Shown here piece by piece: positions 1 to 64,000 of a stretch of DNA of 64,000 bases. The stretch lies in contig DAOKYW010000016.1 in the NCBI GenBank assembly GCA_035325985.1, positions 4,126-68,125 of the forward strand, read 5' to 3'. Both the position numbers and the translations under genes were made by a program. The notes under the pieces were generated by a model. That model saw nothing but the letters and a program-made list of their open reading frames with translations, was not told where the DNA came from and made no database searches. How positions within the stretch are numbered: position 1 is the first letter of the stretch; each line of letters opens with the position of its first letter. Source of the DNA: Bacteroidales bacterium. Its GTDB lineage: Bacteria > Bacteroidota > Bacteroidia > Bacteroidales > F082.

Positions 1-236
1 CCACCCTCGACTCCATGTTGCAGCCCTTTACCGGCCGGACTGCCGATGCCCTTGACTACCGTTGCGGCATCCGGAAAACCAAATTCGGAGGCAGCGAAGC
101 CTACACCCAAAAAGGTTTCTAAGGCAAGCAGGTGGCGTGGCTTCTCGATCAAAAGATTGCCATAGCTGTCATCTACAGCCAGCGCTGGACAAACAAAGGG
201 CAGAGGCACCGTTTTTGGAGAAAACTGTGGCTGCAT
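1..236 (-). CDS. hypothetical protein, partial (3' end runs off the window edge)
   Basis: Not in the ORF track because no stop lies in the window. Reverse-strand ATG at 236, preceded by an in-frame TAA at 297-299. Reads MQPQFSPKTVPLPFVCPALAVDDSYGNLLIEKPRHLLALETFLGVGFAASEFGFPDAATVVKGIGSPAGKGLQHGVEG and stays open to position 1. No family recognised. Confidence 0.3.
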   Translation of the reverse strand, partial: MQPQFSPKTVPLPFVCPALAVDDSYGNLLIEKPRHLLALETFLGVGFAASEFGFPDAATVVKGIGSPAGKGLQHGVEG

Positions 237-689
237 GGACAGATACCGCCAGGCAATAATAGTAGTTACTTCAGCCCCTGCTCTTTCAGGAGCGCTTTAA
301 CGGCATTAAGTCACTTTTCTTTCGGAGTTACAGGAAAATTTGTGAATCAAAAAGAGCGGAATCAACAACAGAAAGCCAAAAGTCTTGTGGAAAAAGCTGA
401 ATAAACTAATTCCGAGAAGGAGTCAAATCTTGCTATTATTCTGAATGGAAAACATTTCAACTTCCTGGCCTCCGACAGAATCTCCAGAACAGTGAATTGC
501 AGCAGGTCATCGCTTTTGATGGCATTAATCTGATGAGCGTTGATTGAGCTTATTTTATCCCAGAGAAAACTTTTCCGTAAGGCTTTGCTTGCAGATCGCC
601 TAATCTGATGCCATGATCACCGGAAGCCCCGCGAATGGTCCAAAGTGATCGGGAATCAAGTCTTTAGTGAAAAAAATCTGAGGCAGGAT

Positions 690-1010
690 TTATAAAAATC
701 CCAGCTCCAGTTTGGCTTCGTCGGAGAGCATGCTTTGGTCCCATGGTGGCTCGAAGGTGAGTTCCACCTCGCAACTGCGCACATCCTTCACCATCTCGAC
801 GCGCATTTTAACATCGCCGGGCAAGGTTTCGGCCACCGGACAACTGGGCGAGGTGAGCGTCATCAGCACCTTGACATCAGCATCTTCACTTACGCTGATT
901 TCATAAACCAAACCCAGATCGTAGATGTTCACGGGTATTTCGGGGTCGAAAACCGTGCGCAACACAGTGACCACGTTTTCCTCTATTTCACGTTTCTGTT
1001 CGGGTGTCAT
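690..1010 (-). CDS. sufT: DUF59/MIP18-type Fe-S cluster assembly protein (SufT-like)
   Basis: 106 aa. DUF59-like core (VFDPEIPVNIYDLGLVY...TLTSPSCPVAETL). Last gene of the suf cluster, 6 nt after sufE. Confidence 0.8.
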   Translation of the reverse strand: MTPEQKREIEENVVTVLRTVFDPEIPVNIYDLGLVYEISVSEDADVKVLMTLTSPSCPVAETLPGDVKMRVEMVKDVRSCEVELTFEPPWDQSMLSDEAKLELGFL

Positions 1011-1016
1011 AAGTTG

Positions 1017-1445
1017 TCAGTTTTTGGCTTTGAGCTGAAACACCTGTGCATAGAGCTTCATCTGTTTGATCATCGAAACAAGGCCGTTCGATCGGGTCGG
1101 CGAAAGGTGCTCGGTGAGTCCGATGGCATCCACAAAATACAGGTCAGTATTCAGAATTTCCTCCGGAGTGCGTCCCGAGAGCACCCTGATAAGCAGGCCA
1201 ATCATCCCTTTGGTGATCACCGCGTCGCTGTCGGCCGAAAAATAAACCTTGCCATCGTCGCGCAGTTCGGCATGCAACCACACACGGCTCTGGCAACCAT
1301 TGATCAGGTGATTATTGGTTTTGTAACGCGGATCGATGGCAGGCGTGTCTTTACCCATTTCGATGAGCAGGTTGTATTTGTCAAGCCAGTCATCATAGGC
1401 CGAAAACTCTTCGATAATCTGCTGCTGTGCAAGTTGCGCACTCAT
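1017..1445 (-). CDS. sufE: SufE-type cysteine desulfuration (sulfur acceptor) protein
   Basis: 142 aa. Active-site region INGCQSRVWLHAE is typical of SufE. Lies downstream of sufS. Confidence 0.85.
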   Translation of the reverse strand: MSAQLAQQQIIEEFSAYDDWLDKYNLLIEMGKDTPAIDPRYKTNNHLINGCQSRVWLHAELRDDGKVYFSADSDAVITKGMIGLLIRVLSGRTPEEILNTDLYFVDAIGLTEHLSPTRSNGLVSMIKQMKLYAQVFQLKAKN

Positions 1446-1532
1446 AGACTGCTATTTTGATACAAAATTACCCTTTCCATGCGTATCAGCAGAATCAATG
1501 CCCATTTCAGCACTCAAATTCCCGATGAATTT

Positions 1533-2765
1533 TTACCTGAGCATGCTGGCCGCCTTGTTCACCGCCGAGGCGAGCTGCACCATTTCGTTTTCGGTATTGT
1601 ACAAGGCCATGGAGGCCCTCACCATACCCGACACCCCAAATTCGTCCATCAAGGGGTGGGCGCAATGATGACCTGTGCGCACCGCAATCCCCATCTTGTC
1701 GAGCAGGGTACCAATATCGTAAGGATGTATTCCGTTGATATTGAACGATATGACAGATTCTTTGCCGGGAGATGTTCCATAAAACTCAATCCCTTCCACC
1801 TGGCTTAGCAACTCATGACCGATGGTCAGGAGTTTCTTTTCGTGGGCGGCAATGGCTTCGTATCCGGTCTTGCTGAGGAAGTTCAGGGCGGTTTCAAGGC
1901 CCAAAACTGCGCCCACATTGGGCGTGCCTGCTTCGAATTTGAATGGCAGCCGGTTGAAAGTGGTGTTTTCGAAGCTTACCCTGTCCACCATCTCACCGCC
2001 AAACTGATAGGGCGGCATGCGTTCGAGCCAGCTTTCGCGTCCGTAAAGCACGCCAACGCCCATGGGGCCATAGGCTTTATGACCTGAAAAAACATAAAAG
2101 TCACAGCCGATGTCCCGCACATCCACCGGCATATGGGCAATGGCCTGCGCGCCATCGACAAGCACAGGAATGCCGAGCTTGTGGGCCATGGCAGTTATCT
2201 CCCTGACCGGGTTCACTGTTCCCAAAACATTGGAAACATGAGCCACAGCAACCAGATCGGGTTGTTCGTCCAGCAATTGTGCAAAGTGCTCCATGTTCAG
2301 GCTTCCATCGGGCAATATTTTGGCCACCAGCAATTTGCCGTTCGTCCGATTTACCCATTGTTGCCATGGAACGAGGTTGCTATGGTGCTCCATGGCGGTT
2401 ATCAGCACTTTAGGACCTTGCTTGTCGAAGAGTTGGCTCAGCGAGTGGGCCACCAGGTTGATGGATTCGGTGGTGCCTCGGGTAAAGATCACTTCGTGGT
2501 GATGGGCTGCACCAATATGTGCTGCCACCGAAGCCCGCGCATTTTCGAAGGCTTTGGTTGAAAGCTGGCTCAGGTAGTGTGCCCCTCGGTGAATGTTGGC
2601 GTTTTCGGCTTCGTAATACTGCATGAGCCTGCTGATGACCGACATGGGTTTTTGGGTGGTTGCCGCATTGTCGAGATATATCAGCGGCTTGCCATACACA
2701 TGCTGATGCAGTGCAGGGAACGACTGTCGCAAAGCATCCACATCGAGCGGCCTGACCATCGGCAT
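1533..2765 (-). CDS. sufS: cysteine desulfurase SufS (class V aminotransferase)
   Basis: 410 aa. PLP-lysine region FSGHKAYGPMG and C-terminal catalytic Cys loop RTGHHCAHPL. Its ATG overlaps the sufD stop. Confidence 0.95.
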   Translation of the reverse strand: MPMVRPLDVDALRQSFPALHQHVYGKPLIYLDNAATTQKPMSVISRLMQYYEAENANIHRGAHYLSQLSTKAFENARASVAAHIGAAHHHEVIFTRGTTESINLVAHSLSQLFDKQGPKVLITAMEHHSNLVPWQQWVNRTNGKLLVAKILPDGSLNMEHFAQLLDEQPDLVAVAHVSNVLGTVNPVREITAMAHKLGIPVLVDGAQAIAHMPVDVRDIGCDFYVFSGHKAYGPMGVGVLYGRESWLERMPPYQFGGEMVDRVSFENTTFNRLPFKFEAGTPNVGAVLGLETALNFLSKTGYEAIAAHEKKLLTIGHELLSQVEGIEFYGTSPGKESVISFNINGIHPYDIGTLLDKMGIAVRTGHHCAHPLMDEFGVSGMVRASMALYNTENEMVQLASAVNKAASMLR

Positions 2766-4186
2766 CAGATTTTACTGTAGTCGATATCGAAATGGTATTC
2801 CTTTTCGGGTGTGCTGCAATGCAGGACACATTTTTCGCACACCGATAGTTCGCCTCGCAGACGTTTTTTAACCATATCGTCGATGCGCAGGCGCAAAGGC
2901 TCAATCTCAATCTCGTTCACAATATCGGCAGCAAACGCATACATCAGCAGCAAGCGGGCATTGGCTCTGCTGATGCCACGGGAACGGAGGTAGAACATGG
3001 CATCCTCGTCGAGCTGTCCGATGGTGGCGCCATGCGAACATTTGACGTCGTCGGCATAAATTTCAAGAAAAGGCATGGTGTCCACCACAGCCGTGGGTTT
3101 GAGCAGGATATTGCGGTTGTTCTGATAAGCGTTTGTTTTCTGCGCATCGCGGGCCACATAGATATAGCCATTGAACACTGCCGTGGCTTCATCGTCGAGT
3201 ATGCCTTTGAACAGCTCGTTGCTGGTGCAGTGGGGTTGATTGTGCATCACCCGGATCTGATTGTCCACATGCTGCTCTTTATCCATCAGATACAGGCCCA
3301 TCAGGTCGGCATGGGCTCCTCGTCCATCGAGAAAGGTTTGCATATTGTTGCGGATAAAGCCGCCATTGAAGGTGAGGGCAACAGTTTTTACGTTGCTGTC
3401 GGCGAGCTGGCGGATAAAGGTACTGTTCACCAGGCCCGATTTGTTGTTCAGGTTTTGCAGCTTATATATTTCGAGACGGGCATTTTCCTGCACCAGCACC
3501 TCGGTTACCGTATTGATCAGGCTGGCATGATGATTTATGGAATCATCGCAGTGCATCAGGCTCAGGTGACTGTTGCGGCCTAAAACGATCAGGTTGCGAT
3601 GCTGTACAAATTGCGGGCCTGACCTATCAATCAGTTTCAGAATTTGCAAGGTTTTTTTAACCTGTACATTTTCAGGCACATAAATGAATACACCATCCTG
3701 AACCAGTGCGGTATTGATGCTCACAAAAGAGTTTTGATCATTGGTGGCGATGGTGCCAAAGTATTGCGCTACCAGATCAGGAAACTGCTTCATCGCAGTG
3801 CGAAAGCCTGATACGATCACGCCTTCGGGGCTCACGTGATAGCCGCCATTGGCATCGAAATACCAGCCATTGAGCACGGAGATGATTTCGGTGTTGAAGT
3901 TATGCACCTCGCAACGAAACATCTCATTCAGGTTTTTGTTCCTTGCATCTTCGCGTTCGAGGCTATGCGAAAAATCCTCTTCCAGCAGGTCGGTGATGCG
4001 CGAGAAGCGCCATTTTTCGAGCTGATTGTGCGGGAAACCGTTCTGTTCAAAATCGGCAAAATGTAGGTCGCGCAGGGCTGTCACCTCCGGAAGATCGTGA
4101 GCTGTGATCAGCCCGCGCTGCTCCCTGAACTGCTGCATCAGCAGCTCATCAAGCGGAAGGGTATGTTGTTCGGTCGTTTGTGCCAT
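2765..4186 (-). CDS. sufD: Fe-S cluster assembly protein SufD
   Basis: SufB/SufD family beta-helix region, located between sufC and sufS. Start trimmed to ATG at 4186 (MAQTTEQH), 20 nt after the sufC stop; the track's longer start would overlap sufC. Confidence 0.9.
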   Translation of the reverse strand: MAQTTEQHTLPLDELLMQQFREQRGLITAHDLPEVTALRDLHFADFEQNGFPHNQLEKWRFSRITDLLEEDFSHSLEREDARNKNLNEMFRCEVHNFNTEIISVLNGWYFDANGGYHVSPEGVIVSGFRTAMKQFPDLVAQYFGTIATNDQNSFVSINTALVQDGVFIYVPENVQVKKTLQILKLIDRSGPQFVQHRNLIVLGRNSHLSLMHCDDSINHHASLINTVTEVLVQENARLEIYKLQNLNNKSGLVNSTFIRQLADSNVKTVALTFNGGFIRNNMQTFLDGRGAHADLMGLYLMDKEQHVDNQIRVMHNQPHCTSNELFKGILDDEATAVFNGYIYVARDAQKTNAYQNNRNILLKPTAVVDTMPFLEIYADDVKCSHGATIGQLDEDAMFYLRSRGISRANARLLLMYAFAADIVNEIEIEPLRLRIDDMVKKRLRGELSVCEKCVLHCSTPEKEYHFDIDYSKI

Positions 4187-4206
4187 TGGATTGGTTTTAG
4201 GTCGTT

Positions 4207-4962
4207 TCAGACGAGGCTGTAATCCTTGAGCCATTCGTAACCCTTTTCTTCGAGCTCGATGGCCAGGTTTTTACCGCCGGATTTCACGATGCGGCCGTCG
4301 TAAAGCACGTGCACAAAATCGGGCACGATGTAGTCGAGCAGGCGCTGATAATGGGTAATGATCAGGAAAGCATTCTGATCCGAGCGAAGCTGATTCACTC
4401 CACGCGCCACAATTTTCAGGGCGTCGATGTCAAGCCCTGAGTCGGTTTCGTCGAGTATGGCCAAAGTGGGTTCGAGCATGGCCATCTGAAAGATTTCGTT
4501 GCGTTTTTTCTCGCCACCCGAAAAGCCTTCGTTCACCGAGCGGTTGGTGAGCTTTGCATGCATATCAACCAGTTTTTTCTTTTCATCCATCAGCTTCAGG
4601 AAATCGCCTGCGCTGATAGGCTGCTGGCCGTTGTATTCCCGTTTGGCGTTAATGGCAGTACGCATGAAGTTGGTCATGCTCACCCCGGGAATCTCTACCG
4701 GATACTGAAAGCTGAGGAAAATGCCTTTGTTGGCACGCTCGTCTGGTTCGAGTTCAATGATATTTTCGCCCTTGTACCATATTTCGCCTTCGGTAATTTC
4801 GTAGCCTTCGCGGCCGGTGATGGCTGCGGCCAGGGTGCTTTTGCCGGTTCCGTTAGGCCCCATGATAGCGTGCACTTCGCCATAGTTGATACCCAGATTC
4901 AGGCCTTTGATGATTTCTTTGCCATCGATGGCCACATGCAGGTTTTTTATGTTGAGCAGCAT
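4207..4962 (-). CDS. sufC: Fe-S cluster assembly ATPase SufC
   Basis: 251 aa. Walker A GPNGTGKST, ABC signature FSGGEKKR, Walker B LAILDETDSGLD. Confidence 0.97.
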   Translation of the reverse strand: MLLNIKNLHVAIDGKEIIKGLNLGINYGEVHAIMGPNGTGKSTLAAAITGREGYEITEGEIWYKGENIIELEPDERANKGIFLSFQYPVEIPGVSMTNFMRTAINAKREYNGQQPISAGDFLKLMDEKKKLVDMHAKLTNRSVNEGFSGGEKKRNEIFQMAMLEPTLAILDETDSGLDIDALKIVARGVNQLRSDQNAFLIITHYQRLLDYIVPDFVHVLYDGRIVKSGGKNLAIELEEKGYEWLKDYSLV

Positions 4963-5011
4963 GATATGATTGTTTATTGTTCTTTTTCAGTTATTGACAA
5001 TTAACTAAGGT

Positions 5012-6460
5012 TTATCCTACGCTTCCTTCGAGCGAGATACTGAGCAGTTTCTGGGCCTCGACGGCAAATTCCATAGGCAGTTTGTTCAGCACTTCCTTGG
5101 CATAACCATTCACGATGAGGCCGATGGCCTTTTCGGTGTCGATGCCGCGCTGGTTGCAATAGAACAGCTGGTCTTCGCTGATCTTTGAGGTAGTGGCTTC
5201 GTGTTCCACTATACTCGATTCGTTCTTGGCCTCGATGTAAGGAAAGGTATGAGCACCACATTGATCGCCCAGCAAGAGCGAGTCGCATTGCGAAAAATTG
5301 CGGGCATTGGAAGCACCCGGCAAGATTTTGACAAGTCCACGGTAGCTGTTGTTGCTTTTACCGGCCGAGATGCCCTTACTGATGATGGTGCTGCGGGTAT
5401 TTTTGCCGATGTGTATCATTTTGGTTCCGGTGTCGGCCTGCTGAAAATGATTGGTTACGGCAACGGAGTAGAACTCGCCCACCGAGTTGTCGCCCATCAG
5501 CACACAGCTGGGGTACTTCCAGGTGATGGCCGATCCGGTTTCGACCTGTGTCCATGATATCTTGGAGTTGCGACCTTTGCACAGGCCGCGCTTGGTGACA
5601 AAATTATAGACGCCGCCGTTTCCGTCCTTATCGCCCGGATACCAGTTCTGTACGGTGCTGTATTTCACTTCGGCGCTGTCGAGCGTAATGATTTCCACGA
5701 TGGCAGCATGCAGCTGGTTCTCGTCGCGCATTGGGGCGGTGCAACCTTCCATATAGCTCACATAACTGCCCTCGTCGGCCACAATGAGGGTTCGCTCAAA
5801 CTGCCCAGTATTGGCCGCATTGATGCGGAAATAGGTGCTCAGCTCCAACGGACAACGTACACCTTTGGGGATGTAGGCAAAAGAGCCATCGGAGAATACA
5901 GCTGAGTTTAGCGCCGCAAAAAAGTTGTCGGTATAGGGTACCACCGTGCCCATATATTTGCGCACCAGCTCGGGATGGTTGCGCACTGCCTCGCTGAAAC
6001 TGCAAAAAATGATGCCATGTTTGGCCAGTGTATCCTGAAATGTGGTCTTGACAGATACGCTGTCGATAACCGCATCCACAGCCACACCGGTCAGGCGTTT
6101 CTGCTCTTCGAGCGAGATGCCCAGTTTGTTGAAGGTCTCGAGCAACTCGGGATCCACCTCATCAAGGCTTTGCAATTCCTTTTTGGGCTTGGGCGCGGCA
6201 TAGTAGTAGGCATCCTGATAATTGATTTTGGGATAGTGCAGATGTGCCCATTCAGGCTCAGGCATCTGCTTCCAGTGACGGAAAGCCTTCAGGCGGAATT
6301 CGAGCATCCATTCGGGCTCTTCCTTCTTTGCCGAGATAAACCGGATAGTATTTTCGTCGAGGCCTTTGGGAGCAAATTCAGTATCTATATCGGTGTAGAA
6401 GCCGTATTTATATTCGCTTTGCGTGACTTGTTCCAGAATTTCGTTGCTGTCGGTAGCCAT
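5012..6460 (-). CDS. sufB: Fe-S cluster assembly scaffold SufB
   Basis: 482 aa, SufB-like throughout. First gene of the operon. Confidence 0.96.
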
Positions 6461-6497
6461 GGTTCAGCTTATTTAGAATGTTTTTAAATAAAGTTTA

Positions 6498-6505
6498 CAA
6501 AGATA
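6498..6505 (-). promoter_or_regulatory. candidate Bacteroidota -7 box (TATCTTTG) for the suf operon
   Basis: Matches TAnnTTTG on the minus strand, 38 nt upstream of the sufB ATG. Confidence 0.4.
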
Positions 6506-6589
6506 GTCTTTTCAACGCTTCGAGGCTGTTAACATCTGCTAAAACGTTAAGCCGGCGGCATATGTTCATCGCCATCCAACCATTGGGAT

Positions 6590-7867
6590 TCAGGCATATG
6601 GGTCAGCGTTTCTGGCTGATGAACCGGCCTCCTGCGCCACCTTCACCACCTTGTAAACCTTATCACCGGTACGCACCTGTTCCGGTACAGGTATGGAACA
6701 GCGCTCGCCCTTAACGGTTTTCTCCACCGGGCTGAGCTCAACACGGATTTCGCTGGGCGAGGATTCAATTACGCCGGTTGTAGGCCCGATGATATAAACC
6801 TTGTCACCCACGCACAGTTCGTGACTGTCCATACGCACTTCAGCCACGCCTATCCGCGCAAAATAATTCTCGATGCGCCCTACATATATCTTTCTTTCAG
6901 TGGCTTCGCTGCCATGGGTTGCCGACCATTCGCCCGTTTTTCTGCCCAGATAATAGCCGTCCCAAAAACCACGGTTGTACACCGACGAGAGTCGGGCATT
7001 CCAATGTGCCACGCGTTCGGGATTATAATCGCCTTGCTGAATGGCCGCTACGGCTTCGCGATAAACCTCTGTGACCACTTTGACATATTCCGGCGCACGT
7101 CCACGGCCTTCAATCTTGAGCACCTGTACACCTGCATCCAGAATTTTGTCGAGAAAGCCGATGGTATTCAAGTCCTTGGGCGACATGATGTATTCGTTCT
7201 CTACTTCCAGTTCCACTTCGTTGTCGCGGTCGCGCACGGTGTAGCCGCGACGGCAGGGCTGAAGACAGGCGCCGCGGTTGGCCGAAGAACCAAGGTTGTC
7301 GAGGCTCAGATAGCACTTACCCGAAACGGCCATACATAAGGCTCCGTGGACGAATATCTCGATGCGCACCAGTTCGCCCGATGGACCTTTAATCTGTTGT
7401 TTTTCGATGTTTTGCGTAATCGCCTTCACCTGATCCAGGTTCAACTCTCGGGCCATGACCATCACATCGGCGAAGCGCGACCAGAATCGTACGGCTTCGG
7501 TATTGGTGATATTGGTTTGGGTGGACATATGCACCGGCATGCCAAGGCTGTGCACATAGTGAATAACTGCAAGGTCGGATGCAATGATGGCGCTGATGCC
7601 GGCGTCTTTTGCCCTATGGGCCAGTTCGCGCATTTGGGCCAACTCCTCGTCAAAAATCACACTATTCAGCGTCAGGTAGGTGCGCACATCCCTTTCGCCA
7701 CACAGGTTCGCAATTTCGTCCAGATCGTCCAGCCCGAAGTTTTGCGTGGAACGCGAGCGCATATTGAGCTTGCCAACTCCAAAATAAACTGACCCAGCCC
7801 CGGCCTGCAGGGCAGCCATGAGCGACTCGCGCGAGCCCACAGGCGACATGATTTCGATGGCTTTCAT
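6590..7867 (-). CDS. peptidase U32 family protein
   Basis: N-terminus MKAIEIMSPVGSRESLMAALQAGAGSVYFG is typical of U32 (collagenase-like) proteins. Start trimmed from 8014 to ATG 7867. TACCTTTG lies at 7872-7879, 4 nt upstream. Confidence 0.85.
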   Translation of the reverse strand: MKAIEIMSPVGSRESLMAALQAGAGSVYFGVGKLNMRSRSTQNFGLDDLDEIANLCGERDVRTYLTLNSVIFDEELAQMRELAHRAKDAGISAIIASDLAVIHYVHSLGMPVHMSTQTNITNTEAVRFWSRFADVMVMARELNLDQVKAITQNIEKQQIKGPSGELVRIEIFVHGALCMAVSGKCYLSLDNLGSSANRGACLQPCRRGYTVRDRDNEVELEVENEYIMSPKDLNTIGFLDKILDAGVQVLKIEGRGRAPEYVKVVTEVYREAVAAIQQGDYNPERVAHWNARLSSVYNRGFWDGYYLGRKTGEWSATHGSEATERKIYVGRIENYFARIGVAEVRMDSHELCVGDKVYIIGPTTGVIESSPSEIRVELSPVEKTVKGERCSIPVPEQVRTGDKVYKVVKVAQEAGSSARNADPYA

Positions 7868-8410
7868 GCCGCAAAGGTACGATTTACGGCCTTTTCGAAG
7901 CATGCCCGACAACCCGGAAGCTTGCCCTGCGGTTTGCAACAACCCACCAATCAGGCATGAGTTCTTTGGCTGACCCACAATGCAAAATTTATTTTGCCGA
8001 ACCTGGAAATTCACGCGTTTGCAGGAGCTTTTAGAGTTTATCAGGGAGATGCTTTCATGCCTCCTGATGTATTGTTCTTGTCAAATGATAATAAGACCCG
8101 GATAGGCATTCAACAGGTATTATGTATTCAATATGCCTCATCCGAAAGCATGATATGAACCCTATTCAAATGTTCCCCGAAAAGCAATCAGGCTTTGACT
8201 TCTGATGTAAATAGGCATTCCTGACCAGATTGTGATTTTGCGCAGAGAATTGTTGATGCGTGCCTGCTTGACAAAAGCTTAGTTGTAGCTCAGCTCCCGC
8301 TATCAAAAAGATGTGATGTTAATGTTTCCAACTTTCTGCCAAGGAATCAGGCGGCCTCTTTTAGCCGGTTTTTCAGCAATGGTTTGGTGCAGGTGAAGCC
8401 TGAATCGGCT

Positions 8411-8983
8411 TTATTTTTCGGGGTATTTATTGAATGAGACCACTGCATCAAAGCTTTTGCGCACTTTTTCGCGCACGGGATAACCGGCCGGTGGATAGCC
8501 CAGGGTGATGATCAGTCCGACGCTTTTGCTTTCAGGTATCTGCAGCAGTTGCTTCACTTTTGGTTCGTCGAACCAGCCGATCATACAGCTGCCCAGCCCC
8601 AGGGCTTCGGCCTGCAGGCAGAGCTGTATGGCAGCAATCCCAATATCGATGAGGGGATAATCCTTGCTTTTGATGCGACCGCCAAGCTCGGTGATGGTTT
8701 TAGGCTTTTCGAGCACAATGGTAATGATGACCGGTGCCTGTGTGACAAAGCGGTTGAAAGTGCCCAGCGGACCACGGCAGGCTTCGCCGAGGGCTTTGAC
8801 AAGATTGGGCTCATTGGCCACCACAAATGTCCATGGTTGCGAATTGCTGGCCGATGGTGCCAGACGGGCTGCCTCGAGGCACAGATGCAGCTTGCTGGTT
8901 TCAACAGGTGTGTTTGTATATCGCCTTACGCTTTGCCGTTTTTTCAGCAAGCTGAAAAAATCCTGCATATCCTGGTTAATCAT
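8411..8983 (-). CDS. nitroreductase family protein
   Basis: RQSVRRYT...APSASNSQPW motif region of the FMN nitroreductase fold. Start trimmed to ATG 8983 (MINQDMQ), 5 nt after the upstream gene's stop. Confidence 0.8.
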   Translation of the reverse strand: MINQDMQDFFSLLKKRQSVRRYTNTPVETSKLHLCLEAARLAPSASNSQPWTFVVANEPNLVKALGEACRGPLGTFNRFVTQAPVIITIVLEKPKTITELGGRIKSKDYPLIDIGIAAIQLCLQAEALGLGSCMIGWFDEPKVKQLLQIPESKSVGLIITLGYPPAGYPVREKVRKSFDAVVSFNKYPEK

Positions 8984-8987
8984 GGCA

Positions 8988-9497
8988 TCAATGGGATTGA
9001 AGTCGTGTGCATCCAATCTTTTGGAACGAAAACTCCTTTGGCTTGTTGCCGGCCATGTTTTCGGTGCGGGCAAAAAGCAGGGTGTCGGTTTCGAGCCTGT
9101 AAATGATTCTGTTGGGATAATCATGGTCCGGGTTTTCGAACACCATAGCATCGGTGGCATCGGTCATGCGGAAGGGTATGGCGCGGCCTTCGTTTTGATT
9201 GACAGGCGATGCCCAATAGGTCCAGCTGCCACTGCGCAGGCTCAGTTCCATGCTTTCGATGAGCAGGGTATCGTGGCCGTTGACGCTGAACGACCGGCCT
9301 AAGAGGGTGCTGTCGTCGGGAAGCCACCACTCCTCGAAGAGCCTGACATTGCCTGTTGATTCCCACAAGCCCGGAAGCAGATGCGGATGTTGTGGCATGG
9401 CCACGGGCCTATGGTTGCACGAAGCAGAGCGTAGGCATATCAGGACTGCTGACAAGACGATCAGCGAACAAAGCCTGCTCATCGACAAGGGCATCAC
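8988..9497 (-). CDS. hypothetical exported protein (possibly DUF6265-like)
   Basis: 169 aa. N-terminal signal-like hydrophobic segment. The ENPDHDYPNRIIY motif resembles DUF6265 family members. Its ATG overlaps the pgi stop (ATGA). Confidence 0.5.
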   Translation of the reverse strand: MMPLSMSRLCSLIVLSAVLICLRSASCNHRPVAMPQHPHLLPGLWESTGNVRLFEEWWLPDDSTLLGRSFSVNGHDTLLIESMELSLRSGSWTYWASPVNQNEGRAIPFRMTDATDAMVFENPDHDYPNRIIYRLETDTLLFARTENMAGNKPKEFSFQKIGCTRLQSH

Positions 9498-10843
9498 AAT
9501 CCCAGACGTTTGCGCAGGGCGACGGTTTGTTCTTCGAATCCCTTCTTGCCAAGCAAGGCAAACATATTCTTTTTGTAGGCCTCAACACCGGGCTGGTCGA
9601 AGGGATTCACGCCCAGCATATACCCGCTAAGCGCGCAGCCCATCTCGAAGAAATAAATAAGCTGGCCGATGTTGTAGGCATTGATTTCGGGAATTTTGAT
9701 GCGGATATTGGGCACACCACCATCCACATGGGCCAGGATGGTTCCCAGCTCGGCCATGCGGTTCACCTCGTGCAGAGGCTTTCCGGCTATGTAATTAAGC
9801 TGGTCGAGGTCGGTCGAAGCATCAGGAACTGTTAAAGTTCTTTGTGGCTTTTCGACCGAGATGATGGTTTCGAACATTATGCGCAATCCTTCCTGAATGT
9901 ACTGTCCTAGCGAATGCAGGTCGGTGGTAAAGCTGACGCCTGCCGGAAAAATTCCTTTGTTTTCCTTGCCTTCGCTCTCACCGTAGAGCTGCTTGAACCA
10001 TTCGGTAAAATAGAACAGGCGCGGCTCGTAGTTGACCATTACTTCTACGGTTTTTCCGGCCTGATACAAGGCCTGACGGGCAGCAGCATACATAGCAATA
10101 GGATTGCCATGGATATTACTTGCTGCCCTACTATAGTTTTCCACCATGCGTGCACCTTCGACCATCGCCTTGATGTCGGCACCGGCCACGGCAACCGGCA
10201 AAAGGCCCACAGGTGTGAGCACCGAGTAGCGTCCGCCCACATCGTCGGGCACCACATAAGTTATATAACCCTCGCTGTCAGCCAGTTGCTTCAATGCGCC
10301 GCGGCTCTTGTCGGTAATGGCCACGATGCGTTTCCTGGCTTCGGTCAGACCATATTTCTGCTCAATATGTGCTTTGAGAATACGGAATGCAATGGCAGGT
10401 TCGGTGGTAGTACCACTTTTCGAAATCACAGCCATGCTATACTCTTTCCTGTCGAGCAATTCGAGCAGGTCGGCCATATAATCCTCGCTGATGTTCTGCC
10501 CGGCATAAACCACCAAAGGCTTACCTCCTGTGAATCCCTGACCTGCAAAATGATGCTGAAGGGCCTCGATAACTGCCCGGGCACCCAGATACGATCCGCC
10601 AATACCCACCACTACAAACACTTCCGACTTAGCCTGAAGCTCACGGGCATGGGCGTTCAGATCTTCCAGAAAATCATCGCTGATAGCCGATGGCAGGTCA
10701 ACCCACCCGAGAAAATCATTACCCGGGCCGGTTTTATGATAAATGTGCCTGTAGGCGCTTGCCACTGATTTTTCAAACGACAGAATATTATCCTTTGGGA
10801 TAAAACCATATACCTGTTCGAGATCGAGCTTGATTTGCAGCAT
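9494..10843 (-). CDS. pgi: glucose-6-phosphate isomerase
   Basis: 449 aa. Short-form PGI with SIS domains (IGGSYLGARAV, GGRYSVLT). Confidence 0.95.
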   Translation of the reverse strand: MLQIKLDLEQVYGFIPKDNILSFEKSVASAYRHIYHKTGPGNDFLGWVDLPSAISDDFLEDLNAHARELQAKSEVFVVVGIGGSYLGARAVIEALQHHFAGQGFTGGKPLVVYAGQNISEDYMADLLELLDRKEYSMAVISKSGTTTEPAIAFRILKAHIEQKYGLTEARKRIVAITDKSRGALKQLADSEGYITYVVPDDVGGRYSVLTPVGLLPVAVAGADIKAMVEGARMVENYSRAASNIHGNPIAMYAAARQALYQAGKTVEVMVNYEPRLFYFTEWFKQLYGESEGKENKGIFPAGVSFTTDLHSLGQYIQEGLRIMFETIISVEKPQRTLTVPDASTDLDQLNYIAGKPLHEVNRMAELGTILAHVDGGVPNIRIKIPEINAYNIGQLIYFFEMGCALSGYMLGVNPFDQPGVEAYKKNMFALLGKKGFEEQTVALRKRLGL

Positions 10844-10867
10844 GTTAAAGATGTTTTTGTACTAAGG

Positions 10868-10875
10868 CAAAAGTA
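10868..10875 (-). promoter_or_regulatory. candidate -7 box (TACTTTTG) with a -33 TTTG 19 nt upstream, for pgi
   Basis: TAnnTTTG sits 25 nt upstream of the pgi ATG. TTTG at 10895-10898 (minus) has the 19-nt spacing typical of Bacteroidota sigma-A promoters. Confidence 0.5.
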
Positions 10876-10919
10876 TTGGAAATTTGCCTGACCACAAATG
10901 CTGCCGTCGATACCGACAC

Positions 10920-10953
10920 AAAAAAGAAACAGTCGCTGGGTGCGACTGTTTCT
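10920..10953 (-). terminator. intrinsic terminator with no annotated gene upstream of it
   Basis: The minus strand reads AGAAACAGTCGC-ACCCA-GCGACTGTTTCT followed by TTTTT. That is a 12-bp perfect stem, a 5-nt loop and a T-run. There is no T-run on the plus strand. Confidence 0.7.
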
Positions 10954-11064
10954 CCGAACCAAAAACCAAAATTTATGAAAACCTTCAACGCACAATGATA
11001 GTTTTACATTTACTGCAACTATGCTTTTGTTTTGTTGAGCTACGATGCAAAAATAATAGCGAAC

Positions 11065-11113
11065 ACAAGCGCGGCTTGTTAAGGAACGCTAATGCTTGTT
11101 AAGATATGTTAAC
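11065..11113 (+). promoter_or_regulatory. repeat cluster (GCTTGTTAAG twice at 20-bp spacing, one TGTTAAC, one inverted ACAAGC) upstream of the sensor kinase
   Basis: ACAAGC-GCG-GCTTGT palindrome at 11065-11079. GCTTGTTAAG at 11074-11083 and 11094-11103. TGTTAAC at 11107-11113. All lie 39-87 bp upstream of the ATG at 11152. Confidence 0.4.
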
Positions 11114-11151
11114 TATCTGTTTTTCAGATTATAGATGGATAATTTTGCATT

Positions 11152-12576
11152 ATGAACCGCAAGCTCATCATCTTTATTATTGCATCCATGTCGATTGCCC
11201 TGCTGGGCATGCTTGGCATACAGATTTATCTGGTGGGCGAAGCCATCAAAGTGAAGGAAGCCACTTTTGTGCGCGATGTTAATCAGGTGATGCACCAGGT
11301 GGTGATGCGGTTGGAGAAGGATGAACTCAAACGGCAGTACGAACACCATTTGAGTGTTATGAGCCGGCGTTCAGGCATTGTTTCGGCCTACGATTCCATC
11401 AGCAAAAGCATGCTCGAAGAGCTTCAGAAGCCCATGAGCGTTGAAGAGTACAGCATATTCATGCGTCGCGTGCTCATCGCTCAGGAAATGCTTCAGGATA
11501 TGTTGCTGGGCTATAATGAAGAAAAAAGCATGAGACAGGACGAGCCTGTTCGCATCGACTCGCTGGTGAAAGCCGAGCTGAAGCGCAGTGGCATAGATAC
11601 TCAATACGAACTTGGCATCTATAGCCCTACGCGCAACGCCTTGCTCTTTCAAAAGACCGGCCGCTATCCGCAAAAACTTCTCGAAGAAGCCTTTGCCTTC
11701 GATATGTATCCGACCATCACCCCCGGCCAGTTTGCCGACAAGCTGCTGATATTCTTCCCTCACGAAAAACGTTTCATCATTGGTCAGCTGAGCGATCTTT
11801 TTGTGCTTTCAGGGCTCTTTGTGGCCATTATTATATTAGCCTTTGCAGCCACTATTTTCACCATTCTAAGACAGAAACAGCTTTCGGAGATGAAAAACGA
11901 TTTCGTGAATAATATGACGCACGAATTCAAGACACCTATTTCGACCATCGCTTTGGCATGTGAAGCTCTGAGGGACAACGACATACATAAATCGGAAGCT
12001 CTGTACAACACCTACATCAACATGATTGATGAGGAAAATAAGCGTCTCGGTGCCATGGCCGAGCAGATACTGCAGTCGGCTGTGCTGGAAAAAGGAGAAC
12101 TCACGCTACGCAAAGACAAGGTGGATCTGCACGAGGTGGTGCGTCAGGCCGTCGCCAGCAAACAACTGATGGCCAAGTCACGCAACGGGCACATATTCAT
12201 CGAGCTTAAGGCTGATTATGCCGAAGTATTGGGCGACAAGGTGCACCTGACCAATGTGATGCTCAACCTGATCGACAATGCCCTTAAATACACCGAAGAA
12301 GCCCCTCAGGTAGTGGTCAGGAGCCGCAACATCCCCAATGCCATAGAGATCAGTGTTCAGGATAACGGCATCGGCATCAGCAAATCGAATCAAAAACGTA
12401 TTTTTGAAAAACTTTATCGCGTTCCCACCGGAAATGTTCACAACGTGAAAGGTTTTGGTCTGGGACTCAGCTATGTAAAAGCCGTGGCCGAAAAACTGGG
12501 CGGTATGGTGGGCGTAAACAGCGAACTAAAAAAAGGATCAACATTTTTTATCCGACTACCTTTGTTTAAATCATAA
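11152..12576 (+). CDS. membrane sensor histidine kinase (RprX-like)
   Basis: 474 aa. Two TM segments, H-box MTHEFKTPIST, N box NLIDNALKY, G boxes DNGIGI and GFGLGLSYV. TAATTTTG lies 4 nt upstream of the ATG. Confidence 0.9.
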   Translation: MNRKLIIFIIASMSIALLGMLGIQIYLVGEAIKVKEATFVRDVNQVMHQVVMRLEKDELKRQYEHHLSVMSRRSGIVSAYDSISKSMLEELQKPMSVEEYSIFMRRVLIAQEMLQDMLLGYNEEKSMRQDEPVRIDSLVKAELKRSGIDTQYELGIYSPTRNALLFQKTGRYPQKLLEEAFAFDMYPTITPGQFADKLLIFFPHEKRFIIGQLSDLFVLSGLFVAIIILAFAATIFTILRQKQLSEMKNDFVNNMTHEFKTPISTIALACEALRDNDIHKSEALYNTYINMIDEENKRLGAMAEQILQSAVLEKGELTLRKDKVDLHEVVRQAVASKQLMAKSRNGHIFIELKADYAEVLGDKVHLTNVMLNLIDNALKYTEEAPQVVVRSRNIPNAIEISVQDNGIGISKSNQKRIFEKLYRVPTGNVHNVKGFGLGLSYVKAVAEKLGGMVGVNSELKKGSTFFIRLPLFKS

Positions 12577-12587
12577 TCACTGAAGAC

Positions 12588-13280
12588 ATGGAAAACCAGA
12601 TCAAAGTGCTGCTTGCCGAAGACGACAAGAACCTTGGTACCATTTTGAAAGCATACCTCGATGCAAAGGGCCTGCCAACCACGCTGTGCAGCGATGGCAG
12701 CGAAGCCCTTGAAAGATTTAAACGCGATGATTTTAACTTCTGCATCCTCGATGTGATGATGCCGGTAATGGACGGTTTCGCGCTGGCAACCGAGATCAGA
12801 AAGATGGACAAAAAAGTGCCTATGCTTTTCCTCACGGCCAAAGCCTTGCAGGAAGACAAGCTCAAAGGCTTCGAGTTGGGAGCTGATGATTATATGACCA
12901 AACCTTTCAGCATGGAAGAGCTGATGCTGCGCATCAAAGCTATCATCCGCCGCTCGGCCGAGGACACAGTGAAGCCCACTGTATTCAAGGTAGGACGCTT
13001 CACATTCGACTATAACCGTCAGCTGCTCAGCCTCGATAATGGAGAAGAAAACAAGCTTACTTCCAAGGAATCGGAGTTGTTGCGTCTGCTTTGCGAAAAC
13101 CTGAACAGGGTGCTCGACCGCTCGGTGGCCCTGAACAAGATATGGTACGACGACAGCTATTTCAACGCCCGGTCGATGGATGTTTACATTACCAAACTCC
13201 GCAAATATTTTAAACCTGATCCCAATGTGGAACTGATGAACGTGCACGGCGTGGGTTTCAAACTGGTGGTAAACGAATAA
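12588..13280 (+). CDS. OmpR/PhoB-family response regulator (RprY-like)
   Basis: 230 aa. REC domain (LLAEDD, ILDVMMPVMDG, TKPF) plus a winged-helix output domain. Starts 11 nt after the kinase. Confidence 0.93.
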   Translation: MENQIKVLLAEDDKNLGTILKAYLDAKGLPTTLCSDGSEALERFKRDDFNFCILDVMMPVMDGFALATEIRKMDKKVPMLFLTAKALQEDKLKGFELGADDYMTKPFSMEELMLRIKAIIRRSAEDTVKPTVFKVGRFTFDYNRQLLSLDNGEENKLTSKESELLRLLCENLNRVLDRSVALNKIWYDDSYFNARSMDVYITKLRKYFKPDPNVELMNVHGVGFKLVVNE

Positions 13281-13319
13281 CAGTCAGCCCCGCAGGCTTC
13301 AACATTCATCAAGCGGTCA

Positions 13320-14549
13320 TCACTCTCTCCATTCCCTCCAGTACTGACTGTGGTTGGGGCTGGCATCAGGGAACACTACACGCATATCCTCCAGAACCCG
13401 CCAGTAGTGTGCCGATCCCGGCCCGGCCGACTTGTTGGTGAGCACAATCATGACGCGGTCGTTTTTCAGGTCGCGAAGAAAATAGGAACGAAAACCCTTC
13501 CACCAGCCGTAATGGTAAACCGTGCTGTCGGCTGAGGCCTTGATACGCCAGCCAAATCCATAATTATCGCTAAACCTGCGACGAGGACTTCCCGGACTAT
13601 AAGCTTCCCGCAGGGTTTCGTCCCTAAGCAGCAAACCATTTTCGAGCGCCATGTGAAACTGATAGAGATCGCGGGCCGTTGCGTGCATGATTTTGTCGCC
13701 CATCACACCGTTAAGATAGTCTTCGGGCACGCGCTCCAGGCCGCGCCGCCGCACATCGTAGCCCGGCACAACGTCGGTCCTGAACTCCATAAGTTGCTCT
13801 TCGGAGGGCATTCGATAAATTCCGGCATTGTACATCCGTGCCGGATTGAAAATCCTTTCGCGCATGAACACATCAAACGGCAACCCGCTCACCCTTTCGA
13901 CAATGCTGGCCAGCAGCGCATAATTGGTGTTGCAATAATTGAAACCCTTGCCCGGAGCAAAGTACGGCTGCGGCTGATGATTCACAAACAGCCTGATCAT
14001 CTTCTCGTTAGTGAGCGGTTTTTCTTTGTCGGCCCAAAACTCATCCGCCACATACTCGTATCTTGGTAATCCGGATCGGTGAGTGAGCAGATGTCGCACA
14101 GTTACACCGGCATAAGGCCACTCGCTGATGTATTGACGGATGTCGGCATCCAGATCAACCAGTCGCTGTTCGACAAGCATGAGAACCGCTGTGGCCGTAA
14201 ACATCTTCGAAACCGATGCCAGCTCGAAACGGCTGCCTAAATGCAGTGGATTCTTCTTCCGCTGCGGAAATTCATAACCAAAGGCTTTTTCATAAACTAC
14301 CCTGCCCTTTTCGGCATAAAGCACCACGCCATTGAGACCTTCGTTGCGGTGAAGCTTATCAAAAAGACTGTCGAGCTGACGGTAGCGCTCGCGGATGAGA
14401 CGCTGCTCCAGATTTTTATAGATATCGGCAGCCGGCATAATCTGAAAATGCTGAAGACTTTCCACTGATGGCTCGTGGCGCGAACAGGCCGTAAACAAAA
14501 GGCAGGAAAAAATCGCAGTGGCAAGCAACAGGCTTTTCATCAGAAGCAT
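13320..14549 (-). CDS. serine hydrolase / beta-lactamase family lipoprotein
   Basis: 409 aa. Signal peptide ending LFTAC, and SxxK motif SVSK. Confidence 0.85.
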   Translation of the reverse strand: MLLMKSLLLATAIFSCLLFTACSRHEPSVESLQHFQIMPAADIYKNLEQRLIRERYRQLDSLFDKLHRNEGLNGVVLYAEKGRVVYEKAFGYEFPQRKKNPLHLGSRFELASVSKMFTATAVLMLVEQRLVDLDADIRQYISEWPYAGVTVRHLLTHRSGLPRYEYVADEFWADKEKPLTNEKMIRLFVNHQPQPYFAPGKGFNYCNTNYALLASIVERVSGLPFDVFMRERIFNPARMYNAGIYRMPSEEQLMEFRTDVVPGYDVRRRGLERVPEDYLNGVMGDKIMHATARDLYQFHMALENGLLLRDETLREAYSPGSPRRRFSDNYGFGWRIKASADSTVYHYGWWKGFRSYFLRDLKNDRVMIVLTNKSAGPGSAHYWRVLEDMRVVFPDASPNHSQYWREWRE

Positions 14550-14619
14550 TTTGGGCGGGCAAAAGTAAGGCTAAATGACCGGCAACACCAATGCCGGCCA
14601 TGCTAAAAAATTGAAAAAG

Positions 14620-14985
14620 TCAGGCCGCAAACCTTGCCGGATGCTCATTATCAACGGGTGTTGTCAAAACCGGAATATGGCCCGATTCAGGTCCTTGGGA
14701 AGATGTGGATGGTCTTTGTAGTGGTATCAGCCGGTGAATATCGGTTTGCGGAAAAACTCCAATGGCGCCAATGACCTTTCCATTCAGGTCAATAGCGAGG
14801 ATTTGCCGTGGATGGCTGCCCGAGGCCATGGCAATGAACGCCTTTCCGTCTGTTTAAGTGTAAGGATGAGGAAACTGGTCGGTCAGATAGGCTGCAACAC
14901 GCGGATTGTTGGCGTATCGCACGAGCTTGTCAAGACCTGCATCCTCCCAGGGCCTGAGAAGATCTATATCGTTGTTTTTCAGCAT
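14620..14985 (-). pseudogene. GNAT (RimJ/RimL-type) N-acetyltransferase remnant
   Basis: ATG at 14985 reads MLKNNDIDLLRPWEDAGLDKLVRYANNPRVAAYLTDQFPHPYT. An in-frame TAA follows at 14854-14856. The same frame then continues TDGKAFIAMASGSHPRQILAIDLNGKVIGAIGVFPQTDIHR. Beyond that point the family-typical IGYW...WGKG core is missing and the frame ends early. Confidence 0.6.
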
Positions 14986-15333
14986 TTTATGGTTTTGATT
15001 AGAACATCTTCAACTTCAGGTAAAATCAACAGAGGCAAAAGATCGGCGGATGCCTCTTGCATAGTGTATGGAGGGATAGCCGAAAGCTACAAAAAGACCT
15101 TTCTTGCTTTTACTTTTTATGTTGTGCTCATTGCGGAAAGCGGCAGCCTTTCAGCCTTGCTGAATGAATGGATGAACTGCTCCGGGCATGCATGTGCCCA
15201 GGCCGAGGGCTTCGCCGCACTTTCTTTGGTCCTGGTGGTTGGAATGGGCATAACTTCAACGATATATTCACACAGACATCCAATTTACCCTAAGGTTGAC
15301 AACACGAATATGAGCCGATTGCTCAATGCGCCT

Positions 15334-15888
15334 TTATAGCCCAAAAATTCTGGCGTCCACAAAAAAATCTGCTTCCAGGCTGATATGGTACTCTGATGCA
15401 ATAAGCTTATCTGCAACGGTGCTCACCCTCAGGCTTATTTTATCCTTGATCAGAAACGCCTTAAGGTTGGCGTTGGTGGTTTGCAAGTCCATCTCCCTGC
15501 CAATATTGTCGGGGATGTTATCGCGCCAGGCCACCTGGGTTTCGGGTTGCCCTTCGGCTATCTGGAAAACCCTGACAGATTTAAGGAAGCTGAAATCACC
15601 ACTTTCCGGAGATATCACCTTCAGACGCAGCCGGCGTAGTTGGACGCTTTCAACCAAATCAGCATTGGTGTTGTTGCGTTCGAACTCCACCATGGAGTTG
15701 GTTGGGATAGGTGGTGTGATGATGTTGAAGGGAAGGTTTACCCCAATAGTAGAAGGTAGGATAACCGTCTGGGTTGTTTTGATGGTAAACTGCGTCAGCT
15801 TCCTGGCGGCCTTGCAGCATGGCAGGGTCAGCGCCAGGGCGATAAATAGGATTGCAGTGAAATGTTTGCTTTTGTTCATGTTTGTCAT
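15334..15888 (-). CDS. hypothetical lipoprotein
   Basis: 184 aa. Signal peptide with Cys (ALALTLPCC). No family recognised. Confidence 0.55.
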   Translation of the reverse strand: MTNMNKSKHFTAILFIALALTLPCCKAARKLTQFTIKTTQTVILPSTIGVNLPFNIITPPIPTNSMVEFERNNTNADLVESVQLRRLRLKVISPESGDFSFLKSVRVFQIAEGQPETQVAWRDNIPDNIGREMDLQTTNANLKAFLIKDKISLRVSTVADKLIASEYHISLEADFFVDARIFGL

Positions 15889-15907
15889 TTCACCATCTGA
15901 TGGTACT

Positions 15908-16957
15908 TCAGGTCAGGAGCCTTTTTGCAGCTTCCACCAAACCGTTGATATCGTCCTCGGTGGTATCAAACGAACACATCAGCCTTACTTCGTTTTCGGC
16001 TTCGTTCCAAACATGGAAAAAATATTCTTGTTGAAGCCTATTAATGAGCGTCCTGGGTAGGATTGCAAAAACACCGTTGGCTTCGACCGGCCTGCTCAGC
16101 CGAATGCCATCGACAGTTGCAATGCGCTGTCCGAGCAGCCCGGCCATATAATTGGCCTGACGTGCGTTGCGCTCCCAGAGTCCGGTGCCGAGATAAATGA
16201 TGAATTGCGCCAGAATGAACCGCATTTTACTGGCCAGCTGCATGCTTTGCTTGCGGCTGTATTCAAAACCCCTGGCCAGTTCACTTTTCATGAAAACCAC
16301 GGCTTCGCCAAACATGAGCCCGTTTTTGGTACCACCAAACGACAATACATCAACGCCGGTCTCAACAATCATGTCATAAAAGCTAACCCCCATGGCTACG
16401 GCTGCGTTGGCAATCCGGGCGCCATCAACATGGAGATACATATTGTTGGCATGTGCAAAACGCGCTAAGGCAGCAATTTCATCACAGCTGTAGAGGGTGC
16501 CCTTTTCGGTGGCCTGCGAAATACTGATCAGGCGCGGCTGCACATGATGTTGAAAACCAATGCTGTTTAAAAACGGCTCCACATCACTTGGCGATATTTT
16601 GCCATCTTCGGTGTGCACTGTGAGAATTTTGCCACCGGTAAACTTTTCGGGAGCTCCGCCTTCGTCTTCGTTCAAGTGGGCCGAGTGCGGGGCTACCACG
16701 GCTTCCCACGAGCGCAATAACTGCTGCACGGCCAGCACATTGGCCCCTGTGCCATTGTAAACAAAAAAAGTTTGACTATCAGGTCCGAAATGTTGCCTGA
16801 ACAGCTCCTGCGCCTGTTCGAGAAGGGGGTCGTTTTCGCCATAGGCGGGATGGTGAGCGTGATTGACTGCCCGAAGCGCCTCCATCACGTCGGGCGAAAC
16901 GCCCGACCAGTTGTCGCTGGCAAAGCCTTTGCGGCCACCAATTCGAAATTCTGTCAT
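15908..16957 (-). CDS. ltaE: threonine aldolase family protein (PLP-dependent)
   Basis: N-terminus MTEFRIGGRKGFASDNWSGVSPDVMEAL is typical of the family. Start trimmed from 17074 to ATG 16957. Confidence 0.75.
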   Translation of the reverse strand: MTEFRIGGRKGFASDNWSGVSPDVMEALRAVNHAHHPAYGENDPLLEQAQELFRQHFGPDSQTFFVYNGTGANVLAVQQLLRSWEAVVAPHSAHLNEDEGGAPEKFTGGKILTVHTEDGKISPSDVEPFLNSIGFQHHVQPRLISISQATEKGTLYSCDEIAALARFAHANNMYLHVDGARIANAAVAMGVSFYDMIVETGVDVLSFGGTKNGLMFGEAVVFMKSELARGFEYSRKQSMQLASKMRFILAQFIIYLGTGLWERNARQANYMAGLLGQRIATVDGIRLSRPVEANGVFAILPRTLINRLQQEYFFHVWNEAENEVRLMCSFDTTEDDINGLVEAAKRLLT

Positions 16958-16998
16958 TTTATGAACCGTTTCGGCAAAATTACAGATTGTCGATCCGA

Positions 16999-17268
16999 TT
17001 ATCGTCCTAAAAAGGTAAACAAATACAGGCAAATAAATAATAGTGCAGGAAAGGCAATGACGAAGAGCTTCCATAGGATATGTGCGCTGCGGGCCTCTAG
17101 AAAAAACAGCCCAACAAGCACAAATTTCAAGGCTGCCAAGGCAAGTATTGCTCCGTTGGCAATCAAGGTATTCGTTTGAATTTTTAACAACAATGCTCCG
17201 CCAAGTGTAAGCAGGCTAACGACAAAAAAGACACTGATAAGCAGACGAATATGATTTTCCATTACCAT
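16999..17268 (-). CDS. small membrane protein, prokaryotic cytochrome oxidase subunit IV family (NorF-like position)
   Basis: About 88 aa with 3 predicted TM segments, including ALAALKFVLVGLFFLEARSAH. The start is ATG 17268, or ATG 17262 which overlaps the upstream stop as TAATG. Confidence 0.55.
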   Translation of the reverse strand: MVMENHIRLLISVFFVVSLLTLGGALLLKIQTNTLIANGAILALAALKFVLVGLFFLEARSAHILWKLFVIAFPALLFICLYLFTFLGR

Positions 17269-17831
17269 TGAATAAGGTACAATAGGGGGAAAAGAACAAG
17301 CCAGATGAGATCGCACATGTGCCAAAAGGATGCCGTGGCTTCCATGCTTTCCATGCTAAGTTTGCCCTTCAAATTATTGACAATCGCAACAACAATAATC
17401 ACAAGACCGGCAAGGACGTGCACCAGATGAAAACCTGTCAGCAGCCAGTAATAGAGGAAAAAAGTATTGTAATACAGCCCAATACCCGCTGTCAACTTGC
17501 TGTTATATTCTATTCCCTTGATCAACACAAATAATGTACCTGTAAGCATTGCCATCAACATCATGCTATTGGCGGGTCGATTTTTTCCTTCGCGTACATT
17601 TTGCACCGCAACGGCCATAAAAAACCCACTGCTTAGTAGTAGCAATGTGTTGACAAATCCAGCATTACGGTCAAGTAATTTAGTCGACCCGACAAAGCTT
17701 TGTCGTTCGTGTAAAGAGGAAATTCCAAATCCGATCAGCGCCAGCCCAAAAGTCATTAATTCGACAATGATGATAATCCAGATCAGCAATCCGCCGGGAG
17801 GATAGGCAATGTTGGCGGCAACTCTTTTCAT
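17262..17831 (-). CDS. norE: cytochrome c oxidase subunit III family protein (NorE-like)
   Basis: 189 aa with 5 TM segments. Carries a CoxIII-type C-terminal region (WLLTGFHLVHVLAG...FWHMCDLIWL). Its ATG overlaps the norD stop (ATGA). Confidence 0.8.
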   Translation of the reverse strand: MKRVAANIAYPPGGLLIWIIIIVELMTFGLALIGFGISSLHERQSFVGSTKLLDRNAGFVNTLLLLSSGFFMAVAVQNVREGKNRPANSMMLMAMLTGTLFVLIKGIEYNSKLTAGIGLYYNTFFLYYWLLTGFHLVHVLAGLVIIVVAIVNNLKGKLSMESMEATASFWHMCDLIWLVLFPLLYLIQW

Positions 17832-19591
17832 AGCTGCTTGATTTTCGCGTAAAGCTTCACGAGTGCCGCCATCATTTCGCTGGGTTTGGTAAGTATCTGA
17901 AAATGTGAGGCTCCAAACATTTGTGGTAAATAGTAACGGGCCTGTGCTTCAATAGCAAATGCAAAAACGTTGATTTGCTGTTGATGAAGTTCCTTTAGCG
18001 CCTGCTTCACATCGGCAATACCGTAACGCCCCTCATACCGGTCGTAATCATTGGGTTTTCCGTCCGAAAGCAATATCAGCCACTTGTTTTTAGCCTGACG
18101 TTGCAAAAGCTTTGCACCCGCATGTCGCAATGCCACCCCAATGCGGGTATACCCTTCCGGTGAAAGCGATCCGGTATAACCGGCCGTTGACGACCATTTT
18201 TCATCAAATCCTTTAAGTAAGGTAAAATTGCTGTGGTTGCGGGTTTGCGAACCAAAACCTGCTATCGCAAAGTCAATATTGTTTTCGTTTAAAATTTCGC
18301 CAAACAAAGTGGCAACCTGTTTCTCAACTTCGATCACTTTATTCCCTGCCGCATAGCTGTCCGTACTCAGGCTATTGTCGAGCAGTAGCATGATGGAAAG
18401 TTCCTTATCAATTTTTCGATCGGAGAGATAGAGCTTTTCCGAGGGAGTTTTGCCAGCCACTAAATCAGCATATCCATCGATTACCGCATCCAGATCAAAG
18501 TTTTCGCCCGAGCTTTGTTTTCGCACCTGACAACGTCTGTTGTTCACATTTGCAATCATTTTTCGCATGGTTTCCAGAACTTGAACGTTTTCTTCAATCA
18601 CGCGATTTCTAAAACCGTTGTTGTACTTTTCTGGTCGTCTCTCGTAGATCCTGCAAAAATCCTTATGGTATTCCTTTTTCTTATAGTCCCACTCGTCGTA
18701 AACATAACAGCTTTTCAATGCCGGAGCAGTTTCACTCTCGGCAACAAGCGTATTTTCAGTGAATTCGGCCTGGTAGATTGAATGTGTCGGGTCGTTGGTG
18801 CGTACAACCCAACGCATATTCAGCTCATCGAGTGCATCGTGGTGCTCGCTGAGCTGATCGCTTCCGTCGAAATCGCGCCACACTCCCTGAAACTCCTCGG
18901 CAGTTTCAACCTTCTCGAAATTATGGGTGAGCACATAGTCTTCCTGCTGCTTCTTATCGATGCGGGCAAGTTTGATTTCTTCGACAGCTTTTGCTTTTAC
19001 CACAGTTTGTGCATCATTCGGTGCGTTTCCGCATCTCGAATCTTCTGCAAAGTTTATACTGGGGTTGTTCAGATTATTGTCGTTGACGCTCATCCATCTT
19101 CCGTAAAGCCATGACACATCGGGTGTTCGGCCTTTTAAAGCGCACAGCTGCAATGCTTCTGTCAACTCATGATGCAGGATCGCTATTTGCGGATAGTCCC
19201 CGATCAAATAATTGAGTACGGCTTGATGCGTCTCGTATGCCTTTCGTTGCGAAAGCTCTACACTGTGATCGGTTTGAGAAGACCAGTTCAAACCAAGCTT
19301 GTATTGACCTGAAAGATACAGCACCCTAAAAAGGTAAAACTTTTCATTGAGCAACCTATTGGGAAAGAGATCGAATTGGGATGGTAAAAACCAGCTCAAC
19401 CCTTTGCTGCCTCCTTCCCGTTCGGCCGGAAATAATTCGACCGGTTGAGCCGTAAATGCCCGAGCCAGTATAGTCAGCCGGTGTTTCAACGCTTCAAGTT
19501 CTACCCTCCTGCCTTGCAAAGCAGCATCAGGGCGGCGCACTGCCCTAAGTGCTTTAATCGCTTTTGCAAACAGAAACTCATCCAGTGCCAT
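17828..19591 (-). CDS. norD: nitric oxide reductase activation protein NorD (C-terminal VWA domain)
   Basis: 587 aa. The C-terminal von Willebrand A domain has a MIDAS-like LLLDNSLSTDS. Located directly after norQ. Confidence 0.85.
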   Translation of the reverse strand: MALDEFLFAKAIKALRAVRRPDAALQGRRVELEALKHRLTILARAFTAQPVELFPAEREGGSKGLSWFLPSQFDLFPNRLLNEKFYLFRVLYLSGQYKLGLNWSSQTDHSVELSQRKAYETHQAVLNYLIGDYPQIAILHHELTEALQLCALKGRTPDVSWLYGRWMSVNDNNLNNPSINFAEDSRCGNAPNDAQTVVKAKAVEEIKLARIDKKQQEDYVLTHNFEKVETAEEFQGVWRDFDGSDQLSEHHDALDELNMRWVVRTNDPTHSIYQAEFTENTLVAESETAPALKSCYVYDEWDYKKKEYHKDFCRIYERRPEKYNNGFRNRVIEENVQVLETMRKMIANVNNRRCQVRKQSSGENFDLDAVIDGYADLVAGKTPSEKLYLSDRKIDKELSIMLLLDNSLSTDSYAAGNKVIEVEKQVATLFGEILNENNIDFAIAGFGSQTRNHSNFTLLKGFDEKWSSTAGYTGSLSPEGYTRIGVALRHAGAKLLQRQAKNKWLILLSDGKPNDYDRYEGRYGIADVKQALKELHQQQINVFAFAIEAQARYYLPQMFGASHFQILTKPSEMMAALVKLYAKIKQL

Positions 19592-19616
19592 ACTATCGTT
19601 TTTGGGATTAGTCCAC

Positions 19617-20399
19617 TCAAATCATCAGATTACTTAAATCGATGAGTGCCTCGATCATCTGATCGTCGTCGCTTAGCGGTTCAATTACTGCTGATTTTAC
19701 TGCCAAACGCTTTGGCAGACCCGATTGTATAAGCTTTGCAGCATCAACAAGCAACCTGGTCGAAGCCGTCTCAGTCAATCCGAGATCCTTAAGCCCGCGA
19801 ATTTTGCTACCTATCGCTACAAGGCGTTTGGCAATTTCGCTCTCCACCCCAGATTCGTGAATCAGGATTTTTTGCTCGGCATCGGATGTTGGATAACCAA
19901 AAGGTATGGCCACAAAGCGTTGCCGTGTGGAGGGTTTAAGCTCTTTAAACCCTTTTTGATAACCTGGATTGAATGATGCTACCAGTAAAAAATCATCATG
20001 CGCGTTTATAGTTTCTGCAAGCTTATCGATGTAAAGCTGTCTTCTGAAATCAGTTAAGGGGTGAATTGCAACAATCACATCTGGACGGGCCTCGGCTACC
20101 TCATCAAGATAGATAATAGCGCCGTTTTTAACGGCAGTAGTTAGCGGCCCGTCGAGCCAAACTGTCTCGGAGCCCTTTATTATGAAACGCCCGATAAGGT
20201 CGGTGGCCGAGGTTTCTTCGTGACAGCTGATGGTGAGGAAAGAACGCCCCAGTTTCCATGCCATATACTCAACAAACCTGGTTTTACCCGTGCCTGTCGG
20301 CCCCTTAAGCAATACCGGTAGCCTATTGGCTGCCGCATGCTCGAACACTTCTATTTCCTTGCCCGCAGGCAGATAAAATGGTATGGTGTTATCAGGCAT
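19617..20399 (-). CDS. norQ: CbbQ/NirQ/NorQ-family MoxR AAA+ ATPase
   Basis: 260 aa. Walker A GPTGTGKT and Walker B IIYLDEV. Confidence 0.92.
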   Translation of the reverse strand: MPDNTIPFYLPAGKEIEVFEHAAANRLPVLLKGPTGTGKTRFVEYMAWKLGRSFLTISCHEETSATDLIGRFIIKGSETVWLDGPLTTAVKNGAIIYLDEVAEARPDVIVAIHPLTDFRRQLYIDKLAETINAHDDFLLVASFNPGYQKGFKELKPSTRQRFVAIPFGYPTSDAEQKILIHESGVESEIAKRLVAIGSKIRGLKDLGLTETASTRLLVDAAKLIQSGLPKRLAVKSAVIEPLSDDDQMIEALIDLSNLMI

Positions 20400-20415
20400 T
20401 ACGAATCGTCATTTT

Positions 20416-20454
20416 AAAAACAGGGCAGACAGGCCGGCTAGCCGACCTGCTGCC
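20416..20454 (-). terminator. intercistronic terminator-like hairpin between norB and norQ
   Basis: The minus strand reads GGCAGCAGGTCGGC-TA-GCCGGCCTGTCTGCC (GC-rich stem with one bulge and one mismatch), followed by CTGTTTTTAAAAT. The T-run ends 17 nt before the norQ ATG. Confidence 0.45.
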
Positions 20455-20472
20455 TAAAAAACAAACATGGAG

Positions 20473-21828
20473 CTAATAAATAGTTTTTAAATCTTCTTCC
20501 ATTCCTATAGCCTCATCCTGAGGTGATCCGTACCGGAAAAATTCGATGATATACAGTATAATCCCTGTGGCAAACATGGTTGCCGTGAGCACAAGAACAA
20601 AGAAATGTACCTCAAGCTCCTGCTGCACTGCACCGAATTCAAGCCCGGTTTTTCGCTCAAGATAAACCTGTGCCACGCCGGCAACTCCAAATGCCATGGT
20701 CATGCCAATCATGCCAATATTCGAAAGCCAGAATGCGAGCTGTCCGTTAACCGTATCATACAGCCTTCTTCCTGTAAGATTGGGCATGGCAAATGTGATG
20801 AAGCTGAAAACTATCATCCCGTAGGCTCCCCAAAAGGCAAGGTGACCATGCATTGCGGTTACCAGCGTTCCGTGTGTGTACATATTAACCTGGGGTAAGG
20901 TATGGGCCATTCCGAGCAGGCCCGCGCCTGTAAATGCCATAATGGCTGTACCCAAAGTCCAGTATAGCGCCAATTTGTTTGGATGTCGCTTTTCCCCTTT
21001 GCGGTACATCGCTACTGCAAACAGTGCCATGGCCAAAAAGGCAAGTGGCTCAAGCATCGAAAAAATGCCGCCGACAATGAGCCAAATTTTACCTACACCT
21101 ATGTAGTAATAATGGTGACCTGTTCCCAGAACACCTGATAGGAAGGTTAGACCAACAATGACATACAGCCACTTTTCAATTACCTCGCGGTCAACACCCG
21201 TAAGTTTTATCAGCAGAAATGCGAGAATACCGCCCATGATGAGCTCCCAAACACCTTCGACCCACAGATGCACAACCCACCAACGGAAAAACGAGTCCAT
21301 GGTCTGATTGTCAAACCAGATCATTCCCGGCAAATAAAGCAAGGCAGCAAATAGCAGACCCATTGCTAATACCATCGCAGTAGTGGTGCGTGTCTTTCCT
21401 TTATAAAGTGTCGTTAGTATGATCCCCAAAAATGTCAGCACATTCACCACCACGAGCCAGTCGAGCGGTCGTGGTATCTCCAGAAACTTGCGACCTTCCC
21501 AATAATTGAGGTGGTAGCCGATGATGGCAACAACTCCCACTAAAAGAAAGGAAATGAGCTGAGCATAAGCCAGCTTGACTGCAACAAGCTCGCGCTGAGC
21601 CTCTTCGGGAATAATATAATAGGCTGCCCCCATAAACCCTAAAAGTATCCAAACAACCAAAAGGTTTGTGTGTGTTGCACGGGCTGTATTGAATGGGATA
21701 AACTCATGAAGCCCATCATAGCCCATTCGGGCAAATCCCATGATGAATCCGTAGGTGATCTGCAACGAAAGCAATAGGATAGCCGCTGCAAAAAACCAAT
21801 AAGCAACTTTTTGTGATTCGTATTTCAT
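20473..21828 (-). CDS. norB: nitric oxide reductase large subunit NorB (cNOR type)
   Basis: 451 aa with 12 TM segments, heme-copper oxidase subunit I fold. VVHLWVEGVWE and GTGHHYYYIG match the His/Glu and His-His non-heme-iron ligand positions of cNOR. Confidence 0.92.
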   Translation of the reverse strand: MKYESQKVAYWFFAAAILLLSLQITYGFIMGFARMGYDGLHEFIPFNTARATHTNLLVVWILLGFMGAAYYIIPEEAQRELVAVKLAYAQLISFLLVGVVAIIGYHLNYWEGRKFLEIPRPLDWLVVVNVLTFLGIILTTLYKGKTRTTTAMVLAMGLLFAALLYLPGMIWFDNQTMDSFFRWWVVHLWVEGVWELIMGGILAFLLIKLTGVDREVIEKWLYVIVGLTFLSGVLGTGHHYYYIGVGKIWLIVGGIFSMLEPLAFLAMALFAVAMYRKGEKRHPNKLALYWTLGTAIMAFTGAGLLGMAHTLPQVNMYTHGTLVTAMHGHLAFWGAYGMIVFSFITFAMPNLTGRRLYDTVNGQLAFWLSNIGMIGMTMAFGVAGVAQVYLERKTGLEFGAVQQELEVHFFVLVLTATMFATGIILYIIEFFRYGSPQDEAIGMEEDLKTIY

Positions 21829-21850
21829 GACTTTGTGTTTTGGTTGGTTA

Positions 21851-22276
21851 TTAACGCTTTACATCGGGTTTTGGCGGAAATCCGTTCAAATCAACTTCTC
21901 CTGCCCATTTTAGAAACGCAACGAGGTCGTTGGCCTGCTCTTCCGAAAAGCCGTAAGCCACCATTTTGCGACCGCGCGGTGCCCAGGGCACTTTCGACAT
22001 TAATGCAGCCTTGATGTATCCCTCACCCCGGCGTTCGTATACCTTGGTGAGCTCTGGAGCATAATAGGCTCCTTCGCCAAAAATGGTATGACAGCCCATG
22101 CAATTGTTCTTCTCCCATAGGGCTTTGCCACGTACCACTTCAGCGTTAAGAAGATGCGCATTGGTTTGTGCGGGAACCTCGTTGACCAACGAGTTCCACG
22201 ATAATCCCAGGAAAATGGCAAAAGTAACTGCCGTTCCTCCCAGAAAAAAAGTGCGTGCTTGTGATTTCGACAACAT
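21851..22276 (-). CDS. norC: nitric oxide reductase cytochrome c subunit NorC
   Basis: 141 aa. N-terminal membrane anchor and a single CMGCH heme-c motif. The context NCMGCHTIFGEGAYYAPELT is typical of NorC. Confidence 0.88.
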   Translation of the reverse strand: MLSKSQARTFFLGGTAVTFAIFLGLSWNSLVNEVPAQTNAHLLNAEVVRGKALWEKNNCMGCHTIFGEGAYYAPELTKVYERRGEGYIKAALMSKVPWAPRGRKMVAYGFSEEQANDLVAFLKWAGEVDLNGFPPKPDVKR

Positions 22277-22362
22277 AGCAATGGTTTTTGGTTAATGCTT
22301 GTATTACTGAGCGTTATGCTTTAAGTATTGAATTATTTAGGATAACCAGTACTTAATTTCGA

Positions 22363-22370
22363 CAAATGTA
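22363..22370 (-). promoter_or_regulatory. candidate -7 box (TACATTTG) for the nor operon
   Basis: TAnnTTTG on the minus strand, 87 nt upstream of the norC ATG, inside an AT-rich 175-bp spacer. Confidence 0.35.
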
Positions 22371-22437
22371 ATACAGAAATAAGTATTTCGGTTATGTAAT
22401 TCCGAATTATTTTTAATGAAATTTCATTTTATTGAAA

Positions 22438-22467
22438 GGCGCCTGATTTCATTAAAAATCCGGCGCC
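22438..22467 (-). terminator. possible rlmN terminator hairpin
   Basis: The minus strand reads GGCGCCGGATTT-TTAATG-AAATCAGGCGCC (12-bp stem, one mismatch). It includes the rlmN stop codon and is followed by TTTCAATAAAAT. Confidence 0.4.
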
Positions 22468-23498
22468 TGCACTTTCACCAATTCTTTGGTGCTGAGCAGT
22501 CCGCAGGCAGCAAAGATGTCCTGCCCGCGTGAGGCGCGCACAGTAGTGCGTATGCCCTTTTTAACCAAAGCCTCCCTGAATAGCTGAATCGTTTGCTCGG
22601 TAGAGCTTTCCAATGGGGTGTCGGGAATGGGATGAAAACGGATGAGATTGATACGACAGCGTAATCCGTTGAGCAGTTTTGTGAGTCCTTTCACGTGTCG
22701 GGGCGTATCGTTGAGGTCTTTAAACATAATGTATTCGAACGAGATGCGCCGCTGCCGGCTAAGGTCGAAGGTTCGCAGTACCTCGATGACCTCCTCGGCT
22801 GGGTAAACATTCTCGATGGGCATTAGCTTGCGCCTTTCGTCATGAAAAGGGCTGTGAAGGCTGATGGCCAGATGGCATTCTGAATGTTCGATGAAATGTT
22901 TCATGGCCGGTATCATGCCAATGGTGGACACTGTAATGCGGCGCGGACTCATGCCAAAGCCCCATTCGGCCGTTAGGATTTCGAGGCTTCGCATCACTTC
23001 TTCAAGATTGTCGAGGGGCTCGCCCATGCCCATGTAAACGATGTTGGTGAGCTTGTCGCGCTCGGGCAAACTGCTGATCTGGTTGAGAATTTCGCCGGCG
23101 GATAACTGCGACTGAAATCCCTGCTTGCCCGTCATGCAAAAAAGGCAACCCATTTTGCAGCCCACTTGCGACGAAACGCACAGCGTTGCACGATCCTCGT
23201 CGGGAATATATGCCGCCTCCACAAAGCGGTTGGTGCCGCTGCGATAGAGATATTTCTTGGTTCCATCTGCCGAAATCTGCACAGATGTCGGATTGCTCTT
23301 GCCAAGCACATAGTGCTCATTGAGCAGTGCACGCGCCTGTCTGGACAGGTTGCTCATTTTATCAATGCTGTCCAAATGCTTATTGTAGAGCCAGTCGATA
23401 ATCTGACCCGCCGCAAAAGCCGGAAGACCGAGTTGAGCGGCTATTTCGCGGATTTCGGCAGCGGTTTTGCCGAAAAGTGCAGGTTTTTGCTGTTCCAT
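22452..23498 (-). CDS. rlmN: 23S rRNA/tRNA adenine-C2 methyltransferase RlmN (radical SAM)
   Basis: 348 aa. Radical SAM motif CKMGCLFC and conserved C-terminal Cys region DIFAACG. Confidence 0.95.
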   Translation of the reverse strand: MEQQKPALFGKTAAEIREIAAQLGLPAFAAGQIIDWLYNKHLDSIDKMSNLSRQARALLNEHYVLGKSNPTSVQISADGTKKYLYRSGTNRFVEAAYIPDEDRATLCVSSQVGCKMGCLFCMTGKQGFQSQLSAGEILNQISSLPERDKLTNIVYMGMGEPLDNLEEVMRSLEILTAEWGFGMSPRRITVSTIGMIPAMKHFIEHSECHLAISLHSPFHDERRKLMPIENVYPAEEVIEVLRTFDLSRQRRISFEYIMFKDLNDTPRHVKGLTKLLNGLRCRINLIRFHPIPDTPLESSTEQTIQLFREALVKKGIRTTVRASRGQDIFAACGLLSTKELVKVQAPDF

Positions 23499-23507
23499 TT
23501 TCCTCGT

Positions 23508-24191
23508 CTAAAAATAAATTTCCGACATCATTTGTTCAATCGGCACCCCTTTACTTATGAGAATGTCGCGAACTTCTACCACCATTTCGGCACTGCCGCA
23601 TAAATAATAAAGGAGTGTCGGGTCGAAATGCGGCTGTTCCTTTAGCCATCTGGTGAGCCTGCCGGAATACAATCCCGGTCCGCTTTCCTGCGAACAACAG
23701 CGAACATAGCGCTCCCCAAAAGCGCTAAGCATCTCATGATCAAAATAAAATGAATCGGCTGTTCTGCCGCCATGAATAAGCATTTTGTTTTGACCCAGTC
23801 CGGCGCGCATCATAGCGCGATAAGGGGCTATGCCTGTGCCGGCTGCTATCCACCAGGCCGGCTTTTGATCGCCCAAAAAAGCACCAAAGGGCGCCGATAC
23901 ACTCAATGTATCACCGGGTTTAAGGTTTGCAAGTCTGGGCGTAAGCAAGCCATCCGGTTTAATGTTGAAGAGCAATTCAATGTAAGGATCATTAGGGCCG
24001 CTGGCAATGCTGTAGAGCCGGGGCGGCAATCCGTCGAGGCTCAGGCCTACCACCTGACCTGGCAGAAAGCTCTGCCGCCTGGCAAGGCGAATCACATAAA
24101 CGCCTCTGCCAAGTTCGCTTTTACCTTCAAGGGTAACCGTGTCCAATCGCAGATTCTTCAGAAAAGTTGTAAGTCCGTTGTCCATGAGCAT
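23508..24191 (-). CDS. ferredoxin-NADP+ reductase-like FAD/NAD(P)-binding oxidoreductase
   Basis: 227 aa. FAD motif RLYSIAS and NAD(P) motif AAGTGIAP. Ends 9 nt upstream of rlmN. Confidence 0.8.
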   Translation of the reverse strand: MLMDNGLTTFLKNLRLDTVTLEGKSELGRGVYVIRLARRQSFLPGQVVGLSLDGLPPRLYSIASGPNDPYIELLFNIKPDGLLTPRLANLKPGDTLSVSAPFGAFLGDQKPAWWIAAGTGIAPYRAMMRAGLGQNKMLIHGGRTADSFYFDHEMLSAFGERYVRCCSQESGPGLYSGRLTRWLKEQPHFDPTLLYYLCGSAEMVVEVRDILISKGVPIEQMMSEIYF

Positions 24192-24304
24192 GTTTGGTGT
24201 CGCAAAATTAATGTATTGATTGAGCGCCGCCCTTGCAAAAAACTTTGTCTTTTGACGTACAAGTCTTAAATGGTTTACTTTTGTTGTTAATAAATAAACA
24301 ACCG

Positions 24305-24964
24305 ATGGATCCGGTTATCAGGGTTACGGTGGTTGACGACCACGAGATCTTCCGCAGCGGACTTCGCATGGTGATCAACAAGATGGGTTACGCCAAAGTG
24401 GTGGCCGAAGCCGGCGACGGAGAAGAGTTTCTGAAGCTGCTTCCCGAACTTGAAACCGATATCGTGCTTATGGACATTGAGATGCCCGTGCTTAACGGCT
24501 ATGAAGCAACACGTAACGCACTGGAGATCAATCCTGATTTGAAGATTATCGCCCTCACCATGTTTAAAGACGATGCCTACATACAGAGCATGATCGAGGC
24601 CGGAGTCAAAGGTTTTCTTATAAAAAATATCAGGAAGGAAGTGCTCGAGCGCGCGCTTCAGGCCGTTTACAACGGCAAGACCTATTACAGTGAGGAGCTT
24701 TGGGACTACTTCACCCGCAGCATCGTAAAGGAAGAAAAAAAGGAAGAAAAGCCTTCGGCCGAAGGCATGGCTCTTACAAGGCGCGAACTGGATGTGCTGC
24801 AACTGTTGGCTGAGGGCCTGAACAACAAGGAAATAGCCGACCGCTTGTTTGTAAGCGAACGCACCGTAGTAGGACACAAGTCGAACCTGATGTCGAAAAC
24901 CAATACCAAAAACACCGTTGCCCTACTCGCCTACGCACTTCGTAATGGGCTGATTGACATCTGA
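24305..24964 (+). CDS. LuxR/FixJ/NarL-family response regulator
   Basis: REC domain (VTVVDDHEIF, VLMDIEMPVLNG, IIALTMF, GFLIKN) plus a LuxR HTH (LTRRELDVLQLLAEGLNNKEIADRLFVSERTV). Start trimmed from 24233 to ATG 24305. No kinase is directly adjacent. Confidence 0.9.
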   Translation: MDPVIRVTVVDDHEIFRSGLRMVINKMGYAKVVAEAGDGEEFLKLLPELETDIVLMDIEMPVLNGYEATRNALEINPDLKIIALTMFKDDAYIQSMIEAGVKGFLIKNIRKEVLERALQAVYNGKTYYSEELWDYFTRSIVKEEKKEEKPSAEGMALTRRELDVLQLLAEGLNNKEIADRLFVSERTVVGHKSNLMSKTNTKNTVALLAYALRNGLIDI

Positions 24965-24987
24965 TTATCATTTCTAATTACAGTTTA

Positions 24988-25024
24988 TTGCGTTTTTACG
25001 CAATTGCTTTGCGTAAAAACGCAA
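24988..25024 (+). promoter_or_regulatory. nested palindrome: two TTGCG-N6-CGCAA sites 21 bp apart that together form a 16-bp inverted repeat
   Basis: TTGCGTTTTTACGCAA (24988-25003), spacer TTGCT, then TTGCGTAAAAACGCAA (25009-25024). The two arms are exact reverse complements, and each arm is itself a 5+5 palindrome. The element starts 24 nt after the LuxR-RR stop and lies about 80-115 bp upstream of the -7 box at 25102. Confidence 0.5.
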
Positions 25025-25101
25025 TTCCTCTTTCGCCAGTCCGCAATATTTATATTGTGAAAACAGTAACAATGTACCTTTTCCATACCCAAAAGTGGGT
25101 A

Positions 25102-25109
25102 TATTTTTG
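25102..25109 (+). promoter_or_regulatory. candidate -7 box (TATTTTTG) for the hydrogenase operon
   Basis: TAnnTTTG, 48 nt upstream of the ATG at 25157. Confidence 0.4.
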
Positions 25110-25156
25110 TAACGCGATTGTTAGAAAATTCACATTAACACCAAAAAGATACAACA

Positions 25157-25675
25157 ATGAAAAAGGCAAAGATTCTCGTAGTTGACGACGACATGGATGT
25201 GATCAACGTCCTTGAGCCCATGCTCACCCACGAAGGTTATGAAGTGCTAACCGCCTACAACAAGCAGGAAGGCTTGGAAATCGCCCGCCGCGAACGGCCC
25301 GATCTGGCCATCCTCGACGTGATGATGACCACCCAGTACGAGGGTTTCGAGCTGGCAAAGGAATTTGTTGACGATCCTGAGCTAAGGGGCACTGCCACGC
25401 TGATGGAAACCTCCATCGAGGTGCTGATGACCACCAAGCCCAGCGTACAGGCTATGGCGCGCGAATTCCGCAACGACCCTAATTACAAGGAGCTGCAGGT
25501 GATCCTGATCCGCGATATCGTTACAGGAAATGCCGGAATTGACTACCGTGCCGAAGACGGCCGCTCGGTCTGGGTACCTGTTGACGGTTTTATCCGCAAG
25601 CCAGTTGACCGTTCGCGACTGCTCCCTGAAATCGAACGCATCCTGAACAAAAAGGCCGAAGCCGCCAATGCTTAA
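25157..25675 (+). CDS. single-domain response regulator receiver with a ~40-residue insertion
   Basis: 172 aa. Acidic pocket VVDDD, phospho-acceptor context AILDVMM (Asp54), and conserved Lys-Pro FIRKPV at residue 148. That is about 94 residues after the Asp, against about 50 in canonical REC domains. Confidence 0.75.
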   Translation: MKKAKILVVDDDMDVINVLEPMLTHEGYEVLTAYNKQEGLEIARRERPDLAILDVMMTTQYEGFELAKEFVDDPELRGTATLMETSIEVLMTTKPSVQAMAREFRNDPNYKELQVILIRDIVTGNAGIDYRAEDGRSVWVPVDGFIRKPVDRSRLLPEIERILNKKAEAANA

Positions 25676-25716
25676 CAAACGCATATACTATTTGCACATT
25701 CAATGCTAACCAAGCC

Positions 25717-26181
25717 ATGAGCGAAGCAGTTAAAGAAATTTTGAAACAATATCCCGGTGCCGGCCACGACAGCCTCATCCCCATACTCCAGCAGGTTCAG
25801 GACAAGATGGGCTATCTGTCGGAAGAATCGGTGATTGAAGTGGGCAAACACCTCAATATGCCGGCCAGCAAGATCTTTGGGGTAGCCACTTTTTACAACC
25901 AGTTCAGGTTTACCCAGCCCGGCAAATACCATATTCAAGTGTGCCGCGGCACAGCCTGCCACGTATTGGGTTCAGCCACGGTGCTCGACGAGCTCGAGAA
26001 GCTGCTGAAAATCAAATCTGGCCAGACTTCGCGCGATAAAATGTTCAGTTTGGAAGTAGTGGCCTGTATCGGCGCCTGTGGTCTGGCTCCCGTAATCAGT
26101 ATCAACGGCGAGTTTCATGCTAAGGTGACCTCAGAAACGCTGAAAAATATCATTGAAAACTACCGCAACAGGGAGGCATAA
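25717..26181 (+). CDS. hydC: NuoE-like [2Fe-2S] subunit of a NAD(P)H-linked [FeFe]-hydrogenase (HydC/HndA type)
   Basis: 154 aa. Cys motifs CRGTACHVLG and CIGACGLAP of the thioredoxin-like 2Fe-2S fold. Confidence 0.9.
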   Translation: MSEAVKEILKQYPGAGHDSLIPILQQVQDKMGYLSEESVIEVGKHLNMPASKIFGVATFYNQFRFTQPGKYHIQVCRGTACHVLGSATVLDELEKLLKIKSGQTSRDKMFSLEVVACIGACGLAPVISINGEFHAKVTSETLKNIIENYRNREA

Positions 26182-26183
26182 TT

Positions 26184-28124
26184 ATGACCACAGATAAAAG
26201 TTACCTTATTGAGAACGCCCTCAAGGTGAGTGAGCGTTCGAAACTGACTCCCGAAACCGAGCGCAAACTCCGGTATATCAGGCACGAAGAAAATACCAGT
26301 CCGGTAATCTTTGTCGGGGCAGGCACCTGCGGACTTGGCGCCGGAGCAGCCGAAACCATGGCCAAAACCAAAGAATGGCTCGAGGCGCGCAATATCGAGG
26401 CTCAAGTGGTACCCGTAGGCTGCATCGGCCTTTGCTCGAGCGAACCTTTACTGGATGTTAAACTCCCTGGAAAGAAGCGTATCTCGTTCGAAAAAGTAAC
26501 CGGCGACAAAGTTGAAGAGCTTTTAAACCTTGTTTTCGAAGGACAGCTGCCCGAAAATTCCATCCTGGGCCAGTTCTCGGCTCAGGAAAACCAGGAAGAC
26601 TGGAAAGGCATCAACGATATCAATTTGCACCCGTTTTTCAAACCTCAGGTGCGTATCGTACTCGAAAACTGCGGCATCATCGACCCTGTCAGCATCGAAG
26701 AATACATAGCCCGCGGCGGCTACAAAGCCTATCTCAATACCCTTAAGGTGTTCACGCGCAGCGAACTGTGCGACTATGTGGAAAAAAGCGGCTTACGCGG
26801 TCGCGGGGGCGGAGGATTTCCGACAGGCAAAAAATGGAAGTTTGCTTTGGGCACCGAAGCCGACCAGAAATACCTGATTTGCAATGCAGACGAAGGCGAC
26901 CCTGGTGCTTTTATGGATCGCGCCGTAATTGAAGGCGACCCTCACCGTCTGCTCGAGGGCATGATGATAGCGGCTTATGCCATTGGAGCAACCAAAGCCT
27001 ATATCTACATCAGGGCCGAATACCCGCTGGCTATTGAGCGCCTGGTCATTGCCATCGAAAAGGCTAAGGAATATGGCCTGCTGGGCAATGACATCTTCGG
27101 CACCGGAATAAAGCTGGATATTGTCATCAAGAAAGGAGCCGGGGCTTTTGTTTGCGGAGAAGAAACAGCGCTCATCCATAGCATCGAAGGCAAGCGGGGT
27201 ATGCCACGACCCAGGCCGCCATTCCCCGCTGTCAGCGGTTTGTTTGGCAAGCCCACCATCATCAACAACGTTGAAACCCTGGCCAACCTTCCCACCATCA
27301 TCAACAAAGGCGCCGACTGGTTTGCCGCAATGGGCACATCAACCAGCAAAGGCACAAAAGTGTTTGCCCTTTCGGGCAAAATTGCCACAACAGGACTGGT
27401 TGAAATTCCTATGGGCACTTCCATTCGCGATATCATTTATAAAATTGCCGGAGGCGTGGCTAACGGAAAACGCTTTAAGGCAGTGCAGATGGGTGGCCCG
27501 TCGGGTGGTTGCGTAACCGAAACTAACCTCGACATTCCCGTTGACTACGAAAGCCTTATCAATGTGGGCGCCATGATGGGATCCGGTGGCATGGTAATCA
27601 TGGACGAAGACACCTGCATGGTGGATGTAGCCAAGTTTTTCATGGACTTCATTCAGCGCGAGAGCTGCGGCAAGTGCATACCCTGCCGCGAAGGAACCCG
27701 TCGCATGCTCGAAATCATCGACAGCATCACCACCAAGCCCAAAAACCGTGAGATACATGAACCTTTAGCCCGATTCAAAGGTGTAATGCAGCTGGAACAA
27801 CTGGGCAGAGTTATTAAAGACACCTCGCTCTGCGGCTTAGGACAAACAGCACCCAATCCGGTGTTAAGCACATTGCAGTGGTTCCGCGAGGAATACGAAG
27901 AGCATGTATTCGACAAGAAATGCCGTGCCGGTGTATGTCAGAATCTTCGCGAATACAGCATCGATGTGGATAAATGCACCGGTTGCACTATTTGCGCCAA
28001 AAAGTGCCCGACCAATGCCATCATCGGAAGTCGTAAAAACCCTTACTACATCATCCCCGACAAATGCATCAGCTGTGGCGCCTGCATGGAAGCCTGCAAT
28101 TTCGATGCCGTGAGGGCCAGCTAA
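26184..28124 (+). CDS. hydB: NuoF-like flavoprotein subunit of a NAD(P)H-linked [FeFe]-hydrogenase (HydB/HndC type)
   Basis: 646 aa. N-terminal 2Fe-2S thioredoxin-like domain (GTCGLGAG...VGCIGLCSSEP), FMN/NADH site GRGGGGFPTGKKW, SCGKCIPCREG, and a C-terminal pair of CxxCxxCxxxCP motifs. Confidence 0.93.
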   Translation: MTTDKSYLIENALKVSERSKLTPETERKLRYIRHEENTSPVIFVGAGTCGLGAGAAETMAKTKEWLEARNIEAQVVPVGCIGLCSSEPLLDVKLPGKKRISFEKVTGDKVEELLNLVFEGQLPENSILGQFSAQENQEDWKGINDINLHPFFKPQVRIVLENCGIIDPVSIEEYIARGGYKAYLNTLKVFTRSELCDYVEKSGLRGRGGGGFPTGKKWKFALGTEADQKYLICNADEGDPGAFMDRAVIEGDPHRLLEGMMIAAYAIGATKAYIYIRAEYPLAIERLVIAIEKAKEYGLLGNDIFGTGIKLDIVIKKGAGAFVCGEETALIHSIEGKRGMPRPRPPFPAVSGLFGKPTIINNVETLANLPTIINKGADWFAAMGTSTSKGTKVFALSGKIATTGLVEIPMGTSIRDIIYKIAGGVANGKRFKAVQMGGPSGGCVTETNLDIPVDYESLINVGAMMGSGGMVIMDEDTCMVDVAKFFMDFIQRESCGKCIPCREGTRRMLEIIDSITTKPKNREIHEPLARFKGVMQLEQLGRVIKDTSLCGLGQTAPNPVLSTLQWFREEYEEHVFDKKCRAGVCQNLREYSIDVDKCTGCTICAKKCPTNAIIGSRKNPYYIIPDKCISCGACMEACNFDAVRAS

Positions 28125-28158
28125 TCAAGCCATCAATAACTACAAAAGCCAAGCAACG

Positions 28159-29880
28159 ATGAACCTCAGAATAGAAGTCAACAACAATGTGCTCGAAGCC
28201 CAGCAGGGCGATACCATCCTGGATGCCCTGAACCGGCACGGGATGAGCGTCCCGACACTTTGCCATATGAAAGGGCTTGTACCCACCGGTTCGTGCCGTA
28301 TGTGTGTGGTGGAGGTCGAAGGACGACGAAACCTTGTGCCGGCATGCTCCGAACCTATAACCGACGGTATGCGCATCAAAACACACTCCAACCGTGTGGT
28401 GGAATCGCGCAAAACGATCGTAGAGCTGCTGCTCTCGAACCACCCTGACGACTGCCTTTATTGCGAGCGCAATGGCAGCTGCGAACTTCAGAAGCTTTCG
28501 GAAGACCTCAACGTGCGCGAGCGTCGTATCAGCGGCAACAAAAACAATTACAAACTCGATGTTTCGAGCGCCAGCCTGGTGCGCGATCCCGCCAAGTGTA
28601 TCCTTTGCGGCCGCTGTGTGCGGGTGTGCGAAGAGATAGAAGGCGTTTCGGCCATCGATTTTGTGGGCCGTGGCAGCAAAACACTCATTAATACTTCGTT
28701 CAACCATGGCCTGAACCTGAGCACATGCGTCAACTGCGGACAGTGCATCATGGTATGCCCCACCGGAGCCCTGAAGGAAAAACCGCATATCACCGAAATA
28801 AAAGATAATCTGGGCAACCCCAATAAAACTGTTGTGGTGCAGTATGCACCCAGTATCACGGTTTCGTTTGCCGAAGAATTTGGCATGAAGCCCGGCCAGA
28901 ATGTGATCGGGCTGCTGAATGCCGCTCTCAGGCGTATCGGGTTCGACTATGTATTCGACACCTCCTTTTCGGCCGACCTCACCATTATGGAAGAAGCCTC
29001 CGAGCTCGTTCACCGCATCACCAATGGTGGCACCCTGCCAATGATAACCAGCTGTTGCCCGGGCTGGGTGAAATACGCCGAAGAGTTTGGGCACGACATC
29101 CTGCCTAACCTATCTTCCTGCAAATCACCACAGCAGATGATGGGTGCCATTATCAAAAGCTATTTTGCTCAAGTCGAAGGTTTGGCGCCCGAAAACATCT
29201 ATTCTGTATCCATCATGCCATGCACAGCCAAAAAGTTTGAGCAACAACGCGAAGAGATGACCCAAAATGGCATTTCGGATGTTGACGCGGTGCTCACCAC
29301 CCGCGAACTGGTGCGTTTGATACGCCTCTTCGGCATCGACATCAACAAACTCGAACCCGAAATTGCCGACTCGCCTCTGGGCACACGCTCATCGGCAGGA
29401 AAGATTTTCGGCGCATCGGGCGGTGTGATGGAAGCTGCAATCCGCACGGCACATTTCCTGATTACCGGAAAAGAAATGGTGAGGTTTCAGGTGAAAGCTG
29501 TGCGCGGCCTCAAAGGGCGCAAGGAAGCCACCGTCAAAGTGGGCGAGCTTGAAATAGGTGTAGCAGTTGTCAGCGGACTTAAAAATGCCTCTTTGCTTCT
29601 TGACGAAATACGCAACGGACGCTCCGACATTCATTTCATCGAAGTGATGGCCTGCCCGGGCGGATGTATCAATGGTGGCGGACAGCCTATCGGCACCGAT
29701 GAGGAAGCTGTGAAGGCACGCATGGCATCGCTCTACGATATCGACGAGAAGGATGCTATTAAAGTATCGCACAAGAATCCTTATATCGTTGAGCTGTACG
29801 AAAAGTTCCTGGGTAAGCCGCTGGGTCATAAGAGTCATCAGCTGCTCCACACCCATTATCAAAAGCGCGAAGTGAACTAA
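28159..29880 (+). CDS. hydA: [FeFe]-hydrogenase catalytic subunit (multimeric NuoEF-associated type, HydA/HndD)
   Basis: 573 aa. 2Fe-2S domain (CHMKGLVPTGSCRMCVVEV), HPDDCLYCERNGSC, and two ferredoxin-type 4Fe-4S motifs. All three H-cluster signatures are present: TSCCPGW, MPCTAKKFE and EVMACPGGCINGGGQP. Confidence 0.95.
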   Translation: MNLRIEVNNNVLEAQQGDTILDALNRHGMSVPTLCHMKGLVPTGSCRMCVVEVEGRRNLVPACSEPITDGMRIKTHSNRVVESRKTIVELLLSNHPDDCLYCERNGSCELQKLSEDLNVRERRISGNKNNYKLDVSSASLVRDPAKCILCGRCVRVCEEIEGVSAIDFVGRGSKTLINTSFNHGLNLSTCVNCGQCIMVCPTGALKEKPHITEIKDNLGNPNKTVVVQYAPSITVSFAEEFGMKPGQNVIGLLNAALRRIGFDYVFDTSFSADLTIMEEASELVHRITNGGTLPMITSCCPGWVKYAEEFGHDILPNLSSCKSPQQMMGAIIKSYFAQVEGLAPENIYSVSIMPCTAKKFEQQREEMTQNGISDVDAVLTTRELVRLIRLFGIDINKLEPEIADSPLGTRSSAGKIFGASGGVMEAAIRTAHFLITGKEMVRFQVKAVRGLKGRKEATVKVGELEIGVAVVSGLKNASLLLDEIRNGRSDIHFIEVMACPGGCINGGGQPIGTDEEAVKARMASLYDIDEKDAIKVSHKNPYIVELYEKFLGKPLGHKSHQLLHTHYQKREVN

Positions 29881-29907
29881 TTATACCGAGCCTTAAAACG
29901 GACACTC

Positions 29908-31893
29908 ATGCCACACAACAGCGAGATCAGGCAGCTTGTATTCACGGTGAAAGACCTGTGCAGGATGTGCTTTACCTGTGTGCGGGAGTGTCCGGTGAAG
30001 GCCATACGGATAGCCAACGGTCAGGCCGAAGTAATCAGTGAACGCTGCATAGGTTGTGGCAATTGCGTGAGGGTGTGCCGGCAGGGAGCCAAGAACTTTG
30101 TGCGCCATACCCATCAGGTGCTCGATATGCTGGACAGCGGAAAACGATTGGTAGCCATGGTAGCACCCAGCTTTCCGGCCGAATTTACCGAGCTTGACCA
30201 TCCAGGGCGTTTAGTTGGGATGCTCCGTGCCCTTGGCTTCGAAAAGGTAACCGAAGTGGCCTTCGGCGCCGACCTTGTAGCCCGCAGCTATCGCTCCCTG
30301 TTTCTTGACAACAACCACGGTGCAGTAATTTCATCCGATTGTCCTGCCATTGTCTATTACGTCGAGCACTATCATCCTGAGCTCACGCCGCATCTGGCTC
30401 CGGTCGTTTCGCCCATGGTGGCTGCTGCCCGCAACCTGCTGCGTAAATATGGCGATGATATTACCGTTGTTTTCTTTGGCCCTTGCATCGCCAAGAAAGC
30501 CGAATCGGACGAGGTGCGCTATGCGTTGACTTTTACTGAGTTGCGCGAAATGCTGGCCATCAAGGGTATCGGATACGAAGATTGCGAAATCGCCGGTTTC
30601 GACCCGCCTTTGGCAGGAAAAGGTTCGGTATTTCCCATTAGCCACGGTCTGTTGCAAAACATGGACGTTGCTGCCGACCTCACCCGGGGCGATGTCGTGG
30701 TGGCCGAAGGCAGGGTGAACATCAAAGATGCTATCAACGAATTTGCCCACGGCGTGCTGAACGCCCGGCACCTCGAACTGCTGTGCTGCGAAGGCTGCAT
30801 TATGGGACCCGGCATGAGCCCAAAAGGCAATAAATACGAGCGGCGAAGTCAGGTTTCGGCCTATGTGTCCGCAAAACTCGAAAATTTCGACCGGCAGGCC
30901 TGGGAAGCCGAGTTGGAAGAAGCCAAAAGCCTTGATCTCAGCACCAGTTTCGAAGCCCGCGATCGTAGGTTGCAACGGCCCGACAATGAAGCCATAAACG
31001 CTGTGCTGCAAAAATTCGGCAAGACAAAGCCATCCGATTTGCTCGATTGCGGAGCATGCGGCTACGACAGCTGTATCGAACATGCGGTTGCCGTACTTCA
31101 GGGCCTTGCCGAAGACGAAATGTGCCTGCCTTATACCATCGAAAAGCTACACCAAAGCATAGAGCACCTCAACCTTTCGAACGCCGAACTGGCCAGTGCA
31201 CGCGAAGCCCTCAGGCAATCCGAAAAACTGGCACATATGGGCCAGCTTTCGGCAGGCATTGCCCATGAACTGAATAATCCTCTTGGCGTGATCACGATGT
31301 ACAGCAACCTGCTGCTCGACGATGCCCCTGATGATCAGATGCGTAACGATCTGCAGCTCATTGTGGAACAAGCCGAAAGATGCCGTAAAATTGTGGGCGG
31401 ACTGCTCAATTTCGCACGCAAAAACCAGCTCAGGCTCGTGGAAACCAACGTTGAGTCGCTGGTAAACCGAAGCCTGCAATCGGTAGTGATTCCGCCTGCT
31501 GTTGCAGTGGAAGTGGAAGTCGATCTGACCGACCCCTTTGCATTTATTGATGCCGATCAGATGATGCAGGTACTCACCAATCTGGAAAAGAATGCTGTGG
31601 AAGCCATGCCCGAAGGCGGAATACTGCGAGTCAGGATAGGCGAAAAAAACGAAGAAATAACCATTAGTATTGCTGATACGGGCACCGGTATTTCGCCCGA
31701 AAATATGGATCGGATATTTACTCCTTTCTTTACCACCAAGGAGGTGGGCAAAGGCACCGGGCTTGGGTTGCCGTTGTGCTATGGCATTGTGAAGATGCAC
31801 AAAGGTCAGATCAATGTAACCTCTAACGACCAGCCCGAAAAAGGCCCGACCGGAACAACATTCACTATTGTTTTACCCAGAAAACCCATTTAG
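29908..31893 (+). CDS. [FeFe]-hydrogenase-like (putative sensory) protein fused to a histidine kinase
   Basis: 661 aa. Domain order: 2x CxxCxxCxxxCP ferredoxin domain; H-domain with variant signatures SSDCPAI, GPCIAKKAE and LLCCEGCIMGPG; four-Cys module CGACGYDSC...C; coiled coil; H-box GIAHELNNPLG; N box NLEKNAVEAM; G boxes DTGTGI and GKGTGLGLP. Confidence 0.85.
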   Translation: MPHNSEIRQLVFTVKDLCRMCFTCVRECPVKAIRIANGQAEVISERCIGCGNCVRVCRQGAKNFVRHTHQVLDMLDSGKRLVAMVAPSFPAEFTELDHPGRLVGMLRALGFEKVTEVAFGADLVARSYRSLFLDNNHGAVISSDCPAIVYYVEHYHPELTPHLAPVVSPMVAAARNLLRKYGDDITVVFFGPCIAKKAESDEVRYALTFTELREMLAIKGIGYEDCEIAGFDPPLAGKGSVFPISHGLLQNMDVAADLTRGDVVVAEGRVNIKDAINEFAHGVLNARHLELLCCEGCIMGPGMSPKGNKYERRSQVSAYVSAKLENFDRQAWEAELEEAKSLDLSTSFEARDRRLQRPDNEAINAVLQKFGKTKPSDLLDCGACGYDSCIEHAVAVLQGLAEDEMCLPYTIEKLHQSIEHLNLSNAELASAREALRQSEKLAHMGQLSAGIAHELNNPLGVITMYSNLLLDDAPDDQMRNDLQLIVEQAERCRKIVGGLLNFARKNQLRLVETNVESLVNRSLQSVVIPPAVAVEVEVDLTDPFAFIDADQMMQVLTNLEKNAVEAMPEGGILRVRIGEKNEEITISIADTGTGISPENMDRIFTPFFTTKEVGKGTGLGLPLCYGIVKMHKGQINVTSNDQPEKGPTGTTFTIVLPRKPI

Positions 31894-31920
31894 TAACAAG
31901 GATTCAATACATACAAGATT

Positions 31921-32316
31921 ATGAGCAACGAAAACAAACTGATTCTGATTGCCGACGATGATGCCGACTACCTTTATCAAATGGAAATGATGGTGCGCAG
32001 CTTTGGTTTCAGGGTAAAGACCGCTGAAGGACAGGCAGAAGCAGAAAAAATACTGGAATCCACGAAGCCTGATCTTGCCATTTTCGACCTGATGATGGAA
32101 CAGGAGGACAGCGGATTCATCCTCGCTTACAAAGCACGGCGCAAATACCCCGAAATGCCCATCATTATTGCATCGGCAGCAACCGCCGAAACAGGCTTCA
32201 ATTTTGACCTTTACGACGAGGGCAATAAAAACTGGATCAAGGCCGACCTTTATCTTGAAAAAGGCATACGTCCCGACCAGCTGCACCGCGAAATCAATAA
32301 GCTGCTAAAACTCTGA
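31921..32316 (+). CDS. single-domain (CheY-like) response regulator
   Basis: 131 aa. LIADDDAD and AIFDLMME phospho-acceptor context. No output domain. Confidence 0.88.
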   Translation: MSNENKLILIADDDADYLYQMEMMVRSFGFRVKTAEGQAEAEKILESTKPDLAIFDLMMEQEDSGFILAYKARRKYPEMPIIIASAATAETGFNFDLYDEGNKNWIKADLYLEKGIRPDQLHREINKLLKL

Positions 32317-32385
32317 GTTCATTTTATGCGGATAGTGCATTGACTTAACTTTGCCCCGCCAACCGAAAAGAAATAACCGACGAAT

Positions 32386-33507
32386 ATGGCAACGCTACAA
32401 GTGATGGTGGTTGACGATGAACCGGGAATCCGCTCGGGTGTGGTCCGCATTTTGCAGAACTTCACCGTGGGTTATCCATTCATGGATGAGGACTTCGACT
32501 TTGAGGTGATTGAAGCCGGCACGGGCGAGGAAGCCATTGAATTGCTTAATTCCAGAAAAGTGGATGTAGTGCTGCTCGACAATAAGCTACCGGGCATGGA
32601 TGGCATTGAGGTGCTCGAATACATCAACAAACAGCAGTTCGACCTGGCGGTGATGATGATTACTTCCTACGCCTCGCTCGACCTGGCCATAAGAGCCACC
32701 AAGAGCGGCGCGTATAATTTTATGCCCAAGCCTTTTACTCCGCAGGAACTCAGGGCTACTATAGAAAACGTGGCCAAGCACCTTTTCCTGAAACGCATGA
32801 CCCGCAAAATGCAGATTGAGGGCAAGCAAGTCAGGTTTCAGTTCCTGTCGGTGCTGTCGCACGAGCTCAAATCGCCGCTCAATGCTGTGGAAGGCTACCT
32901 CAAAATGATGCAGGAAAAACAACTGGGCGAAAATATCGACAGCTATGCCACTATGATTGACCGTTCGCTGGCCCGCCTGAAGGGCATGCGCAACCTCATC
33001 ATGGACCTGCTCGACCTTACGCGCATCGAATCGGGAAAGAAGGAGCGCCGTTTGCGCGAAACCGATCTGCCCGCAATTGCCCGGCAGGCCATGGATACCA
33101 TGGAGCCCTATGCCATTCAGAAAAACGTGAAAATGACCTTGTCCAGCAAAGGCAATACAACCCTGCTCGCCGATGCCGATGAAATGGAAATCATTTTCAA
33201 TAACCTGGTTTCCAATGCCGTAAAATACAATAAGGATAACGGCAAAGTGAGCGTACTCATCGAAGAAGCAGGAAAAGAAATTGTTATCCGGGTAAGCGAC
33301 ACAGGCATTGGCATGAGCAAGGAAGATATTGAAAAAATCTTCGAAGACTTTGTGCGGATTAAAAACCAGAAAACCAAAGAGATAACCGGAAGCGGACTGG
33401 GTCTTTCCATCCTTAAGCGTATGGTGGAACTCTATAATGGCACCGTGTCCGTGGAAAGTGTTCCCGACGTAGGCACCACCTTTACAGTAACCATTCCAAA
33501 GCAGTAA
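32386..33507 (+). CDS. receiver-fused histidine kinase (N-terminal REC, then HisKA and HATPase_c)
   Basis: 373 aa. REC (VMVVDDEPG, VLLDNKLPGMDG, PKPF), then H-box LSHELKSPLN and G boxes DTGIGM and GSGLGLS. No TM or other sensor domain. Confidence 0.9.
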   Translation: MATLQVMVVDDEPGIRSGVVRILQNFTVGYPFMDEDFDFEVIEAGTGEEAIELLNSRKVDVVLLDNKLPGMDGIEVLEYINKQQFDLAVMMITSYASLDLAIRATKSGAYNFMPKPFTPQELRATIENVAKHLFLKRMTRKMQIEGKQVRFQFLSVLSHELKSPLNAVEGYLKMMQEKQLGENIDSYATMIDRSLARLKGMRNLIMDLLDLTRIESGKKERRLRETDLPAIARQAMDTMEPYAIQKNVKMTLSSKGNTTLLADADEMEIIFNNLVSNAVKYNKDNGKVSVLIEEAGKEIVIRVSDTGIGMSKEDIEKIFEDFVRIKNQKTKEITGSGLGLSILKRMVELYNGTVSVESVPDVGTTFTVTIPKQ

Positions 33508-33606
33508 ACCGCAAGCATGCAATGACGGAACTTTGACCGCGTTATTAAAATTAAAGAGAAAATATTTAAGTATTAAAGAACCTGATTCCATTATAGAAGC
33601 GCCCAC

Positions 33607-35034
33607 ATGAAATTTTATCCCGAGACATACCGCATTCCCGACGAATCGATGAAGCCCTTTATTGATGATGGAGAGATATGGGATTACCTGAATCAGGCCG
33701 AGGCTACGCCCGAAAACGTCAGGCAAGTTATTGAGAAATCATTTTCGAAGCAGCGCCTTAGCCTGATGGACACTGCCATTTTGCTTCGTGCCGATGATCC
33801 TGACATGATCGAGCAAATCAAGCAGGGCGCCCGCAGTCTGAAAGAGAAGGTATATGGCAAGCGCATTGTGCTTTTTGCACCGCTTTACGTGGGCAACTAC
33901 TGCTCCAACAACTGCCGTTATTGTGGCTTCAAGGCATCAAACAAGGATGCCGTTCGCAAAACACTTACCCGTGAGGAGCTTATCGAAAATGTAAAAGCCC
34001 TGGAAGAACACGGGCAAAAAAGGCTCATTCTTGTTTTTGGCGAACACCGCACCTATTCGCCCGAATTTATTGCCGAAACCGTTCGGGAGGTGTACAAAGT
34101 AAAAAAAGACCATGGCGAAATCAGAAGGGTCAACATCAATGCTGCTCCTTTTGACGTGGAGGGTTTCAGAACAATAGGCCAGTCAGGCATCGGCACCTAT
34201 CAGATTTTTCAGGAAACATATCACCACGAAACCTACGCCAATTGCCATACCTCGGGCAAAAAGTCAGATTACGACTGGCGCCTCACTGCCCTCGACAGAG
34301 CCATGGAAGCCGGCATTGACGATGTAGGCATAGGCGCCCTTTTCGGGTTGTACGACTGGCGGTTCGAGGTGATGGCCCTGGTCCGGCACGTGAATCACCT
34401 CGAAGCATGCTATAATGTTGGCCCGCACACCATCTCATTTCCGCGTATTCAGGACGCACTCGAATACGACCTTGACGATCGCTTTACCGTTTCGGACGAA
34501 GATTTTACGCGCCTTGTGGCCATACTGCGGCTGGCCGTGCCTTATACAGGACTCATTCTTACCGCACGTGAACCCGAGCATATAAGGCGCGAAGTACTGG
34601 CTTTCGGTTGCTCGCAAATTGACGCAGGCACCAAGCTGGAGATAGGCGCTTATGCCGAAAACCCCTCGGTAGATCAAAACCTCACAAAAGAGCAGTTTAA
34701 AATCAATGACGACCGCAGCCTGAACGAAGTCATCGACGAGCTGCTCGAAGCCGATTACATCCCCTCATTCTGTACAGCGTGCTATCGCAAGGGCCGCACA
34801 GGCCAACACTTCATGGAATTCAGCGTTCCGGGATTTATCAAGCACTTCTGCACCCCAAATGCCCTGCTTACACTGGCAGAATATATCGAGGACTATGCCA
34901 CTGATGCTACTGCCGAAAAGGGCTGGCGTGTCATTGAGCGCAGCATTGCCGCGCTGGACGACCCTCGCTACGAAGCACAGGTGCGCGAACGTATCGGACG
35001 CATCCGGCAGGGCGAACGCGACCTTTACTTCTGA
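33607..35034 (+). CDS. hydG: [FeFe]-hydrogenase H-cluster radical SAM maturase HydG
   Basis: 475 aa. Radical SAM CSNNCRYC plus a C-terminal CTAC-X22-C auxiliary cluster motif. Confidence 0.93.
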   Translation: MKFYPETYRIPDESMKPFIDDGEIWDYLNQAEATPENVRQVIEKSFSKQRLSLMDTAILLRADDPDMIEQIKQGARSLKEKVYGKRIVLFAPLYVGNYCSNNCRYCGFKASNKDAVRKTLTREELIENVKALEEHGQKRLILVFGEHRTYSPEFIAETVREVYKVKKDHGEIRRVNINAAPFDVEGFRTIGQSGIGTYQIFQETYHHETYANCHTSGKKSDYDWRLTALDRAMEAGIDDVGIGALFGLYDWRFEVMALVRHVNHLEACYNVGPHTISFPRIQDALEYDLDDRFTVSDEDFTRLVAILRLAVPYTGLILTAREPEHIRREVLAFGCSQIDAGTKLEIGAYAENPSVDQNLTKEQFKINDDRSLNEVIDELLEADYIPSFCTACYRKGRTGQHFMEFSVPGFIKHFCTPNALLTLAEYIEDYATDATAEKGWRVIERSIAALDDPRYEAQVRERIGRIRQGERDLYF

Positions 35035-35073
35035 TTTCTTACTCACGCGAAAAGACTCATTGCACTTCAAGCC

Positions 35074-36282
35074 ATGGTAAAAGGAAAAGACCTCAAACCT
35101 CATATCGGGATATTCGGACGACGCAACAACGGCAAGAGTTCCATTATCAATCTGATGGTCAATCAGGAAGTAGCCATTGTATCGCCCGAACCGGGAACAA
35201 CCACCGACCCGGTGAAGAAATCGATCGAAATTTTCGGCATCGGACCGGCCATCATCATCGATACCGCAGGCATTGATGATACCGGCGAACTGGGTGAAAA
35301 GCGTGTGCAAAAAAGCCTTCAGGCCATAAAAACCATCGACTGCGCCATACTTGTCATCACCGAAAACCAGTTCGGGTTTTACGAAAAAGAGCTCATCAAA
35401 CAGTTCCGTGAACATCAGGTGCCCTATCTAATCCTGCACAACAAATCCGACCTGCAGCCTCTGGAAGAAATTACCCGCGAAAAAATCCGTGAGTTTAGCA
35501 AGGCTGAGGTAATTGACTTTACCACCACTAACCAACTCGGACTGGAAGCATTCATAACCGCATTGAAAAAAACTATTCCGGAAACAGTTTATCAGAAACC
35601 GTCTTTATTGGGTGGGTTGGTAGAGCCCGGCGGTGTTGTGGTGCTGGTTACGCCCATCGATTCCGAAGCCCCCGACGGACGCATGATATTGCCGCAGGTG
35701 ATGGCCATACGCGATGTGCTGGATAACGACTGTATTTGCGTAGTGCTCAAGGAAACGCAGCTTGAACAGTATTTCCGCGAGGGAATGCCCGGGCCTCAGC
35801 TGGTTGTTACCGATAGTCAGGCCTTTGGTTTTGTAAGCAAGGTGGTTCCTGCCGAAATACCGCTAACCAGTTTCAGCATCGTTTTTGCCCGGCTGCGGGG
35901 CGATTTTGAGCACTACCTGAAGGGAACAGCCATGCTATCAGCGCTTGACGACGAAGACAAAGTGCTCATCCTCGAATCGTGCACCCATCAGGTGAGTTGC
36001 GAAGACATCGGCCGGCACAAGTTGCCCCGCTGGATTAAAGAGTTTACCGGAAAGAATGTGCATTGCGATATTGTTGCAGGCCTGGCTCAGGTAGCTGATG
36101 TGCACCAATACAAGCTCGTGATACAGTGCGGAGGTTGTGTTGTTACCCGCAAACAGCTCATCAACCGGCTACGACCTGCCGTGAATGCCGGCGTAGCCGT
36201 GAGCAATTATGGCATGGCCATTGCATGGATGAACGGCATTTTCGGCAGGGTGACACAACCCTTTCACAAACTCTATTCATAA
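35074..36282 (+). CDS. hydF: [FeFe]-hydrogenase H-cluster maturation GTPase HydF
   Basis: 402 aa. P-loop GRRNNGKSS, DTAG, and NKSD. The C-terminal cluster motif is CTH-X45-QCGGC, with Gln where many HydF proteins have His. Confidence 0.92.
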   Translation: MVKGKDLKPHIGIFGRRNNGKSSIINLMVNQEVAIVSPEPGTTTDPVKKSIEIFGIGPAIIIDTAGIDDTGELGEKRVQKSLQAIKTIDCAILVITENQFGFYEKELIKQFREHQVPYLILHNKSDLQPLEEITREKIREFSKAEVIDFTTTNQLGLEAFITALKKTIPETVYQKPSLLGGLVEPGGVVVLVTPIDSEAPDGRMILPQVMAIRDVLDNDCICVVLKETQLEQYFREGMPGPQLVVTDSQAFGFVSKVVPAEIPLTSFSIVFARLRGDFEHYLKGTAMLSALDDEDKVLILESCTHQVSCEDIGRHKLPRWIKEFTGKNVHCDIVAGLAQVADVHQYKLVIQCGGCVVTRKQLINRLRPAVNAGVAVSNYGMAIAWMNGIFGRVTQPFHKLYS

Positions 36283-36509
36283 AATATTCCTTTGAGCCGG
36301 GCAACACGCAAAGCCTCAGTGCCGGAAAACAAGAAGTGCCTGCAAATAAAAAGCCTGATCTTATTATAGATGCGTGGCTCAGTGCAAAAGCCTGACCAAT
36401 ATTAGTGTTTCCATGGGCGGGGAAATCTATTCTCCTCATGCCGGAAACACTATGCACCTTGTGCACAGGAAAAATCCATAAACAACAAAACAGGGAATTA
36501 AACAATAAA

Positions 36510-36527
36510 CCCCGCCAAAAGGCGGGG
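36510..36527. terminator. GC-rich hairpin between the convergent hydF and carboxyltransferase genes
   Basis: CCCCGCC-AAAA-GGCGGGG. On the minus strand it is followed by TTTATTGTTT, and on the plus strand by CTTTCTCC. Confidence 0.65.
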
Positions 36528-36563
36528 CTTTCTCCATTGGGTATATTGAATATTGGTTAGGAT

Positions 36564-38102
36564 TTAAAGAGGGATATTGCCGTGTTTCTTCGAAGGGTTG
36601 TTCTTCACCTTATTTTGCGTCATCTCCAGCGCTTCGATGAGCTTGCGTCGGGTTTGTCGAGGATAGATAATCTCGTCGATATAGCCCAAAGCTGCGGCCT
36701 TGTATGGGCTGGCAAAACGCCGGCGGTAATCTTCGATGGCTGCCTTACGCTCTTCCTCCGAGTTCAGCTTGTTCTTGTAGATGATATTGACAGCCCCTTC
36801 AGGTCCCATAACGGCAATCTCGGCAGTGGGATAAGCCAGATTGACATCGGCCCCGATATGCTTGCTCGACATTACATCATAGGCACCACCATAGGCTTTG
36901 CGGGTAATCACCGTGATTTTGGGCACAGTAGCTTCAGCAAAGGCATAGAGTAGCTTGGCGCCATGCTTAATGATACCACCAAATTCCTGAACTGTTCCGG
37001 GAAGGAAACCGGGCACATCTTCAAAAGTAATCAGCGGGATATTGAAGGCATCGCAAAAGCGCACAAAACGGGCAGCCTTGACTGAGCTGTCGATATCCAG
37101 CACTCCAGCAAGCACCGAAGGCTGATTGGCTACAACACCTACAGACCGGCCACCCAGTCGGGCAAATCCGACGATGATGTTTTTGGCATAGTAGGGTTGA
37201 ATCTCGAAGAAATTGTTGTCGTCCACCACCCTGCCTATGATTTCGTGCATATCGTAAGGCTTATTGGGATCGTCGGGTACAATATTGTCGAGGCTTTCGT
37301 CTTCGCGCAGGGGATTGTCGGTACAGGCTTTCACCGGCGGGTCCTCCATATTGTTGGAGGGCAGATAGCTCAGCAGCTCGCGCAACATCATCATAGCCTG
37401 GGTATCATCGTCAGCCATCAGGTGAGCTACACCACTCTTGCTGTTGTGGGTCATGGCGCCCCCCAGTTCTTCCTTGGTAACCTCCTCGTGGGTCACCGCC
37501 TTAATCACATCAGGGCCGGTAACGAACATATAAGAGGTTTCTTTGACCATCATGATAAAGTCGGTGATGGCCGGGGAATAAACCGCTCCGCCTGCACACG
37601 GACCAAGGATGGCACTTATTTGAGGAATCACACCCGACGACATTACATTGCGGTAAAAAATGTCGGCATAGCCGGCCAGACTTTCCACGCCTTCCTGTAT
37701 GCGGGCACCACCGCTATCGTTGAGGCCTATGACCGGCGCCCCCATCTTCATGGCAAGGTCCATTATCTTCACAATCTTATCGGCATTGGCCCGGCTGAGC
37801 GAGCCTCCAAACACCGTAAAGTCCTGAGCGAACACATAGACCAGCCTGCCGTCGATCTTTCCGTAACCGGTTACAACGCCATCGCCCAGAAACTTTTGTT
37901 TGTCCATTTCGAAATCGGTGGCGCGGTGGGTCATAAACTTATCCACTTCCACAAAAGTGTTGGGGTCGAGCAGGTCGAGCAAACGTTCGCGGGCTGTCTT
38001 ACGCCCTGCTTCGTGCTGCTTCCTGATGCGGTCTTCGCCCCCGCCCAGCTCGGCAAGGCGGTTGTATTCCTCAAGTTGTCTGATTTTTTCTTCCTGTGCC
38101 AT
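36564..38102 (-). CDS. acyl-CoA carboxylase carboxyltransferase (beta) subunit, propionyl-CoA/methylmalonyl-CoA type
   Basis: 512 aa, carboxyl_trans family throughout ([17 protein letters not shown]). Confidence 0.92.
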
Positions 38103-38117
38103 ATTGTTGTTTATTAT

Positions 38118-38624
38118 TTATTCCAGTATAACCATGGGCTGATCACCGCTCACCGTATCGCCCTCTTTGACCAGAATACGTTTGATGACGCGATCCTGTT
38201 TCACTTTATATTCGCTATCCATCTTCATGGCCGAAACCACTACTACTGTCTGACCGGCCGACACCGCATCGCCTTCCTTGAAAAGCACTTTTACCACTTT
38301 TCCGGGCATGGGCGAAACAATGACACTTCCGTCGTCGGCATCATCGCGACGTCGGTTGAGCTTATATTTGGTCTCAGCATCAATGATATCGACCTCGAAG
38401 GACGAAAAGAAGGTATTCACGATGTACGACTTGCTTCCGCGGTTTTCGACAAGCTCAACATTGAATGAGCTGTTTTCGTGCAGCACGCTGTACACGCCTT
38501 GCTCCACCTCAATAATGTCAAGCTCGTAAATCTTGTTGTCGATGGCTATCTGATAGTAATTGCCATCGCGGCTCAGGACTTCGATGTTCCTGACTTTATC
38601 CTCAATTTTAATCTCGTATGCCAT
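38118..38624 (-). CDS. biotin carboxyl carrier protein (biotin/lipoyl attachment domain)
   Basis: C-terminal biotinyl domain with SAMKMD. Start trimmed from 38825 to ATG 38624 (MAYEIKIED), 13 nt after the upstream stop. Confidence 0.85.
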   Translation of the reverse strand: MAYEIKIEDKVRNIEVLSRDGNYYQIAIDNKIYELDIIEVEQGVYSVLHENSSFNVELVENRGSKSYIVNTFFSSFEVDIIDAETKYKLNRRRDDADDGSVIVSPMPGKVVKVLFKEGDAVSAGQTVVVVSAMKMDSEYKVKQDRVIKRILVKEGDTVSGDQPMVILE

Positions 38625-38637
38625 ATTTCGATAGTTA

Positions 38638-40146
38638 TTAAAATCTGAGCACTCCGCGTTTGCGTCCGAAGTCCTTCCAGTTGTTGGCCAGCTGTTTGTC
38701 GGTGGCCGATGGTTGAAGGCGCTCGAGCTTATTGATGTAATCGACAAATGCCGTGATGGCAGCAATATCCACTGCCCTGTCGGAACAGTAGCGTTTTGGT
38801 TGCAGGTATTCCTGATTCTCTTCAATAAAATGGGTGTTGTAGCGCCCTTCTACAAAGGCAGGCACATCGAGGATACGGCGTAGGTAGGGAATCGAGGTTT
38901 TCACCCCTGTGATTTTGTACACGAAAAGCGCGCGCTTGAGCCTGGCAATGGCTTCCTTTCGTGTTTCAGCCCACACTATGAGCTTCGAGATCATAGGATC
39001 GTAATACATAGGTATTTCGTATCCTTCGTAAGCATAACCATCATGACGTACGCCGAAACCGAGCGGATGGGTAATGTGTTTGATGAGGCCTGGCGAAGGC
39101 ATAAAATTGTTGTCAGGGTCTTCGGCATAGATGCGCACTTCTATTGCGTGTCCGTGCTGCTTTAGATCTTCCTGTTTGTAGCTTAGTGGTAAACCATTGG
39201 CAATGTTGATCTGCTGTTTGACCAAATCGATGCCTACCACGCGCTCCGTGATGGGATGTTCCACCTGAAGCCTCGTATTCATTTCAAGGAAGTAATAGTT
39301 CAGCTGGTCGTCGACGATAAACTCAATGGTGCCGGCACCGTAATAATTTACTGCCCTTGCAGCAGCTACAGCGGCTTCGCCCATCTTGGCGCGCACCTCA
39401 GGTGTCATGATAGGCGAAGGCGTTTCTTCGACTACCTTCTGATGTCTGCGCTGCACCGAGCACTCACGCTCAAACAAGTGAATAATATTGCCGTGTTTAT
39501 CTCCAAGCACCTGAAATTCGATGTGATGGGGCGAGGAAATGTATTTTTCAATATACACGGCATCATCGCCAAAAGCCGCTTTAGCTTCGGAACGTGCAGC
39601 ACTGACGGCGTTGACCACATCTTCCTCGCGCTTGACCAGTCGCATTCCTTTGCCACCTCCGCCAGCGCTGGCTTTGATCATCACCGGCAGACCAATTTCA
39701 CGAATCACGTTGATGGCCGTTTTTATGTCGCGCACAGGCTCGGTAGTGCCCGGTACTACCGGAACACCGGCAGCAATCATCGTCTTCCGCGCCGTTATTT
39801 TATCTCCCATCGTTTCGATGGCATAAGGCGAAGGCCCGATGAAGATGATACCCTCTTTTTCGCAAAGGGCCGAGAAAGCAGCATTTTCCGAAAGGAAACC
39901 GTAACCCGGATGGATGGCATCAGCACCAGACTTTTTTGCCGCTTCGATAATCCTGTCCATGCGCAGATAACTCTCTGACGAGGGCGCAGCGCCAATATGG
40001 TAAGCCTCATCGGCATACCTGACATGCATCGATTTTCGGTCAACATCGGAATAAACAGCAACGGTTTCAATACCCATCTCGCGGCATGAACGCATCACCC
40101 TTATGGCTATCTCACCGCGGTTGGCAACCAGTACCTTTTTTATCAT
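38638..40146 (-). CDS. accC: biotin carboxylase subunit (ATP-grasp)
   Basis: N-terminus MIKKVLVANRGEIAIRV, ATP-grasp GGGGKGMR, and a biotin carboxylase C-terminal domain. Start trimmed from 40176 to ATG 40146. Confidence 0.95.
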   Translation of the reverse strand: MIKKVLVANRGEIAIRVMRSCREMGIETVAVYSDVDRKSMHVRYADEAYHIGAAPSSESYLRMDRIIEAAKKSGADAIHPGYGFLSENAAFSALCEKEGIIFIGPSPYAIETMGDKITARKTMIAAGVPVVPGTTEPVRDIKTAINVIREIGLPVMIKASAGGGGKGMRLVKREEDVVNAVSAARSEAKAAFGDDAVYIEKYISSPHHIEFQVLGDKHGNIIHLFERECSVQRRHQKVVEETPSPIMTPEVRAKMGEAAVAAARAVNYYGAGTIEFIVDDQLNYYFLEMNTRLQVEHPITERVVGIDLVKQQINIANGLPLSYKQEDLKQHGHAIEVRIYAEDPDNNFMPSPGLIKHITHPLGFGVRHDGYAYEGYEIPMYYDPMISKLIVWAETRKEAIARLKRALFVYKITGVKTSIPYLRRILDVPAFVEGRYNTHFIEENQEYLQPKRYCSDRAVDIAAITAFVDYINKLERLQPSATDKQLANNWKDFGRKRGVLRF

Positions 40147-40339
40147 ATGTGTTGGTTTTGAGGCTTTTATAAGCAAAGGAACGCATTAAAAAGCCGGTAA
40201 ATATATGCAAAAACTTAGATGTACTTATTCAGACTAAATTAACTGAAGCCATTGCAGCCATGTTTTCTGATGCAGAGCAGCCAAAGGCCTGGTGCAAATT
40301 GTCCCGGCAAATACCCCAAAAGTACCTTACATTTGTTTG

Positions 40340-42220
40340 ATGCCAAATCCACCAAAGATGACCCAAAAAACCGCAATTATCTGTGGCCTTTTTGTGATAT
40401 TGCTTGCCACATCATTGGTACCCGCACATAACCAATCATTGCAAACCGTTATGCTGATCGATAGCCTGAGCAATCGGCTGCCGTACGAAACCGGTAAAAG
40501 AAAAGCTGCCCTTCTGCTCGAACTGGCAACGCTCTCGGGCGAAGCATCGGTTGATGAAAAAATTGCGTATCTCATCGAGCTTTCCGCAATGAATGGCGAC
40601 AGCATTGCCGATGAGCGCATCAAGGCATGGATTGCGTTGGCTGAGGCTTATACCTCGAAGGGCGATACTGCCCATGCCAATATGGCCATGCAAAATGCGG
40701 CCATCATGCTGGCCGACAACACATCCGCCCAAAATATCAGCCCATTATTCAGCCCCGAAAGTAAAAGGGTCAGAGCCGATTTCCTGAAAAACTTTTGGTC
40801 GGGTACAAAAACTCTGGTGGTGGCATTGGCAGCCCTCTCGGTTTTGGGGCTGCTGGTCGTGCTGAACATTAAGCGCAGGAAATTGCGCCAACGGGAAGCG
40901 CAGCTTTCTGCCGAAGTAAGACGGCTTAACCTGCTGCTCGAAAAACAGGAAAGCCTGGTGGATCAGAAAGTTAAAGAAAAAACAGGCGACCTTGAGGCAC
41001 AACTTCTCGAAATCAGGGCCAAAGACCTTGAACTTAAAAAAGCGCTCAAGAAAGCAGAGGAAGCCAACTACCTGAAAAACGCTTTTTTGACCAATATGAG
41101 CCACGAAATCCGTACGCCGCTCAATGGCATCATTGGTTTTTCGAGCCTGTTACAAACAGAGCTCGCGCTGATGGAAAATCAGGAATTGTATGAATTTGCC
41201 ACAGGAATCCAGCAAAGCGGCGACCGGTTGCTCAACCTGCTCACCAATATCATCGATATCAGCCGTATTGAGGCCAACGACCTCGAAGTTGCCATTCACC
41301 CATGCAACCCAAATCAGATCATCGAAAACGTTTGCATGCTTCACACCTTCAGTGCCAACGAAAAAGGACTGACTTTCAGGTGGAAACTCGGAGAAGTGCC
41401 CGAAGTGCTGGCCGATAATACTCGCCTGATGCAGGTTATTAATATTGTGGTGGACAATGCCATCAAATATACCAGCAATGGTTTTGTCAACGTCACTTCC
41501 GAATTCATTCCCGACACCGGCGAAGTGCTGATCAGGGTTAAAGACACCGGCAAAGGAATGACAGAAGAGTTTAAAAAACACCTCTTTGAAGCATTCAGTC
41601 AGGAAAGTCTTGGCTACGGACGCCAATTTGAAGGAGCCGGGCTCGGACTCCCTTTAGCACGTCGTCTGCTCGACCTGATGGACGGCCGTATCAAAATCGA
41701 ATCGCTTCCCAATGTGGGCACTACAGTTGATATTTTTGTCAAGTCAAAAGACCATGTCAGGAGTTCTCCGGGCGCAAGCGAGGCAGGCAATACCCAGCAT
41801 ACACAGACGGGTTTTGACATCTTTATCGTTGAAGACGACCGCATGAACCGGATGGTGCTTCAGAAAATGCTGGCCAAATCAGGTAATCTTACCCTTGCCG
41901 TTGACGGCGAAGAGGCGCTTCGCATTGTCAGGGAACGCTATAAACACCATCACACCTTCCAGGTCATGCTTTTCGACATCAATCTGCCTGCACCATGGGA
42001 CGGCCTGAAGCTGATGCAGCACATCCGCAGGGAAATGCCGCAATACAACCAACGACCCTTTATTGCGCAAACTGCATATGCCATGGCAGGCGACCGGGAA
42101 CGTTTTCTGGAAGCAGGCTTCGACGACTATATTGCCAAGCCGGTTAACAAGAACGAGCTGATTACCATCATCAAACGTCAGGTGCAACGGTACACTCAGT
42201 CCCGAGCGAACAATAGCTGA
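40340..42220 (+). CDS. hybrid sensor histidine kinase/response regulator
   Basis: N-terminal signal/TM segment, a helical-repeat periplasmic region, a TM segment, a coiled coil, H-box MSHEIRTPLNG, HATPase_c, and a C-terminal REC (FIVEDD, LFDINLP, AKPV). The start could be ATG 40340 or ATG 40358; the track's 40292 is a GTG. Confidence 0.85.
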   Translation: MPNPPKMTQKTAIICGLFVILLATSLVPAHNQSLQTVMLIDSLSNRLPYETGKRKAALLLELATLSGEASVDEKIAYLIELSAMNGDSIADERIKAWIALAEAYTSKGDTAHANMAMQNAAIMLADNTSAQNISPLFSPESKRVRADFLKNFWSGTKTLVVALAALSVLGLLVVLNIKRRKLRQREAQLSAEVRRLNLLLEKQESLVDQKVKEKTGDLEAQLLEIRAKDLELKKALKKAEEANYLKNAFLTNMSHEIRTPLNGIIGFSSLLQTELALMENQELYEFATGIQQSGDRLLNLLTNIIDISRIEANDLEVAIHPCNPNQIIENVCMLHTFSANEKGLTFRWKLGEVPEVLADNTRLMQVINIVVDNAIKYTSNGFVNVTSEFIPDTGEVLIRVKDTGKGMTEEFKKHLFEAFSQESLGYGRQFEGAGLGLPLARRLLDLMDGRIKIESLPNVGTTVDIFVKSKDHVRSSPGASEAGNTQHTQTGFDIFIVEDDRMNRMVLQKMLAKSGNLTLAVDGEEALRIVRERYKHHHTFQVMLFDINLPAPWDGLKLMQHIRREMPQYNQRPFIAQTAYAMAGDRERFLEAGFDDYIAKPVNKNELITIIKRQVQRYTQSRANNS

Positions 42221-42299
42221 TCGATCCAATTTACTTACTTTTGTACCTTCGGTATGCGATCGTGCCGGAACAACAATGTCCATCAAATCCTGTAACAAT

Positions 42300-43379
42300 A
42301 TGTCAGAAAAACTTTCCAATCTGGTTCGGCCAGGTGTTGCCAGTGGCGATGACCTTCAAACCATTTTCAGTGCAGCAAAAGCAGGCCGCTTTGCCCTGCC
42401 TGCCGTCAATGTTGTGGGCACCAACTCTATTAATGGTGTGCTGGAAGCAGCCGCAGCAGTAAAATCGCCTGTTATAATTCAATTTTCCAATGGCGGCGCG
42501 GCCTTTTACGCCGGTAAGGGCCTCTCCAACGATGGCGAAAAGGCTGCCATTGCAGGGGCTATTTCGGGCGCTCTGCACGTGCATCAGATAGCAGCCATGT
42601 ATGGTATTCCGGTAATCCTGCACACCGACCATGCAGCGTTGAAGTTGCTGCCCTGGGTGGACGGTTTGCTTGATGCCGGCGAAAAATTCTTCCGCGAACA
42701 CGGCAAACCCCTCTTCAGCAGCCATATGCTCGACCTTTCGGAAGAGCCATTGCACGAAAACCTCGACATCTGCAAACGTTATCTCGAACGCATGTCGAAA
42801 ATGGGCATGACCCTCGAAATCGAGCTGGGCATTACCGGTGGCGAAGAAGATGGTGTGGACAATACCGGTGTGGATAATTCAAGGCTCTACACCCAGCCAG
42901 AAGAAGTGGCAGAAGCTTATGAAGTGCTTAAAAGTGTAAGCGACCGCTTCACCATCGCGGCTGCTTTTGGCAATGTTCACGGTGTTTATAAGCCCGGCAA
43001 TGTGAAGCTGCAACCCAAAATCCTTCTCAATTCGCAGCAGTTTATCCAGAAAAAATTCGGCACCGGGCCAAATCCCGTCAGCTTCGTGTTTCATGGCGGA
43101 TCAGGCTCCGAACCCGAACTCATTCGTGAATCGCTCGACTATGGTGTAGTCAAAATGAACATCGACACCGACACCCAATGGGCTTTCTGGGATGGTATCC
43201 GCCGCTTCGAAATGAAATACCACGATTACCTTCAGGGCCAGATTGGTAATCCGGAAGGCGAAGATATGCCCAACAAGAAATATTATGACCCGCGCAAATG
43301 GCTTCGCGAAGGTGAAAAAGCCCTGATAGAGCGACTTAAGGTAGCTTTTGCCGACCTCAACTGCCTTAACCGATACTAA
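42300..43379 (+). CDS. fbaA: class II fructose-1,6-bisphosphate aldolase
   Basis: About 359 aa. FALPAVNV, HTDH, and FHGGSGS metal/substrate motifs. Start trimmed to ATG 42300 (MSEKLSNL). Confidence 0.95.
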   Translation: MSEKLSNLVRPGVASGDDLQTIFSAAKAGRFALPAVNVVGTNSINGVLEAAAAVKSPVIIQFSNGGAAFYAGKGLSNDGEKAAIAGAISGALHVHQIAAMYGIPVILHTDHAALKLLPWVDGLLDAGEKFFREHGKPLFSSHMLDLSEEPLHENLDICKRYLERMSKMGMTLEIELGITGGEEDGVDNTGVDNSRLYTQPEEVAEAYEVLKSVSDRFTIAAAFGNVHGVYKPGNVKLQPKILLNSQQFIQKKFGTGPNPVSFVFHGGSGSEPELIRESLDYGVVKMNIDTDTQWAFWDGIRRFEMKYHDYLQGQIGNPEGEDMPNKKYYDPRKWLREGEKALIERLKVAFADLNCLNRY

Positions 43380-43400
43380 CACGCAGGTTCGATAAACAAG

Positions 43401-43429
43401 AGGCCAGCCTTCGGGTCTGGCCTTTTTTT
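43401..43429 (+). terminator. intrinsic terminator of fbaA
   Basis: AGGCCAG...CTGGCCT stem around a TTCG loop, followed by TTTTTTT. Starts 21 nt after the stop. Confidence 0.8.
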
Positions 43430-43480
43430 ATTGCAGCCGTAATCAGCAATCACTCAAACAGAATCTGTCACCTGACACAT

Positions 43481-43522
43481 AAAAAAACCGGCTTGCAGCA
43501 AATTCGGAGCTGACAAGCCGGT
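43481..43522 (-). terminator. intrinsic terminator of tonB
   Basis: The minus strand reads ACCGGCTTG...CAAGCCGGT (9-bp stem plus inner pairs), followed by TTTTTTT. Starts 21 nt after the tonB stop. Confidence 0.75.
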
Positions 43523-43543
43523 TTGTACTATTCGAAGCAGTCT

Positions 43544-44218
43544 TTACTGCAGTGTAAACCTTACGGGCAGGTTGAACGAAACCCTCACCGGTTTTCCGCG
43601 CTGGCGACCCGGGGTCCACTTGGGCATTGACTGAATTACACGCACGGCTTCTTCGTCGCAACCACCGCCAATTCCACGAATCACCTTTACATTGCTCACC
43701 GATCCGTCAGGCTCGACAACAAAGTTGACAAATACACGTCCTTGGATGCCACTCTCGCGGGCAAGCGGAGGATACTTAATGTTGCGGGCAATAAACTCAA
43801 GCATGGCCTGCTGACCACCCGGAAACTCAGGCATCGACTCCACTATGGTGAAGATCTCCTGCTCAACAATTTCTTCTTCCTCCTTCACCGGGGGCACATA
43901 CACTTCAATTACCGTTTTCTGGTCAACATCCACATTGATCTTCACGTCCTGCACTTCGGTATTGTCGTCAACCACAGTAAGCACAGTCACCTGTTGTGGA
44001 GGTGGCGGTGGTGGCGGTTTGACATTTTGTTCAGTGATGGGAATGATTTCTTCGGGCACTTCTTCAGCAACCCTTTGTTGCAGATTGATCTGGCGCTTGT
44101 CGTAGCTTTTGTATTCAAAAGCGCCAAATACAATGAGGAGCGCAAGCACGAGGCCGATTTGCCTGAAAAGAATTTTCTTGTTCTCCAGGTCCGCTTTGGG
44201 TGATTTCTTGAGTTCCAT
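43544..44218 (-). CDS. tonB: TonB family energy transducer
   Basis: 224 aa. N-terminal TM anchor, proline-rich spacer (KPPPPPPPQQ), and a C-terminal TonB domain (FPGGQQAMLEFIARNIKYP). Confidence 0.85.
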   Translation of the reverse strand: MELKKSPKADLENKKILFRQIGLVLALLIVFGAFEYKSYDKRQINLQQRVAEEVPEEIIPITEQNVKPPPPPPPQQVTVLTVVDDNTEVQDVKINVDVDQKTVIEVYVPPVKEEEEIVEQEIFTIVESMPEFPGGQQAMLEFIARNIKYPPLARESGIQGRVFVNFVVEPDGSVSNVKVIRGIGGGCDEEAVRVIQSMPKWTPGRQRGKPVRVSFNLPVRFTLQ

Positions 44219-44291
44219 AATTCTGGTTATTAGGCCTGACCCTTTATTATCAGGGGGCTAAATTAGTAATTTATTGTGTTTTGCATCATGG

Positions 44292-44684
44292 TTAGCCGCT
44301 TTTTTTGCGATGAACAACCACATATAGTGTTATTCCAAAAATCATGCCTGCCATATTAGCCATCCAGTCATAAAAATCACCGCTACGATTCACAAATACA
44401 AATTCCTGAAGTATTTCGGCCAAAGCTGACAGGATTGCACCTGCAATCAAGGTATTGATTAAAAAACGCCGTGGATTGCTGATATATTGTGTTTTATTCT
44501 GTCGGATAATCAGGTAAGCCCAAACGCCAAACAGAAAGAGGTGAATCAGCTTGTCAGTTATCAGCCATTCCCAAAAACTTTTAATCTCAGGAAAACGATT
44601 GCCTGGAATTCCCATGAGTACTAAAATCAGTACTGTCCAGAAAATTCCAGGCAGGTTTCTCCGAAAAAAGGAAACGTCTTTCAA
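44292..44684 (-). CDS. VanZ-like membrane protein
   Basis: 130 aa with 4 TM segments. The DKLIHLFLFG motif is typical of the VanZ family. Confidence 0.65.
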   Translation of the reverse strand: MKDVSFFRRNLPGIFWTVLILVLMGIPGNRFPEIKSFWEWLITDKLIHLFLFGVWAYLIIRQNKTQYISNPRRFLINTLIAGAILSALAEILQEFVFVNRSGDFYDWMANMAGMIFGITLYVVVHRKKSG

Positions 44685-44697
44685 ATGTTAGTGGGTT

Positions 44698-45078
44698 TTA
44701 TCCCTTGATGAGTGCGCTGTAATCGGCGGCACTCAGTAAATCACCAAGATCTGCGTCCTCAGCAATAGTAACCCTGACTATCCAACCCTCTCCATAGGGA
44801 TCTTTGTTAATCAGCTCGGGGCTATTGGACAGCTTTTCATTGAATTGCTCAACAGTTGCGTTAACGGGCATAAAAAGATCCGAAACGGTTTTAACGGCTT
44901 CGATGGTGCCGAACGTTTCACCCATTTCGAGCGCTTCGCCAACGGTTTCAACTTCAACAAAAACAATGTCGCCAAGTTCTTTCTGGGCAAATTCGGTGAT
45001 GCCTACAGTGCCGGCGTTTCCTTCGATGCGGATCCATTCGTGATCCTTTGTGTACCTGAGGTCGGACGGAATATTCAT
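44698..45078 (-). CDS. gcvH: glycine cleavage system protein H
   Basis: 126 aa from ATG 45078 ([16 protein letters not shown]). Lipoyl-lysine context [10 protein letters not shown]. Confidence 0.93.
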
Positions 45079-45168
45079 GTCGGAATAAAATGTTTTGGTT
45101 TTGTTATCAAAAGTAAGGCAATTTTCAGCCAAACCTCAAGGCTTAACGTAAATTAAAACTATTCCAGA

Positions 45169-48100
45169 TTATTGTGCCAGGTTAAAGCGCATGGTGACGC
45201 CGGCAAAAGTGTTTACGTTTCTGAATTGCGATGCTACAAATGGATCAGCCATGTCGCGCTTGAAGAAGGCTTGCATATTCAGGCGGTTGTTGACGGTATA
45301 GTCAGCCGTAAAGTAAATGTTGGTTTTAAACTGACCGGCCGACACCTGGTTGTCACCCAGATCGAGCCTGCGAAGTGTGGTCTTATCGGTTCGGAATCCA
45401 AGGTCAAGTTTAAGAACAAGGTCGTTGGCCGAGCGCGTACCTGCTCCTCCGCTGATGGCCGAAAATATTAGCGCCAGATTGCGGAACCGGTAACCGGTGC
45501 CAACAACCACTTCGTCGCCAACTACTTCGGTGAGCTGGTTGTTGATAAAGCTGAGGGTAATATTTCGTTGCTTCTTATATTCAACCCTTGCCGTCATGCT
45601 GTTGTGCAAGCCCAGATCAATGCCAATCAGGGGCGAAAACTGTTCGGTAATGGTAATTTGCCCAAGGTCGTATTGACTGATAAACAGGTTGCTGTTGGGG
45701 TAAGTTTTGGTCGTATTGCGCGGGTCGTACTCCACATTGGTACGCCATGCATTGACCGAATATGTTGACCTGTAGGCATGGCTGATGTTGACCGTTCGGA
45801 AAAGCTTCTGAACAGCAGCTATATTAGTCAGGCCATTATAATTGAGGGTCCAGTTCGGGTAAGGGATTCTGGGAAAAGTGGTAAGGCGGATGGTACTGGC
45901 ATCGGAGCCACGGTAAGCTGCCATAAAAGAGTGCAGCACTACTTCCTGCGATATGGCTCCGTAGCCGAAAGGATAGTTATCACGACCGACACTGTCATAA
46001 ACATAACGTTCGCCCTCGGCAACCCATTTCGGATTGTTATAGGCCAGTCTTTCTGCAATTATTTTGCGGTTTGACAGCAACTGATCGAAGAGGGCTGATC
46101 CCTCATCGCTTCGTGATTTGGTAAACGAAGTTTTCCACATCAGATACGACATGCTGAAGCTGCCCGATTCAGAGGGTGTAAAGGCCCTGAACACGCCATC
46201 GGCCCCGGCTCTGAAGTACTCGCTGAAATTGGAGGCCGTTGTCAGGTCGCTGTTGATGTCGAGTCGCATCCCCGGAACGGGTTCAAGGTTGAAACGGTAG
46301 CCGTAATTTTCGGTAAATCGTCGCATAAATGCTTGGTTGACAAGCGTATCAGCCGAAAGCCATCCTTTGTCTACGGCCATATTCCGAATATCTGTTCCAC
46401 TACCCAGAATGAATCCCCATCCCGGTGCATAGGCATTGGCAAAACTGACGCCAAGCAGGTCGGGTTCGGGCATAAAGCCCGGGATAAAGAGCCCGTTGTT
46501 GCGGGTGTAGTTGATACTGCCACGCTTAATGCTCATGGCCAGCTTTAGCATCTCGTCGCCCACTTTTTTGGCCACAGCGAGGGCTTGATTGCGTTGTGTG
46601 GTGTCTTTGGGCGTTTCTTCGATGGGCTTCGCTTCGGTGCCGGGGCGTGCAACATCAGCACCGGGGCGTGGCATTGCGCCACCTCCTAAACCATTCTGCC
46701 TGGCAGGCGTGCTAAGTTTCTGAAGGTAGCCTATCTTGCTGTATAGCCTGATGAAGTCGAAGTTTCCGTTGAGCTGCTGCGAATTCTGGTTTTCGATGGT
46801 GTTGCCCACGCGCTGCTTAACGCTTAATGGCGAGCTCTGCCAGGTGTACATAGCCTGATAACCGGCACTCACGGTAACCCAGTTGAAAAGCGGGATCTTG
46901 TTGATAGGTAAGTTGTAATTGAGCCTGATATTGTGGTTAAACCTGTTCTTTGTACCCAGACGCATGATTTCGTTCCAGATGGTGTCGCGGTGCTTTTCGT
47001 ATAGTTCAGTGCCGCGGTCGGGATTTCCGGCCGGTTCATAAACAAAGGCATTTACACCGGCCGTATAATCGAGGCTGATGCTTCGTGTAAGGTCGAAGCG
47101 GAAGTCGTAATTCCGGTTCCAATCCCATTGCCGCGCCAGAATGGGGTAAGTAATAATGTCGCCCTCGCTTTTGTTGCGGAATTTCTTTTCGTTGTTCATG
47201 CGGTTCATTTCCGTACGGAAGGCCAGATTACGCGGCAGATAGTAGAAATTGAAGTCTTTCACCATCTGCAGCACAGGGCTCTTTGCCCAACGGGCGGTAG
47301 CAAAGGGCTGTACATTTTTCGGATTGGTGGTATAATTGTAACCAATCCCTCCGCGATAAAGCAGGCGTCGGTCGTACTCAAGGTCGATATTGCGCTGATA
47401 AATCTCGCTATAGGAGTACGACACATTCCAGTTTTCGATATCGTAGATGCGGGATTTAACCAGATTGCCGCGCCGCTCCTTGCGCACGTTGATCAGGTTG
47501 AAGTTGCGCCGCATGGTAAAGTCGTTGATGATATTCTTTATAGAATCTTTTTCGGCTTGTGTTTCGAATGATTGTAAAAAGTCGCGTTGCTTGATATCAG
47601 GCTCAAGAGGGCTGTATTCGGGGCGCAGATGCGATTCGCCATAGTCGAAATGAAGAGGAATGCGCAGGCCGGTTTTTTCGGGGAAGAATTTACCAAGATC
47701 GATGTCGGTGGCCACATCAAAGTTGGTTGCCTTTTCTAAGGAGGTTTCGTTGACCTTCATTTCCAGACTCCCGAACCCTGCAGTGGCATGCGAACCGGTG
47801 AGTACCAAACGGCCAAGGTCAGCAAGCGTGGTTTCCACTCTTGCAGTTGCAGCCCAGCCGCCACTGTTGTCAAAGTCGGTCACCCGCAACTCGTTCACCC
47901 ACAGCACAGCGCTCTTCGGCAGGCCATCATCGGTGGTACTGGCTCCGGGTCGGCGTTTGGGGTTGCGCACCCCAATCATGACGCCTTTTACATCGCTGAT
48001 GTTCGGGTTGCCGATCACCCTTATGGTATGGTCGCCGCGGAATTCCATGTAAGGGTAATTGAGCCTTATATCGCTGTTGGGATTGCGCATGGCGATGTTG

Positions 48101-51100
48101 CGATTCTGTTTCACTTTAACCAGCTCATCAAAGTCGATATTGAACTGGTTGGCTTCGGGCCAGATCTGGTCAGGTCGGGTAAACGCAGTAAACCAGGGTG
48201 TAAAGGTGAGCGGAATCTCGTATTCGTAATAGTTTTCGGTGAAATCGGCACCCAACCGGATAAACACGGTGAGGTCGCCGTATTGCAGCTCCTGATCCTC
48301 GAACATCTTCTCGGCATGCACAAACATGCGCAGCTTTTTGTAGCGTCGGAAATCGAATTCGGTGGTTTTAAACGCAGCACGGGCATCGCCATCAAGCAGA
48401 TTGGAAACGCTAAGCTGCATGGACTGTTCGTTGAGGCGGACCAGACTGGTTGAACCATAATTTATTTCGCGTTCTATGCCGGGAGGAACAACGTATGGAA
48501 TGGGTTCGCGACGGCCGTTCTCTTCGATGTTTACAGCCGAGATTTCGAAAGTTGTATTGTTTCCGGCATCACCCGAAACATATTCTCCGGCCGACAGCAG
48601 ATTGTTGCGGTATTTGCGCCATTCGCCGCGCACAAGCTGAAGTGTGGCAAAGCGCACCACCACAGGCTGCTCAAAGCCACGCAGGAACATACGCATGAAG
48701 CGTACCGAACGGAAATCTTCGATATTGCCCACTACCTTCTCAGGCTGGCTGACAGGGATTCGAAATTGGTACCACTTCACTTCGCCTACGGTTCCGTTGG
48801 CTAATGGTATGCCTTTTGCCTCGCGGATATCGGAGATGAAGTTTTCGCCCACGCGCATTTTCTGAGGGTCGAGGGGAACGCGATACTGGAAATAGCGCTC
48901 GGCTTCGCTCAGGGTGTTGTCGCGGTTGATATCCTCCACATGAGGCATCGTGCTATTGCTTATAGGATAATTCTCCGGATTCATATCATCCGTAGGCGAG
49001 TTGCCATCAGGCCCGTTGAAACGCTTATAACGCTCGAGTATGCTGCTGAATCTGGGATCGCTATCAAGCCTCGAACCCCTGAAATACTGATAGTTGTCGG
49101 AAGACGGGTCGGCCAGCGCCTGCTGATAGGCTTCTGAACTTTCACCAAAAGCCATTCGGACTGCATTGAGGTAATCCTCACGGAACGATCGCTCATCTTC
49201 ATCGTTCAGACCGTCGTAACCAACGTCCTGATATTTCCGTGATCCTGCAATATTGCTGAACGACTCCACAAGCGCCTGTAATCGTGGAACGCGGCCCCAG
49301 ATAGTGGTATCCACATTTTCCACTTTTTCCGAAACGGGCAGGCCATGTTCGAAAAAGCGTCGTCCATCACGAAGGATGTCCTCCGAAATATCACCGAAGT
49401 TGATGTAAAGATCACCCTTGTTGTTTTGATTTTCAGCAAAGGGATCCATCATCCAGAACTCAATATACTCGATATTGGTGGCTTCAAAATCCGGCGTTTC
49501 CACGCGTCGCATAATACCACCCCAGCGGCTTCGGGGATCTTCGAGGCGACCATCGGCACGCGCACCACGGCTGAATGCGGTGGGCAACACATCGTAATTG
49601 TAGGGTCCGCGTTCGTTGGGATAATAGGCAAGATTGAGCACCGCAATATTGGTAGGTGTGCCCGACGGAATTTCCTTGTTGGGAAACACTTCTGTTTCGA
49701 GTACCTGCCGGACGCTGTGGCGGCTCAGTTCGTCCTTGTCCACATTGGAGGGCCTTAGTGAGCCAAAACGGTCATAAAACATCGGGTCGATGATGTACCA
49801 GGCCAGCCTTGCCCTGTTTAATCCATAGGCTAAACCTGTGCCCGGCGCAGCTTCGGGAAATAGTTCAGGCTGTCCCTGAGGTGTGCTGGCCATATGCCAG
49901 CTGCTCACCTGACGAAGGTCGATAGTGGATTTAGCACCCTCAAAATCATCAATATACGATGTGCCTGTTTTGCCAACAGCCCTCGAATGTCCGGGCAGAA
50001 AATGTGCAAATTCAGCATCTACGTTAATTCGTGAAGCCTGTTTGGTACTGTAGAACGGCAGCTTATCGATGACCCTGGTGAGCCAAAGGGATTCTTTGCG
50101 CCAGCTAAAGTCGAGGCCGTAGATAGTGTTTGAAATGGGATCGTCACCATAATTGACTTTCCGTGTAAGCGGCCGCTCATGAAGATTAAGCAAGGTGGCA
50201 CCAACACGAAAGTCTTTGTTCAGCTCATGATCCAAACGCAGGCCCATCATGCGTTTCTGTTGCAGGCTGAACAGGGAGTTGCTTTCGAGCGAAATATTGA
50301 TGGGTGTGCCCGAGCTCATGATGCCCTCGTTGATGATTCGCACACGGCCCAGGGTATAGTCAACGGTATAATCAACATTTTCCACCAGGGGCACACCACC
50401 GGCAGTAACACGTACCGAGCCTTGCGGCACATTCAGCGCATTGAGGCTGATCTCGCTGCCCGACTGCGACTTATAATAACCTTCAAGGATAAATTTGTTC
50501 TTTTCAGGAAACTGCTCTGCGGCGGTTTTGGTAAGGGTATAGAGCGAGTCGTAGGCATAACGGTTGGCCAGCTCGGGATCGTTGGGGAATATCTTTTGAC
50601 GCACATGTCGGCCAAAAGGCTCAAGCACAGGAAAGTAGATGCGGCCATTGCTGGAATTGATGGTTCCGCCGGCTGTGGCGGCATTGTCCAGAAAGTCGAA
50701 AACCCCGTCACCGCCCGGAACAGGATTACCCTGCATATTCAGGAAGTCAACGTTCATCAGGTGGATAAGGGGTACCCCGCGCACATTTTCATTGCCTTCA
50801 GTAAAATAGCCCGTGGGAACACCATTCTGATTACCGGAATAAAGGATATTGAGGGTAAAATCATCGCGGTTGAGCTGAAATGCCTTGAGCGAATAAACGT
50901 TTTTCATCATCAGGTTCCACATGGGCATGCGGGTGTTCAGGGTAGTGCTTTTAAGCAGCTTCACCATGAGCGCATTGGGCGAATTGATGCCCTGATCGGA
51001 GAATTCGCCGACCTGAAAAATGCTGTCATAACCTATAATAGTGTATTGATAGGAAACCGCCAGAATCTGGTCAGGACCCAGATTGGTATTGAGCGAGATG

Positions 51101-52500
51101 AAACCCAGTTTCGAGTTAAACGTATATTCTGTTGGGCTGAGCTTGCGGGCGTTTTCGATCTTTTCGAAATCCTGGCCGGCAACAAAATAGCCATTGCGTC
51201 CGACGCGCAGTGGGTCGCCCAGCAGGTAATTGGATGCCGTATTAATGTTGCGGACACTCGCCGTGTCAAGGCGTTGTTTCAGGTTATTCGCCGTGTTTGA
51301 CGGCAGGGGCGGTCCGGGGTTAGGATGTATCTCACGGTTGAATATCCACTCGCGGCTGCCTTCGCCCAAATCGGTAAAAGCCACAAGGTTGCGGTTGTCC
51401 TGCACAGCAGGGCCGATGTTGGTAATCCACACCTCAATACGCGTGATGTTGACATCGGAGGTGATGATAGGCAACGACTGCAATGCCCGCTCATAATTGT
51501 TGCGGAAATACTGGCTCAGGAAAAAGTGACGGTTTTCTTCATAGTCCAGACTGGTAAGCCGGAAACGGTTGGCCTGTGCACCACCCTGCACCCTAATGCT
51601 TCGCGTTTCGCTTTCCTGCTGAGAAAATACTGTGGTGACCGATGTGCGGCCAAATTGCAATTTCGTTTTGATGCCAAACAAGGCCTGACTTCCGCGGATG
51701 AGCGTGGTGTTGAGCGGAAGGCTTACATTGCCGGCTTCGACCAGCTTGAGAATCTCGTCTTCTTTGCCCTCATATTTCAGGGCCAGACGATTCTCGAACT
51801 GGAACATGGCTTCGGTGTTGTAATTAGTCCGGAATTCGATTTTATCGCCAATCTTCGCCACAACATTCATCTGAATGCGCTGATTGAAGTCGAAGTTGGT
51901 GGTGCGTCGCTGCCGGATATTTAATTGAGGGTCGTCGCGCAGCATGCTCCTCAGGCCAAAAGTCACTTCGGCTGTTCCCTGCGGCCTGATGTCGATGGTA
52001 TTGCTGCCAAAAATCTGATCAAACACCTTGCCTCCCACATAGATGGCCGGAATGATGGATGCGCTGCTGGGCGCTGCTGTTTGTGTTGAACGTTGTTTCC
52101 AATATTCACGCTCACTCTTTCGGCCCTGATATTCAAGATATTGTTCCTGAGTAAGTACCGATGGGCTGAGGTAGCTGAAATCACCAATGCGATTGTAAAA
52201 AATGTATCGCCGCGTAACAGGGTCGTAAACCACTTCGCGCCTGATGTTGGGCGGGTCGTTCAGATAAAGTGGCGACTGATAGTCGAGCTGATTGGTGGGG
52301 TTGCCATCAAAACGTGGCACAGGAAATCGTGGCGGAGGTATGCTGTCGGGCTCTGCAGCCGATGCAGTTGATGCTGCAACGGGAGTAGCCAGATCATCCT
52401 TGTCGCGTGGCAGGGGTTTTGCTGCAATGATGGTTCCGAGCAGCAGCCCAGCCGTGATGAGCAAAACGATTCGAGTGATATATGTGTTAAGGAGTTTCAA
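45169..52500 (-). CDS. sprA: cell-surface protein SprA (type IX secretion translocon / gliding motility)
   Basis: 2443 aa. N-terminal signal anchor, giant beta-barrel-type composition, and the size and ruvA-sprA-gcvH neighbourhood characteristic of Bacteroidota SprA. Confidence 0.9.
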   Translation of the reverse strand: MKLLNTYITRIVLLITAGLLLGTIIAAKPLPRDKDDLATPVAASTASAAEPDSIPPPRFPVPRFDGNPTNQLDYQSPLYLNDPPNIRREVVYDPVTRRYIFYNRIGDFSYLSPSVLTQEQYLEYQGRKSEREYWKQRSTQTAAPSSASIIPAIYVGGKVFDQIFGSNTIDIRPQGTAEVTFGLRSMLRDDPQLNIRQRRTTNFDFNQRIQMNVVAKIGDKIEFRTNYNTEAMFQFENRLALKYEGKEDEILKLVEAGNVSLPLNTTLIRGSQALFGIKTKLQFGRTSVTTVFSQQESETRSIRVQGGAQANRFRLTSLDYEENRHFFLSQYFRNNYERALQSLPIITSDVNITRIEVWITNIGPAVQDNRNLVAFTDLGEGSREWIFNREIHPNPGPPLPSNTANNLKQRLDTASVRNINTASNYLLGDPLRVGRNGYFVAGQDFEKIENARKLSPTEYTFNSKLGFISLNTNLGPDQILAVSYQYTIIGYDSIFQVGEFSDQGINSPNALMVKLLKSTTLNTRMPMWNLMMKNVYSLKAFQLNRDDFTLNILYSGNQNGVPTGYFTEGNENVRGVPLIHLMNVDFLNMQGNPVPGGDGVFDFLDNAATAGGTINSSNGRIYFPVLEPFGRHVRQKIFPNDPELANRYAYDSLYTLTKTAAEQFPEKNKFILEGYYKSQSGSEISLNALNVPQGSVRVTAGGVPLVENVDYTVDYTLGRVRIINEGIMSSGTPINISLESNSLFSLQQKRMMGLRLDHELNKDFRVGATLLNLHERPLTRKVNYGDDPISNTIYGLDFSWRKESLWLTRVIDKLPFYSTKQASRINVDAEFAHFLPGHSRAVGKTGTSYIDDFEGAKSTIDLRQVSSWHMASTPQGQPELFPEAAPGTGLAYGLNRARLAWYIIDPMFYDRFGSLRPSNVDKDELSRHSVRQVLETEVFPNKEIPSGTPTNIAVLNLAYYPNERGPYNYDVLPTAFSRGARADGRLEDPRSRWGGIMRRVETPDFEATNIEYIEFWMMDPFAENQNNKGDLYINFGDISEDILRDGRRFFEHGLPVSEKVENVDTTIWGRVPRLQALVESFSNIAGSRKYQDVGYDGLNDEDERSFREDYLNAVRMAFGESSEAYQQALADPSSDNYQYFRGSRLDSDPRFSSILERYKRFNGPDGNSPTDDMNPENYPISNSTMPHVEDINRDNTLSEAERYFQYRVPLDPQKMRVGENFISDIREAKGIPLANGTVGEVKWYQFRIPVSQPEKVVGNIEDFRSVRFMRMFLRGFEQPVVVRFATLQLVRGEWRKYRNNLLSAGEYVSGDAGNNTTFEISAVNIEENGRREPIPYVVPPGIEREINYGSTSLVRLNEQSMQLSVSNLLDGDARAAFKTTEFDFRRYKKLRMFVHAEKMFEDQELQYGDLTVFIRLGADFTENYYEYEIPLTFTPWFTAFTRPDQIWPEANQFNIDFDELVKVKQNRNIAMRNPNSDIRLNYPYMEFRGDHTIRVIGNPNISDVKGVMIGVRNPKRRPGASTTDDGLPKSAVLWVNELRVTDFDNSGGWAATARVETTLADLGRLVLTGSHATAGFGSLEMKVNETSLEKATNFDVATDIDLGKFFPEKTGLRIPLHFDYGESHLRPEYSPLEPDIKQRDFLQSFETQAEKDSIKNIINDFTMRRNFNLINVRKERRGNLVKSRIYDIENWNVSYSYSEIYQRNIDLEYDRRLLYRGGIGYNYTTNPKNVQPFATARWAKSPVLQMVKDFNFYYLPRNLAFRTEMNRMNNEKKFRNKSEGDIITYPILARQWDWNRNYDFRFDLTRSISLDYTAGVNAFVYEPAGNPDRGTELYEKHRDTIWNEIMRLGTKNRFNHNIRLNYNLPINKIPLFNWVTVSAGYQAMYTWQSSPLSVKQRVGNTIENQNSQQLNGNFDFIRLYSKIGYLQKLSTPARQNGLGGGAMPRPGADVARPGTEAKPIEETPKDTTQRNQALAVAKKVGDEMLKLAMSIKRGSINYTRNNGLFIPGFMPEPDLLGVSFANAYAPGWGFILGSGTDIRNMAVDKGWLSADTLVNQAFMRRFTENYGYRFNLEPVPGMRLDINSDLTTASNFSEYFRAGADGVFRAFTPSESGSFSMSYLMWKTSFTKSRSDEGSALFDQLLSNRKIIAERLAYNNPKWVAEGERYVYDSVGRDNYPFGYGAISQEVVLHSFMAAYRGSDASTIRLTTFPRIPYPNWTLNYNGLTNIAAVQKLFRTVNISHAYRSTYSVNAWRTNVEYDPRNTTKTYPNSNLFISQYDLGQITITEQFSPLIGIDLGLHNSMTARVEYKKQRNITLSFINNQLTEVVGDEVVVGTGYRFRNLALIFSAISGGAGTRSANDLVLKLDLGFRTDKTTLRRLDLGDNQVSAGQFKTNIYFTADYTVNNRLNMQAFFKRDMADPFVASQFRNVNTFAGVTMRFNLAQ

Positions 52501-52551
52501 GTATTTGGTCCGGTTCGATTATTCTCCCACTTTCTTCAGTTTCCAATTTTT

Positions 52552-53136
52552 TTAAAGTTGTCGCAAGGCTTCTCTGATGAGCTTATCCACAGCCATTCCC
52601 GGGTCATTGCGCAAAAGCGAGGCAATCACCTTTTCGGCCGCGGCACGCTGGAAGCCAAGCACCAACAGTGCAGATAACGCTTCATCACCAGCTCTATTGT
52701 ACATTTCAGGGCTTTTTTCGGGAAGCGACGAGGCTGCCTTGCCTACCTTGTCGCGCAGATCAACCACTATTCGCTGTGCTGTTTTTGCCCCTATACCCTT
52801 GATGCGTTGCAACATCTGCACATTAGCCCTGGCAATAGCCTCGATAGTATCGCGGGTGCTAAGCGAGGAAAGAATCATCCTGGCTGTCCCTGCACCCACG
52901 CCCGAAACCGAAAGAAGCAGCTGAAATACCTGCCGCTCTTCCTGATCAAAAAAACCATACAGCACCTGTGCATCTTCGCGAATGGCAAGGTGAGTGAAGA
53001 GCTTAACCTGTTGCGCACCACTGATGGCCGAATAGGTGTTCAGGGTAATTTGCAGCATATAGCCTATACCATTGGCTTCGACTACCACCCAGGCAGGATT
53101 AATCGCTGCTACTTTACCTGTAATGTATTCGTACAT
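52552..53136 (-). CDS. ruvA: Holliday junction branch migration complex subunit RuvA
   Basis: 194 aa. MYEYITGKV N-terminus and two HhH motifs (GVGAGTA, GIGAKTA). Confidence 0.95.
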   Translation of the reverse strand: MYEYITGKVAAINPAWVVVEANGIGYMLQITLNTYSAISGAQQVKLFTHLAIREDAQVLYGFFDQEERQVFQLLLSVSGVGAGTARMILSSLSTRDTIEAIARANVQMLQRIKGIGAKTAQRIVVDLRDKVGKAASSLPEKSPEMYNRAGDEALSALLVLGFQRAAAEKVIASLLRNDPGMAVDKLIREALRQL

Positions 53137-53292
53137 CCGTTTTAGCTTACTACCCTGCTTTCGGGCTGGGCAAAAATACGAAAATCAGCACTCAGGAAAG
53201 CAGACAACACACTATAGGATTTTAAGCAAGCAGCCAACAGGCAGATGGCGTGCAAAATGTTTGCCCTATGTAGAAATTGTGCGGTTTTGGAC

Positions 53293-53300
53293 TAACTTTG
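53293..53300 (+). promoter_or_regulatory. candidate -7 box (TAACTTTG) for maeB
   Basis: TAnnTTTG, 22 nt upstream of ATG 53322. Confidence 0.45.
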
Positions 53301-53321
53301 TTTAGCACAAAATACACGGTC

Positions 53322-55613
53322 ATGGATAAACTATTTTTTAAAGATGCCCTGAACTATCATGCACAAGGACGTCCGGGAAAACTCGAAGTAATTCCCACCA
53401 AGCCTTATGCCACACAGCGCGATTTGTCGCTGGCCTACACTCCGGGCGTTGCCGACCCTTGTCTGGCTATCAACAAAAATCCCGAAGATGTATATAAATA
53501 CACGGCCAAAGGCAATCTGGTTGCCGTAATCAGCAATGGGACAGCGGTGCTTGGGCTGGGCGACATTGGCCCTGAAGCCGGCAAACCGGTCATGGAAGGC
53601 AAGGGGCTTTTGTTCAAAGTATTTGCTGATATCGATGTGTTCGATATCGAGATCAACGAAAAAGATCCGCACAAGTTTATTGAGATCGTGAAAGCCATCT
53701 CCCCAACTTTCGGAGGCATCAATCTTGAAGACATAAAAGCGCCGGAATGCTTCTTCATTGAGGATGAACTAAAAAAACAACTCGATATCCCCGTGATGCA
53801 CGATGACCAGCACGGAACTGCCATCATCACCTCTGCAGGCTTGCTCAACGCGCTGGAAATCAATGGTAAAAAGATTGAGGATATCAAAATCGTTGTTAAC
53901 GGCGCCGGTGCTGCAGCCGTGTCGTGTACAAAGCTGTATATTAAACTGGGTGCAAAACCCGAAAACATCCTGATGTTCGACAGCCGAGGCGTGCTCAACA
54001 CCTCACGCACCGACCTTAACGATACCAAGCGGCTTTTTGCACGCGATGTGCCGGATATGAGCCTGAGCGAAGCCCTCAAAGGTGCCGACATGTTTCTTGG
54101 CCTCTCGGTGGCCGGTGTGCTCAAGAAGGATATGCTGCTGGCTATGGCCCCCAATCCTATCGTGTTCGCTCTTGCTAATCCTGTGCCCGAAATCTCCTAT
54201 AATGATGCCATGTCAACACGCGACGATATCATCATGGCAACCGGGCGAAGCGATTTCCCTAATCAGATCAACAATGTGCTTGGTTTCCCCTACATCTTCA
54301 GGGGTGCCCTGGATGTTCGCGCCAGAATAATCAACGACGAGATGAAGCTCGCCGCATCGCGTGCCCTTGCTCAGCTGGCCAAAGAACCTGTGCCCGAAGA
54401 AGTTAATATCGCCTTCAATGTCAATAATCTCAGGTTCGGGCGCGAATACATCATCCCCAAGCCATCCGACCCCCGCCTTATTGAGCAGGTGGCGCCGGCC
54501 GTAGCCAAAGCAGCTATTGATACCGGCGTGGCTCTCAAACCCATAAAAAATTGGGATGCATATTTGGAAGAGCTGCGTAAACGCCTGAAAACCAACAACC
54601 CGATCAAGCGGCAAATCAAAACCCGCGCCAAGCACAATCCGAAAAGGGTTATCCTGGCCGATGCCGAACACTATAAAATGCTCAAAGCTGCCGAAATTGT
54701 GCTCAACGAGGGTATTGCCGAGCCTATTTTGATGGGTAATGTGTTGAAAATAAAACAGATTATTCAGGAACACGAGCTCGAACTTCCCGGAGTTGAAATC
54801 ATCGACCCCCGCTCAAACGAGCAGAATGGCCGTCGTAAGCAATATGCCGAAATGCTTTTTCAGCGCCGTCAGCGGAAAGGCATGACTTTCAATGCCGCGC
54901 GAAGCTTCATGATGCACCGCAACTACTTTGCCCCGATGATGCTGGCCACCGGCTATGCCGATGCTATGGTCACCGGTCTGACGCGCAATTATCCCGACTC
55001 TATCAGACCGGTGCTTCAGGTGATTGATAAAAGTCCGGGCAACAATATCGTTTCGGGCATGTACATCATCAACAGCCCGATGGGCCCGGTGTTTTTTGCC
55101 GATTGCACGGTGAATATAGACCCCAGCTGGGAACAATTAGTCGAAATCACCCTGCAGACATGCCGCAGCGTGCGCGATTTCAAAATCACACCACGTGTGG
55201 CACTCGTTTCTTACTCGAGCTTTGGTTCGTCGGACGGCGAAGTGCCTCAAAAACAGCGTAAAGCCGTTGAATATTTACACAAGAACCACCCGGATTTAAT
55301 TGTTGACGGCGAAATTCAGGCCAATGCCGCCCTGAACCCTGAGCTGCTGGCCGAAAACTTTTCGTTCAGCAAACTCATGGGCGGGCCTGCCAATGTGCTC
55401 GTTTTCCCCAACCTCGAATCGGCCAATATTGCCTACAAACTGATGCAGGAACTCGGCAAATTCGAAGTAATCGGCCCGATTCTCAACGGGCTGAGCGAAG
55501 CAGTACAGGTATTGCAGATGGGTGCCACGGTGGCCGAAATTGTGAATATGATCACGGTGGCTACCATCGACGCCCAGACAAAACAGGAAAAAAACAGCCT
55601 GATAATCCGTTAA
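53322..55613 (+). CDS. maeB: NADP-dependent malic enzyme (malic enzyme plus phosphotransacetylase-like domain)
   Basis: 763 aa from ATG 53322 (MDKLFFKDALNYHAQGRPGKLEV). NAD(P) site VNGAGAAA and a C-terminal PTA-like domain. Confidence 0.95.
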   Translation: MDKLFFKDALNYHAQGRPGKLEVIPTKPYATQRDLSLAYTPGVADPCLAINKNPEDVYKYTAKGNLVAVISNGTAVLGLGDIGPEAGKPVMEGKGLLFKVFADIDVFDIEINEKDPHKFIEIVKAISPTFGGINLEDIKAPECFFIEDELKKQLDIPVMHDDQHGTAIITSAGLLNALEINGKKIEDIKIVVNGAGAAAVSCTKLYIKLGAKPENILMFDSRGVLNTSRTDLNDTKRLFARDVPDMSLSEALKGADMFLGLSVAGVLKKDMLLAMAPNPIVFALANPVPEISYNDAMSTRDDIIMATGRSDFPNQINNVLGFPYIFRGALDVRARIINDEMKLAASRALAQLAKEPVPEEVNIAFNVNNLRFGREYIIPKPSDPRLIEQVAPAVAKAAIDTGVALKPIKNWDAYLEELRKRLKTNNPIKRQIKTRAKHNPKRVILADAEHYKMLKAAEIVLNEGIAEPILMGNVLKIKQIIQEHELELPGVEIIDPRSNEQNGRRKQYAEMLFQRRQRKGMTFNAARSFMMHRNYFAPMMLATGYADAMVTGLTRNYPDSIRPVLQVIDKSPGNNIVSGMYIINSPMGPVFFADCTVNIDPSWEQLVEITLQTCRSVRDFKITPRVALVSYSSFGSSDGEVPQKQRKAVEYLHKNHPDLIVDGEIQANAALNPELLAENFSFSKLMGGPANVLVFPNLESANIAYKLMQELGKFEVIGPILNGLSEAVQVLQMGATVAEIVNMITVATIDAQTKQEKNSLIIR

Positions 55614-55738
55614 ACCCTGTTGCCCGAGGCGACAGAAGTTACGCTAAGCGAGGTAAGATTGCATCAGGAACACTCCTCGACTGCTTTTAGGGCAGCACTC
55701 AGGAAATAAAAGCCCTGGCAAGTCCGCACAAGGTCGGG

Positions 55739-57439
55739 TTAAAAGCGTCTGGACTTTTTACCGCCTGCTTTTCCCGGCCTTGCTGACGACTTTTTTGGCC
55801 CATCCTTAGGATCGGCAGGATTCACTCTTACCCCTGAACGGTTTCGCTGTCTGTTGGCAAAGGCCTCAATAACAGTATCTACATGGCGTTTGTCCACATC
55901 AACAAAAGAGTAGTTCTCCATGATGTCGATTCGTCCAACAATCACATCCCGTGAGCGGGTTACTTCGTTGATCAGGCCGATGATGCTGTGAGGTCCGGTG
56001 CCGTCGCGTTTGCCGATGCTGAAAAACAAACGGCTGAAACGGTCTTTGTCGTCCTGACGCTCCTTGCGCACGGGTTTGCCCTTTTCGCGGTATTCCCTTT
56101 CGAAACCCCTGTCCTCCACATTAAGATCCGGAGCATTACGGTAATAATCGAGAAACCTGTTGAATTCGAGCGCCACAAAACGCCGGATGAGGTCTTCGCG
56201 GCTCATCCATTCCAGCTTGCGGAAAATGACCGGTAAATATGCGTCGATCTCTTCGTGATTAATCTCCACCTTTTCCATGCGGTCCACGTGGTGAAACAGC
56301 TGCTTCTCGCATACCTGAACGCCTGTTGGCACCTTGGCCGAAGCAAATTCACGGCCCACCTTACGTTCGATAATACGGAGCTTACCCTTCTCCTTCATGT
56401 GGATGATACTGATGCAGATACCGGTTTTATCGGCCCTGCCTGTTCGGCCACTGCGGTGGATGTACACTTCGGGCTCATCGGGCAGGTTATAGTTGATCAC
56501 ATGGGTCAGATCGTTCACATCAAGCCCGCGGGCAGCCACATCGGTGGCCACGAGCATGCGCAGGCTGCCTTGCCTGAAACGGTTCATCACATGGTCGCGC
56601 TGAGCCTGCGAAAGGTCGCCGTGCAGCGCATCGGCATTGTAACCATCGCGGATAAGATTGTCGGCAATCTCCTGCGTTTCTGCCCTGGTGCGGCAAAACA
56701 CGATGGCATAAATGGCAGGATTGAAGTCGGCAATACGTTTCAGGGCAGGATAGCGGTCTCTGGCCTGAACCATATAATACATGTGCTTTACGTTGGCTGT
56801 GCCAGTATTGCGCTTGCCCACCGACTTCATCACCGGGTTTTTCATGTATTTGTTCAGGATGGCTTCTACTTCTTCGGGCATGGTAGCCGAAAACAATAAG
56901 GTGTTGTGGTCGGCCGGCATGGTCTGAAGTATAGTATCCACATCATCCTGAAAGCCCATATCGAGCATTTCGTCAGCTTCGTCGAGCACCACCCACTGCA
57001 CGTGGTTAAAATTGGTCTTGCCTCGACGGATCATATCGTTAAGCCTGCCCGGTGTGGCCACAATGATATGCGGCTGATGGGCAAGCTCGCGCAATTGCTT
57101 CTCGATGGAAGCACCGCCGTAAACCGGTGTTATCTGGATGCCCGGCAGAAAGCGGGCAAAATTACCCAGGTCGCGGGTAATCTGAAGGCAAAGCTCTCGT
57201 GTTGGACAAAGCACCACGGCCTGAGTCTGCCTTTGTGATGCATCAATGTGGTGCAGCATAGGTAAACCAAATGCTGCTGTTTTGCCGGTTCCTGTCTGCG
57301 CAAGGCCTACCAAATCGGAAGGCTGGCTGATGAGGGCCGGAATTACCTCGGCCTGAATGGGCATCGGCTCGTTGAAGCCCAATGCCTCAACGGCCCGCAA
57401 CAATTCCTGTCGGAGCCCAAGATCTTGAAAATTAGTCAT
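55739..57439 (-). CDS. DEAD-box ATP-dependent RNA helicase (DeaD/CsdA-like, with DbpA-type RNA-binding domain and basic tail)
   Basis: 566 aa. Q motif, AQTGTGKT, DEAD, SAT and HRSGRTGR motifs. Confidence 0.93.
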   Translation of the reverse strand: MTNFQDLGLRQELLRAVEALGFNEPMPIQAEVIPALISQPSDLVGLAQTGTGKTAAFGLPMLHHIDASQRQTQAVVLCPTRELCLQITRDLGNFARFLPGIQITPVYGGASIEKQLRELAHQPHIIVATPGRLNDMIRRGKTNFNHVQWVVLDEADEMLDMGFQDDVDTILQTMPADHNTLLFSATMPEEVEAILNKYMKNPVMKSVGKRNTGTANVKHMYYMVQARDRYPALKRIADFNPAIYAIVFCRTRAETQEIADNLIRDGYNADALHGDLSQAQRDHVMNRFRQGSLRMLVATDVAARGLDVNDLTHVINYNLPDEPEVYIHRSGRTGRADKTGICISIIHMKEKGKLRIIERKVGREFASAKVPTGVQVCEKQLFHHVDRMEKVEINHEEIDAYLPVIFRKLEWMSREDLIRRFVALEFNRFLDYYRNAPDLNVEDRGFEREYREKGKPVRKERQDDKDRFSRLFFSIGKRDGTGPHSIIGLINEVTRSRDVIVGRIDIMENYSFVDVDKRHVDTVIEAFANRQRNRSGVRVNPADPKDGPKKSSARPGKAGGKKSRRF

Positions 57440-57461
57440 GTATAGGATTTAAAAACGAGTG

Positions 57462-57469
57462 CAAAGGTA
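57462..57469 (-). promoter_or_regulatory. candidate -7 box (TACCTTTG) for the helicase gene
   Basis: Lies 22 nt upstream of the ATG. It is embedded in GGACTACCTTTGC, a 13-mer that recurs identically upstream of the gene starting at 59799. Confidence 0.5.
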
Positions 57470-58145
57470 GTCCTTATTTTGGCCTGAACAGAATTTGTTT
57501 GATTATTTTTTTGTTTATGAGCAACTTAGCTTTCTAAGCCGGCATTATTCGTGCCATGATACCGTGGAGTTTTGGGTATCCACATGCGGTGGAAATCCAT
57601 AGAAAGGCCATGCATCACTACAAGCATAAAATGAAATGGCGGATTCGAAAAAAACCATCGAAAGGATGAATGTATGTTGTAAAACCATTGGCCCTTCTTG
57701 ATTAACATCAACGGACACGGCGACCCGAGAAAAAGGATCGGGTTATGCTATTATGCAATGTGGCATTAAATTGACGGTTAAATGCAGGTGGAATTTGCTG
57801 CAATGAAGGCCAATGGCTTGAAAGCCTGAATGGGAACCGCAAACCCCAATTCCAGTCTGCTGAAACGAGCCATAACACGAGGACGTCAGCCCAAGACCGC
57901 TGAGCTGCTGACATTTCTAAGCAACATTATCCCAAAGTGTGCAGGCAGCTTTCCATAAAGTTGTTTCATGGAATTAGCTGAAAATCAATCGTAAATGAAG
58001 TATAAGTCTGCTCCGCTTGCTTGGCTACCTACTTTTATTTCGGCCTTCTTTGGCAACAAAATCTTGTGCAGGTGCCCGAAGCCATAGCAGTATCAACAAT
58101 TGCTGCACTGAAAGCAAAATACCCAACTTCAGCCTAGTCCGGCTT

Positions 58146-58376
58146 TCAGCATAAGTTGTCGATGGCAGCGGCAAGCTTGTGATCCTTATCTGTTACGATA
58201 TTGCCGGCATCATGGGTGCTCAGCCTGATGGTGACCTTGTTGTACACATTCGACCACTCCGGGTGGTGATTCATCTTTTCGGCCACAAGTGCCACCCGTG
58301 TCATAAATGAGAAAGCCTGAATGAAATCGTCGAACATAAACGTCCTGACCAACTGATTGTTTTCGGTTGTCCACAT
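58146..58376 (-). CDS. 4a-hydroxytetrahydrobiopterin (pterin-4a-carbinolamine) dehydratase
   Basis: 76 aa. The [22 protein letters not shown] motif is typical of the PCD/DCoH family. Confidence 0.85.
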
Positions 58377-58539
58377 GGTTTCTGTGTTTAACCTCTTTAA
58401 ACAATTATTCTGCGGACAGTGTTCAAAACGTAAACATGTGCCGCAACAAAAGGCTTATCTGCACAGCGCTTTTACACTGAAACGTCTGACAGAATCAGTA
58501 AAATCATCTGATTTGATAACTGAATACGGTATGCGCTGC

Positions 58540-58830
58540 TTATTCGCCGCCTGGAAAGTCGTAATGCTTTCTGACCGCTTTGAGGATTTGCCAGCGACAA
58601 CCCAATCCCTTGTGAAAAGTAACAAGATGTCCGGGCAAAATTTCAACCGGCTCGCCACCATCTGGTGTAACAATAACATGACCCTCAAGCATATAGCAAA
58701 CCTCGGTATCGTCGTAATACCAGGGAAAATCGCTTTCTTCTTTGGTCCAGATGGGCCATTTGTCCACACCATGCGCAGCCAGCCATTCGGCAGATGGTAC
58801 TTCAACGGTAATTAAGCCGGAGCGTCTCAT
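58540..58830 (-). CDS. cupin domain protein (DUF861/cupin_3 type)
   Basis: 96 aa. WPIWTKEESDFPWYYDDTEVCYMLEGHV...GLGCRW pattern. Confidence 0.75.
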   Translation of the reverse strand: MRRSGLITVEVPSAEWLAAHGVDKWPIWTKEESDFPWYYDDTEVCYMLEGHVIVTPDGGEPVEILPGHLVTFHKGLGCRWQILKAVRKHYDFPGGE

Positions 58831-58842
58831 TTTCGCAGCGTA

Positions 58843-59799
58843 TTATTCCTGACCGGAGAGTTTCTTTCCAATTTCGCGAAGCATCAGCTCCGTCATGCTG
58901 TCGAGGTTAAACGAGTCCGAAAGGCCCCAATCCTTGCGCGCCACACTATCGTCGATGCTGGCAGGCCAGCTGTCGGCTATTGCCTGGCGGAAGTCAGGTT
59001 CATAGCTGATTTCAAAGTCCGGCTGGTGTTTTCGGATGGAAGCCGCCACCTGTTGTGGAGTAAAGCTCATACCACCAACATTGTAGCTCGAGCGGAGCGA
59101 AAGACTGGAAGGGTCGGCATCCATGAGCTTAATAGTAGCGTTGATAGCATCATCCATGAACATCATGGGAAGGGCTGTATCTTCACGAAGGAAACATGTG
59201 TAGCGATTGTTGCGTATGGCTTCGTAATAGATTTCAACGGCATAGTCGGTTGTGCCGCCGCCGGCTTCGGTTTTGTAGCTGATAAGGCCGGGATAGCGCA
59301 GGCTTCTGAAATCCACGCCATAGCGCCTGTGGTAGTATTCGCCCCAGCGTTCGCCGGCCAGCTTGCTGATGCCATAAACCGTATTGGGTTCCATCACCGT
59401 GAGTTGTGGTGTGTTGTGACGGGGTGTTGTTGGCCCGAATACCGCTATCGAGCTGGGCCAGAAAAGTTTTCTGGCATCCGAATCGCGGGCAAGTTCGAGG
59501 GTGTTCATCAGGGCACGCATATTGATGTCCCAGGCCTGCTGTGGTATTTTCTCGGCATTGCCCGAGAGCACGGCAGCCAGATTGTACACCTGGGTGATTT
59601 TGAAGCGCACGGCAAAATGCAGCAGGTTATTGTAATCGAGCACATCAAGCAGGTAGAACGGCCCTGATTCGAGAATGTCGGCAGGTGGCTGCTTGATGTC
59701 GGTGGCAAATACGTTCTTGTTGCCGTAAATCTTGCGCAGGGTAAGGGTTAGCTCCGAGCCAATCTGTCCGGAGCAGCCGATAACCAAAATTCTTTCCAT
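58843..59799 (-). CDS. NAD-dependent epimerase/dehydratase family protein, likely SDR-type L-threonine 3-dehydrogenase
   Basis: 318 aa. Rossmann motif VIGCSGQIGSEL and catalytic YGISK. Overall it resembles UDP-galactose-4-epimerase-like threonine dehydrogenases. The substrate assignment is inference. Confidence 0.7.
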   Translation of the reverse strand: MERILVIGCSGQIGSELTLTLRKIYGNKNVFATDIKQPPADILESGPFYLLDVLDYNNLLHFAVRFKITQVYNLAAVLSGNAEKIPQQAWDINMRALMNTLELARDSDARKLFWPSSIAVFGPTTPRHNTPQLTVMEPNTVYGISKLAGERWGEYYHRRYGVDFRSLRYPGLISYKTEAGGGTTDYAVEIYYEAIRNNRYTCFLREDTALPMMFMDDAINATIKLMDADPSSLSLRSSYNVGGMSFTPQQVAASIRKHQPDFEISYEPDFRQAIADSWPASIDDSVARKDWGLSDSFNLDSMTELMLREIGKKLSGQE

Positions 59800-59825
59800 T
59801 TTGTGAAATAATTAACAGTTTGTGG

Positions 59826-59833
59826 CAAAGGTA
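59826..59833 (-). promoter_or_regulatory. candidate -7 box (TACCTTTG) for the dehydrogenase/cupin genes
   Basis: Lies 27 nt upstream of ATG 59799, within the same 13-mer GGACTACCTTTGC seen at 57461-57473. Confidence 0.5.
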
Positions 59834-59916
59834 GTCCAAACCCCTTTGCCGTACAAGGAAACCAAGGTTTAAAGCACCAATTTTTCGTTACTTTGCAGCG
59901 TAAAACGCAATCAGCA

Positions 59917-61407
59917 ATGATGCCCCACACCACAGAAAACAAGCTGTATATCTACAACACCCTAAGCCGGAGTAAGGAAGCTTTCGAGCCCATTGTTCCG
60001 GGACGCGTCGGCATGTATGTTTGCGGTCCGACGGTTTACGGCGATGCTCATCTGGGGCATGCACGGCCTGCCGTCACCTTCGATCTGGTTTTTCGCTTTC
60101 TTACAGCATTGGGTTTCAAGGTGCGGTATGTGCGCAATATTACCGATGTGGGACATCTGGAGAACGATGCCGACGAAGGCGAGGACAAGATAGCACGCAA
60201 GGCGCGACTCGAGCAGCTCGAGCCCATGGAAGTGGTTCAGTATTATACCATTCGATATCATAAAAATATGGCTCAGCTCAACGTGCTCAGGCCCTCTATC
60301 GAGCCACACGCTTCGGGTCATATCATTGAGCAGATCGAGATGGTGAAGCGCATTTTGGAGAAAGGATATGCCTACGAAGTGAACGGCTCAGTGTATTTTG
60401 ATGTCGGGCGCTATAACCAAAGCTTCAACTATGGCGTGCTTTCCGGACGGAAAGTAGAGGAACTTTTCAGCAACACCCGCGATCTTGCGGGCCAATCCGA
60501 AAAGCGCAACAGCACAGATTTCGCTCTTTGGAAAAAAGCTGAACCACAGCATATTATGCGCTGGCCGTCGCCCTGGGGAGAAGGATTTCCGGGCTGGCAC
60601 CTCGAATGCTCCGCTATGGGCTGCAAATACCTCGGTGAGCAATTCGACATACACGGTGGTGGCCTCGACCTGCTTTTTCCGCATCATGAATCGGAAATAG
60701 CCCAAAGCACCATTGCCAACAATAAGAGTCCTGTGCGCTACTGGATGCACAATAATATGGTGACCATCAACGGGCAAAAAATGGGGAAATCGCTGGGCAA
60801 TGCCATGAGCCTCGACGACATTTTTGAAGGTAATCATCCCTTGCTGGCCCAGGCCTACAGCCCAATGACCATCCGTTTTTTCATACTTCAGGCCCACTAC
60901 CGCAGCACATTGGACTTTGGCAACGAAGCCCTTCAGGCAGCAGAAAAAGGTTATGCACGGCTTAACGAAGCCGGTAAAATTCTTCGAAAACTTCAGGCCA
61001 CCGAAAACGCTCCCCTGCTGGGCATCGAGAAACTGAGAAACGCAGCCTGGGAGGCTATGCTCGACGATTTCAACAGCCCCGTAGCCATCGCACAACTGTT
61101 CGAAGCCGTGCGCATCATCAATGGCGTGGCCGAGGGTCACCTTTCAATTAATCCACAGGAATTGAGCCTGCTACAGCTTTTCTTTGAACAATTTGCCCGC
61201 GAGATTCTTGGACTGACTGACGACAGCGCCACCGGCAGTGATGAAAAGACCATAAACGGACTGATGGAGACCATACTCGAATTGCGGCAGGAAGCGCGCA
61301 GCAGGAAAGATTTTGCCACAAGCGATAAGATACGCGACAGGCTTGCTCGGCTCAGCATTGTAGTTAAGGACGGCAAAGAAGGCAGCCAATGGCAATTCAA
61401 GCCCTGA
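59917..61407 (+). CDS. cysS: cysteine--tRNA ligase
   Basis: HIGH-type motif (GDAHLGHA), KMSKS-type motif (KMGKS), and zinc-site Cys residues. Start trimmed from the TTG at 59893 to ATG 59917. Confidence 0.96.
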
Positions 61408-61539
61408 TTATAAAATTTTTCGGTGTTCAGGCATCACTACATTTGACAGCAGGTGTCGCTTGTAGTATATTTGAGCTTTTATTGCCACATATATCTGAGT
61501 ATTGTGGCGGATTGCTCTGAAAACAAAACAAGTTGAACT

Positions 61540-63153
61540 TTGGAAAAAGAAATCGAGCATCTTAAAGCCAGAATCAGCGAGCTGGAAGAAGAGCTTTCGC
61601 GCGTCAGAAGTGCAGCTGAGCGCGACATTAATCATCGCATGGCACTCACCATCAACAATATCCCGCTAGCCATCGTCAATACCGACAAGCATGGATATAT
61701 CAACGCGGTGAATCCTGCCTTCCTGCGCATTTTTGCCGTCACCTCCGGCGAACTAATCGACAAGCAGAACATCCGGTATTTCGAGCCATTTGTGCAGAAC
61801 CCCATCCATCCTTATGTGGACGAACTGGTGGAGAAGAGTATTGAGTTTGATATAGAGATCCCATTTCGTTTAAAGGATAAGGATGTTTTTTTCCGTTGCA
61901 GGGGAATAAAAATTAGCAGTCAGCTTTCTGAAGAATCAAGTTTTCTTTTCATCATTGGCGATATTACCCGCCGAAAAACCACAGAACAAGAGCTTTTAAA
62001 AGCCCTGCAACGCGCCGAAGAGTCGGACAGGCTAAAAACAGCATTTCTCGCAGCCATGAGCCACGAGATCCGAACACCCATGAATCACATCATCGGATTC
62101 TCCGAATTTCTGAAAGACCCTTTGCTCAACGCGGATGAGCGAGAAGAATATTGCCAAATCATTTACGAAAGCGGCCAGTGCCTGCTCCGGCTGATCGAAG
62201 ACATCATCGACATTGCAAGGCTCGAATCGCATCAGATGCTTGTAAACCCTACTGTTTTCGGGGTTGATGATTTTATCAGAAGTATCTACCGTTCGTTTGC
62301 CGAACTACGTGCAAAAAACACCAAAAACCAGATTAGCTTTCTCCTGAAATGTCCGGAAAATGCGGCAAAAATCTATATAAAAACCGACGCCATACGGTTG
62401 CAACAGATCGTGGATAATCTGCTCGACAATGCGTTCAAATTCACTTCGCATGGACAGGTCGAGCTTGGATATGCTGTGCAGGATGGCAAGCTGGCCATTT
62501 ATGTGCGCGATACCGGCCCGGGTATTCCGGCCGACAAACATGAGTGGGTGTTCAAACGCTTCAGGCAACTTGATTACAGCATCAACAAAAAGTATGGGGG
62601 TACGGGTCTGGGTCTTGCGCTGGTAAAAAGCCTTGCCGAGTTGCTGGAGGGCGAGGTAAAGCTTGAATCTGAGGTCGGAAAAGGTGCATTATTTACTGTT
62701 CTAATTCCCGGAATCATTATGCAACAAACACATAAAAACGGCAACAACAATGGCGTATCCCGTATTGATTGGTCAGGGTTTACTTTTCTGGTTGTCGAAG
62801 ATGAGCGGTCGAACTACAACCTGCTCAGCATCATGCTCAGACCAAGCAAGGTAAAACTCATCTGGGCCAAAGATGGTCACGAGGCCATGGCCCTGTTCGG
62901 GCAATATAAAAACGATATCCATTTGGTACTGATGGACATACGCTTGCCGGGCATAAACGGATATGAAGTTACAAAGCATATCAAAACCATCAGACCCGAG
63001 CTGCCGGTGATTGCTCAAACAGCCTACGCCATGGAAATTGAGATTATCAAAGCCCGCGAAGCAGGCTGTGATGACTACATTAGTAAGCCCATCGACCGCC
63101 GTCTGCTGCTCGACATGATCAGCCGCCACCTTCCGGAACAGCAAAGCGAATGA
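61540..63153 (+). CDS. PAS-domain hybrid sensor histidine kinase/response regulator
   Basis: 537 aa. N-terminal coiled coil, PAS, H-box MSHEIRTPMNH, HATPase_c, and a C-terminal REC (LVVEDE, LMDIRLP, SKPI). The only start that keeps the coiled coil is TTG 61540, which immediately follows an in-frame TGA. The next ATG is at 61639. Confidence 0.8.
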   Translation: MEKEIEHLKARISELEEELSRVRSAAERDINHRMALTINNIPLAIVNTDKHGYINAVNPAFLRIFAVTSGELIDKQNIRYFEPFVQNPIHPYVDELVEKSIEFDIEIPFRLKDKDVFFRCRGIKISSQLSEESSFLFIIGDITRRKTTEQELLKALQRAEESDRLKTAFLAAMSHEIRTPMNHIIGFSEFLKDPLLNADEREEYCQIIYESGQCLLRLIEDIIDIARLESHQMLVNPTVFGVDDFIRSIYRSFAELRAKNTKNQISFLLKCPENAAKIYIKTDAIRLQQIVDNLLDNAFKFTSHGQVELGYAVQDGKLAIYVRDTGPGIPADKHEWVFKRFRQLDYSINKKYGGTGLGLALVKSLAELLEGEVKLESEVGKGALFTVLIPGIIMQQTHKNGNNNGVSRIDWSGFTFLVVEDERSNYNLLSIMLRPSKVKLIWAKDGHEAMALFGQYKNDIHLVLMDIRLPGINGYEVTKHIKTIRPELPVIAQTAYAMEIEIIKAREAGCDDYISKPIDRRLLLDMISRHLPEQQSE

Positions 63154-63259
63154 GCACTGAAGCAAACTGACTGACCCTGAACAACCGAACGGTTATTGAG
63201 TTGAACTTTTAGCCTGTCTTATGTAAATTTGATGCAGATGAAGTTCAATCATCAGTAAA

Positions 63260-63998
63260 ATGAAAAAGCTCTTTATCCTTACGTTAAGTGTATGCTTTTG
63301 CATGCCGGGAGTGTTGGCTCAGGATAAACTGACACCCACCAAAACAAATAAAGGTTATTACAGCGGCTTTCTCAATCTGGGCTTATCCATGCAAGGTTAT
63401 TCATATCCAAAAAATCCTTCCATGGGTATCACTGCAACCGGATTTTTACCAACCTTTGGCGTTGGAGCCTGTTATGCTTACCCAATCGCATCGTGGCTGA
63501 AGATTCAACCCCGGTTGAGCTATCTGCAAAAAGGCACTGCACACAGGTCCAGGGTATTTTACGATTCGACAGGGGTTTTGACCATAGTTGGTGGCGGAAA
63601 GGAAGGAAAAAAGTTCATCCACAGGAATAAGTTTCATTAAATTGCTACAGATGTTAGCCTGGTTTTCAGATACAATCATTTGGAAGATAAAGCCCAATTA
63701 CAAAACCGGCTTAAAAACAGAATGTTTAATGGATTACAGCATTGAATATGATGTTGATGAATTTTCGGGCAATTATATCGATTATGGTTTAATGCTGCCT
63801 TCGAATTACCCAATCAACAGCAACTACGCGAATTTTAACAGGATGAATGCCGGATTGATTAATGGGTTTGGCGTGGAATTTAAAAAAGACTGGTTCGTTG
63901 GATGAGAACTGGATGTCAGCCCGGGACATGTGGTCAACAATTCGAATATGAAAGTTAAGAACTACATGAGCTACTTTACTATTGGAAAGGGCTTTTAA
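63260..63998 (+). pseudogene. disrupted outer-membrane beta-barrel (porin-family) gene
   Basis: Signal peptide MKKLFILTLSVCFCMPGVLAQ followed by beta-strand-type sequence. An in-frame TAA at 63638-63640 falls inside ...NKFH*IATDVSLVFRY. A frame change is needed near 63670-63690. An in-frame TGA at 63903-63905 precedes a typical barrel C-terminus, ...NYMSYFTIGKGF, which ends at TAA 63996-63998. Confidence 0.55.
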
Positions 63999-64000
63999 TT

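Follow-up and report, generated by a model that had tools for sequence, protein, structure and literature searches.

Gene content and conservation of the locus

Ten plus-strand genes and a downstream hairpin were located within the 64-kb window (the whole stretch of DNA analyzed).

24305-24964, plus strand: NarL/LuxR-type response regulator (gene 1; Pfam Response_reg and GerE; D11, D12, D57)
25157-25675, plus strand: stand-alone receiver with insertion (gene 2; Pfam Response_reg, profile positions 1-84 of 111 only)
25717-26181, plus strand: HydC, NuoE-like [2Fe-2S] subunit (Pfam 2Fe-2S_thioredx PF01257, 4.9e-50; NCBIfam NuoE family matches)
26184-28124, plus strand: HydB, NuoF-like FMN/NADH subunit (Pfam Complex1_51K, NADH_4Fe-4S and two Fer4)
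28159-29880, plus strand: HydA, catalytic [FeFe]-hydrogenase (Pfam Fer2_4, NADH-G_4Fe-4S_3, Fer4, Fe_hyd_lg_C and Fe_hyd_SSU)
29908-31893, plus strand: HydS-HK (gene 6), putative sensory hydrogenase-kinase fusion (Pfam two Fer4, Fe_hyd_lg_C, FeS (PF04060), HisKA and HATPase_c)
31921-32316, plus strand: stand-alone CheY-like receiver (gene 7; Pfam Response_reg only; D12-14, D56, S85, K114)
32386-33507, plus strand: REC-HisKA-HATPase kinase (gene 8; Pfam Response_reg, HisKA and HATPase_c)
33607-35034, plus strand: HydG maturase (Pfam Radical_SAM and BATS; TIGR03955, 505 bits, cut-off 312)
35074-36282, plus strand: HydF maturase GTPase (TIGR03918, 477 bits, cut-off 326; Pfam HydF_dimer and HydF_tetramer)
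36507-36530, minus strand: G+C-rich hairpin (10-bp stem, 7 G-C pairs)

The genes, domains, and gaps were those of the original prediction, with open reading frames at the expected positions and Pfam in agreement, and its count of two kinases and four receiver domains in or beside the operon was likewise upheld by Pfam. The gaps between genes 1 to 10 are, in order, 192, 41, 2, 34, 27, 27, 69, 99, and 39 nt. The hairpin lies where hydF and a carboxyltransferase gene converge and is the probable terminator closing the hyd operon; from gene 2 through gene 10, no plus-strand terminator of this kind was detected.

Judged from its subunits, the enzyme is a HydABC-type, NuoE/NuoF-linked, bifurcating-type [FeFe]-hydrogenase. 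HydA scores 831 bits against NF040763 (cut-off 765), and it, HydG, and HydF all exceed the curated NCBIfam cut-offs. The best solved relative of HydA is the electron-bifurcating HydA1 8a6t_A (3e-180), and the H-cluster motifs, described beforehand as complete, are all intact (TSCCPGW, MPCTAKKFE, and EVMACPGGCINGGGQP). HydB, which is extended at its N terminus and ends in a 2x[4Fe-4S] domain, matches the solved bifurcating HydB-type chains 7q4v_B, 8a6t_B, 7p5h_B, and 7t2r_B over almost its full length. No HydE was found within the 64-kb window.

A search for the same gene order in other Bacteroidota, as the original prediction had proposed, recovered it: the core order HydC-HydB-HydA-(HydS-kinase)-REC-(REC-kinase) is kept in the related Bacteroidota genomes examined. 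The best 80 loci were taken from at least 583 in related species-representative genomes. Of these 80, the six-gene core is colinear under a strict test in 63 and all six genes are present in 4 more; a further 12 loci are interrupted by contig ends, and 1 was skipped. In 46 of the 80, gene 2 is the immediate 5' neighbor of HydC, and intergenic gaps across loci have medians of 20-64 nt. Every locus of this set with enough downstream flank (74/74) has the REC and REC-kinase following the sensor-kinase, indicating that this linkage is functional rather than due to chance.

Promoters, Rex-like operators, and the LuxR-type regulator

The regulatory features upstream of gene 1 and gene 2 are as follows.

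24276-24283, plus strand: Bacteroidetes-type -7 promoter box of gene 1, TACTTTTG (TAnnTTTG match; also kept ahead of gene 1 in relatives)
24284-24301, unstranded: Rex-like box TTGTTAATAAATAAACAA, immediately 3' of the -7 box of gene 1 (13/14 consensus positions)
24988-25024, unstranded: two tandem 16-bp palindromes, TTGCGTTTTTACGCAA and TTGCGTAAAAACGCAA, jointly a 17-bp hairpin (dG -24 kcal/mol)
25055-25072, unstranded: Rex-like operator 1, TTGTGAAAACAGTAACAA (13/14 match; ends ~30 nt before the -7 box, from 25072 to 25102)
25102-25109, plus strand: Bacteroidetes-type -7 promoter box of the hyd operon, TATTTTTG (conserved island TAnTTTTG in the promoter alignment)
25118-25135, unstranded: Rex-like operator 2, TTGTTAGAAAATTCACAT (12/14 match; just 3' of the -7 box)

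Only three TAnnTTTG matches occur on the plus strand from 24000 to 36600, all of them intergenic. The ATG at 24305 is a start for gene 1 that suits both the 24276 promoter box and the 211-218 aa of its orthologues; an alternative TTG start lies at 24233. If a Rex-like box is taken as any site matching TTGTKAAnnnnTTMACAA at 12 or more of 14 positions, its density is 4.46 per kb in the non-coding DNA upstream of hyd; elsewhere in the same loci it is 0.23 per kb in non-coding and 0.026 per kb in coding DNA. Relative to the ATG of gene 2, operator 1 is always at -108 among 15 close relatives and operator 2 is kept at -45 in 15 relatives, such that two boxes flank the -7 box at fixed positions in 16 aligned promoters. 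Tandem Rex-like boxes are also present in the sister clade, where 22 loci carry a rex gene directly 3' of the REC-kinase; the 64-kb window contains no rex gene. The consensus is taken from published work on Rex, in which hydrogenase and HydG genes are also reported to be under its control elsewhere (PMC6391272). The two conserved operators and the sister-clade rex gene, both overlooked in the original, Rex-free model, indicate that hyd operon transcription is probably governed mainly by NADH/NAD+ via a Rex-type repressor. Since the Rex consensus includes a CRP-type core (TGTGA-N6-TCACA), a CRP/FNR-family protein could also bind these boxes.

The original prediction instead made the LuxR-type regulator at 24305-24964 the endpoint of the HydS-HK signal, relayed by the REC and REC-kinase; this regulator would bind the palindromes at 24988-25024 and exert feedback on hyd transcription. 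We regard this output as unlikely. Of the 46 loci bearing gene 2, ~29 have a LuxR-type regulator ahead of it in the same orientation, and a further 2 loci have one 3' of the operon; gene 1 and the operon have the same "-7 box plus Rex-like box" layout, which recurs at gene 1 in L003, L006, L008, L009, L011, and L015. The top NCBIfam matches of gene 1 are MctR, GacA, NarP, and NarL, every one under its cut-off. In one sub-clade, just 27-40 nt separate gene 2 from a LuxR system (HisKA_3 kinase, response regulator, and short REC) on its 5' side, and the two may share a transcript; this near-contiguity makes a functional tie with the hyd operon possible. However, the canonical kinase partner of LuxR-type regulators is of the HisKA_3 type, and at least 16 relatives have a co-oriented HisKA_3/PAS kinase immediately upstream of the regulator, whereas both operon kinases are, as was anticipated and as Pfam agrees, of the HisKA type. 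The regulator is also absent from all sister-clade loci and, within 4.5-10 kb, from the close relatives L002, L004, L005, L007, L010, and L014. Its own kinase in so many relatives and its absence near other operons argue against it as the cognate output, and identities of 35 to 79% across loci suggest that the neighboring regulators are not all orthologues.

The palindromes are ambiguous as a site for this regulator. The second overlaps, and is this locus's version of, an upstream element (TTGCGTAAAAKTACNGG) that forms a conserved island in the promoter alignment at a position suited to an activator, and the 6-N4-6 form (TTGCGx-N4-xCGCAA) resembles the box bound by ComA, a NarL-family regulator. 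The exact palindrome is in common only with L006, and the six close relatives lacking a nearby LuxR gene nevertheless keep the promoter, including this element, which may thus have another binder.

The putative sensor kinase and the receivers

The insertion ascribed to gene 2 proved real: it spans ~45 residues, is conserved, and is confidently modeled by AlphaFold2 (pLDDT 87.6), which adds three beta strands, arranged as a meander (~residues 115-142), to the receiver fold between alpha4 and beta5. D10, D11, D54, S86, and K148 of gene 2 are conserved. The nearest in-window relative of gene 2 is gene 7 (26% identity, 1e-12); from this likeness the two are considered paralogous, with altered (non-canonical) alpha4-beta5 output faces. 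Gene 8 has an NtrC-like receiver as its sole input domain (D10, D11, D65, K115) and H159. Phospho-sites are intact in all kinases and receivers, with the receiver Asp/Lys residues invariant or almost so among orthologues. While a mirror-tree test did not discriminate between candidate phosphotransfer partners, the HK6 core is closest to ZraS/AtoS/NtrB-type kinases, REC8 to NtrC1/LuxO/Spo0F, the HK8 core to HK853/VicK/PhoR, and REC2 and REC7 to RR468/YycF/PleD/DivK-like receivers, and the phosphotransfer order proposed below is deduced solely from this family resemblance. A multi-step His-Asp relay, a part of the original prediction that stood, is the natural reading, since HydS-HK is tightly and universally linked to the REC and REC-kinase.

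That the relay acts without transcription, with the phosphorylated receivers of genes 7 and 2 binding the HydABC complex or Rex so that H2 pressure tunes enzyme activity or the Rex NADH set-point, is an idea we hold to be improbable. It is consistent with a universally conserved core that has no DNA-binding domain, with the paralogous receivers and their unusual output faces, with the position of gene 2 and its insertion at the head of the enzyme operon, and with Rex being the only DNA-binding protein encoded in the sister-clade operon. However, this is an argument from absence only, and two-component networks commonly use distal DNA-binding regulators.

HydS-HK has every H-cluster cysteine (D144-C145, C193, C293/C294, and C297), two N-terminal [4Fe-4S] motifs, and a Cx2Cx4Cx16C cluster motif (C381-x2-C384-x4-C389-x16-C406), the group C/D signature (PMC8163306), followed by phospho-site H453 and HATPase_c; no PAS domain was found in it. 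With these group C-like hallmarks and a complete class-I kinase, the protein matches its first description as an H-cluster-type domain joined to a histidine kinase, and is a putative soluble sensory [FeFe]-hydrogenase fused to a kinase. It is 37% identical over 528 aa to PAS-type HydS, as compared to 29% for the HydA of its own operon, and has in common with PAS-type HydS a 4-residue deletion taking out the E279/E282 region, S319->Ala, GPC (M353->Gly), and GC[IL]MGPG. Other residues take the place of the Met353/Met497 pair, as is the case for sensory enzymes, and the canonical proton pathway is lost except for an Asp at the CpI-Cys299 position. This Asp is invariant in 80 orthologues, across which the SDCP motif that contains it, the H-box, and the N/G1/F/G2 boxes are at least 90% conserved, most being invariant. 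In the AlphaFold2 monomer prediction, a single continuous helix (411-472) starts just past Cys406 and spans His453, with pLDDT <50 at linker residues 404-453.

We infer H2 to be the HydS-HK ligand, and the direction of the response is likewise inferred. Less plausible still than the two alternatives above is that gene 6 reads cellular redox (reduced ferredoxin or another donor) via its accessory clusters, or is a low-rate working hydrogenase with its turnover coupled to the activity of the kinase. The invariant Asp is the only activity-keeping substitution reported for prototypical enzymes and is not among the common residues at that site in catalogued sensory enzymes (PMC10055695), the N-terminal clusters offer an electron entry route, and TamHydS and TmHydS keep measurable catalysis (PMC8163306, PMC10055695). 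However, the other parts of the proton pathway and the Met pair are gone, and an H-cluster is a costly cofactor for a mere redox center.

A candidate signaling route

That the signaling genes are mere neighbors of the hydrogenase genes, controlling unrelated targets, is very hard to reconcile with a six-gene order and short gaps kept across Bacteroidota lineages at only 57-70% sensor-kinase identity while flanking genes vary.

The explanation that we favor as a whole, with some confidence, combines a HydS-HK relay module, a Rex-set operon, and a separate LuxR system. H2, or a redox poise set by H2, would alter the H-cluster state of HydS-HK, and the signal would pass via the C-terminal cluster domain and the continuous helix into the DHp helix with His453, shifting the kinase/phosphatase balance. 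Because the C-terminal [4Fe-4S] cluster of the group D TamHydS is not reduced by H2 (PMC13104023), this transfer cannot be a mere redox change of that cluster. Phosphoryl groups would then move to the NtrC-like receiver of the REC-kinase, which would in turn act on the stand-alone receivers of genes 7 and 2; the final target would involve no DNA-binding domain from the conserved core. Transcription initiation of the hyd operon would be set mainly by the Rex-type NADH/NAD+ repressor, and the neighboring LuxR-type regulator would belong to a separate HisKA_3 two-component system, which would be under shared Rex-like control and may give further input.

The architecture is less novel than first assumed. 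HydDB already defines a class "[FeFe] group C1, histidine kinase-linked (putative)" (PMC5037454), and group C1 proteins adjoining bifurcating-type hydrogenases have been reported in genome papers on Petrimonas mucosa and Hydrogenedentota (PMC7768429, PMC11406978). By its domain makeup, gene 6 is a member of this catalogued class of putative hydrogen sensors. In line with the original prediction, the literature searched held no biochemical characterization of a kinase-fused HydS or of its signaling output. While the sensor class is already catalogued, the gene arrangement itself is genuine and recurs across many related genomes, and the locus is a conserved Bacteroidota hyd operon that encodes a hydrogen-producing HydABC-type enzyme, two maturases, and a three-gene signaling module.

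A putative sensory hydrogenase-kinase inside a HydABC operon

Ten plus-strand open reading frames lie where the original prediction had placed them, separated by gaps of 192, 41, 2, 34, 27, 27, 69, 99 and 39 nt (the last eight as it gave), and Pfam and NCBIfam scans confirmed each of its assignments for genes 1–10. In order, these are a LuxR-type response regulator (RR), a receiver (REC) with an insertion, HydC, HydB, HydA, a HydS-like hydrogenase fused to a kinase (HydS-kinase), a receiver, a REC-kinase, HydG and HydF. HydC is NuoE-like and HydB is NuoF-like with a C-terminal 2x[4Fe-4S] domain (Pfam, NCBIfam), and the H-cluster motifs of HydA, predicted to be complete, are all intact (TSCCPGW, MPCTAKKFE and EVMACPGGCINGGGQP). 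Solved electron-bifurcating HydABC subunits (8a6t, 7q4v, 7p5h) match HydA and HydB almost end to end, and the locus has the HydDB A3-type set of adjacent NuoE-like, NuoF-like (with extra clusters) and M3-type HydA genes. By this gene set, genes 3–5 are classed as a HydABC-type, bifurcating-type [FeFe]-hydrogenase. HydA also scores above the NCBI curated cut-off for 'NADH-dependent [FeFe] hydrogenase, group A6' (NCBIfam), and NADH-only HydABC homologues exist (PMC8924675). HydG and HydF both exceed their equivalog cut-offs (NCBIfam). Despite their presence in the operon, no HydE gene was found in the whole 64-kb window; in relatives a HydE-like radical-SAM gene usually follows HydF. Rfam returned no known RNA element in 23500-37000.

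Two neighbouring gene sets were also observed. Carboxyltransferase, biotin carrier and biotin carboxylase genes at 36564-40176 (minus strand), a biotin-dependent carboxylase or decarboxylase set, converge with the end of the hyd operon. A nitric-oxide-reductase-like cluster made up of genes for a cytochrome c, a COX1-family (NorB-like) subunit and a NorQ/CbbQ-type AAA ATPase occupies 19617-22276 (minus strand), only a few kb from the hyd operon of a presumably strict anaerobe.

A Bacteroidales metagenome-assembled genome (MAG) encodes a protein with 100% identity to the gene 6 product. From N to C terminus the gene 6 product comprises two [4Fe-4S] motifs (Fer4 and Fer4_10 at residues 14-61), an H-domain (Pfam Fe_hyd_lg_C at 8e-44), a Cys-motif, a helix and a kinase core. 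All H-cluster cysteines are kept (SSD144C145P, GPC193, LLC293C294EGC297) and are invariant or at least 90% conserved across 41-80 orthologues. The C-terminal cluster (PF04060 at 379-408) has the pattern C381-x2-C384-x4-C389-x16-C406, which is invariant in orthologues; Cx2Cx4Cx16C is the motif that marks putative sensory [FeFe]-hydrogenases of groups C and D (PMC8163306). In the structure model, residues 411-472 form one predicted helix that runs from after Cys406 through the phospho-accepting His453; model confidence in this linker is low, which is to be expected when a dimeric coiled coil is modelled as a monomer. Pfam detected no PAS domain after the C-terminal cluster in gene 6, and with a kinase core in its place the protein is a variant architecture (the HydDB kinase-linked subtype) rather than M2f proper. 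The kinase boxes are conserved (AH453ELNNPL, NLEKNAVEAM, DTGTGI, FTPFFTTK, GTGLGL).

Identity and shared indels served as a proxy for group C versus group A placement, with gene 6 aligned to the HydA of the operon and to PAS-type HydS of related loci. Gene 6 is 37% identical (E 2e-104) to PAS-type HydS versus 29% to the operon HydA, and has in common with PAS-type HydS a 4-residue deletion removing the E279/E282 proton-path region, together with S319->Ala, Met353->Gly and Met497->Leu. Gene 6 is thus read from its sequence as a putative sensory (group C/D, HydS-like) [FeFe]-hydrogenase joined to a class I HisKA/HATPase_c kinase, and the core of the original prediction, that a sensory-type hydrogenase-kinase is built into a HydABC operon, was right. 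At the proton-relay position of CpI Cys299, gene 6 and all 80 orthologues carry Asp. This is the only Cys299 substitution reported to preserve activity in prototypical enzymes, and catalogued sensory enzymes commonly have Ala (~43%), Cys (17%), Pro (~10%) or Ser (~10%) there (PMC10055695); Asp is unusual among sensory [FeFe]-hydrogenases. As a separate observation, the group-A-like HydA of one related locus (L067) has SGDCP, with Asp replacing the proton-relay Cys.

The features of gene 6 recur in TmHydS (Thermotoga maritima, group C, M2f) and TamHydS (Thermoanaerobacter mathranii, group D, M2e) (PMC8163306, PMC10055695): the N-terminal 2x[4Fe-4S], H-domain and C-terminal Cx2Cx4Cx16C motif, the missing Cys299/E279/E282/S319 proton path, the replaced Met353 and Met497, and a position adjoining trimeric group A hydrogenase genes. 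They differ in what follows: the C terminus of TmHydS is a PAS domain, and no output domain is present in TamHydS, whereas the cluster domain of gene 6 runs into a DHp/CA kinase; position 299 is Ala in TmHydS but Asp in gene 6. Biochemistry is available only for the PAS-type TmHydS and the domain-less TamHydS (PMC8163306, PMC10055695, PMC13104023), and our literature search found no paper characterising a kinase-fused HydS. In a 50%-identity protein library, ~45 full-length colinear representatives of kinase-fused HydS were present at 36-51% identity; a single-protein metagenome scan for distant members gave generic kinase-domain matches only. More than 7,500 relatives are present in the protein database.

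HydDB lists [FeFe] group C1 as 'histidine kinase-linked (putative)' sensory hydrogenases (PMC5037454). A C1 gene lies near an Hnd/HydABC-type hydrogenase in the Bacteroidales isolate Petrimonas mucosa (PMC7768429), and 21 of 53 C1 genes in Hydrogenedentota adjoin A3 genes (PMC11406978). Gene 6 likewise has its H-domain tied to a histidine kinase beside a HydABC/Hnd-type hydrogenase and is a putative H2 sensor, so the locus belongs to an already catalogued class and is not a new kind of system. Unlike gene 6, which keeps all ligands, the Hydrogenedentota C1 proteins are reported to lack recognisable H-cluster motifs (PMC11406978). To the description of such proteins the present analysis adds an Asp that is invariant at position Cys299, and fixed REC and REC-kinase partners. 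Assignment to C1 rather than C3 was made by description only and is uncertain, because some proteins called C3 also have His-kinase domains (PMC11406978).

Conserved gene order and promoter architecture

A scan of one genome per species yielded at least 583 relatives of the gene 6 fusion. The ten window proteins were mapped onto the best 80 loci, all in Bacteroidota MAGs (57-70% identity), twelve of them interrupted by contig ends. The same gene order, which the original prediction had proposed seeking in other Bacteroidota, was found: HydC-HydB-HydA-(HydS-kinase)-REC-(REC-kinase) is colinear in 63 of the best 80 loci, and four further loci contain all six core genes. A receiver and then a REC-kinase follow the HydS-kinase fusion in every locus with enough downstream sequence (74/74), and median gaps across loci are 20-64 nt. 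Gene 2 lies directly 5' of HydC in 46 of the best 80, and HydG and HydF follow the core in 43. A sister clade, with rex inside the operon and no LuxR-type RR, has neither gene 2 nor the maturases, and in 22 loci its rex gene is immediately 3' of the REC-kinase. This linkage makes the three-gene signalling core (HydS-kinase, REC, REC-kinase) a fixed companion of the hydrogenase, while accessory regulators vary.

In the sister clade, a divergently transcribed PAS-type HydS and a PP2C/SpoIIE phosphatase lie upstream of HydC (PAS-type HydS in loci L019, L030, L038, L039, L044-L046, L051-L054, L063, L064, L067-L070 and L076), so that two different putative H2-sensing systems flank the hydrogenase operon. 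In most of these PAS-type HydS proteins the cysteine equivalent to CpI Cys499 is missing (FYDD-GC).

Alignment of the 192-nt gap upstream of gene 2 with 15 relatives (16 promoters) revealed four conserved islands, listed here with the other elements upstream of the plus-strand genes 1 and 2.

Promoter elements upstream of genes 1 and 2, with window coordinates where assigned
24276-24283, -7 box of gene 1
24284-24301, Rex-like box directly after the gene 1 -7 box
24988-25024, two perfect 16-bp palindromes upstream of gene 2, together a -24 kcal/mol hairpin
Island 1 upstream of gene 2, TTGCGTAAAAKTACNGG
25055-25072, island 2, ATTGTGAAAnnAGTAACAA, 13/14 to the Rex consensus
Island 3, Bacteroidetes -7 box TAnTTTTG
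25118-25135, island 4, ATTGTTAAnnnnATnACA, 12/14 to the Rex consensus

The operator consensus TTGTGAANNNNTTCACAA was taken from Rex regulons of fermentative anaerobes (PMC6391272). Both Rex-like boxes at gene 2 are fixed in position in the 16 aligned promoters, and the density of such boxes over all loci is 4.46 per kb in the non-coding DNA 5' of the operon, against 0.23 per kb in other non-coding DNA, a ~20-fold enrichment, and 0.026 per kb in coding sequence. Tandem boxes are also present, similarly spaced from the operon, in the sister clade whose operon includes rex. The gene 1 promoter repeats the hyd operon design, and its layout is kept in six related loci (L003, L006, L008, L009, L011 and L015). 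Conservation and enrichment of the boxes suggest that a putative Rex-type NADH/NAD+ repressor probably governs hyd transcription. Paired operators over a hydrogenase/maturase promoter are likewise found in the Rex regulons of fermentative anaerobes (PMC6391272), and rex is in-operon in the sister clade; here, in contrast to those regulons, the binder is putative, and CRP/FNR-type sites also fit the core of the motif (TGTGA-N6-TCACA). The 64-kb window contains no rex gene. A further Rex-like box (13/14) at 59801-59818, in the interval separating cysS from a divergent NAD-dependent epimerase gene, is possibly a chance match.

The segment 24988-25024 had been put forward as a candidate binding site for the LuxR-type RR. 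Only a half-element, TTGCGTAAAAKTAC, is conserved there; a conserved palindromic operator was rejected, the palindrome TTGCGT-N4-ACGCAA occurring only in the window and in the related locus L006 (exact and one-mismatch searches). The second palindrome is the local version of island 1, and this island is likewise kept in genomes where no LuxR gene lies close by. A sigma-54 promoter was rejected by eye for the conserved upstream element for want of GG-N10-GC spacing. Matches in scans for sigma-70 promoters and terminators did not exceed chance, and the Bacteroidetes -7 motif was more informative. A candidate internal promoter before gene 8 (TAACTTTG, 32346-32353, in the 69-nt gap) is not conserved (12/75 loci).

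Candidate phosphotransfer partners and output

The two kinases and four receiver domains of the original prediction were all confirmed by domain searches, as was its caveat that both operon kinases are of the HisKA rather than the HisKA_3 type (Pfam). The H, N, G1, F and G2 boxes are kept in both kinase cores (HK6 of gene 6 and HK8 of gene 8, the latter with H-box SH159ELKSPL), and orthologue alignments show the acidic pair, acceptor Asp and conserved Lys in all four receivers.

Phospho-sites of the four receivers (all plus strand)
Gene 1 (REC1, LuxR-type RR), D11/D12/D57
Gene 2 (REC2, receiver with insertion), D10/D11/D54/S86/K148
Gene 7 (REC7, 131-aa receiver), D12-14/D56/S85/K114
Gene 8 (REC8, in REC-HisKA-HATPase), D10/D11/D65/T93/K115

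The original prediction ended its phosphorelay in the LuxR-type RR, and this part did not hold up well. Of the 46 gene 2-bearing loci, ~29 have a LuxR-type RR 5' of the operon and two more have one downstream, at 35 to 79% identity. In at least 16 loci, a co-oriented HisKA_3 kinase with Cache and/or PAS domains is directly 5' of the RR, and a short NarL-type receiver often comes after the RR; in these relatives the HisKA_3 kinase and LuxR-type RR are an ordinary self-contained NarL-type system. No LuxR-type RR is present in the available flank of L002, L004, L005, L007, L010 and L014, and the promoter there is unchanged. Since the LuxR-type RR has a kinase of its own in some relatives, and others lack the RR but have the same promoter, the operon kinases are unlikely, on this comparative evidence, to have it as their cognate acceptor. 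The window itself has no HisKA_3 kinase, though the RR is present. Its frequent adjacency and shared promoter design still suggest that the RR is related to the hyd operon in physiological role.

The insertion predicted in the gene 2 receiver was borne out, the REC profile match ending at position 84 of 111; in the model (pLDDT 87.6) a three-strand beta meander lies between alpha4 and beta5. Foldseek searches with this model returned ordinary receivers only, and no solved structure shared the insertion. Within the window, genes 2 and 7 are mutual nearest relatives. By family, HK6 is closest to ZraS, AtoS, KinB and FixL-type kinases and REC8 to NtrC1, LuxO and Spo0F, while HK8 is closest to HK853, VicK and PhoR and REC2 and REC7 to RR468, YycF, PleD and a DivK-like family. 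Going by these resemblances, phosphotransfer would run from the HydS-kinase to REC8/kinase 8 and on to REC7 and REC2. Mirror-tree partial correlations between DHp domains and receivers did not discriminate (HK6-DHp with REC8, 0.51, and with REC7, 0.48), and HK8-DHp correlates weakly with both REC8 and REC7. Two hybrid kinases are encoded elsewhere in the window (HisKA-HATPase-REC, 40292-42220, plus strand; PAS-HisKA-HATPase-REC, 61639-63153, plus strand), with receivers that resemble REC1 and REC8 more closely than REC2 and REC7.

A more speculative proposal, to which we give a low probability, is that HydS-kinase, REC and REC-kinase form an H2-driven His-Asp network that has no transcription-factor output, with receivers docking on HydABC or Rex and the Asp at position 299 allowing sensing by slow turnover. 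The docking receivers would be REC2 and REC7, through a restructured alpha4-beta5 face that in one of them carries the three-strand insertion. Myxococcus RedCDEF and Caulobacter DivJ/PleC-DivK pair kinases with stand-alone receivers that serve as connectors or sinks, not transcription factors. The hyd core resembles them in encoding two kinases and single-domain receivers together, one kinase being receiver-gated; homology is limited to shared domains, and inputs and outputs differ.

Known and putative H2-sensing systems, and implications

In HoxBC-HoxJ-HoxA of Cupriavidus and HupUV-HupT-HupR of Rhodobacter, a [NiFe] sensor and a kinase control hydrogenase expression. These systems have an unrelated metal site and unrelated proteins, a separate sensor and kinase, and an NtrC-type DNA-binding output, whereas sensor and kinase are fused in gene 6, a second kinase tier is present, and the core encodes no DNA-binding output. 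A [NiFe] regulatory hydrogenase working with a HoxJ/HupT kinase is the nearest functional analogue and is not homologous. The likeness lies in a low-activity hydrogenase that reports H2 to a histidine kinase (HydDB 2b; PMC5037454), a role that is putative here. In the account cited in PMC8924675, hydS-hydABC clusters of the Ruminococcus albus type include a PP2C phosphatase, a Ser/Thr kinase and Rex. As described there, these clusters likewise place a sensory hydrogenase in a HydABC operon together with Rex, and the sister clade has the same HydS-PAS and PP2C pair plus the kinase fusion; signalling in the gene 6 loci is of the His-Asp type as opposed to Ser/Thr phosphorylation.

What the present analysis adds to the catalogued class is the fixed three-gene core, the invariant proton-relay Asp, the Rex-like promoter architecture and evidence for a kinase belonging to the LuxR regulator itself. 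If receivers do dock as proposed, H2 partial pressure would directly gate electron-bifurcating H2 production or reset the NADH threshold of Rex, and the invariant Asp would mean that the sensor operates via slow catalytic turnover, not simple binding. With sensor and kinase fused, a response would be simple to follow biochemically as autophosphorylation in the presence or absence of H2, and this read-out, with a defined set of conserved candidate acceptors, makes the HydS signalling question directly testable. The clade is widespread among anaerobic Bacteroidota of digesters, sediments and groundwater, and could for that reason explain how major fermenters tune their H2 output to H2 partial pressure, which bears on syntrophy and methane formation. 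This significance holds for the whole class, with its hundreds of relatives, and is not special to the locus in the window.

Follow-up and report, generated by a model that had tools for sequence, protein, structure and literature searches.

Whether [FeFe]-hydrogenases of groups C and D truly sense H2, and how they hand the signal over, is a still-open question. [quoted passage not shown] A C-terminal Cx2Cx4Cx16C cluster motif has been published for M2e and M2f sensory hydrogenases (PMC8163306), and the latest study of TamHydS describes the finding of an interaction partner as critical (PMC13104023). Group C hydrogenases linked to histidine kinases are listed in HydDB, and kinase-fused group C enzymes were reported beside trimeric hydrogenases in Elusimicrobia in 2020 (bioRxiv 10.1101/765248) and in Hydrogenedentota, Caldithrix, and Bacteroidota in a 2024 survey (PMC11406978). 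Among published relatives, the Petrimonas mucosa protein ING2E5A_0849 was typed as HydDB group C1 (PMC7768429) and the kinase-bearing BfuT as C3 (PMC11406978). The kinase-fused relatives are known from genome annotation only, and our literature searches returned no biochemically characterised kinase-fused [FeFe]-hydrogenase.

Here, we analyse one such gene, hydS-HK, in a 64-kb stretch of Bacteroidales DNA (the window). Its domain architecture is shared with BfuT of the sub-type V clusters (Hydrogenedentota, Caldithrix abyssi, and Bacteroidota; PMC11406978), with the Elusimicrobia/Ignavibacterium/Caldithrix type (bioRxiv 10.1101/765248), and with P. mucosa ING2E5A_0849 (PMC7768429), and the Calditrichota and Hydrogenedentota loci are 44-51% identical to it over the hydrogenase part. 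An initial sequence-only reading had implied that the direct, PAS-less fusion was a novelty; instead, it is the commonest kinase-linked form among the relatives and already published. The hydrogenase-kinase fusion is therefore not new: it is real, widespread, and was noted earlier in genome surveys.

Results

Domain order of hydS-HK

The gene starts with an ATG codon 27 nt past the hydA stop, and public data contain a protein 100% identical to its product, which comes from a Bacteroidales MAG. Open reading frame and Pfam order agree that the hydrogenase H-domain is joined directly to a DHp/CA kinase core, as initially proposed:

29908-31893, + strand: hydS-HK, sensory-type [FeFe]-hydrogenase fused to a class I histidine kinase, 661 aa (ORF and Pfam)
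29947-30090, + strand: N-terminal ferredoxin-like domain, two CxxCxxCxxxC [4Fe-4S] motifs, C18-C28 and C47-C57 (Pfam, motifs)
30142-30810, + strand: short, sensory-type H-domain, residues 79-301 (PF02906, Foldseek)
31042-31131, + strand: C-terminal accessory cluster domain, C381-x2-C384-x4-C389-x16-C406 (PF04060)
31237-31425, + strand: HisKA/DHp domain, H-box AHELNNP (Pfam)
31549-31884, + strand: HATPase_c catalytic domain with N, G1 (DTGTG), F (FTPFF), and G2 (GTGLGL) boxes (Pfam, motifs)

The Pfam matches comprise a Fer4-type dicluster domain (residues 14-61), Fe_hyd_lg_C (PF02906; residues 79-301, profile positions 1-245 of 245, E = 8e-44), the PF04060 "FeS" domain (residues 379-408, E = 8.5e-7), HisKA (residues 444-506, E = 9e-15), and HATPase_c (residues 548-659, E = 1.4e-25), and the best Foldseek matches of the H-domain are [FeFe]-hydrogenases (E about 1e-20). 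Cysteines occupy positions 18, 21, 24, 28, 47, 50, 53, 57, 145, 193, 226, 293, 294, 297, 381, 384, 389, 406, 492, and 624. Those of the N-terminal [4Fe-4S] motifs are invariant or near-invariant among relatives, while C381, C384, C389, and C406 do not vary across 131 relatives. The sequence-only reading had both ferredoxin-type motifs and the four-Cys module exact in their Cys positions, and the motifs it listed, namely SSDCP (142-146), GPC (191-193), ELLCC (within ELLCCEGC, 290-297), and the H-box His453, were all found.

That reading had also seen no PAS, GAF, or TM segment, and Pfam gave no match to any of the three in hydS-HK at E <= 0.01. The highest 19-residue Kyte-Doolittle mean across the protein is 1.17, and the AlphaFold2 model has one helix spanning residues 407-471; neither Pfam, hydropathy, nor the model revealed a hidden PAS, GAF, or TM segment between H-domain and kinase. 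No dedicated NCBIfam model for a hydrogenase-kinase fusion attains its own cut-off.

The H-cluster pocket

We aligned hydS-HK with the neighbouring HydA and 150 diverse relatives in order to assign the pocket residues in the numbering of CpI:

30331-30345, + strand: L1 motif SSDCP; C145 = ligand Cys300, D144 (GAT, 30337-30339) = CpI Cys299 position (alignment)
30478-30495, + strand: L2 motif GPCIAK; G191 = Met353 position, C193 = ligand Cys355, K196 = Lys358 (alignment)
30775-30798, + strand: L3 motif ELLCCEGC; E290 = Glu495, L292 = Met497 position (alignment)

HydA carries TSCCP, MPC, and EVMAC at these sites (CpI-like numbering 299/300, 353/355, and 497/499/503). The alignment bears out the initial pairing of ELLCC with HydA EVMAC and three of the four ligands first named (C145, C193, and C297); the fourth, C293, has to give way to its neighbour. 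Cys fills the column of C294 in 148 of the 150 diverse relatives, whereas the column of C293 varies (F, A, Y, C, M, or S), which rules out C293 as a cluster ligand and makes C294 the third one. Accordingly, C293 takes the Ala498 position as a clade-specific extra Cys, C294 corresponds to Cys499, and C297 to Cys503, with a one-residue deletion in L3 that leaves Cx2C instead of Cx3C. The ligand set is thus C145, C193, C294, and C297, aligned to Cys300, Cys355, Cys499, and Cys503. Residues that hold the [2Fe] ligands in CpI are likewise kept, with A86/P87/S88 at A230/P231/S232, P169 at P324, K196 at K358, E199 at E361, and F242 at F417, and in the alignment of relatives, conservation of the sensor module is strongest at the H-cluster pocket. 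With the four ligand Cys, the [2Fe]-contact residues, hydG and hydF (below), and relatives that bind the cofactor, the sequence supports a genuine H-cluster.

Nar1/CIAO3-like proteins resemble the H-domain in fold but are without the residues that bind a diiron subsite. A scaffold of this kind, with [4Fe-4S] clusters only, would make hydS-HK a generic Fe-S, oxygen, or redox sensor kinase. The short H-domain (223 residues matched by Pfam versus 285 in HydA), the alteration of all three canonical motifs L1, L2, and L3, and one survey in which P1-P3 motifs were not found in some group C1 sequences (PMC11406978) could be read in this way. However, the Cys, which the initial note had proposed to check on this very point, align to the H-cluster ligands, and the reading is rejected because the [2Fe]-contact residues K196, E199, P87, S88, and P169 (the equivalents of Lys358, Glu361, Pro231, Ser232, and Pro324) are retained. 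In addition, hydG and hydF lie in the same cassette, the fold matches are true hydrogenases, and TmHydS and TamHydS, in which these motifs are altered in the same way, bind [2Fe] and turn over H2 (PMC8163306, PMC10055695), leaving a scaffold without a diiron site highly improbable.

Placement within the sensory hydrogenases

Judged by its residues, hydS-HK is a cytoplasmic sensory-branch [FeFe]-hydrogenase of the HydDB group C module family, outside the PAS-bearing M2f subclass. It displays the features of sensory group C, i.e., the four H-cluster Cys, the Cx2Cx4Cx16C cluster, Gly at Met353, and a Cys299 and proton pathway that are not conserved, and its changes at Cys299, the proton pathway, and Met353 agree with published frequencies (PMC10055695). 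With regard to M2f in the strict sense, there is no PAS match past the C-terminal cluster, where a helix runs straight into the DHp domain. A prototypical group A enzyme is ruled out by the motifs (SSDCP/GPCIAK/ELLCCEGC versus TSCCP/MPCxxK/ExMxCxxGC), and no Fe_hyd_SSU match, as expected for a small-subunit-like C-terminus of group A, was obtained; with a score of 95, the protein falls short of the TIGR02512 cut-off (406). Group D (M2e), whose hallmarks are the E252-E289-S249-D265 proton route and Ser/Thr at Met353 (PMC10407848, PMC8163306), is ruled out by the Gly at the Met353 position, where group D has Ser, and by the absence of that route. Only E290 (equivalent to E289/Glu495) is kept, and E252 corresponds to L248 by motif ("SGGEAF" versus "SHGLLQ"), as judged from the primer sequences of PMC10407848 in place of a full TamHydS sequence.

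Like hydS-HK, TmHydS possesses two N-terminal [4Fe-4S] clusters, an H-domain, the Cx2Cx4Cx16C motif, Gly at Met353, and a non-conserved Cys299 and canonical proton pathway (PMC8163306, PMC10055695). Unlike hydS-HK, it terminates in a PAS domain instead of a kinase, and its relay and Met497 positions are Ala and Ser rather than Asp and Leu. TamHydS shares with hydS-HK the cluster complement, Leu at the Met497 position, and a gene beside a bifurcating hydrogenase, but has no output domain.

An invariant Asp at the proton-relay position

D144 is invariant in all 132 close relatives, which form a Bacteroidota clade. Asp at the Cys299 position is present in all Bacteroidota loci and absent from 149 representatives outside the clade. 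Among kinase-fused group C enzymes it is confined to the Bacteroidota clade; the residue is Thr in Calditrichota and Victivallales, Asn in Hydrogenedentota, and one of Ala, Pro, or Ser in Ignavibacteriota. An Asp at this proton-relay position does seem to be undescribed before. According to the alignment, the canonical proton pathway is missing, with E279, E282, R286, and S319 replaced by Y128, S130, a gap, and A164, and Asp144 feeding this pathway is therefore ruled out. The statement in the sequence-only reading that Asp is a replacement preserving proton transfer is correct in view of published C-to-D variants, which retain the cofactor and 10-58% of H2 evolution (PMC9563086); such Asp variants of catalytic [FeFe]-hydrogenases are biased to H2 evolution (PMC9563086).

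It is tempting to speculate that the Bacteroidota clade has re-invented the first proton step, with the invariant Asp144 in place of the relay Cys, the clade-specific Cys293 next to the cubane ligand, and no exit pathway. H2 would then be split stoichiometrically and the proton trapped on Asp144, and the change in protonation and charge, not Fe-S redox chemistry, would move the C406-to-His453 helix and set the kinase. We consider this unlikely. If true, this protonation switch would give an [FeFe] H2 sensor a defined signal path for the first time, and hydS-HK would be the first natural [FeFe]-hydrogenase shown with Asp at the Cys299 position. A natural, invariant Asp at the relay position is also a ready-made counterpart to the much-studied C299D/C169D laboratory variants.

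From the C-terminal cluster to the kinase

The AlphaFold2 model, a monomer with a mean pLDDT of 88.9, connects the last cluster ligand to the phospho-acceptor by one unbroken helix:

31126-31320, + strand: single predicted helix, residues 407-471, from just past C406 into DHp helix 1; H453 codon at 31264-31266 (AlphaFold2 DSSP)

The pLDDT within this helix is 61-86. H453 is nearly invariant among kinase-type relatives, and conservation extends to N558/N562, D590/G592/G594, F604/F607, and G616/G618/G620 in the CA domain, whose N, G1, F, and G2 boxes are invariant or nearly so. These boxes, together with an H-box His in the DHp helix, make this a class I (HisKA) kinase. The best solved-structure match of the kinase core is ZraS (2e-36; TM-score 0.78 on the target), further matches are AtoS and KinB, and the NCBIfam AtoS and ZraS models match residues 429-660. 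ZraS/AtoS/NtrB-like kinases share the DHp and CA core and the HE(L/I)NNP H-box with hydS-HK, but take their input from membrane, periplasmic, or PAS domains, whereas here it is a hydrogenase module that connects via a single helix. Since the same sensor module is joined to PAS, sigma-54 activator, and GGDEF outputs in other relatives (Pfam, 131 relatives), it acts as a signal-input unit.

The sequence-only reading had the redox state transduced through the extra Fe-S module into the kinase. The structural side of this idea, a route from H-domain through Fe-S module to kinase, still has support from the AlphaFold2 model, in which C406 caps the H453-bearing helix. Its redox side is contradicted by TamHydS, whose C-terminal cluster is not reduced by H2 (PMC13104023), a result that, in its authors' view, appears to refute reduction of that cluster as the central signalling step and that argues against a redox relay here. 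H2 induces a secondary-structure change in TamHydS (PMC13104023), and AlphaFold2 aligns the protomers of its predicted homodimer along the C-terminal helix (PMC13104023).

Redox could still enter from the other end, if the N-terminal [4Fe-4S] clusters exchanged electrons with ferredoxin or HydABC and the kinase read their reduction level, the H-cluster mainly equilibrating with H2/H+ and the signal being the ferredoxin/NADH poise. In favour of such a cellular redox-pool sensor are the conserved, surface-type N-terminal dicluster domain, the N-terminal clusters of TamHydS, which H2 reduces and which serve as its principal path for electrons (PMC13104023), the location of hydS-HK inside the operon of a ferredoxin/NADH-linked hydrogenase, and the preference of Asp variants of catalytic enzymes for H2 evolution (PMC9563086). 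However, the H-cluster pocket, needless for a plain ferredoxin sensor, is the most conserved part of the module, and we hold a pure redox-pool sensor to be doubtful. It also overlaps with H2 sensing, since H2 and redox poise are thermodynamically coupled.

The operon and its conserved cassette

hydS-HK lies in a cassette ordered hydC-hydB-hydA-[sensor-kinase]-REC-[REC-kinase]-hydG-hydF:

24233-25675, + strand: candidate output regulators upstream of hydC, a LuxR/NarL-type response regulator (24233-24964) and a 172-aa REC (25157-25675) (Pfam)
25717-29880, + strand: hydC (25717-26181), hydB (26184-28124), and hydA (28159-29880), trimeric NADH-linked/bifurcating-type group A [FeFe]-hydrogenase (Pfam)
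31921-32316, + strand: stand-alone receiver (REC) protein, likely first phospho-acceptor (Pfam)
32386-33507, + strand: REC-HisKA-HATPase hybrid kinase, likely second relay tier (Pfam)
33607-36282, + strand: H-cluster maturases hydG (33607-35034) and hydF (35074-36282) (Pfam)

HydA exceeds the cut-off of NCBIfam NF040763, and no hydE was found within the 64-kb window. Synteny of the cassette covers 66 fused loci in more than ten phyla, and besides Bacteroidota, Ignavibacteriota, and Calditrichota the cassette is found in at least ten further groups. As in hydS-HK, the kinase-fused group C gene sits directly 3' of hydA (45 of 54 assessable loci) with REC and REC-kinase genes downstream, the REC gene directly 3' of the sensor in 55/65 loci and the REC-kinase gene within 2.5 kb downstream in 49 related loci; hydG and hydF trail the cassette in many relatives. 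The window is without the second, phosphatase-linked sensor gene that is found upstream of hydC in many Bacteroidales. No terminator-like site was found on the + strand in the 27-nt gap between hydA and hydS-HK, and a promoter/terminator scan of 23400-36700 performed no better than on shuffled sequence. A double palindrome upstream of the operon is not clearly above chance within the window and was discarded as a conserved operator (exact match in 0/80 related loci). Conservation of the LuxR/NarL-type regulator and the 172-aa REC is limited to the closest loci (L002-L004, L018, and L060), and the transcriptional output of hydS-HK thus stays a candidate.

The name "T subunit" (BfuT; PMC11406978) evokes a different role, in which the protein docks on HydABC and controls its activity or assembly post-translationally, with kinase and receivers as a local, non-transcriptional circuit. 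A sensor gene nearly always directly 3' of hydA in one transcription unit, and a cassette devoid of a universally conserved DNA-binding regulator, would fit this role; a complete class I kinase with conserved REC partners, and a LuxR-type regulator directly upstream in the window and in the closest relatives, would not. On balance, a regulatory subunit of this type appears decidedly unlikely.

Discussion

Taken together, we favour, with a probability of roughly 0.62, a reading of hydS-HK as a cytoplasmic group C H2 sensor with a built-in histidine kinase output, a mechanical signal, and a phosphorelay to the hydrogenase genes; an H2/redox sensor controlling hydrogenase genes is its most likely role. 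[quoted passage not shown] The HydG/F(/E) machinery would load the [2Fe] subsite, and H2 would be split slowly at the H-cluster, where the altered pocket (Gly for Met353, Leu for Met497, no canonical proton pathway) may stabilise a reduced state rather than support turnover. Asp144, beside the ligand Cys145, might accept the proton from the bridgehead amine. By analogy with a group D enzyme devoid of any output domain, the change in the H-domain would be passed on mechanically, with the C-terminal cluster domain as a rigid hinge and not a redox relay. C406 would cap a helix of roughly 65 residues that continues as DHp helix 1 with His453, and in a dimer a shift of the helix pair would switch autophosphorylation on or off. 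The phosphoryl group would then pass to the adjacent single-domain REC and REC-kinase hybrid and, in the source genome, end at a DNA-binding regulator, probably the upstream LuxR-type protein, which would set transcription of the bifurcating hydrogenase and maturases according to the H2 level. Two-component control of hydrogenase genes by a slow hydrogenase acting as H2 sensor has a parallel in the [NiFe] HoxBC and its kinase HoxJ (HydDB group 2b; PMC5037454, PMC8163306), although HoxBC differs in active site and fold and its separate kinase is joined through a PAS-like region of HoxJ.

The interest of these results rests on the family, which is already in databases and literature, and on nothing specific to this window. 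Because kinase-fused members carry their signalling partner within one chain, H2-dependent autophosphorylation should be directly measurable, and the conserved REC and REC-kinase neighbours would be the next steps of the pathway. Many anaerobic fermenters, among them Bacteroidales from digesters and sediments, have a member of the family in their bifurcating-hydrogenase operon, and it probably sets the response of these carriers to the build-up of H2.

The sensor kinase gene and its cassette

The open reading frame at 29908-31893 (+) begins with ATG and encodes 661 residues; its start codon lies 27 nt past the hydA stop, and another 27 nt separate its end from the receiver gene.

Pfam domains of the sensor kinase (residues)
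14-61, ferredoxin-type dicluster domain
79-301, H-domain PF02906 (all 245 profile positions, E = 8e-44)
379-408, PF04060 "putative Fe-S cluster"
444-506, HisKA
548-659, HATPase_c

A sequence-only reading of this DNA is confirmed in its observations, with one residue renumbered: the cysteines and the motifs SSDCP, GPC, ELLCC, C381-x2-C384-x4-C389-x16-C406 and AHELNNP (H453) lie where it had located them. It had also seen no PAS, GAF or transmembrane segment between H-domain and kinase, and indeed the Pfam scan returned no PAS or GAF match at E ≤ 0.01, while a maximal 19-residue Kyte-Doolittle mean of only 1.17 rules out a membrane segment.

Cassette around the sensor kinase in the window
24233-24964, LuxR-type regulator
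25157-25675, REC protein
25717-29880, hydC, hydB, hydA (HydA above the NCBIfam cut-off for NADH-dependent group A6)
31921-32316, REC, 3' of the sensor kinase
32386-33507, REC-kinase
33607-36282, hydG and hydF, 1.7 kb downstream of the sensor kinase and in the same direction

This is the full form of a recurrent arrangement. Among 66 related loci with a fused sensor, hydA lies directly 5' in 45 of the 54 that could be assessed and a receiver gene directly 3' in 55 of 65. The 2.5 kb downstream hold a REC-HisKA-HATPase hybrid in 49 of the 66, and hydG and hydF often come after it. A terminator scan found no terminator-like site on the + strand between hydA and the sensor kinase. Placed directly after hydA, the protein could instead be a regulatory subunit of HydABC that acts post-translationally, which we regard as improbable. 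The 64-kb window holds no hydE, although hydG and hydF end the cassette (gap after hydF, 36283-36563); in the closest relative, locus L002, a hydE-like radical SAM gene stands right behind hydF. A strong terminator-like hairpin occurs at 36530-36507 on the minus strand.

The 192 bp that separate the LuxR-type regulator gene from REC/hydCBA contain two exact copies of a 16-bp palindrome, TTGCGTAAAAACGCAA (24988-25003 and 25009-25024, 5 bp apart), and a TAnnTTTG-like element near 25103-25110. The palindromes could serve as an operator or form a hairpin terminator; exact TTGCGTN4ACGCAA has no match in 80 related loci, and the pair upstream of hydC is not clearly above chance within the window.

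Many Bacteroidales relatives carry, divergently upstream of hydC, a second sensory-type hydrogenase gene of 36-39% identity (L007, L008, L011-L013, L015, L017, L019, L022, L024, L063, L066). In L007 it encodes 630 residues without a kinase (3600-5492, -) and has a SpoIIE/PP2C phosphatase gene behind it (2409-3593, -), which makes it a phosphatase-linked type. The window lacks this gene and has the LuxR-type regulator and REC protein in its place. In Ignavibacteriota, sensor-kinase, REC and REC-PAS-kinase genes are flanked by two different HydABC-type operons (L039, 9989-19432; likewise L035, L037, L044, L045, L051, L052, L054, L057, L064 and L072), a layout that suggests a switch between two hydrogenases.

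The probable H-cluster site

By chance, the HydA of the window runs in the numbering of the [FeFe]-hydrogenase CpI (TSC299C300P, M353PC355, M497AC499PGGC503), so that the sensor kinase can be compared with it residue by residue. We aligned both proteins with 150 representatives of 50%-identity clusters, fetched using the hydrogenase part alone. The C294 column is Cys in 148 of these, whereas the C293 column holds Phe, Ala, Tyr, Cys, Met or Ser; the H-cluster ligands are thus C145, C193, C294 and C297, and C293 is ruled out. The earlier pairing of ELLCC with EVMAC of HydA was right, but the third ligand had been numbered one residue too low, as C293. L292 takes the Met497 position and C293 that of Ala498, and Cx2C in the kinase-fused branch, against Cx3C in HydA, reflects a one-residue deletion.

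The residues that contact the diiron subsite in CpI are kept identical (A230/P231/S232 as A86/P87/S88, P324 as P169, K358 as K196, E361 as E199, F417 as F242, E495 as E290), while positions that tune catalysis are altered (C299 to D144, M353 to G191, M497 to L292, Q325 to M170) and the canonical proton pathway is missing (E279, E282, R286 and S319 become Y128, S130, a gap and A164). Judged from the alignment, this changed pocket and absent pathway are the published signature of putative sensory enzymes: in the HydDB sensory set, the share of Ala at position 299 is 43%, followed by Cys (17%), Pro and Ser (10% each), and 51% have Gly at position 353 (PMC10055695). Subclasses M2e/M2f are defined by a Cx2Cx4Cx16C motif plus two N-terminal clusters (PMC8163306), and the sensor kinase shares this module, around an H-domain, with the sensory hydrogenases TmHydS (Thermotoga maritima, group C) and TamHydS (Thermoanaerobacter mathranii, group D). 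Both incorporate the [2Fe] cofactor, are slow in H2 turnover and stabilize reduced states (PMC8163306, PMC10055695). Taken together, the retained contacts, the sensory signature, the [2Fe]-binding relatives and the nearby hydG/hydF make a Nar1-like diiron-free scaffold unlikely. That the protein senses through Fe-S clusters with no diiron site is, in our estimate, very improbable, and a genuine sensory H-cluster site is likely.

An aspartate specific to the Bacteroidota clade

All 132 close relatives, and likewise each of the Bacteroidota loci retrieved, have Asp at the relay (C299) position. Only one of the 150 diverse representatives shares it, a 283-aa fragment belonging to this clade; in the remaining 149 the position is most commonly Ala (51), then Pro (25), Ser (22), Thr (20), Cys (13) and Asn (7). 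The Asp clade is set apart most clearly by residues that include C293 beside the cubane ligand (codon 30784-30786), H392 in the cluster domain (31081-31083) and H415 in the connector helix (31150-31152); K323 and R353 also co-occur with Asp144 in this clade and are seldom found outside it. Laboratory exchange of Cys for Asp in CaI, CpII and CrHydA1 leaves the cofactor in place and preserves 10-58% of H2 evolution, with a bias that moves towards evolution; in CaI the exchange also holds Hox when conditions are reducing (PMC9563086). For CpI C299D there are crystal structures (PDB 6glz, 8pvm). As nothing remains of the pathway behind position 299, Asp144 would either accept the proton terminally or start it on an uncharacterized route. 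An invariant Asp at this position in the Bacteroidota clade seems to be undescribed.

Distribution of the fusion

The identical protein is already public as a Bacteroidales MAG protein, and more than 120 clusters, 58-88% identical to it, match it in length and Pfam architecture. Surveyed with one genome per species, the full-length fusion occurs in Bacteroidota (Lentimicrobiaceae, Rikenellaceae, Porphyromonadaceae and others), Ignavibacteriota including Melioribacter roseus, Calditrichota, Victivallales, Myxococcota, Smithellaceae, Planctomycetota, Hydrogenedentota, Anaerolineae, Clostridia, Dehalococcoidales, Neomarinimicrobiota, Elusimicrobia and Spirochaetales. The hydrogenase part alone retrieved 963 cluster representatives at E ≤ 1e-30, and 44 of the best 150 carry a similar kinase. 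In 42 kinase-linked proteins scanned we found HisKA in 40 and HATPase_c in 41, with PAS in only 4, GAF in 1 and a receiver in 2, so that a PAS-less junction is the rule among such forms. Scanning 77 kinase-less relatives gave about 26 with PAS, 14 sigma-54 activators and 4 diguanylate cyclases. Across these architectures, the two-cluster/H-domain/Cx2Cx4Cx16C unit behaves as a portable input module.

Fusion and synteny are already published, though only as annotation. HydDB has an entry "[FeFe] group C1, histidine kinase-linked (putative)" (PMC5037454), the genome of Petrimonas mucosa was published with a group C1 enzyme next to hnd genes (PMC7768429), and a 2024 survey gives the name "bfuT" to a group C3 hydrogenase that carries a histidine-kinase domain and is encoded after bfuA in Hydrogenedentota and Caldithrix, and mentions Bacteroidota that have two bfuT genes (PMC11406978); a counterpart of the second is seen in many Bacteroidales loci but not in the window. 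Our literature search found no biochemical study of any kinase-fused member. The sensor kinase is therefore of a known, widespread and previously described kind, plus a clade-specific Asp that deserves testing.

Other genes in the window

Just upstream of the hydrogenase region lie a cytochrome/quinol oxidase subunit I-like gene (20473-21828, -; COX1 family, E = 1e-59), unexpected so near an oxygen-sensitive hydrogenase operon, and an NAD-binding oxidoreductase gene (23508-24191, -). Carboxyltransferase and biotin carboxylase genes of the propionyl/methylmalonyl-CoA type (36564-40176, -) adjoin the cassette and, with a fused malic enzyme-phosphotransacetylase (53277-55613), fit a fermentative, propionate-forming metabolism. 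A 642-aa HisKA-HATPase-REC hybrid kinase (40292-42220, +) has no Pfam match in its first ~260 residues, and a 2443-aa ORF (45169-52500, -) matches SprA, the type IX secretion translocon (E = 2e-197). SprA, along with further genes, bears out that the DNA comes from Bacteroidota.

Predicted structure and proposed signalling

We modelled the monomer with AlphaFold2 from an 81-sequence alignment (mean pLDDT 88.9, pTM 0.68). With Foldseek, the first ~420 residues matched the true [FeFe]-hydrogenases CbA5H, HydA of HydABC complexes, DdH and CpI (E about 1e-20), with sensory hydrogenases absent from the 50 best PDB matches listed, and the last ~235 matched the ZraS cytoplasmic domain (TM-score 0.78 on the target). 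Residues 407-471 are predicted as one helix that starts right behind the final C-terminal cluster ligand, C406, and runs unbroken into DHp helix 1 bearing His453; its pLDDT dips to 61-74 midway, a drop to be expected when a coiled coil is modelled from one chain only. In the model, the "short coiled coil" noted earlier is thus a rigid link from cluster ligand to phospho-acceptor.

As an interpretation, the sequence-only reading holds in part. It had further proposed that redox state is relayed through the extra cluster. A structural route through the cluster domain is supported by the C406-His453 helix, but the redox role is contradicted, by analogy, by the only relevant experiment: in TamHydS the C-terminal cluster stays oxidized under 1 atm H2 and its removal barely alters catalysis, and the authors suggested a structural role in signalling (PMC13104023). 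Combined, these data and the helix favor a mechanical rather than a redox relay from H-domain to kinase. With a ferredoxin-type domain and an NADH-dependent HydA beside it, the protein might alternatively report ferredoxin/NADH redox state; alongside the retained diiron contacts, this seems unlikely, if the least so of the alternatives.

The observed anatomy, with its intact motifs and conserved neighbors, leads us to favor a slow, H2-reactive H-cluster whose state would be handed to the kinase. H2 binding, reduction or protonation would change the H-domain and move the cluster domain, which would shift the coiled coil and the DHp register. The phosphoryl group would pass next to the adjacent REC and REC-kinase and, in the window's lineage, might end at the LuxR-type regulator, which would control the hydrogenase operon. 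The fusion itself will not surprise a specialist; in the kinase-fused family, however, signalling by [FeFe] sensory hydrogenases can be assayed more directly than before.
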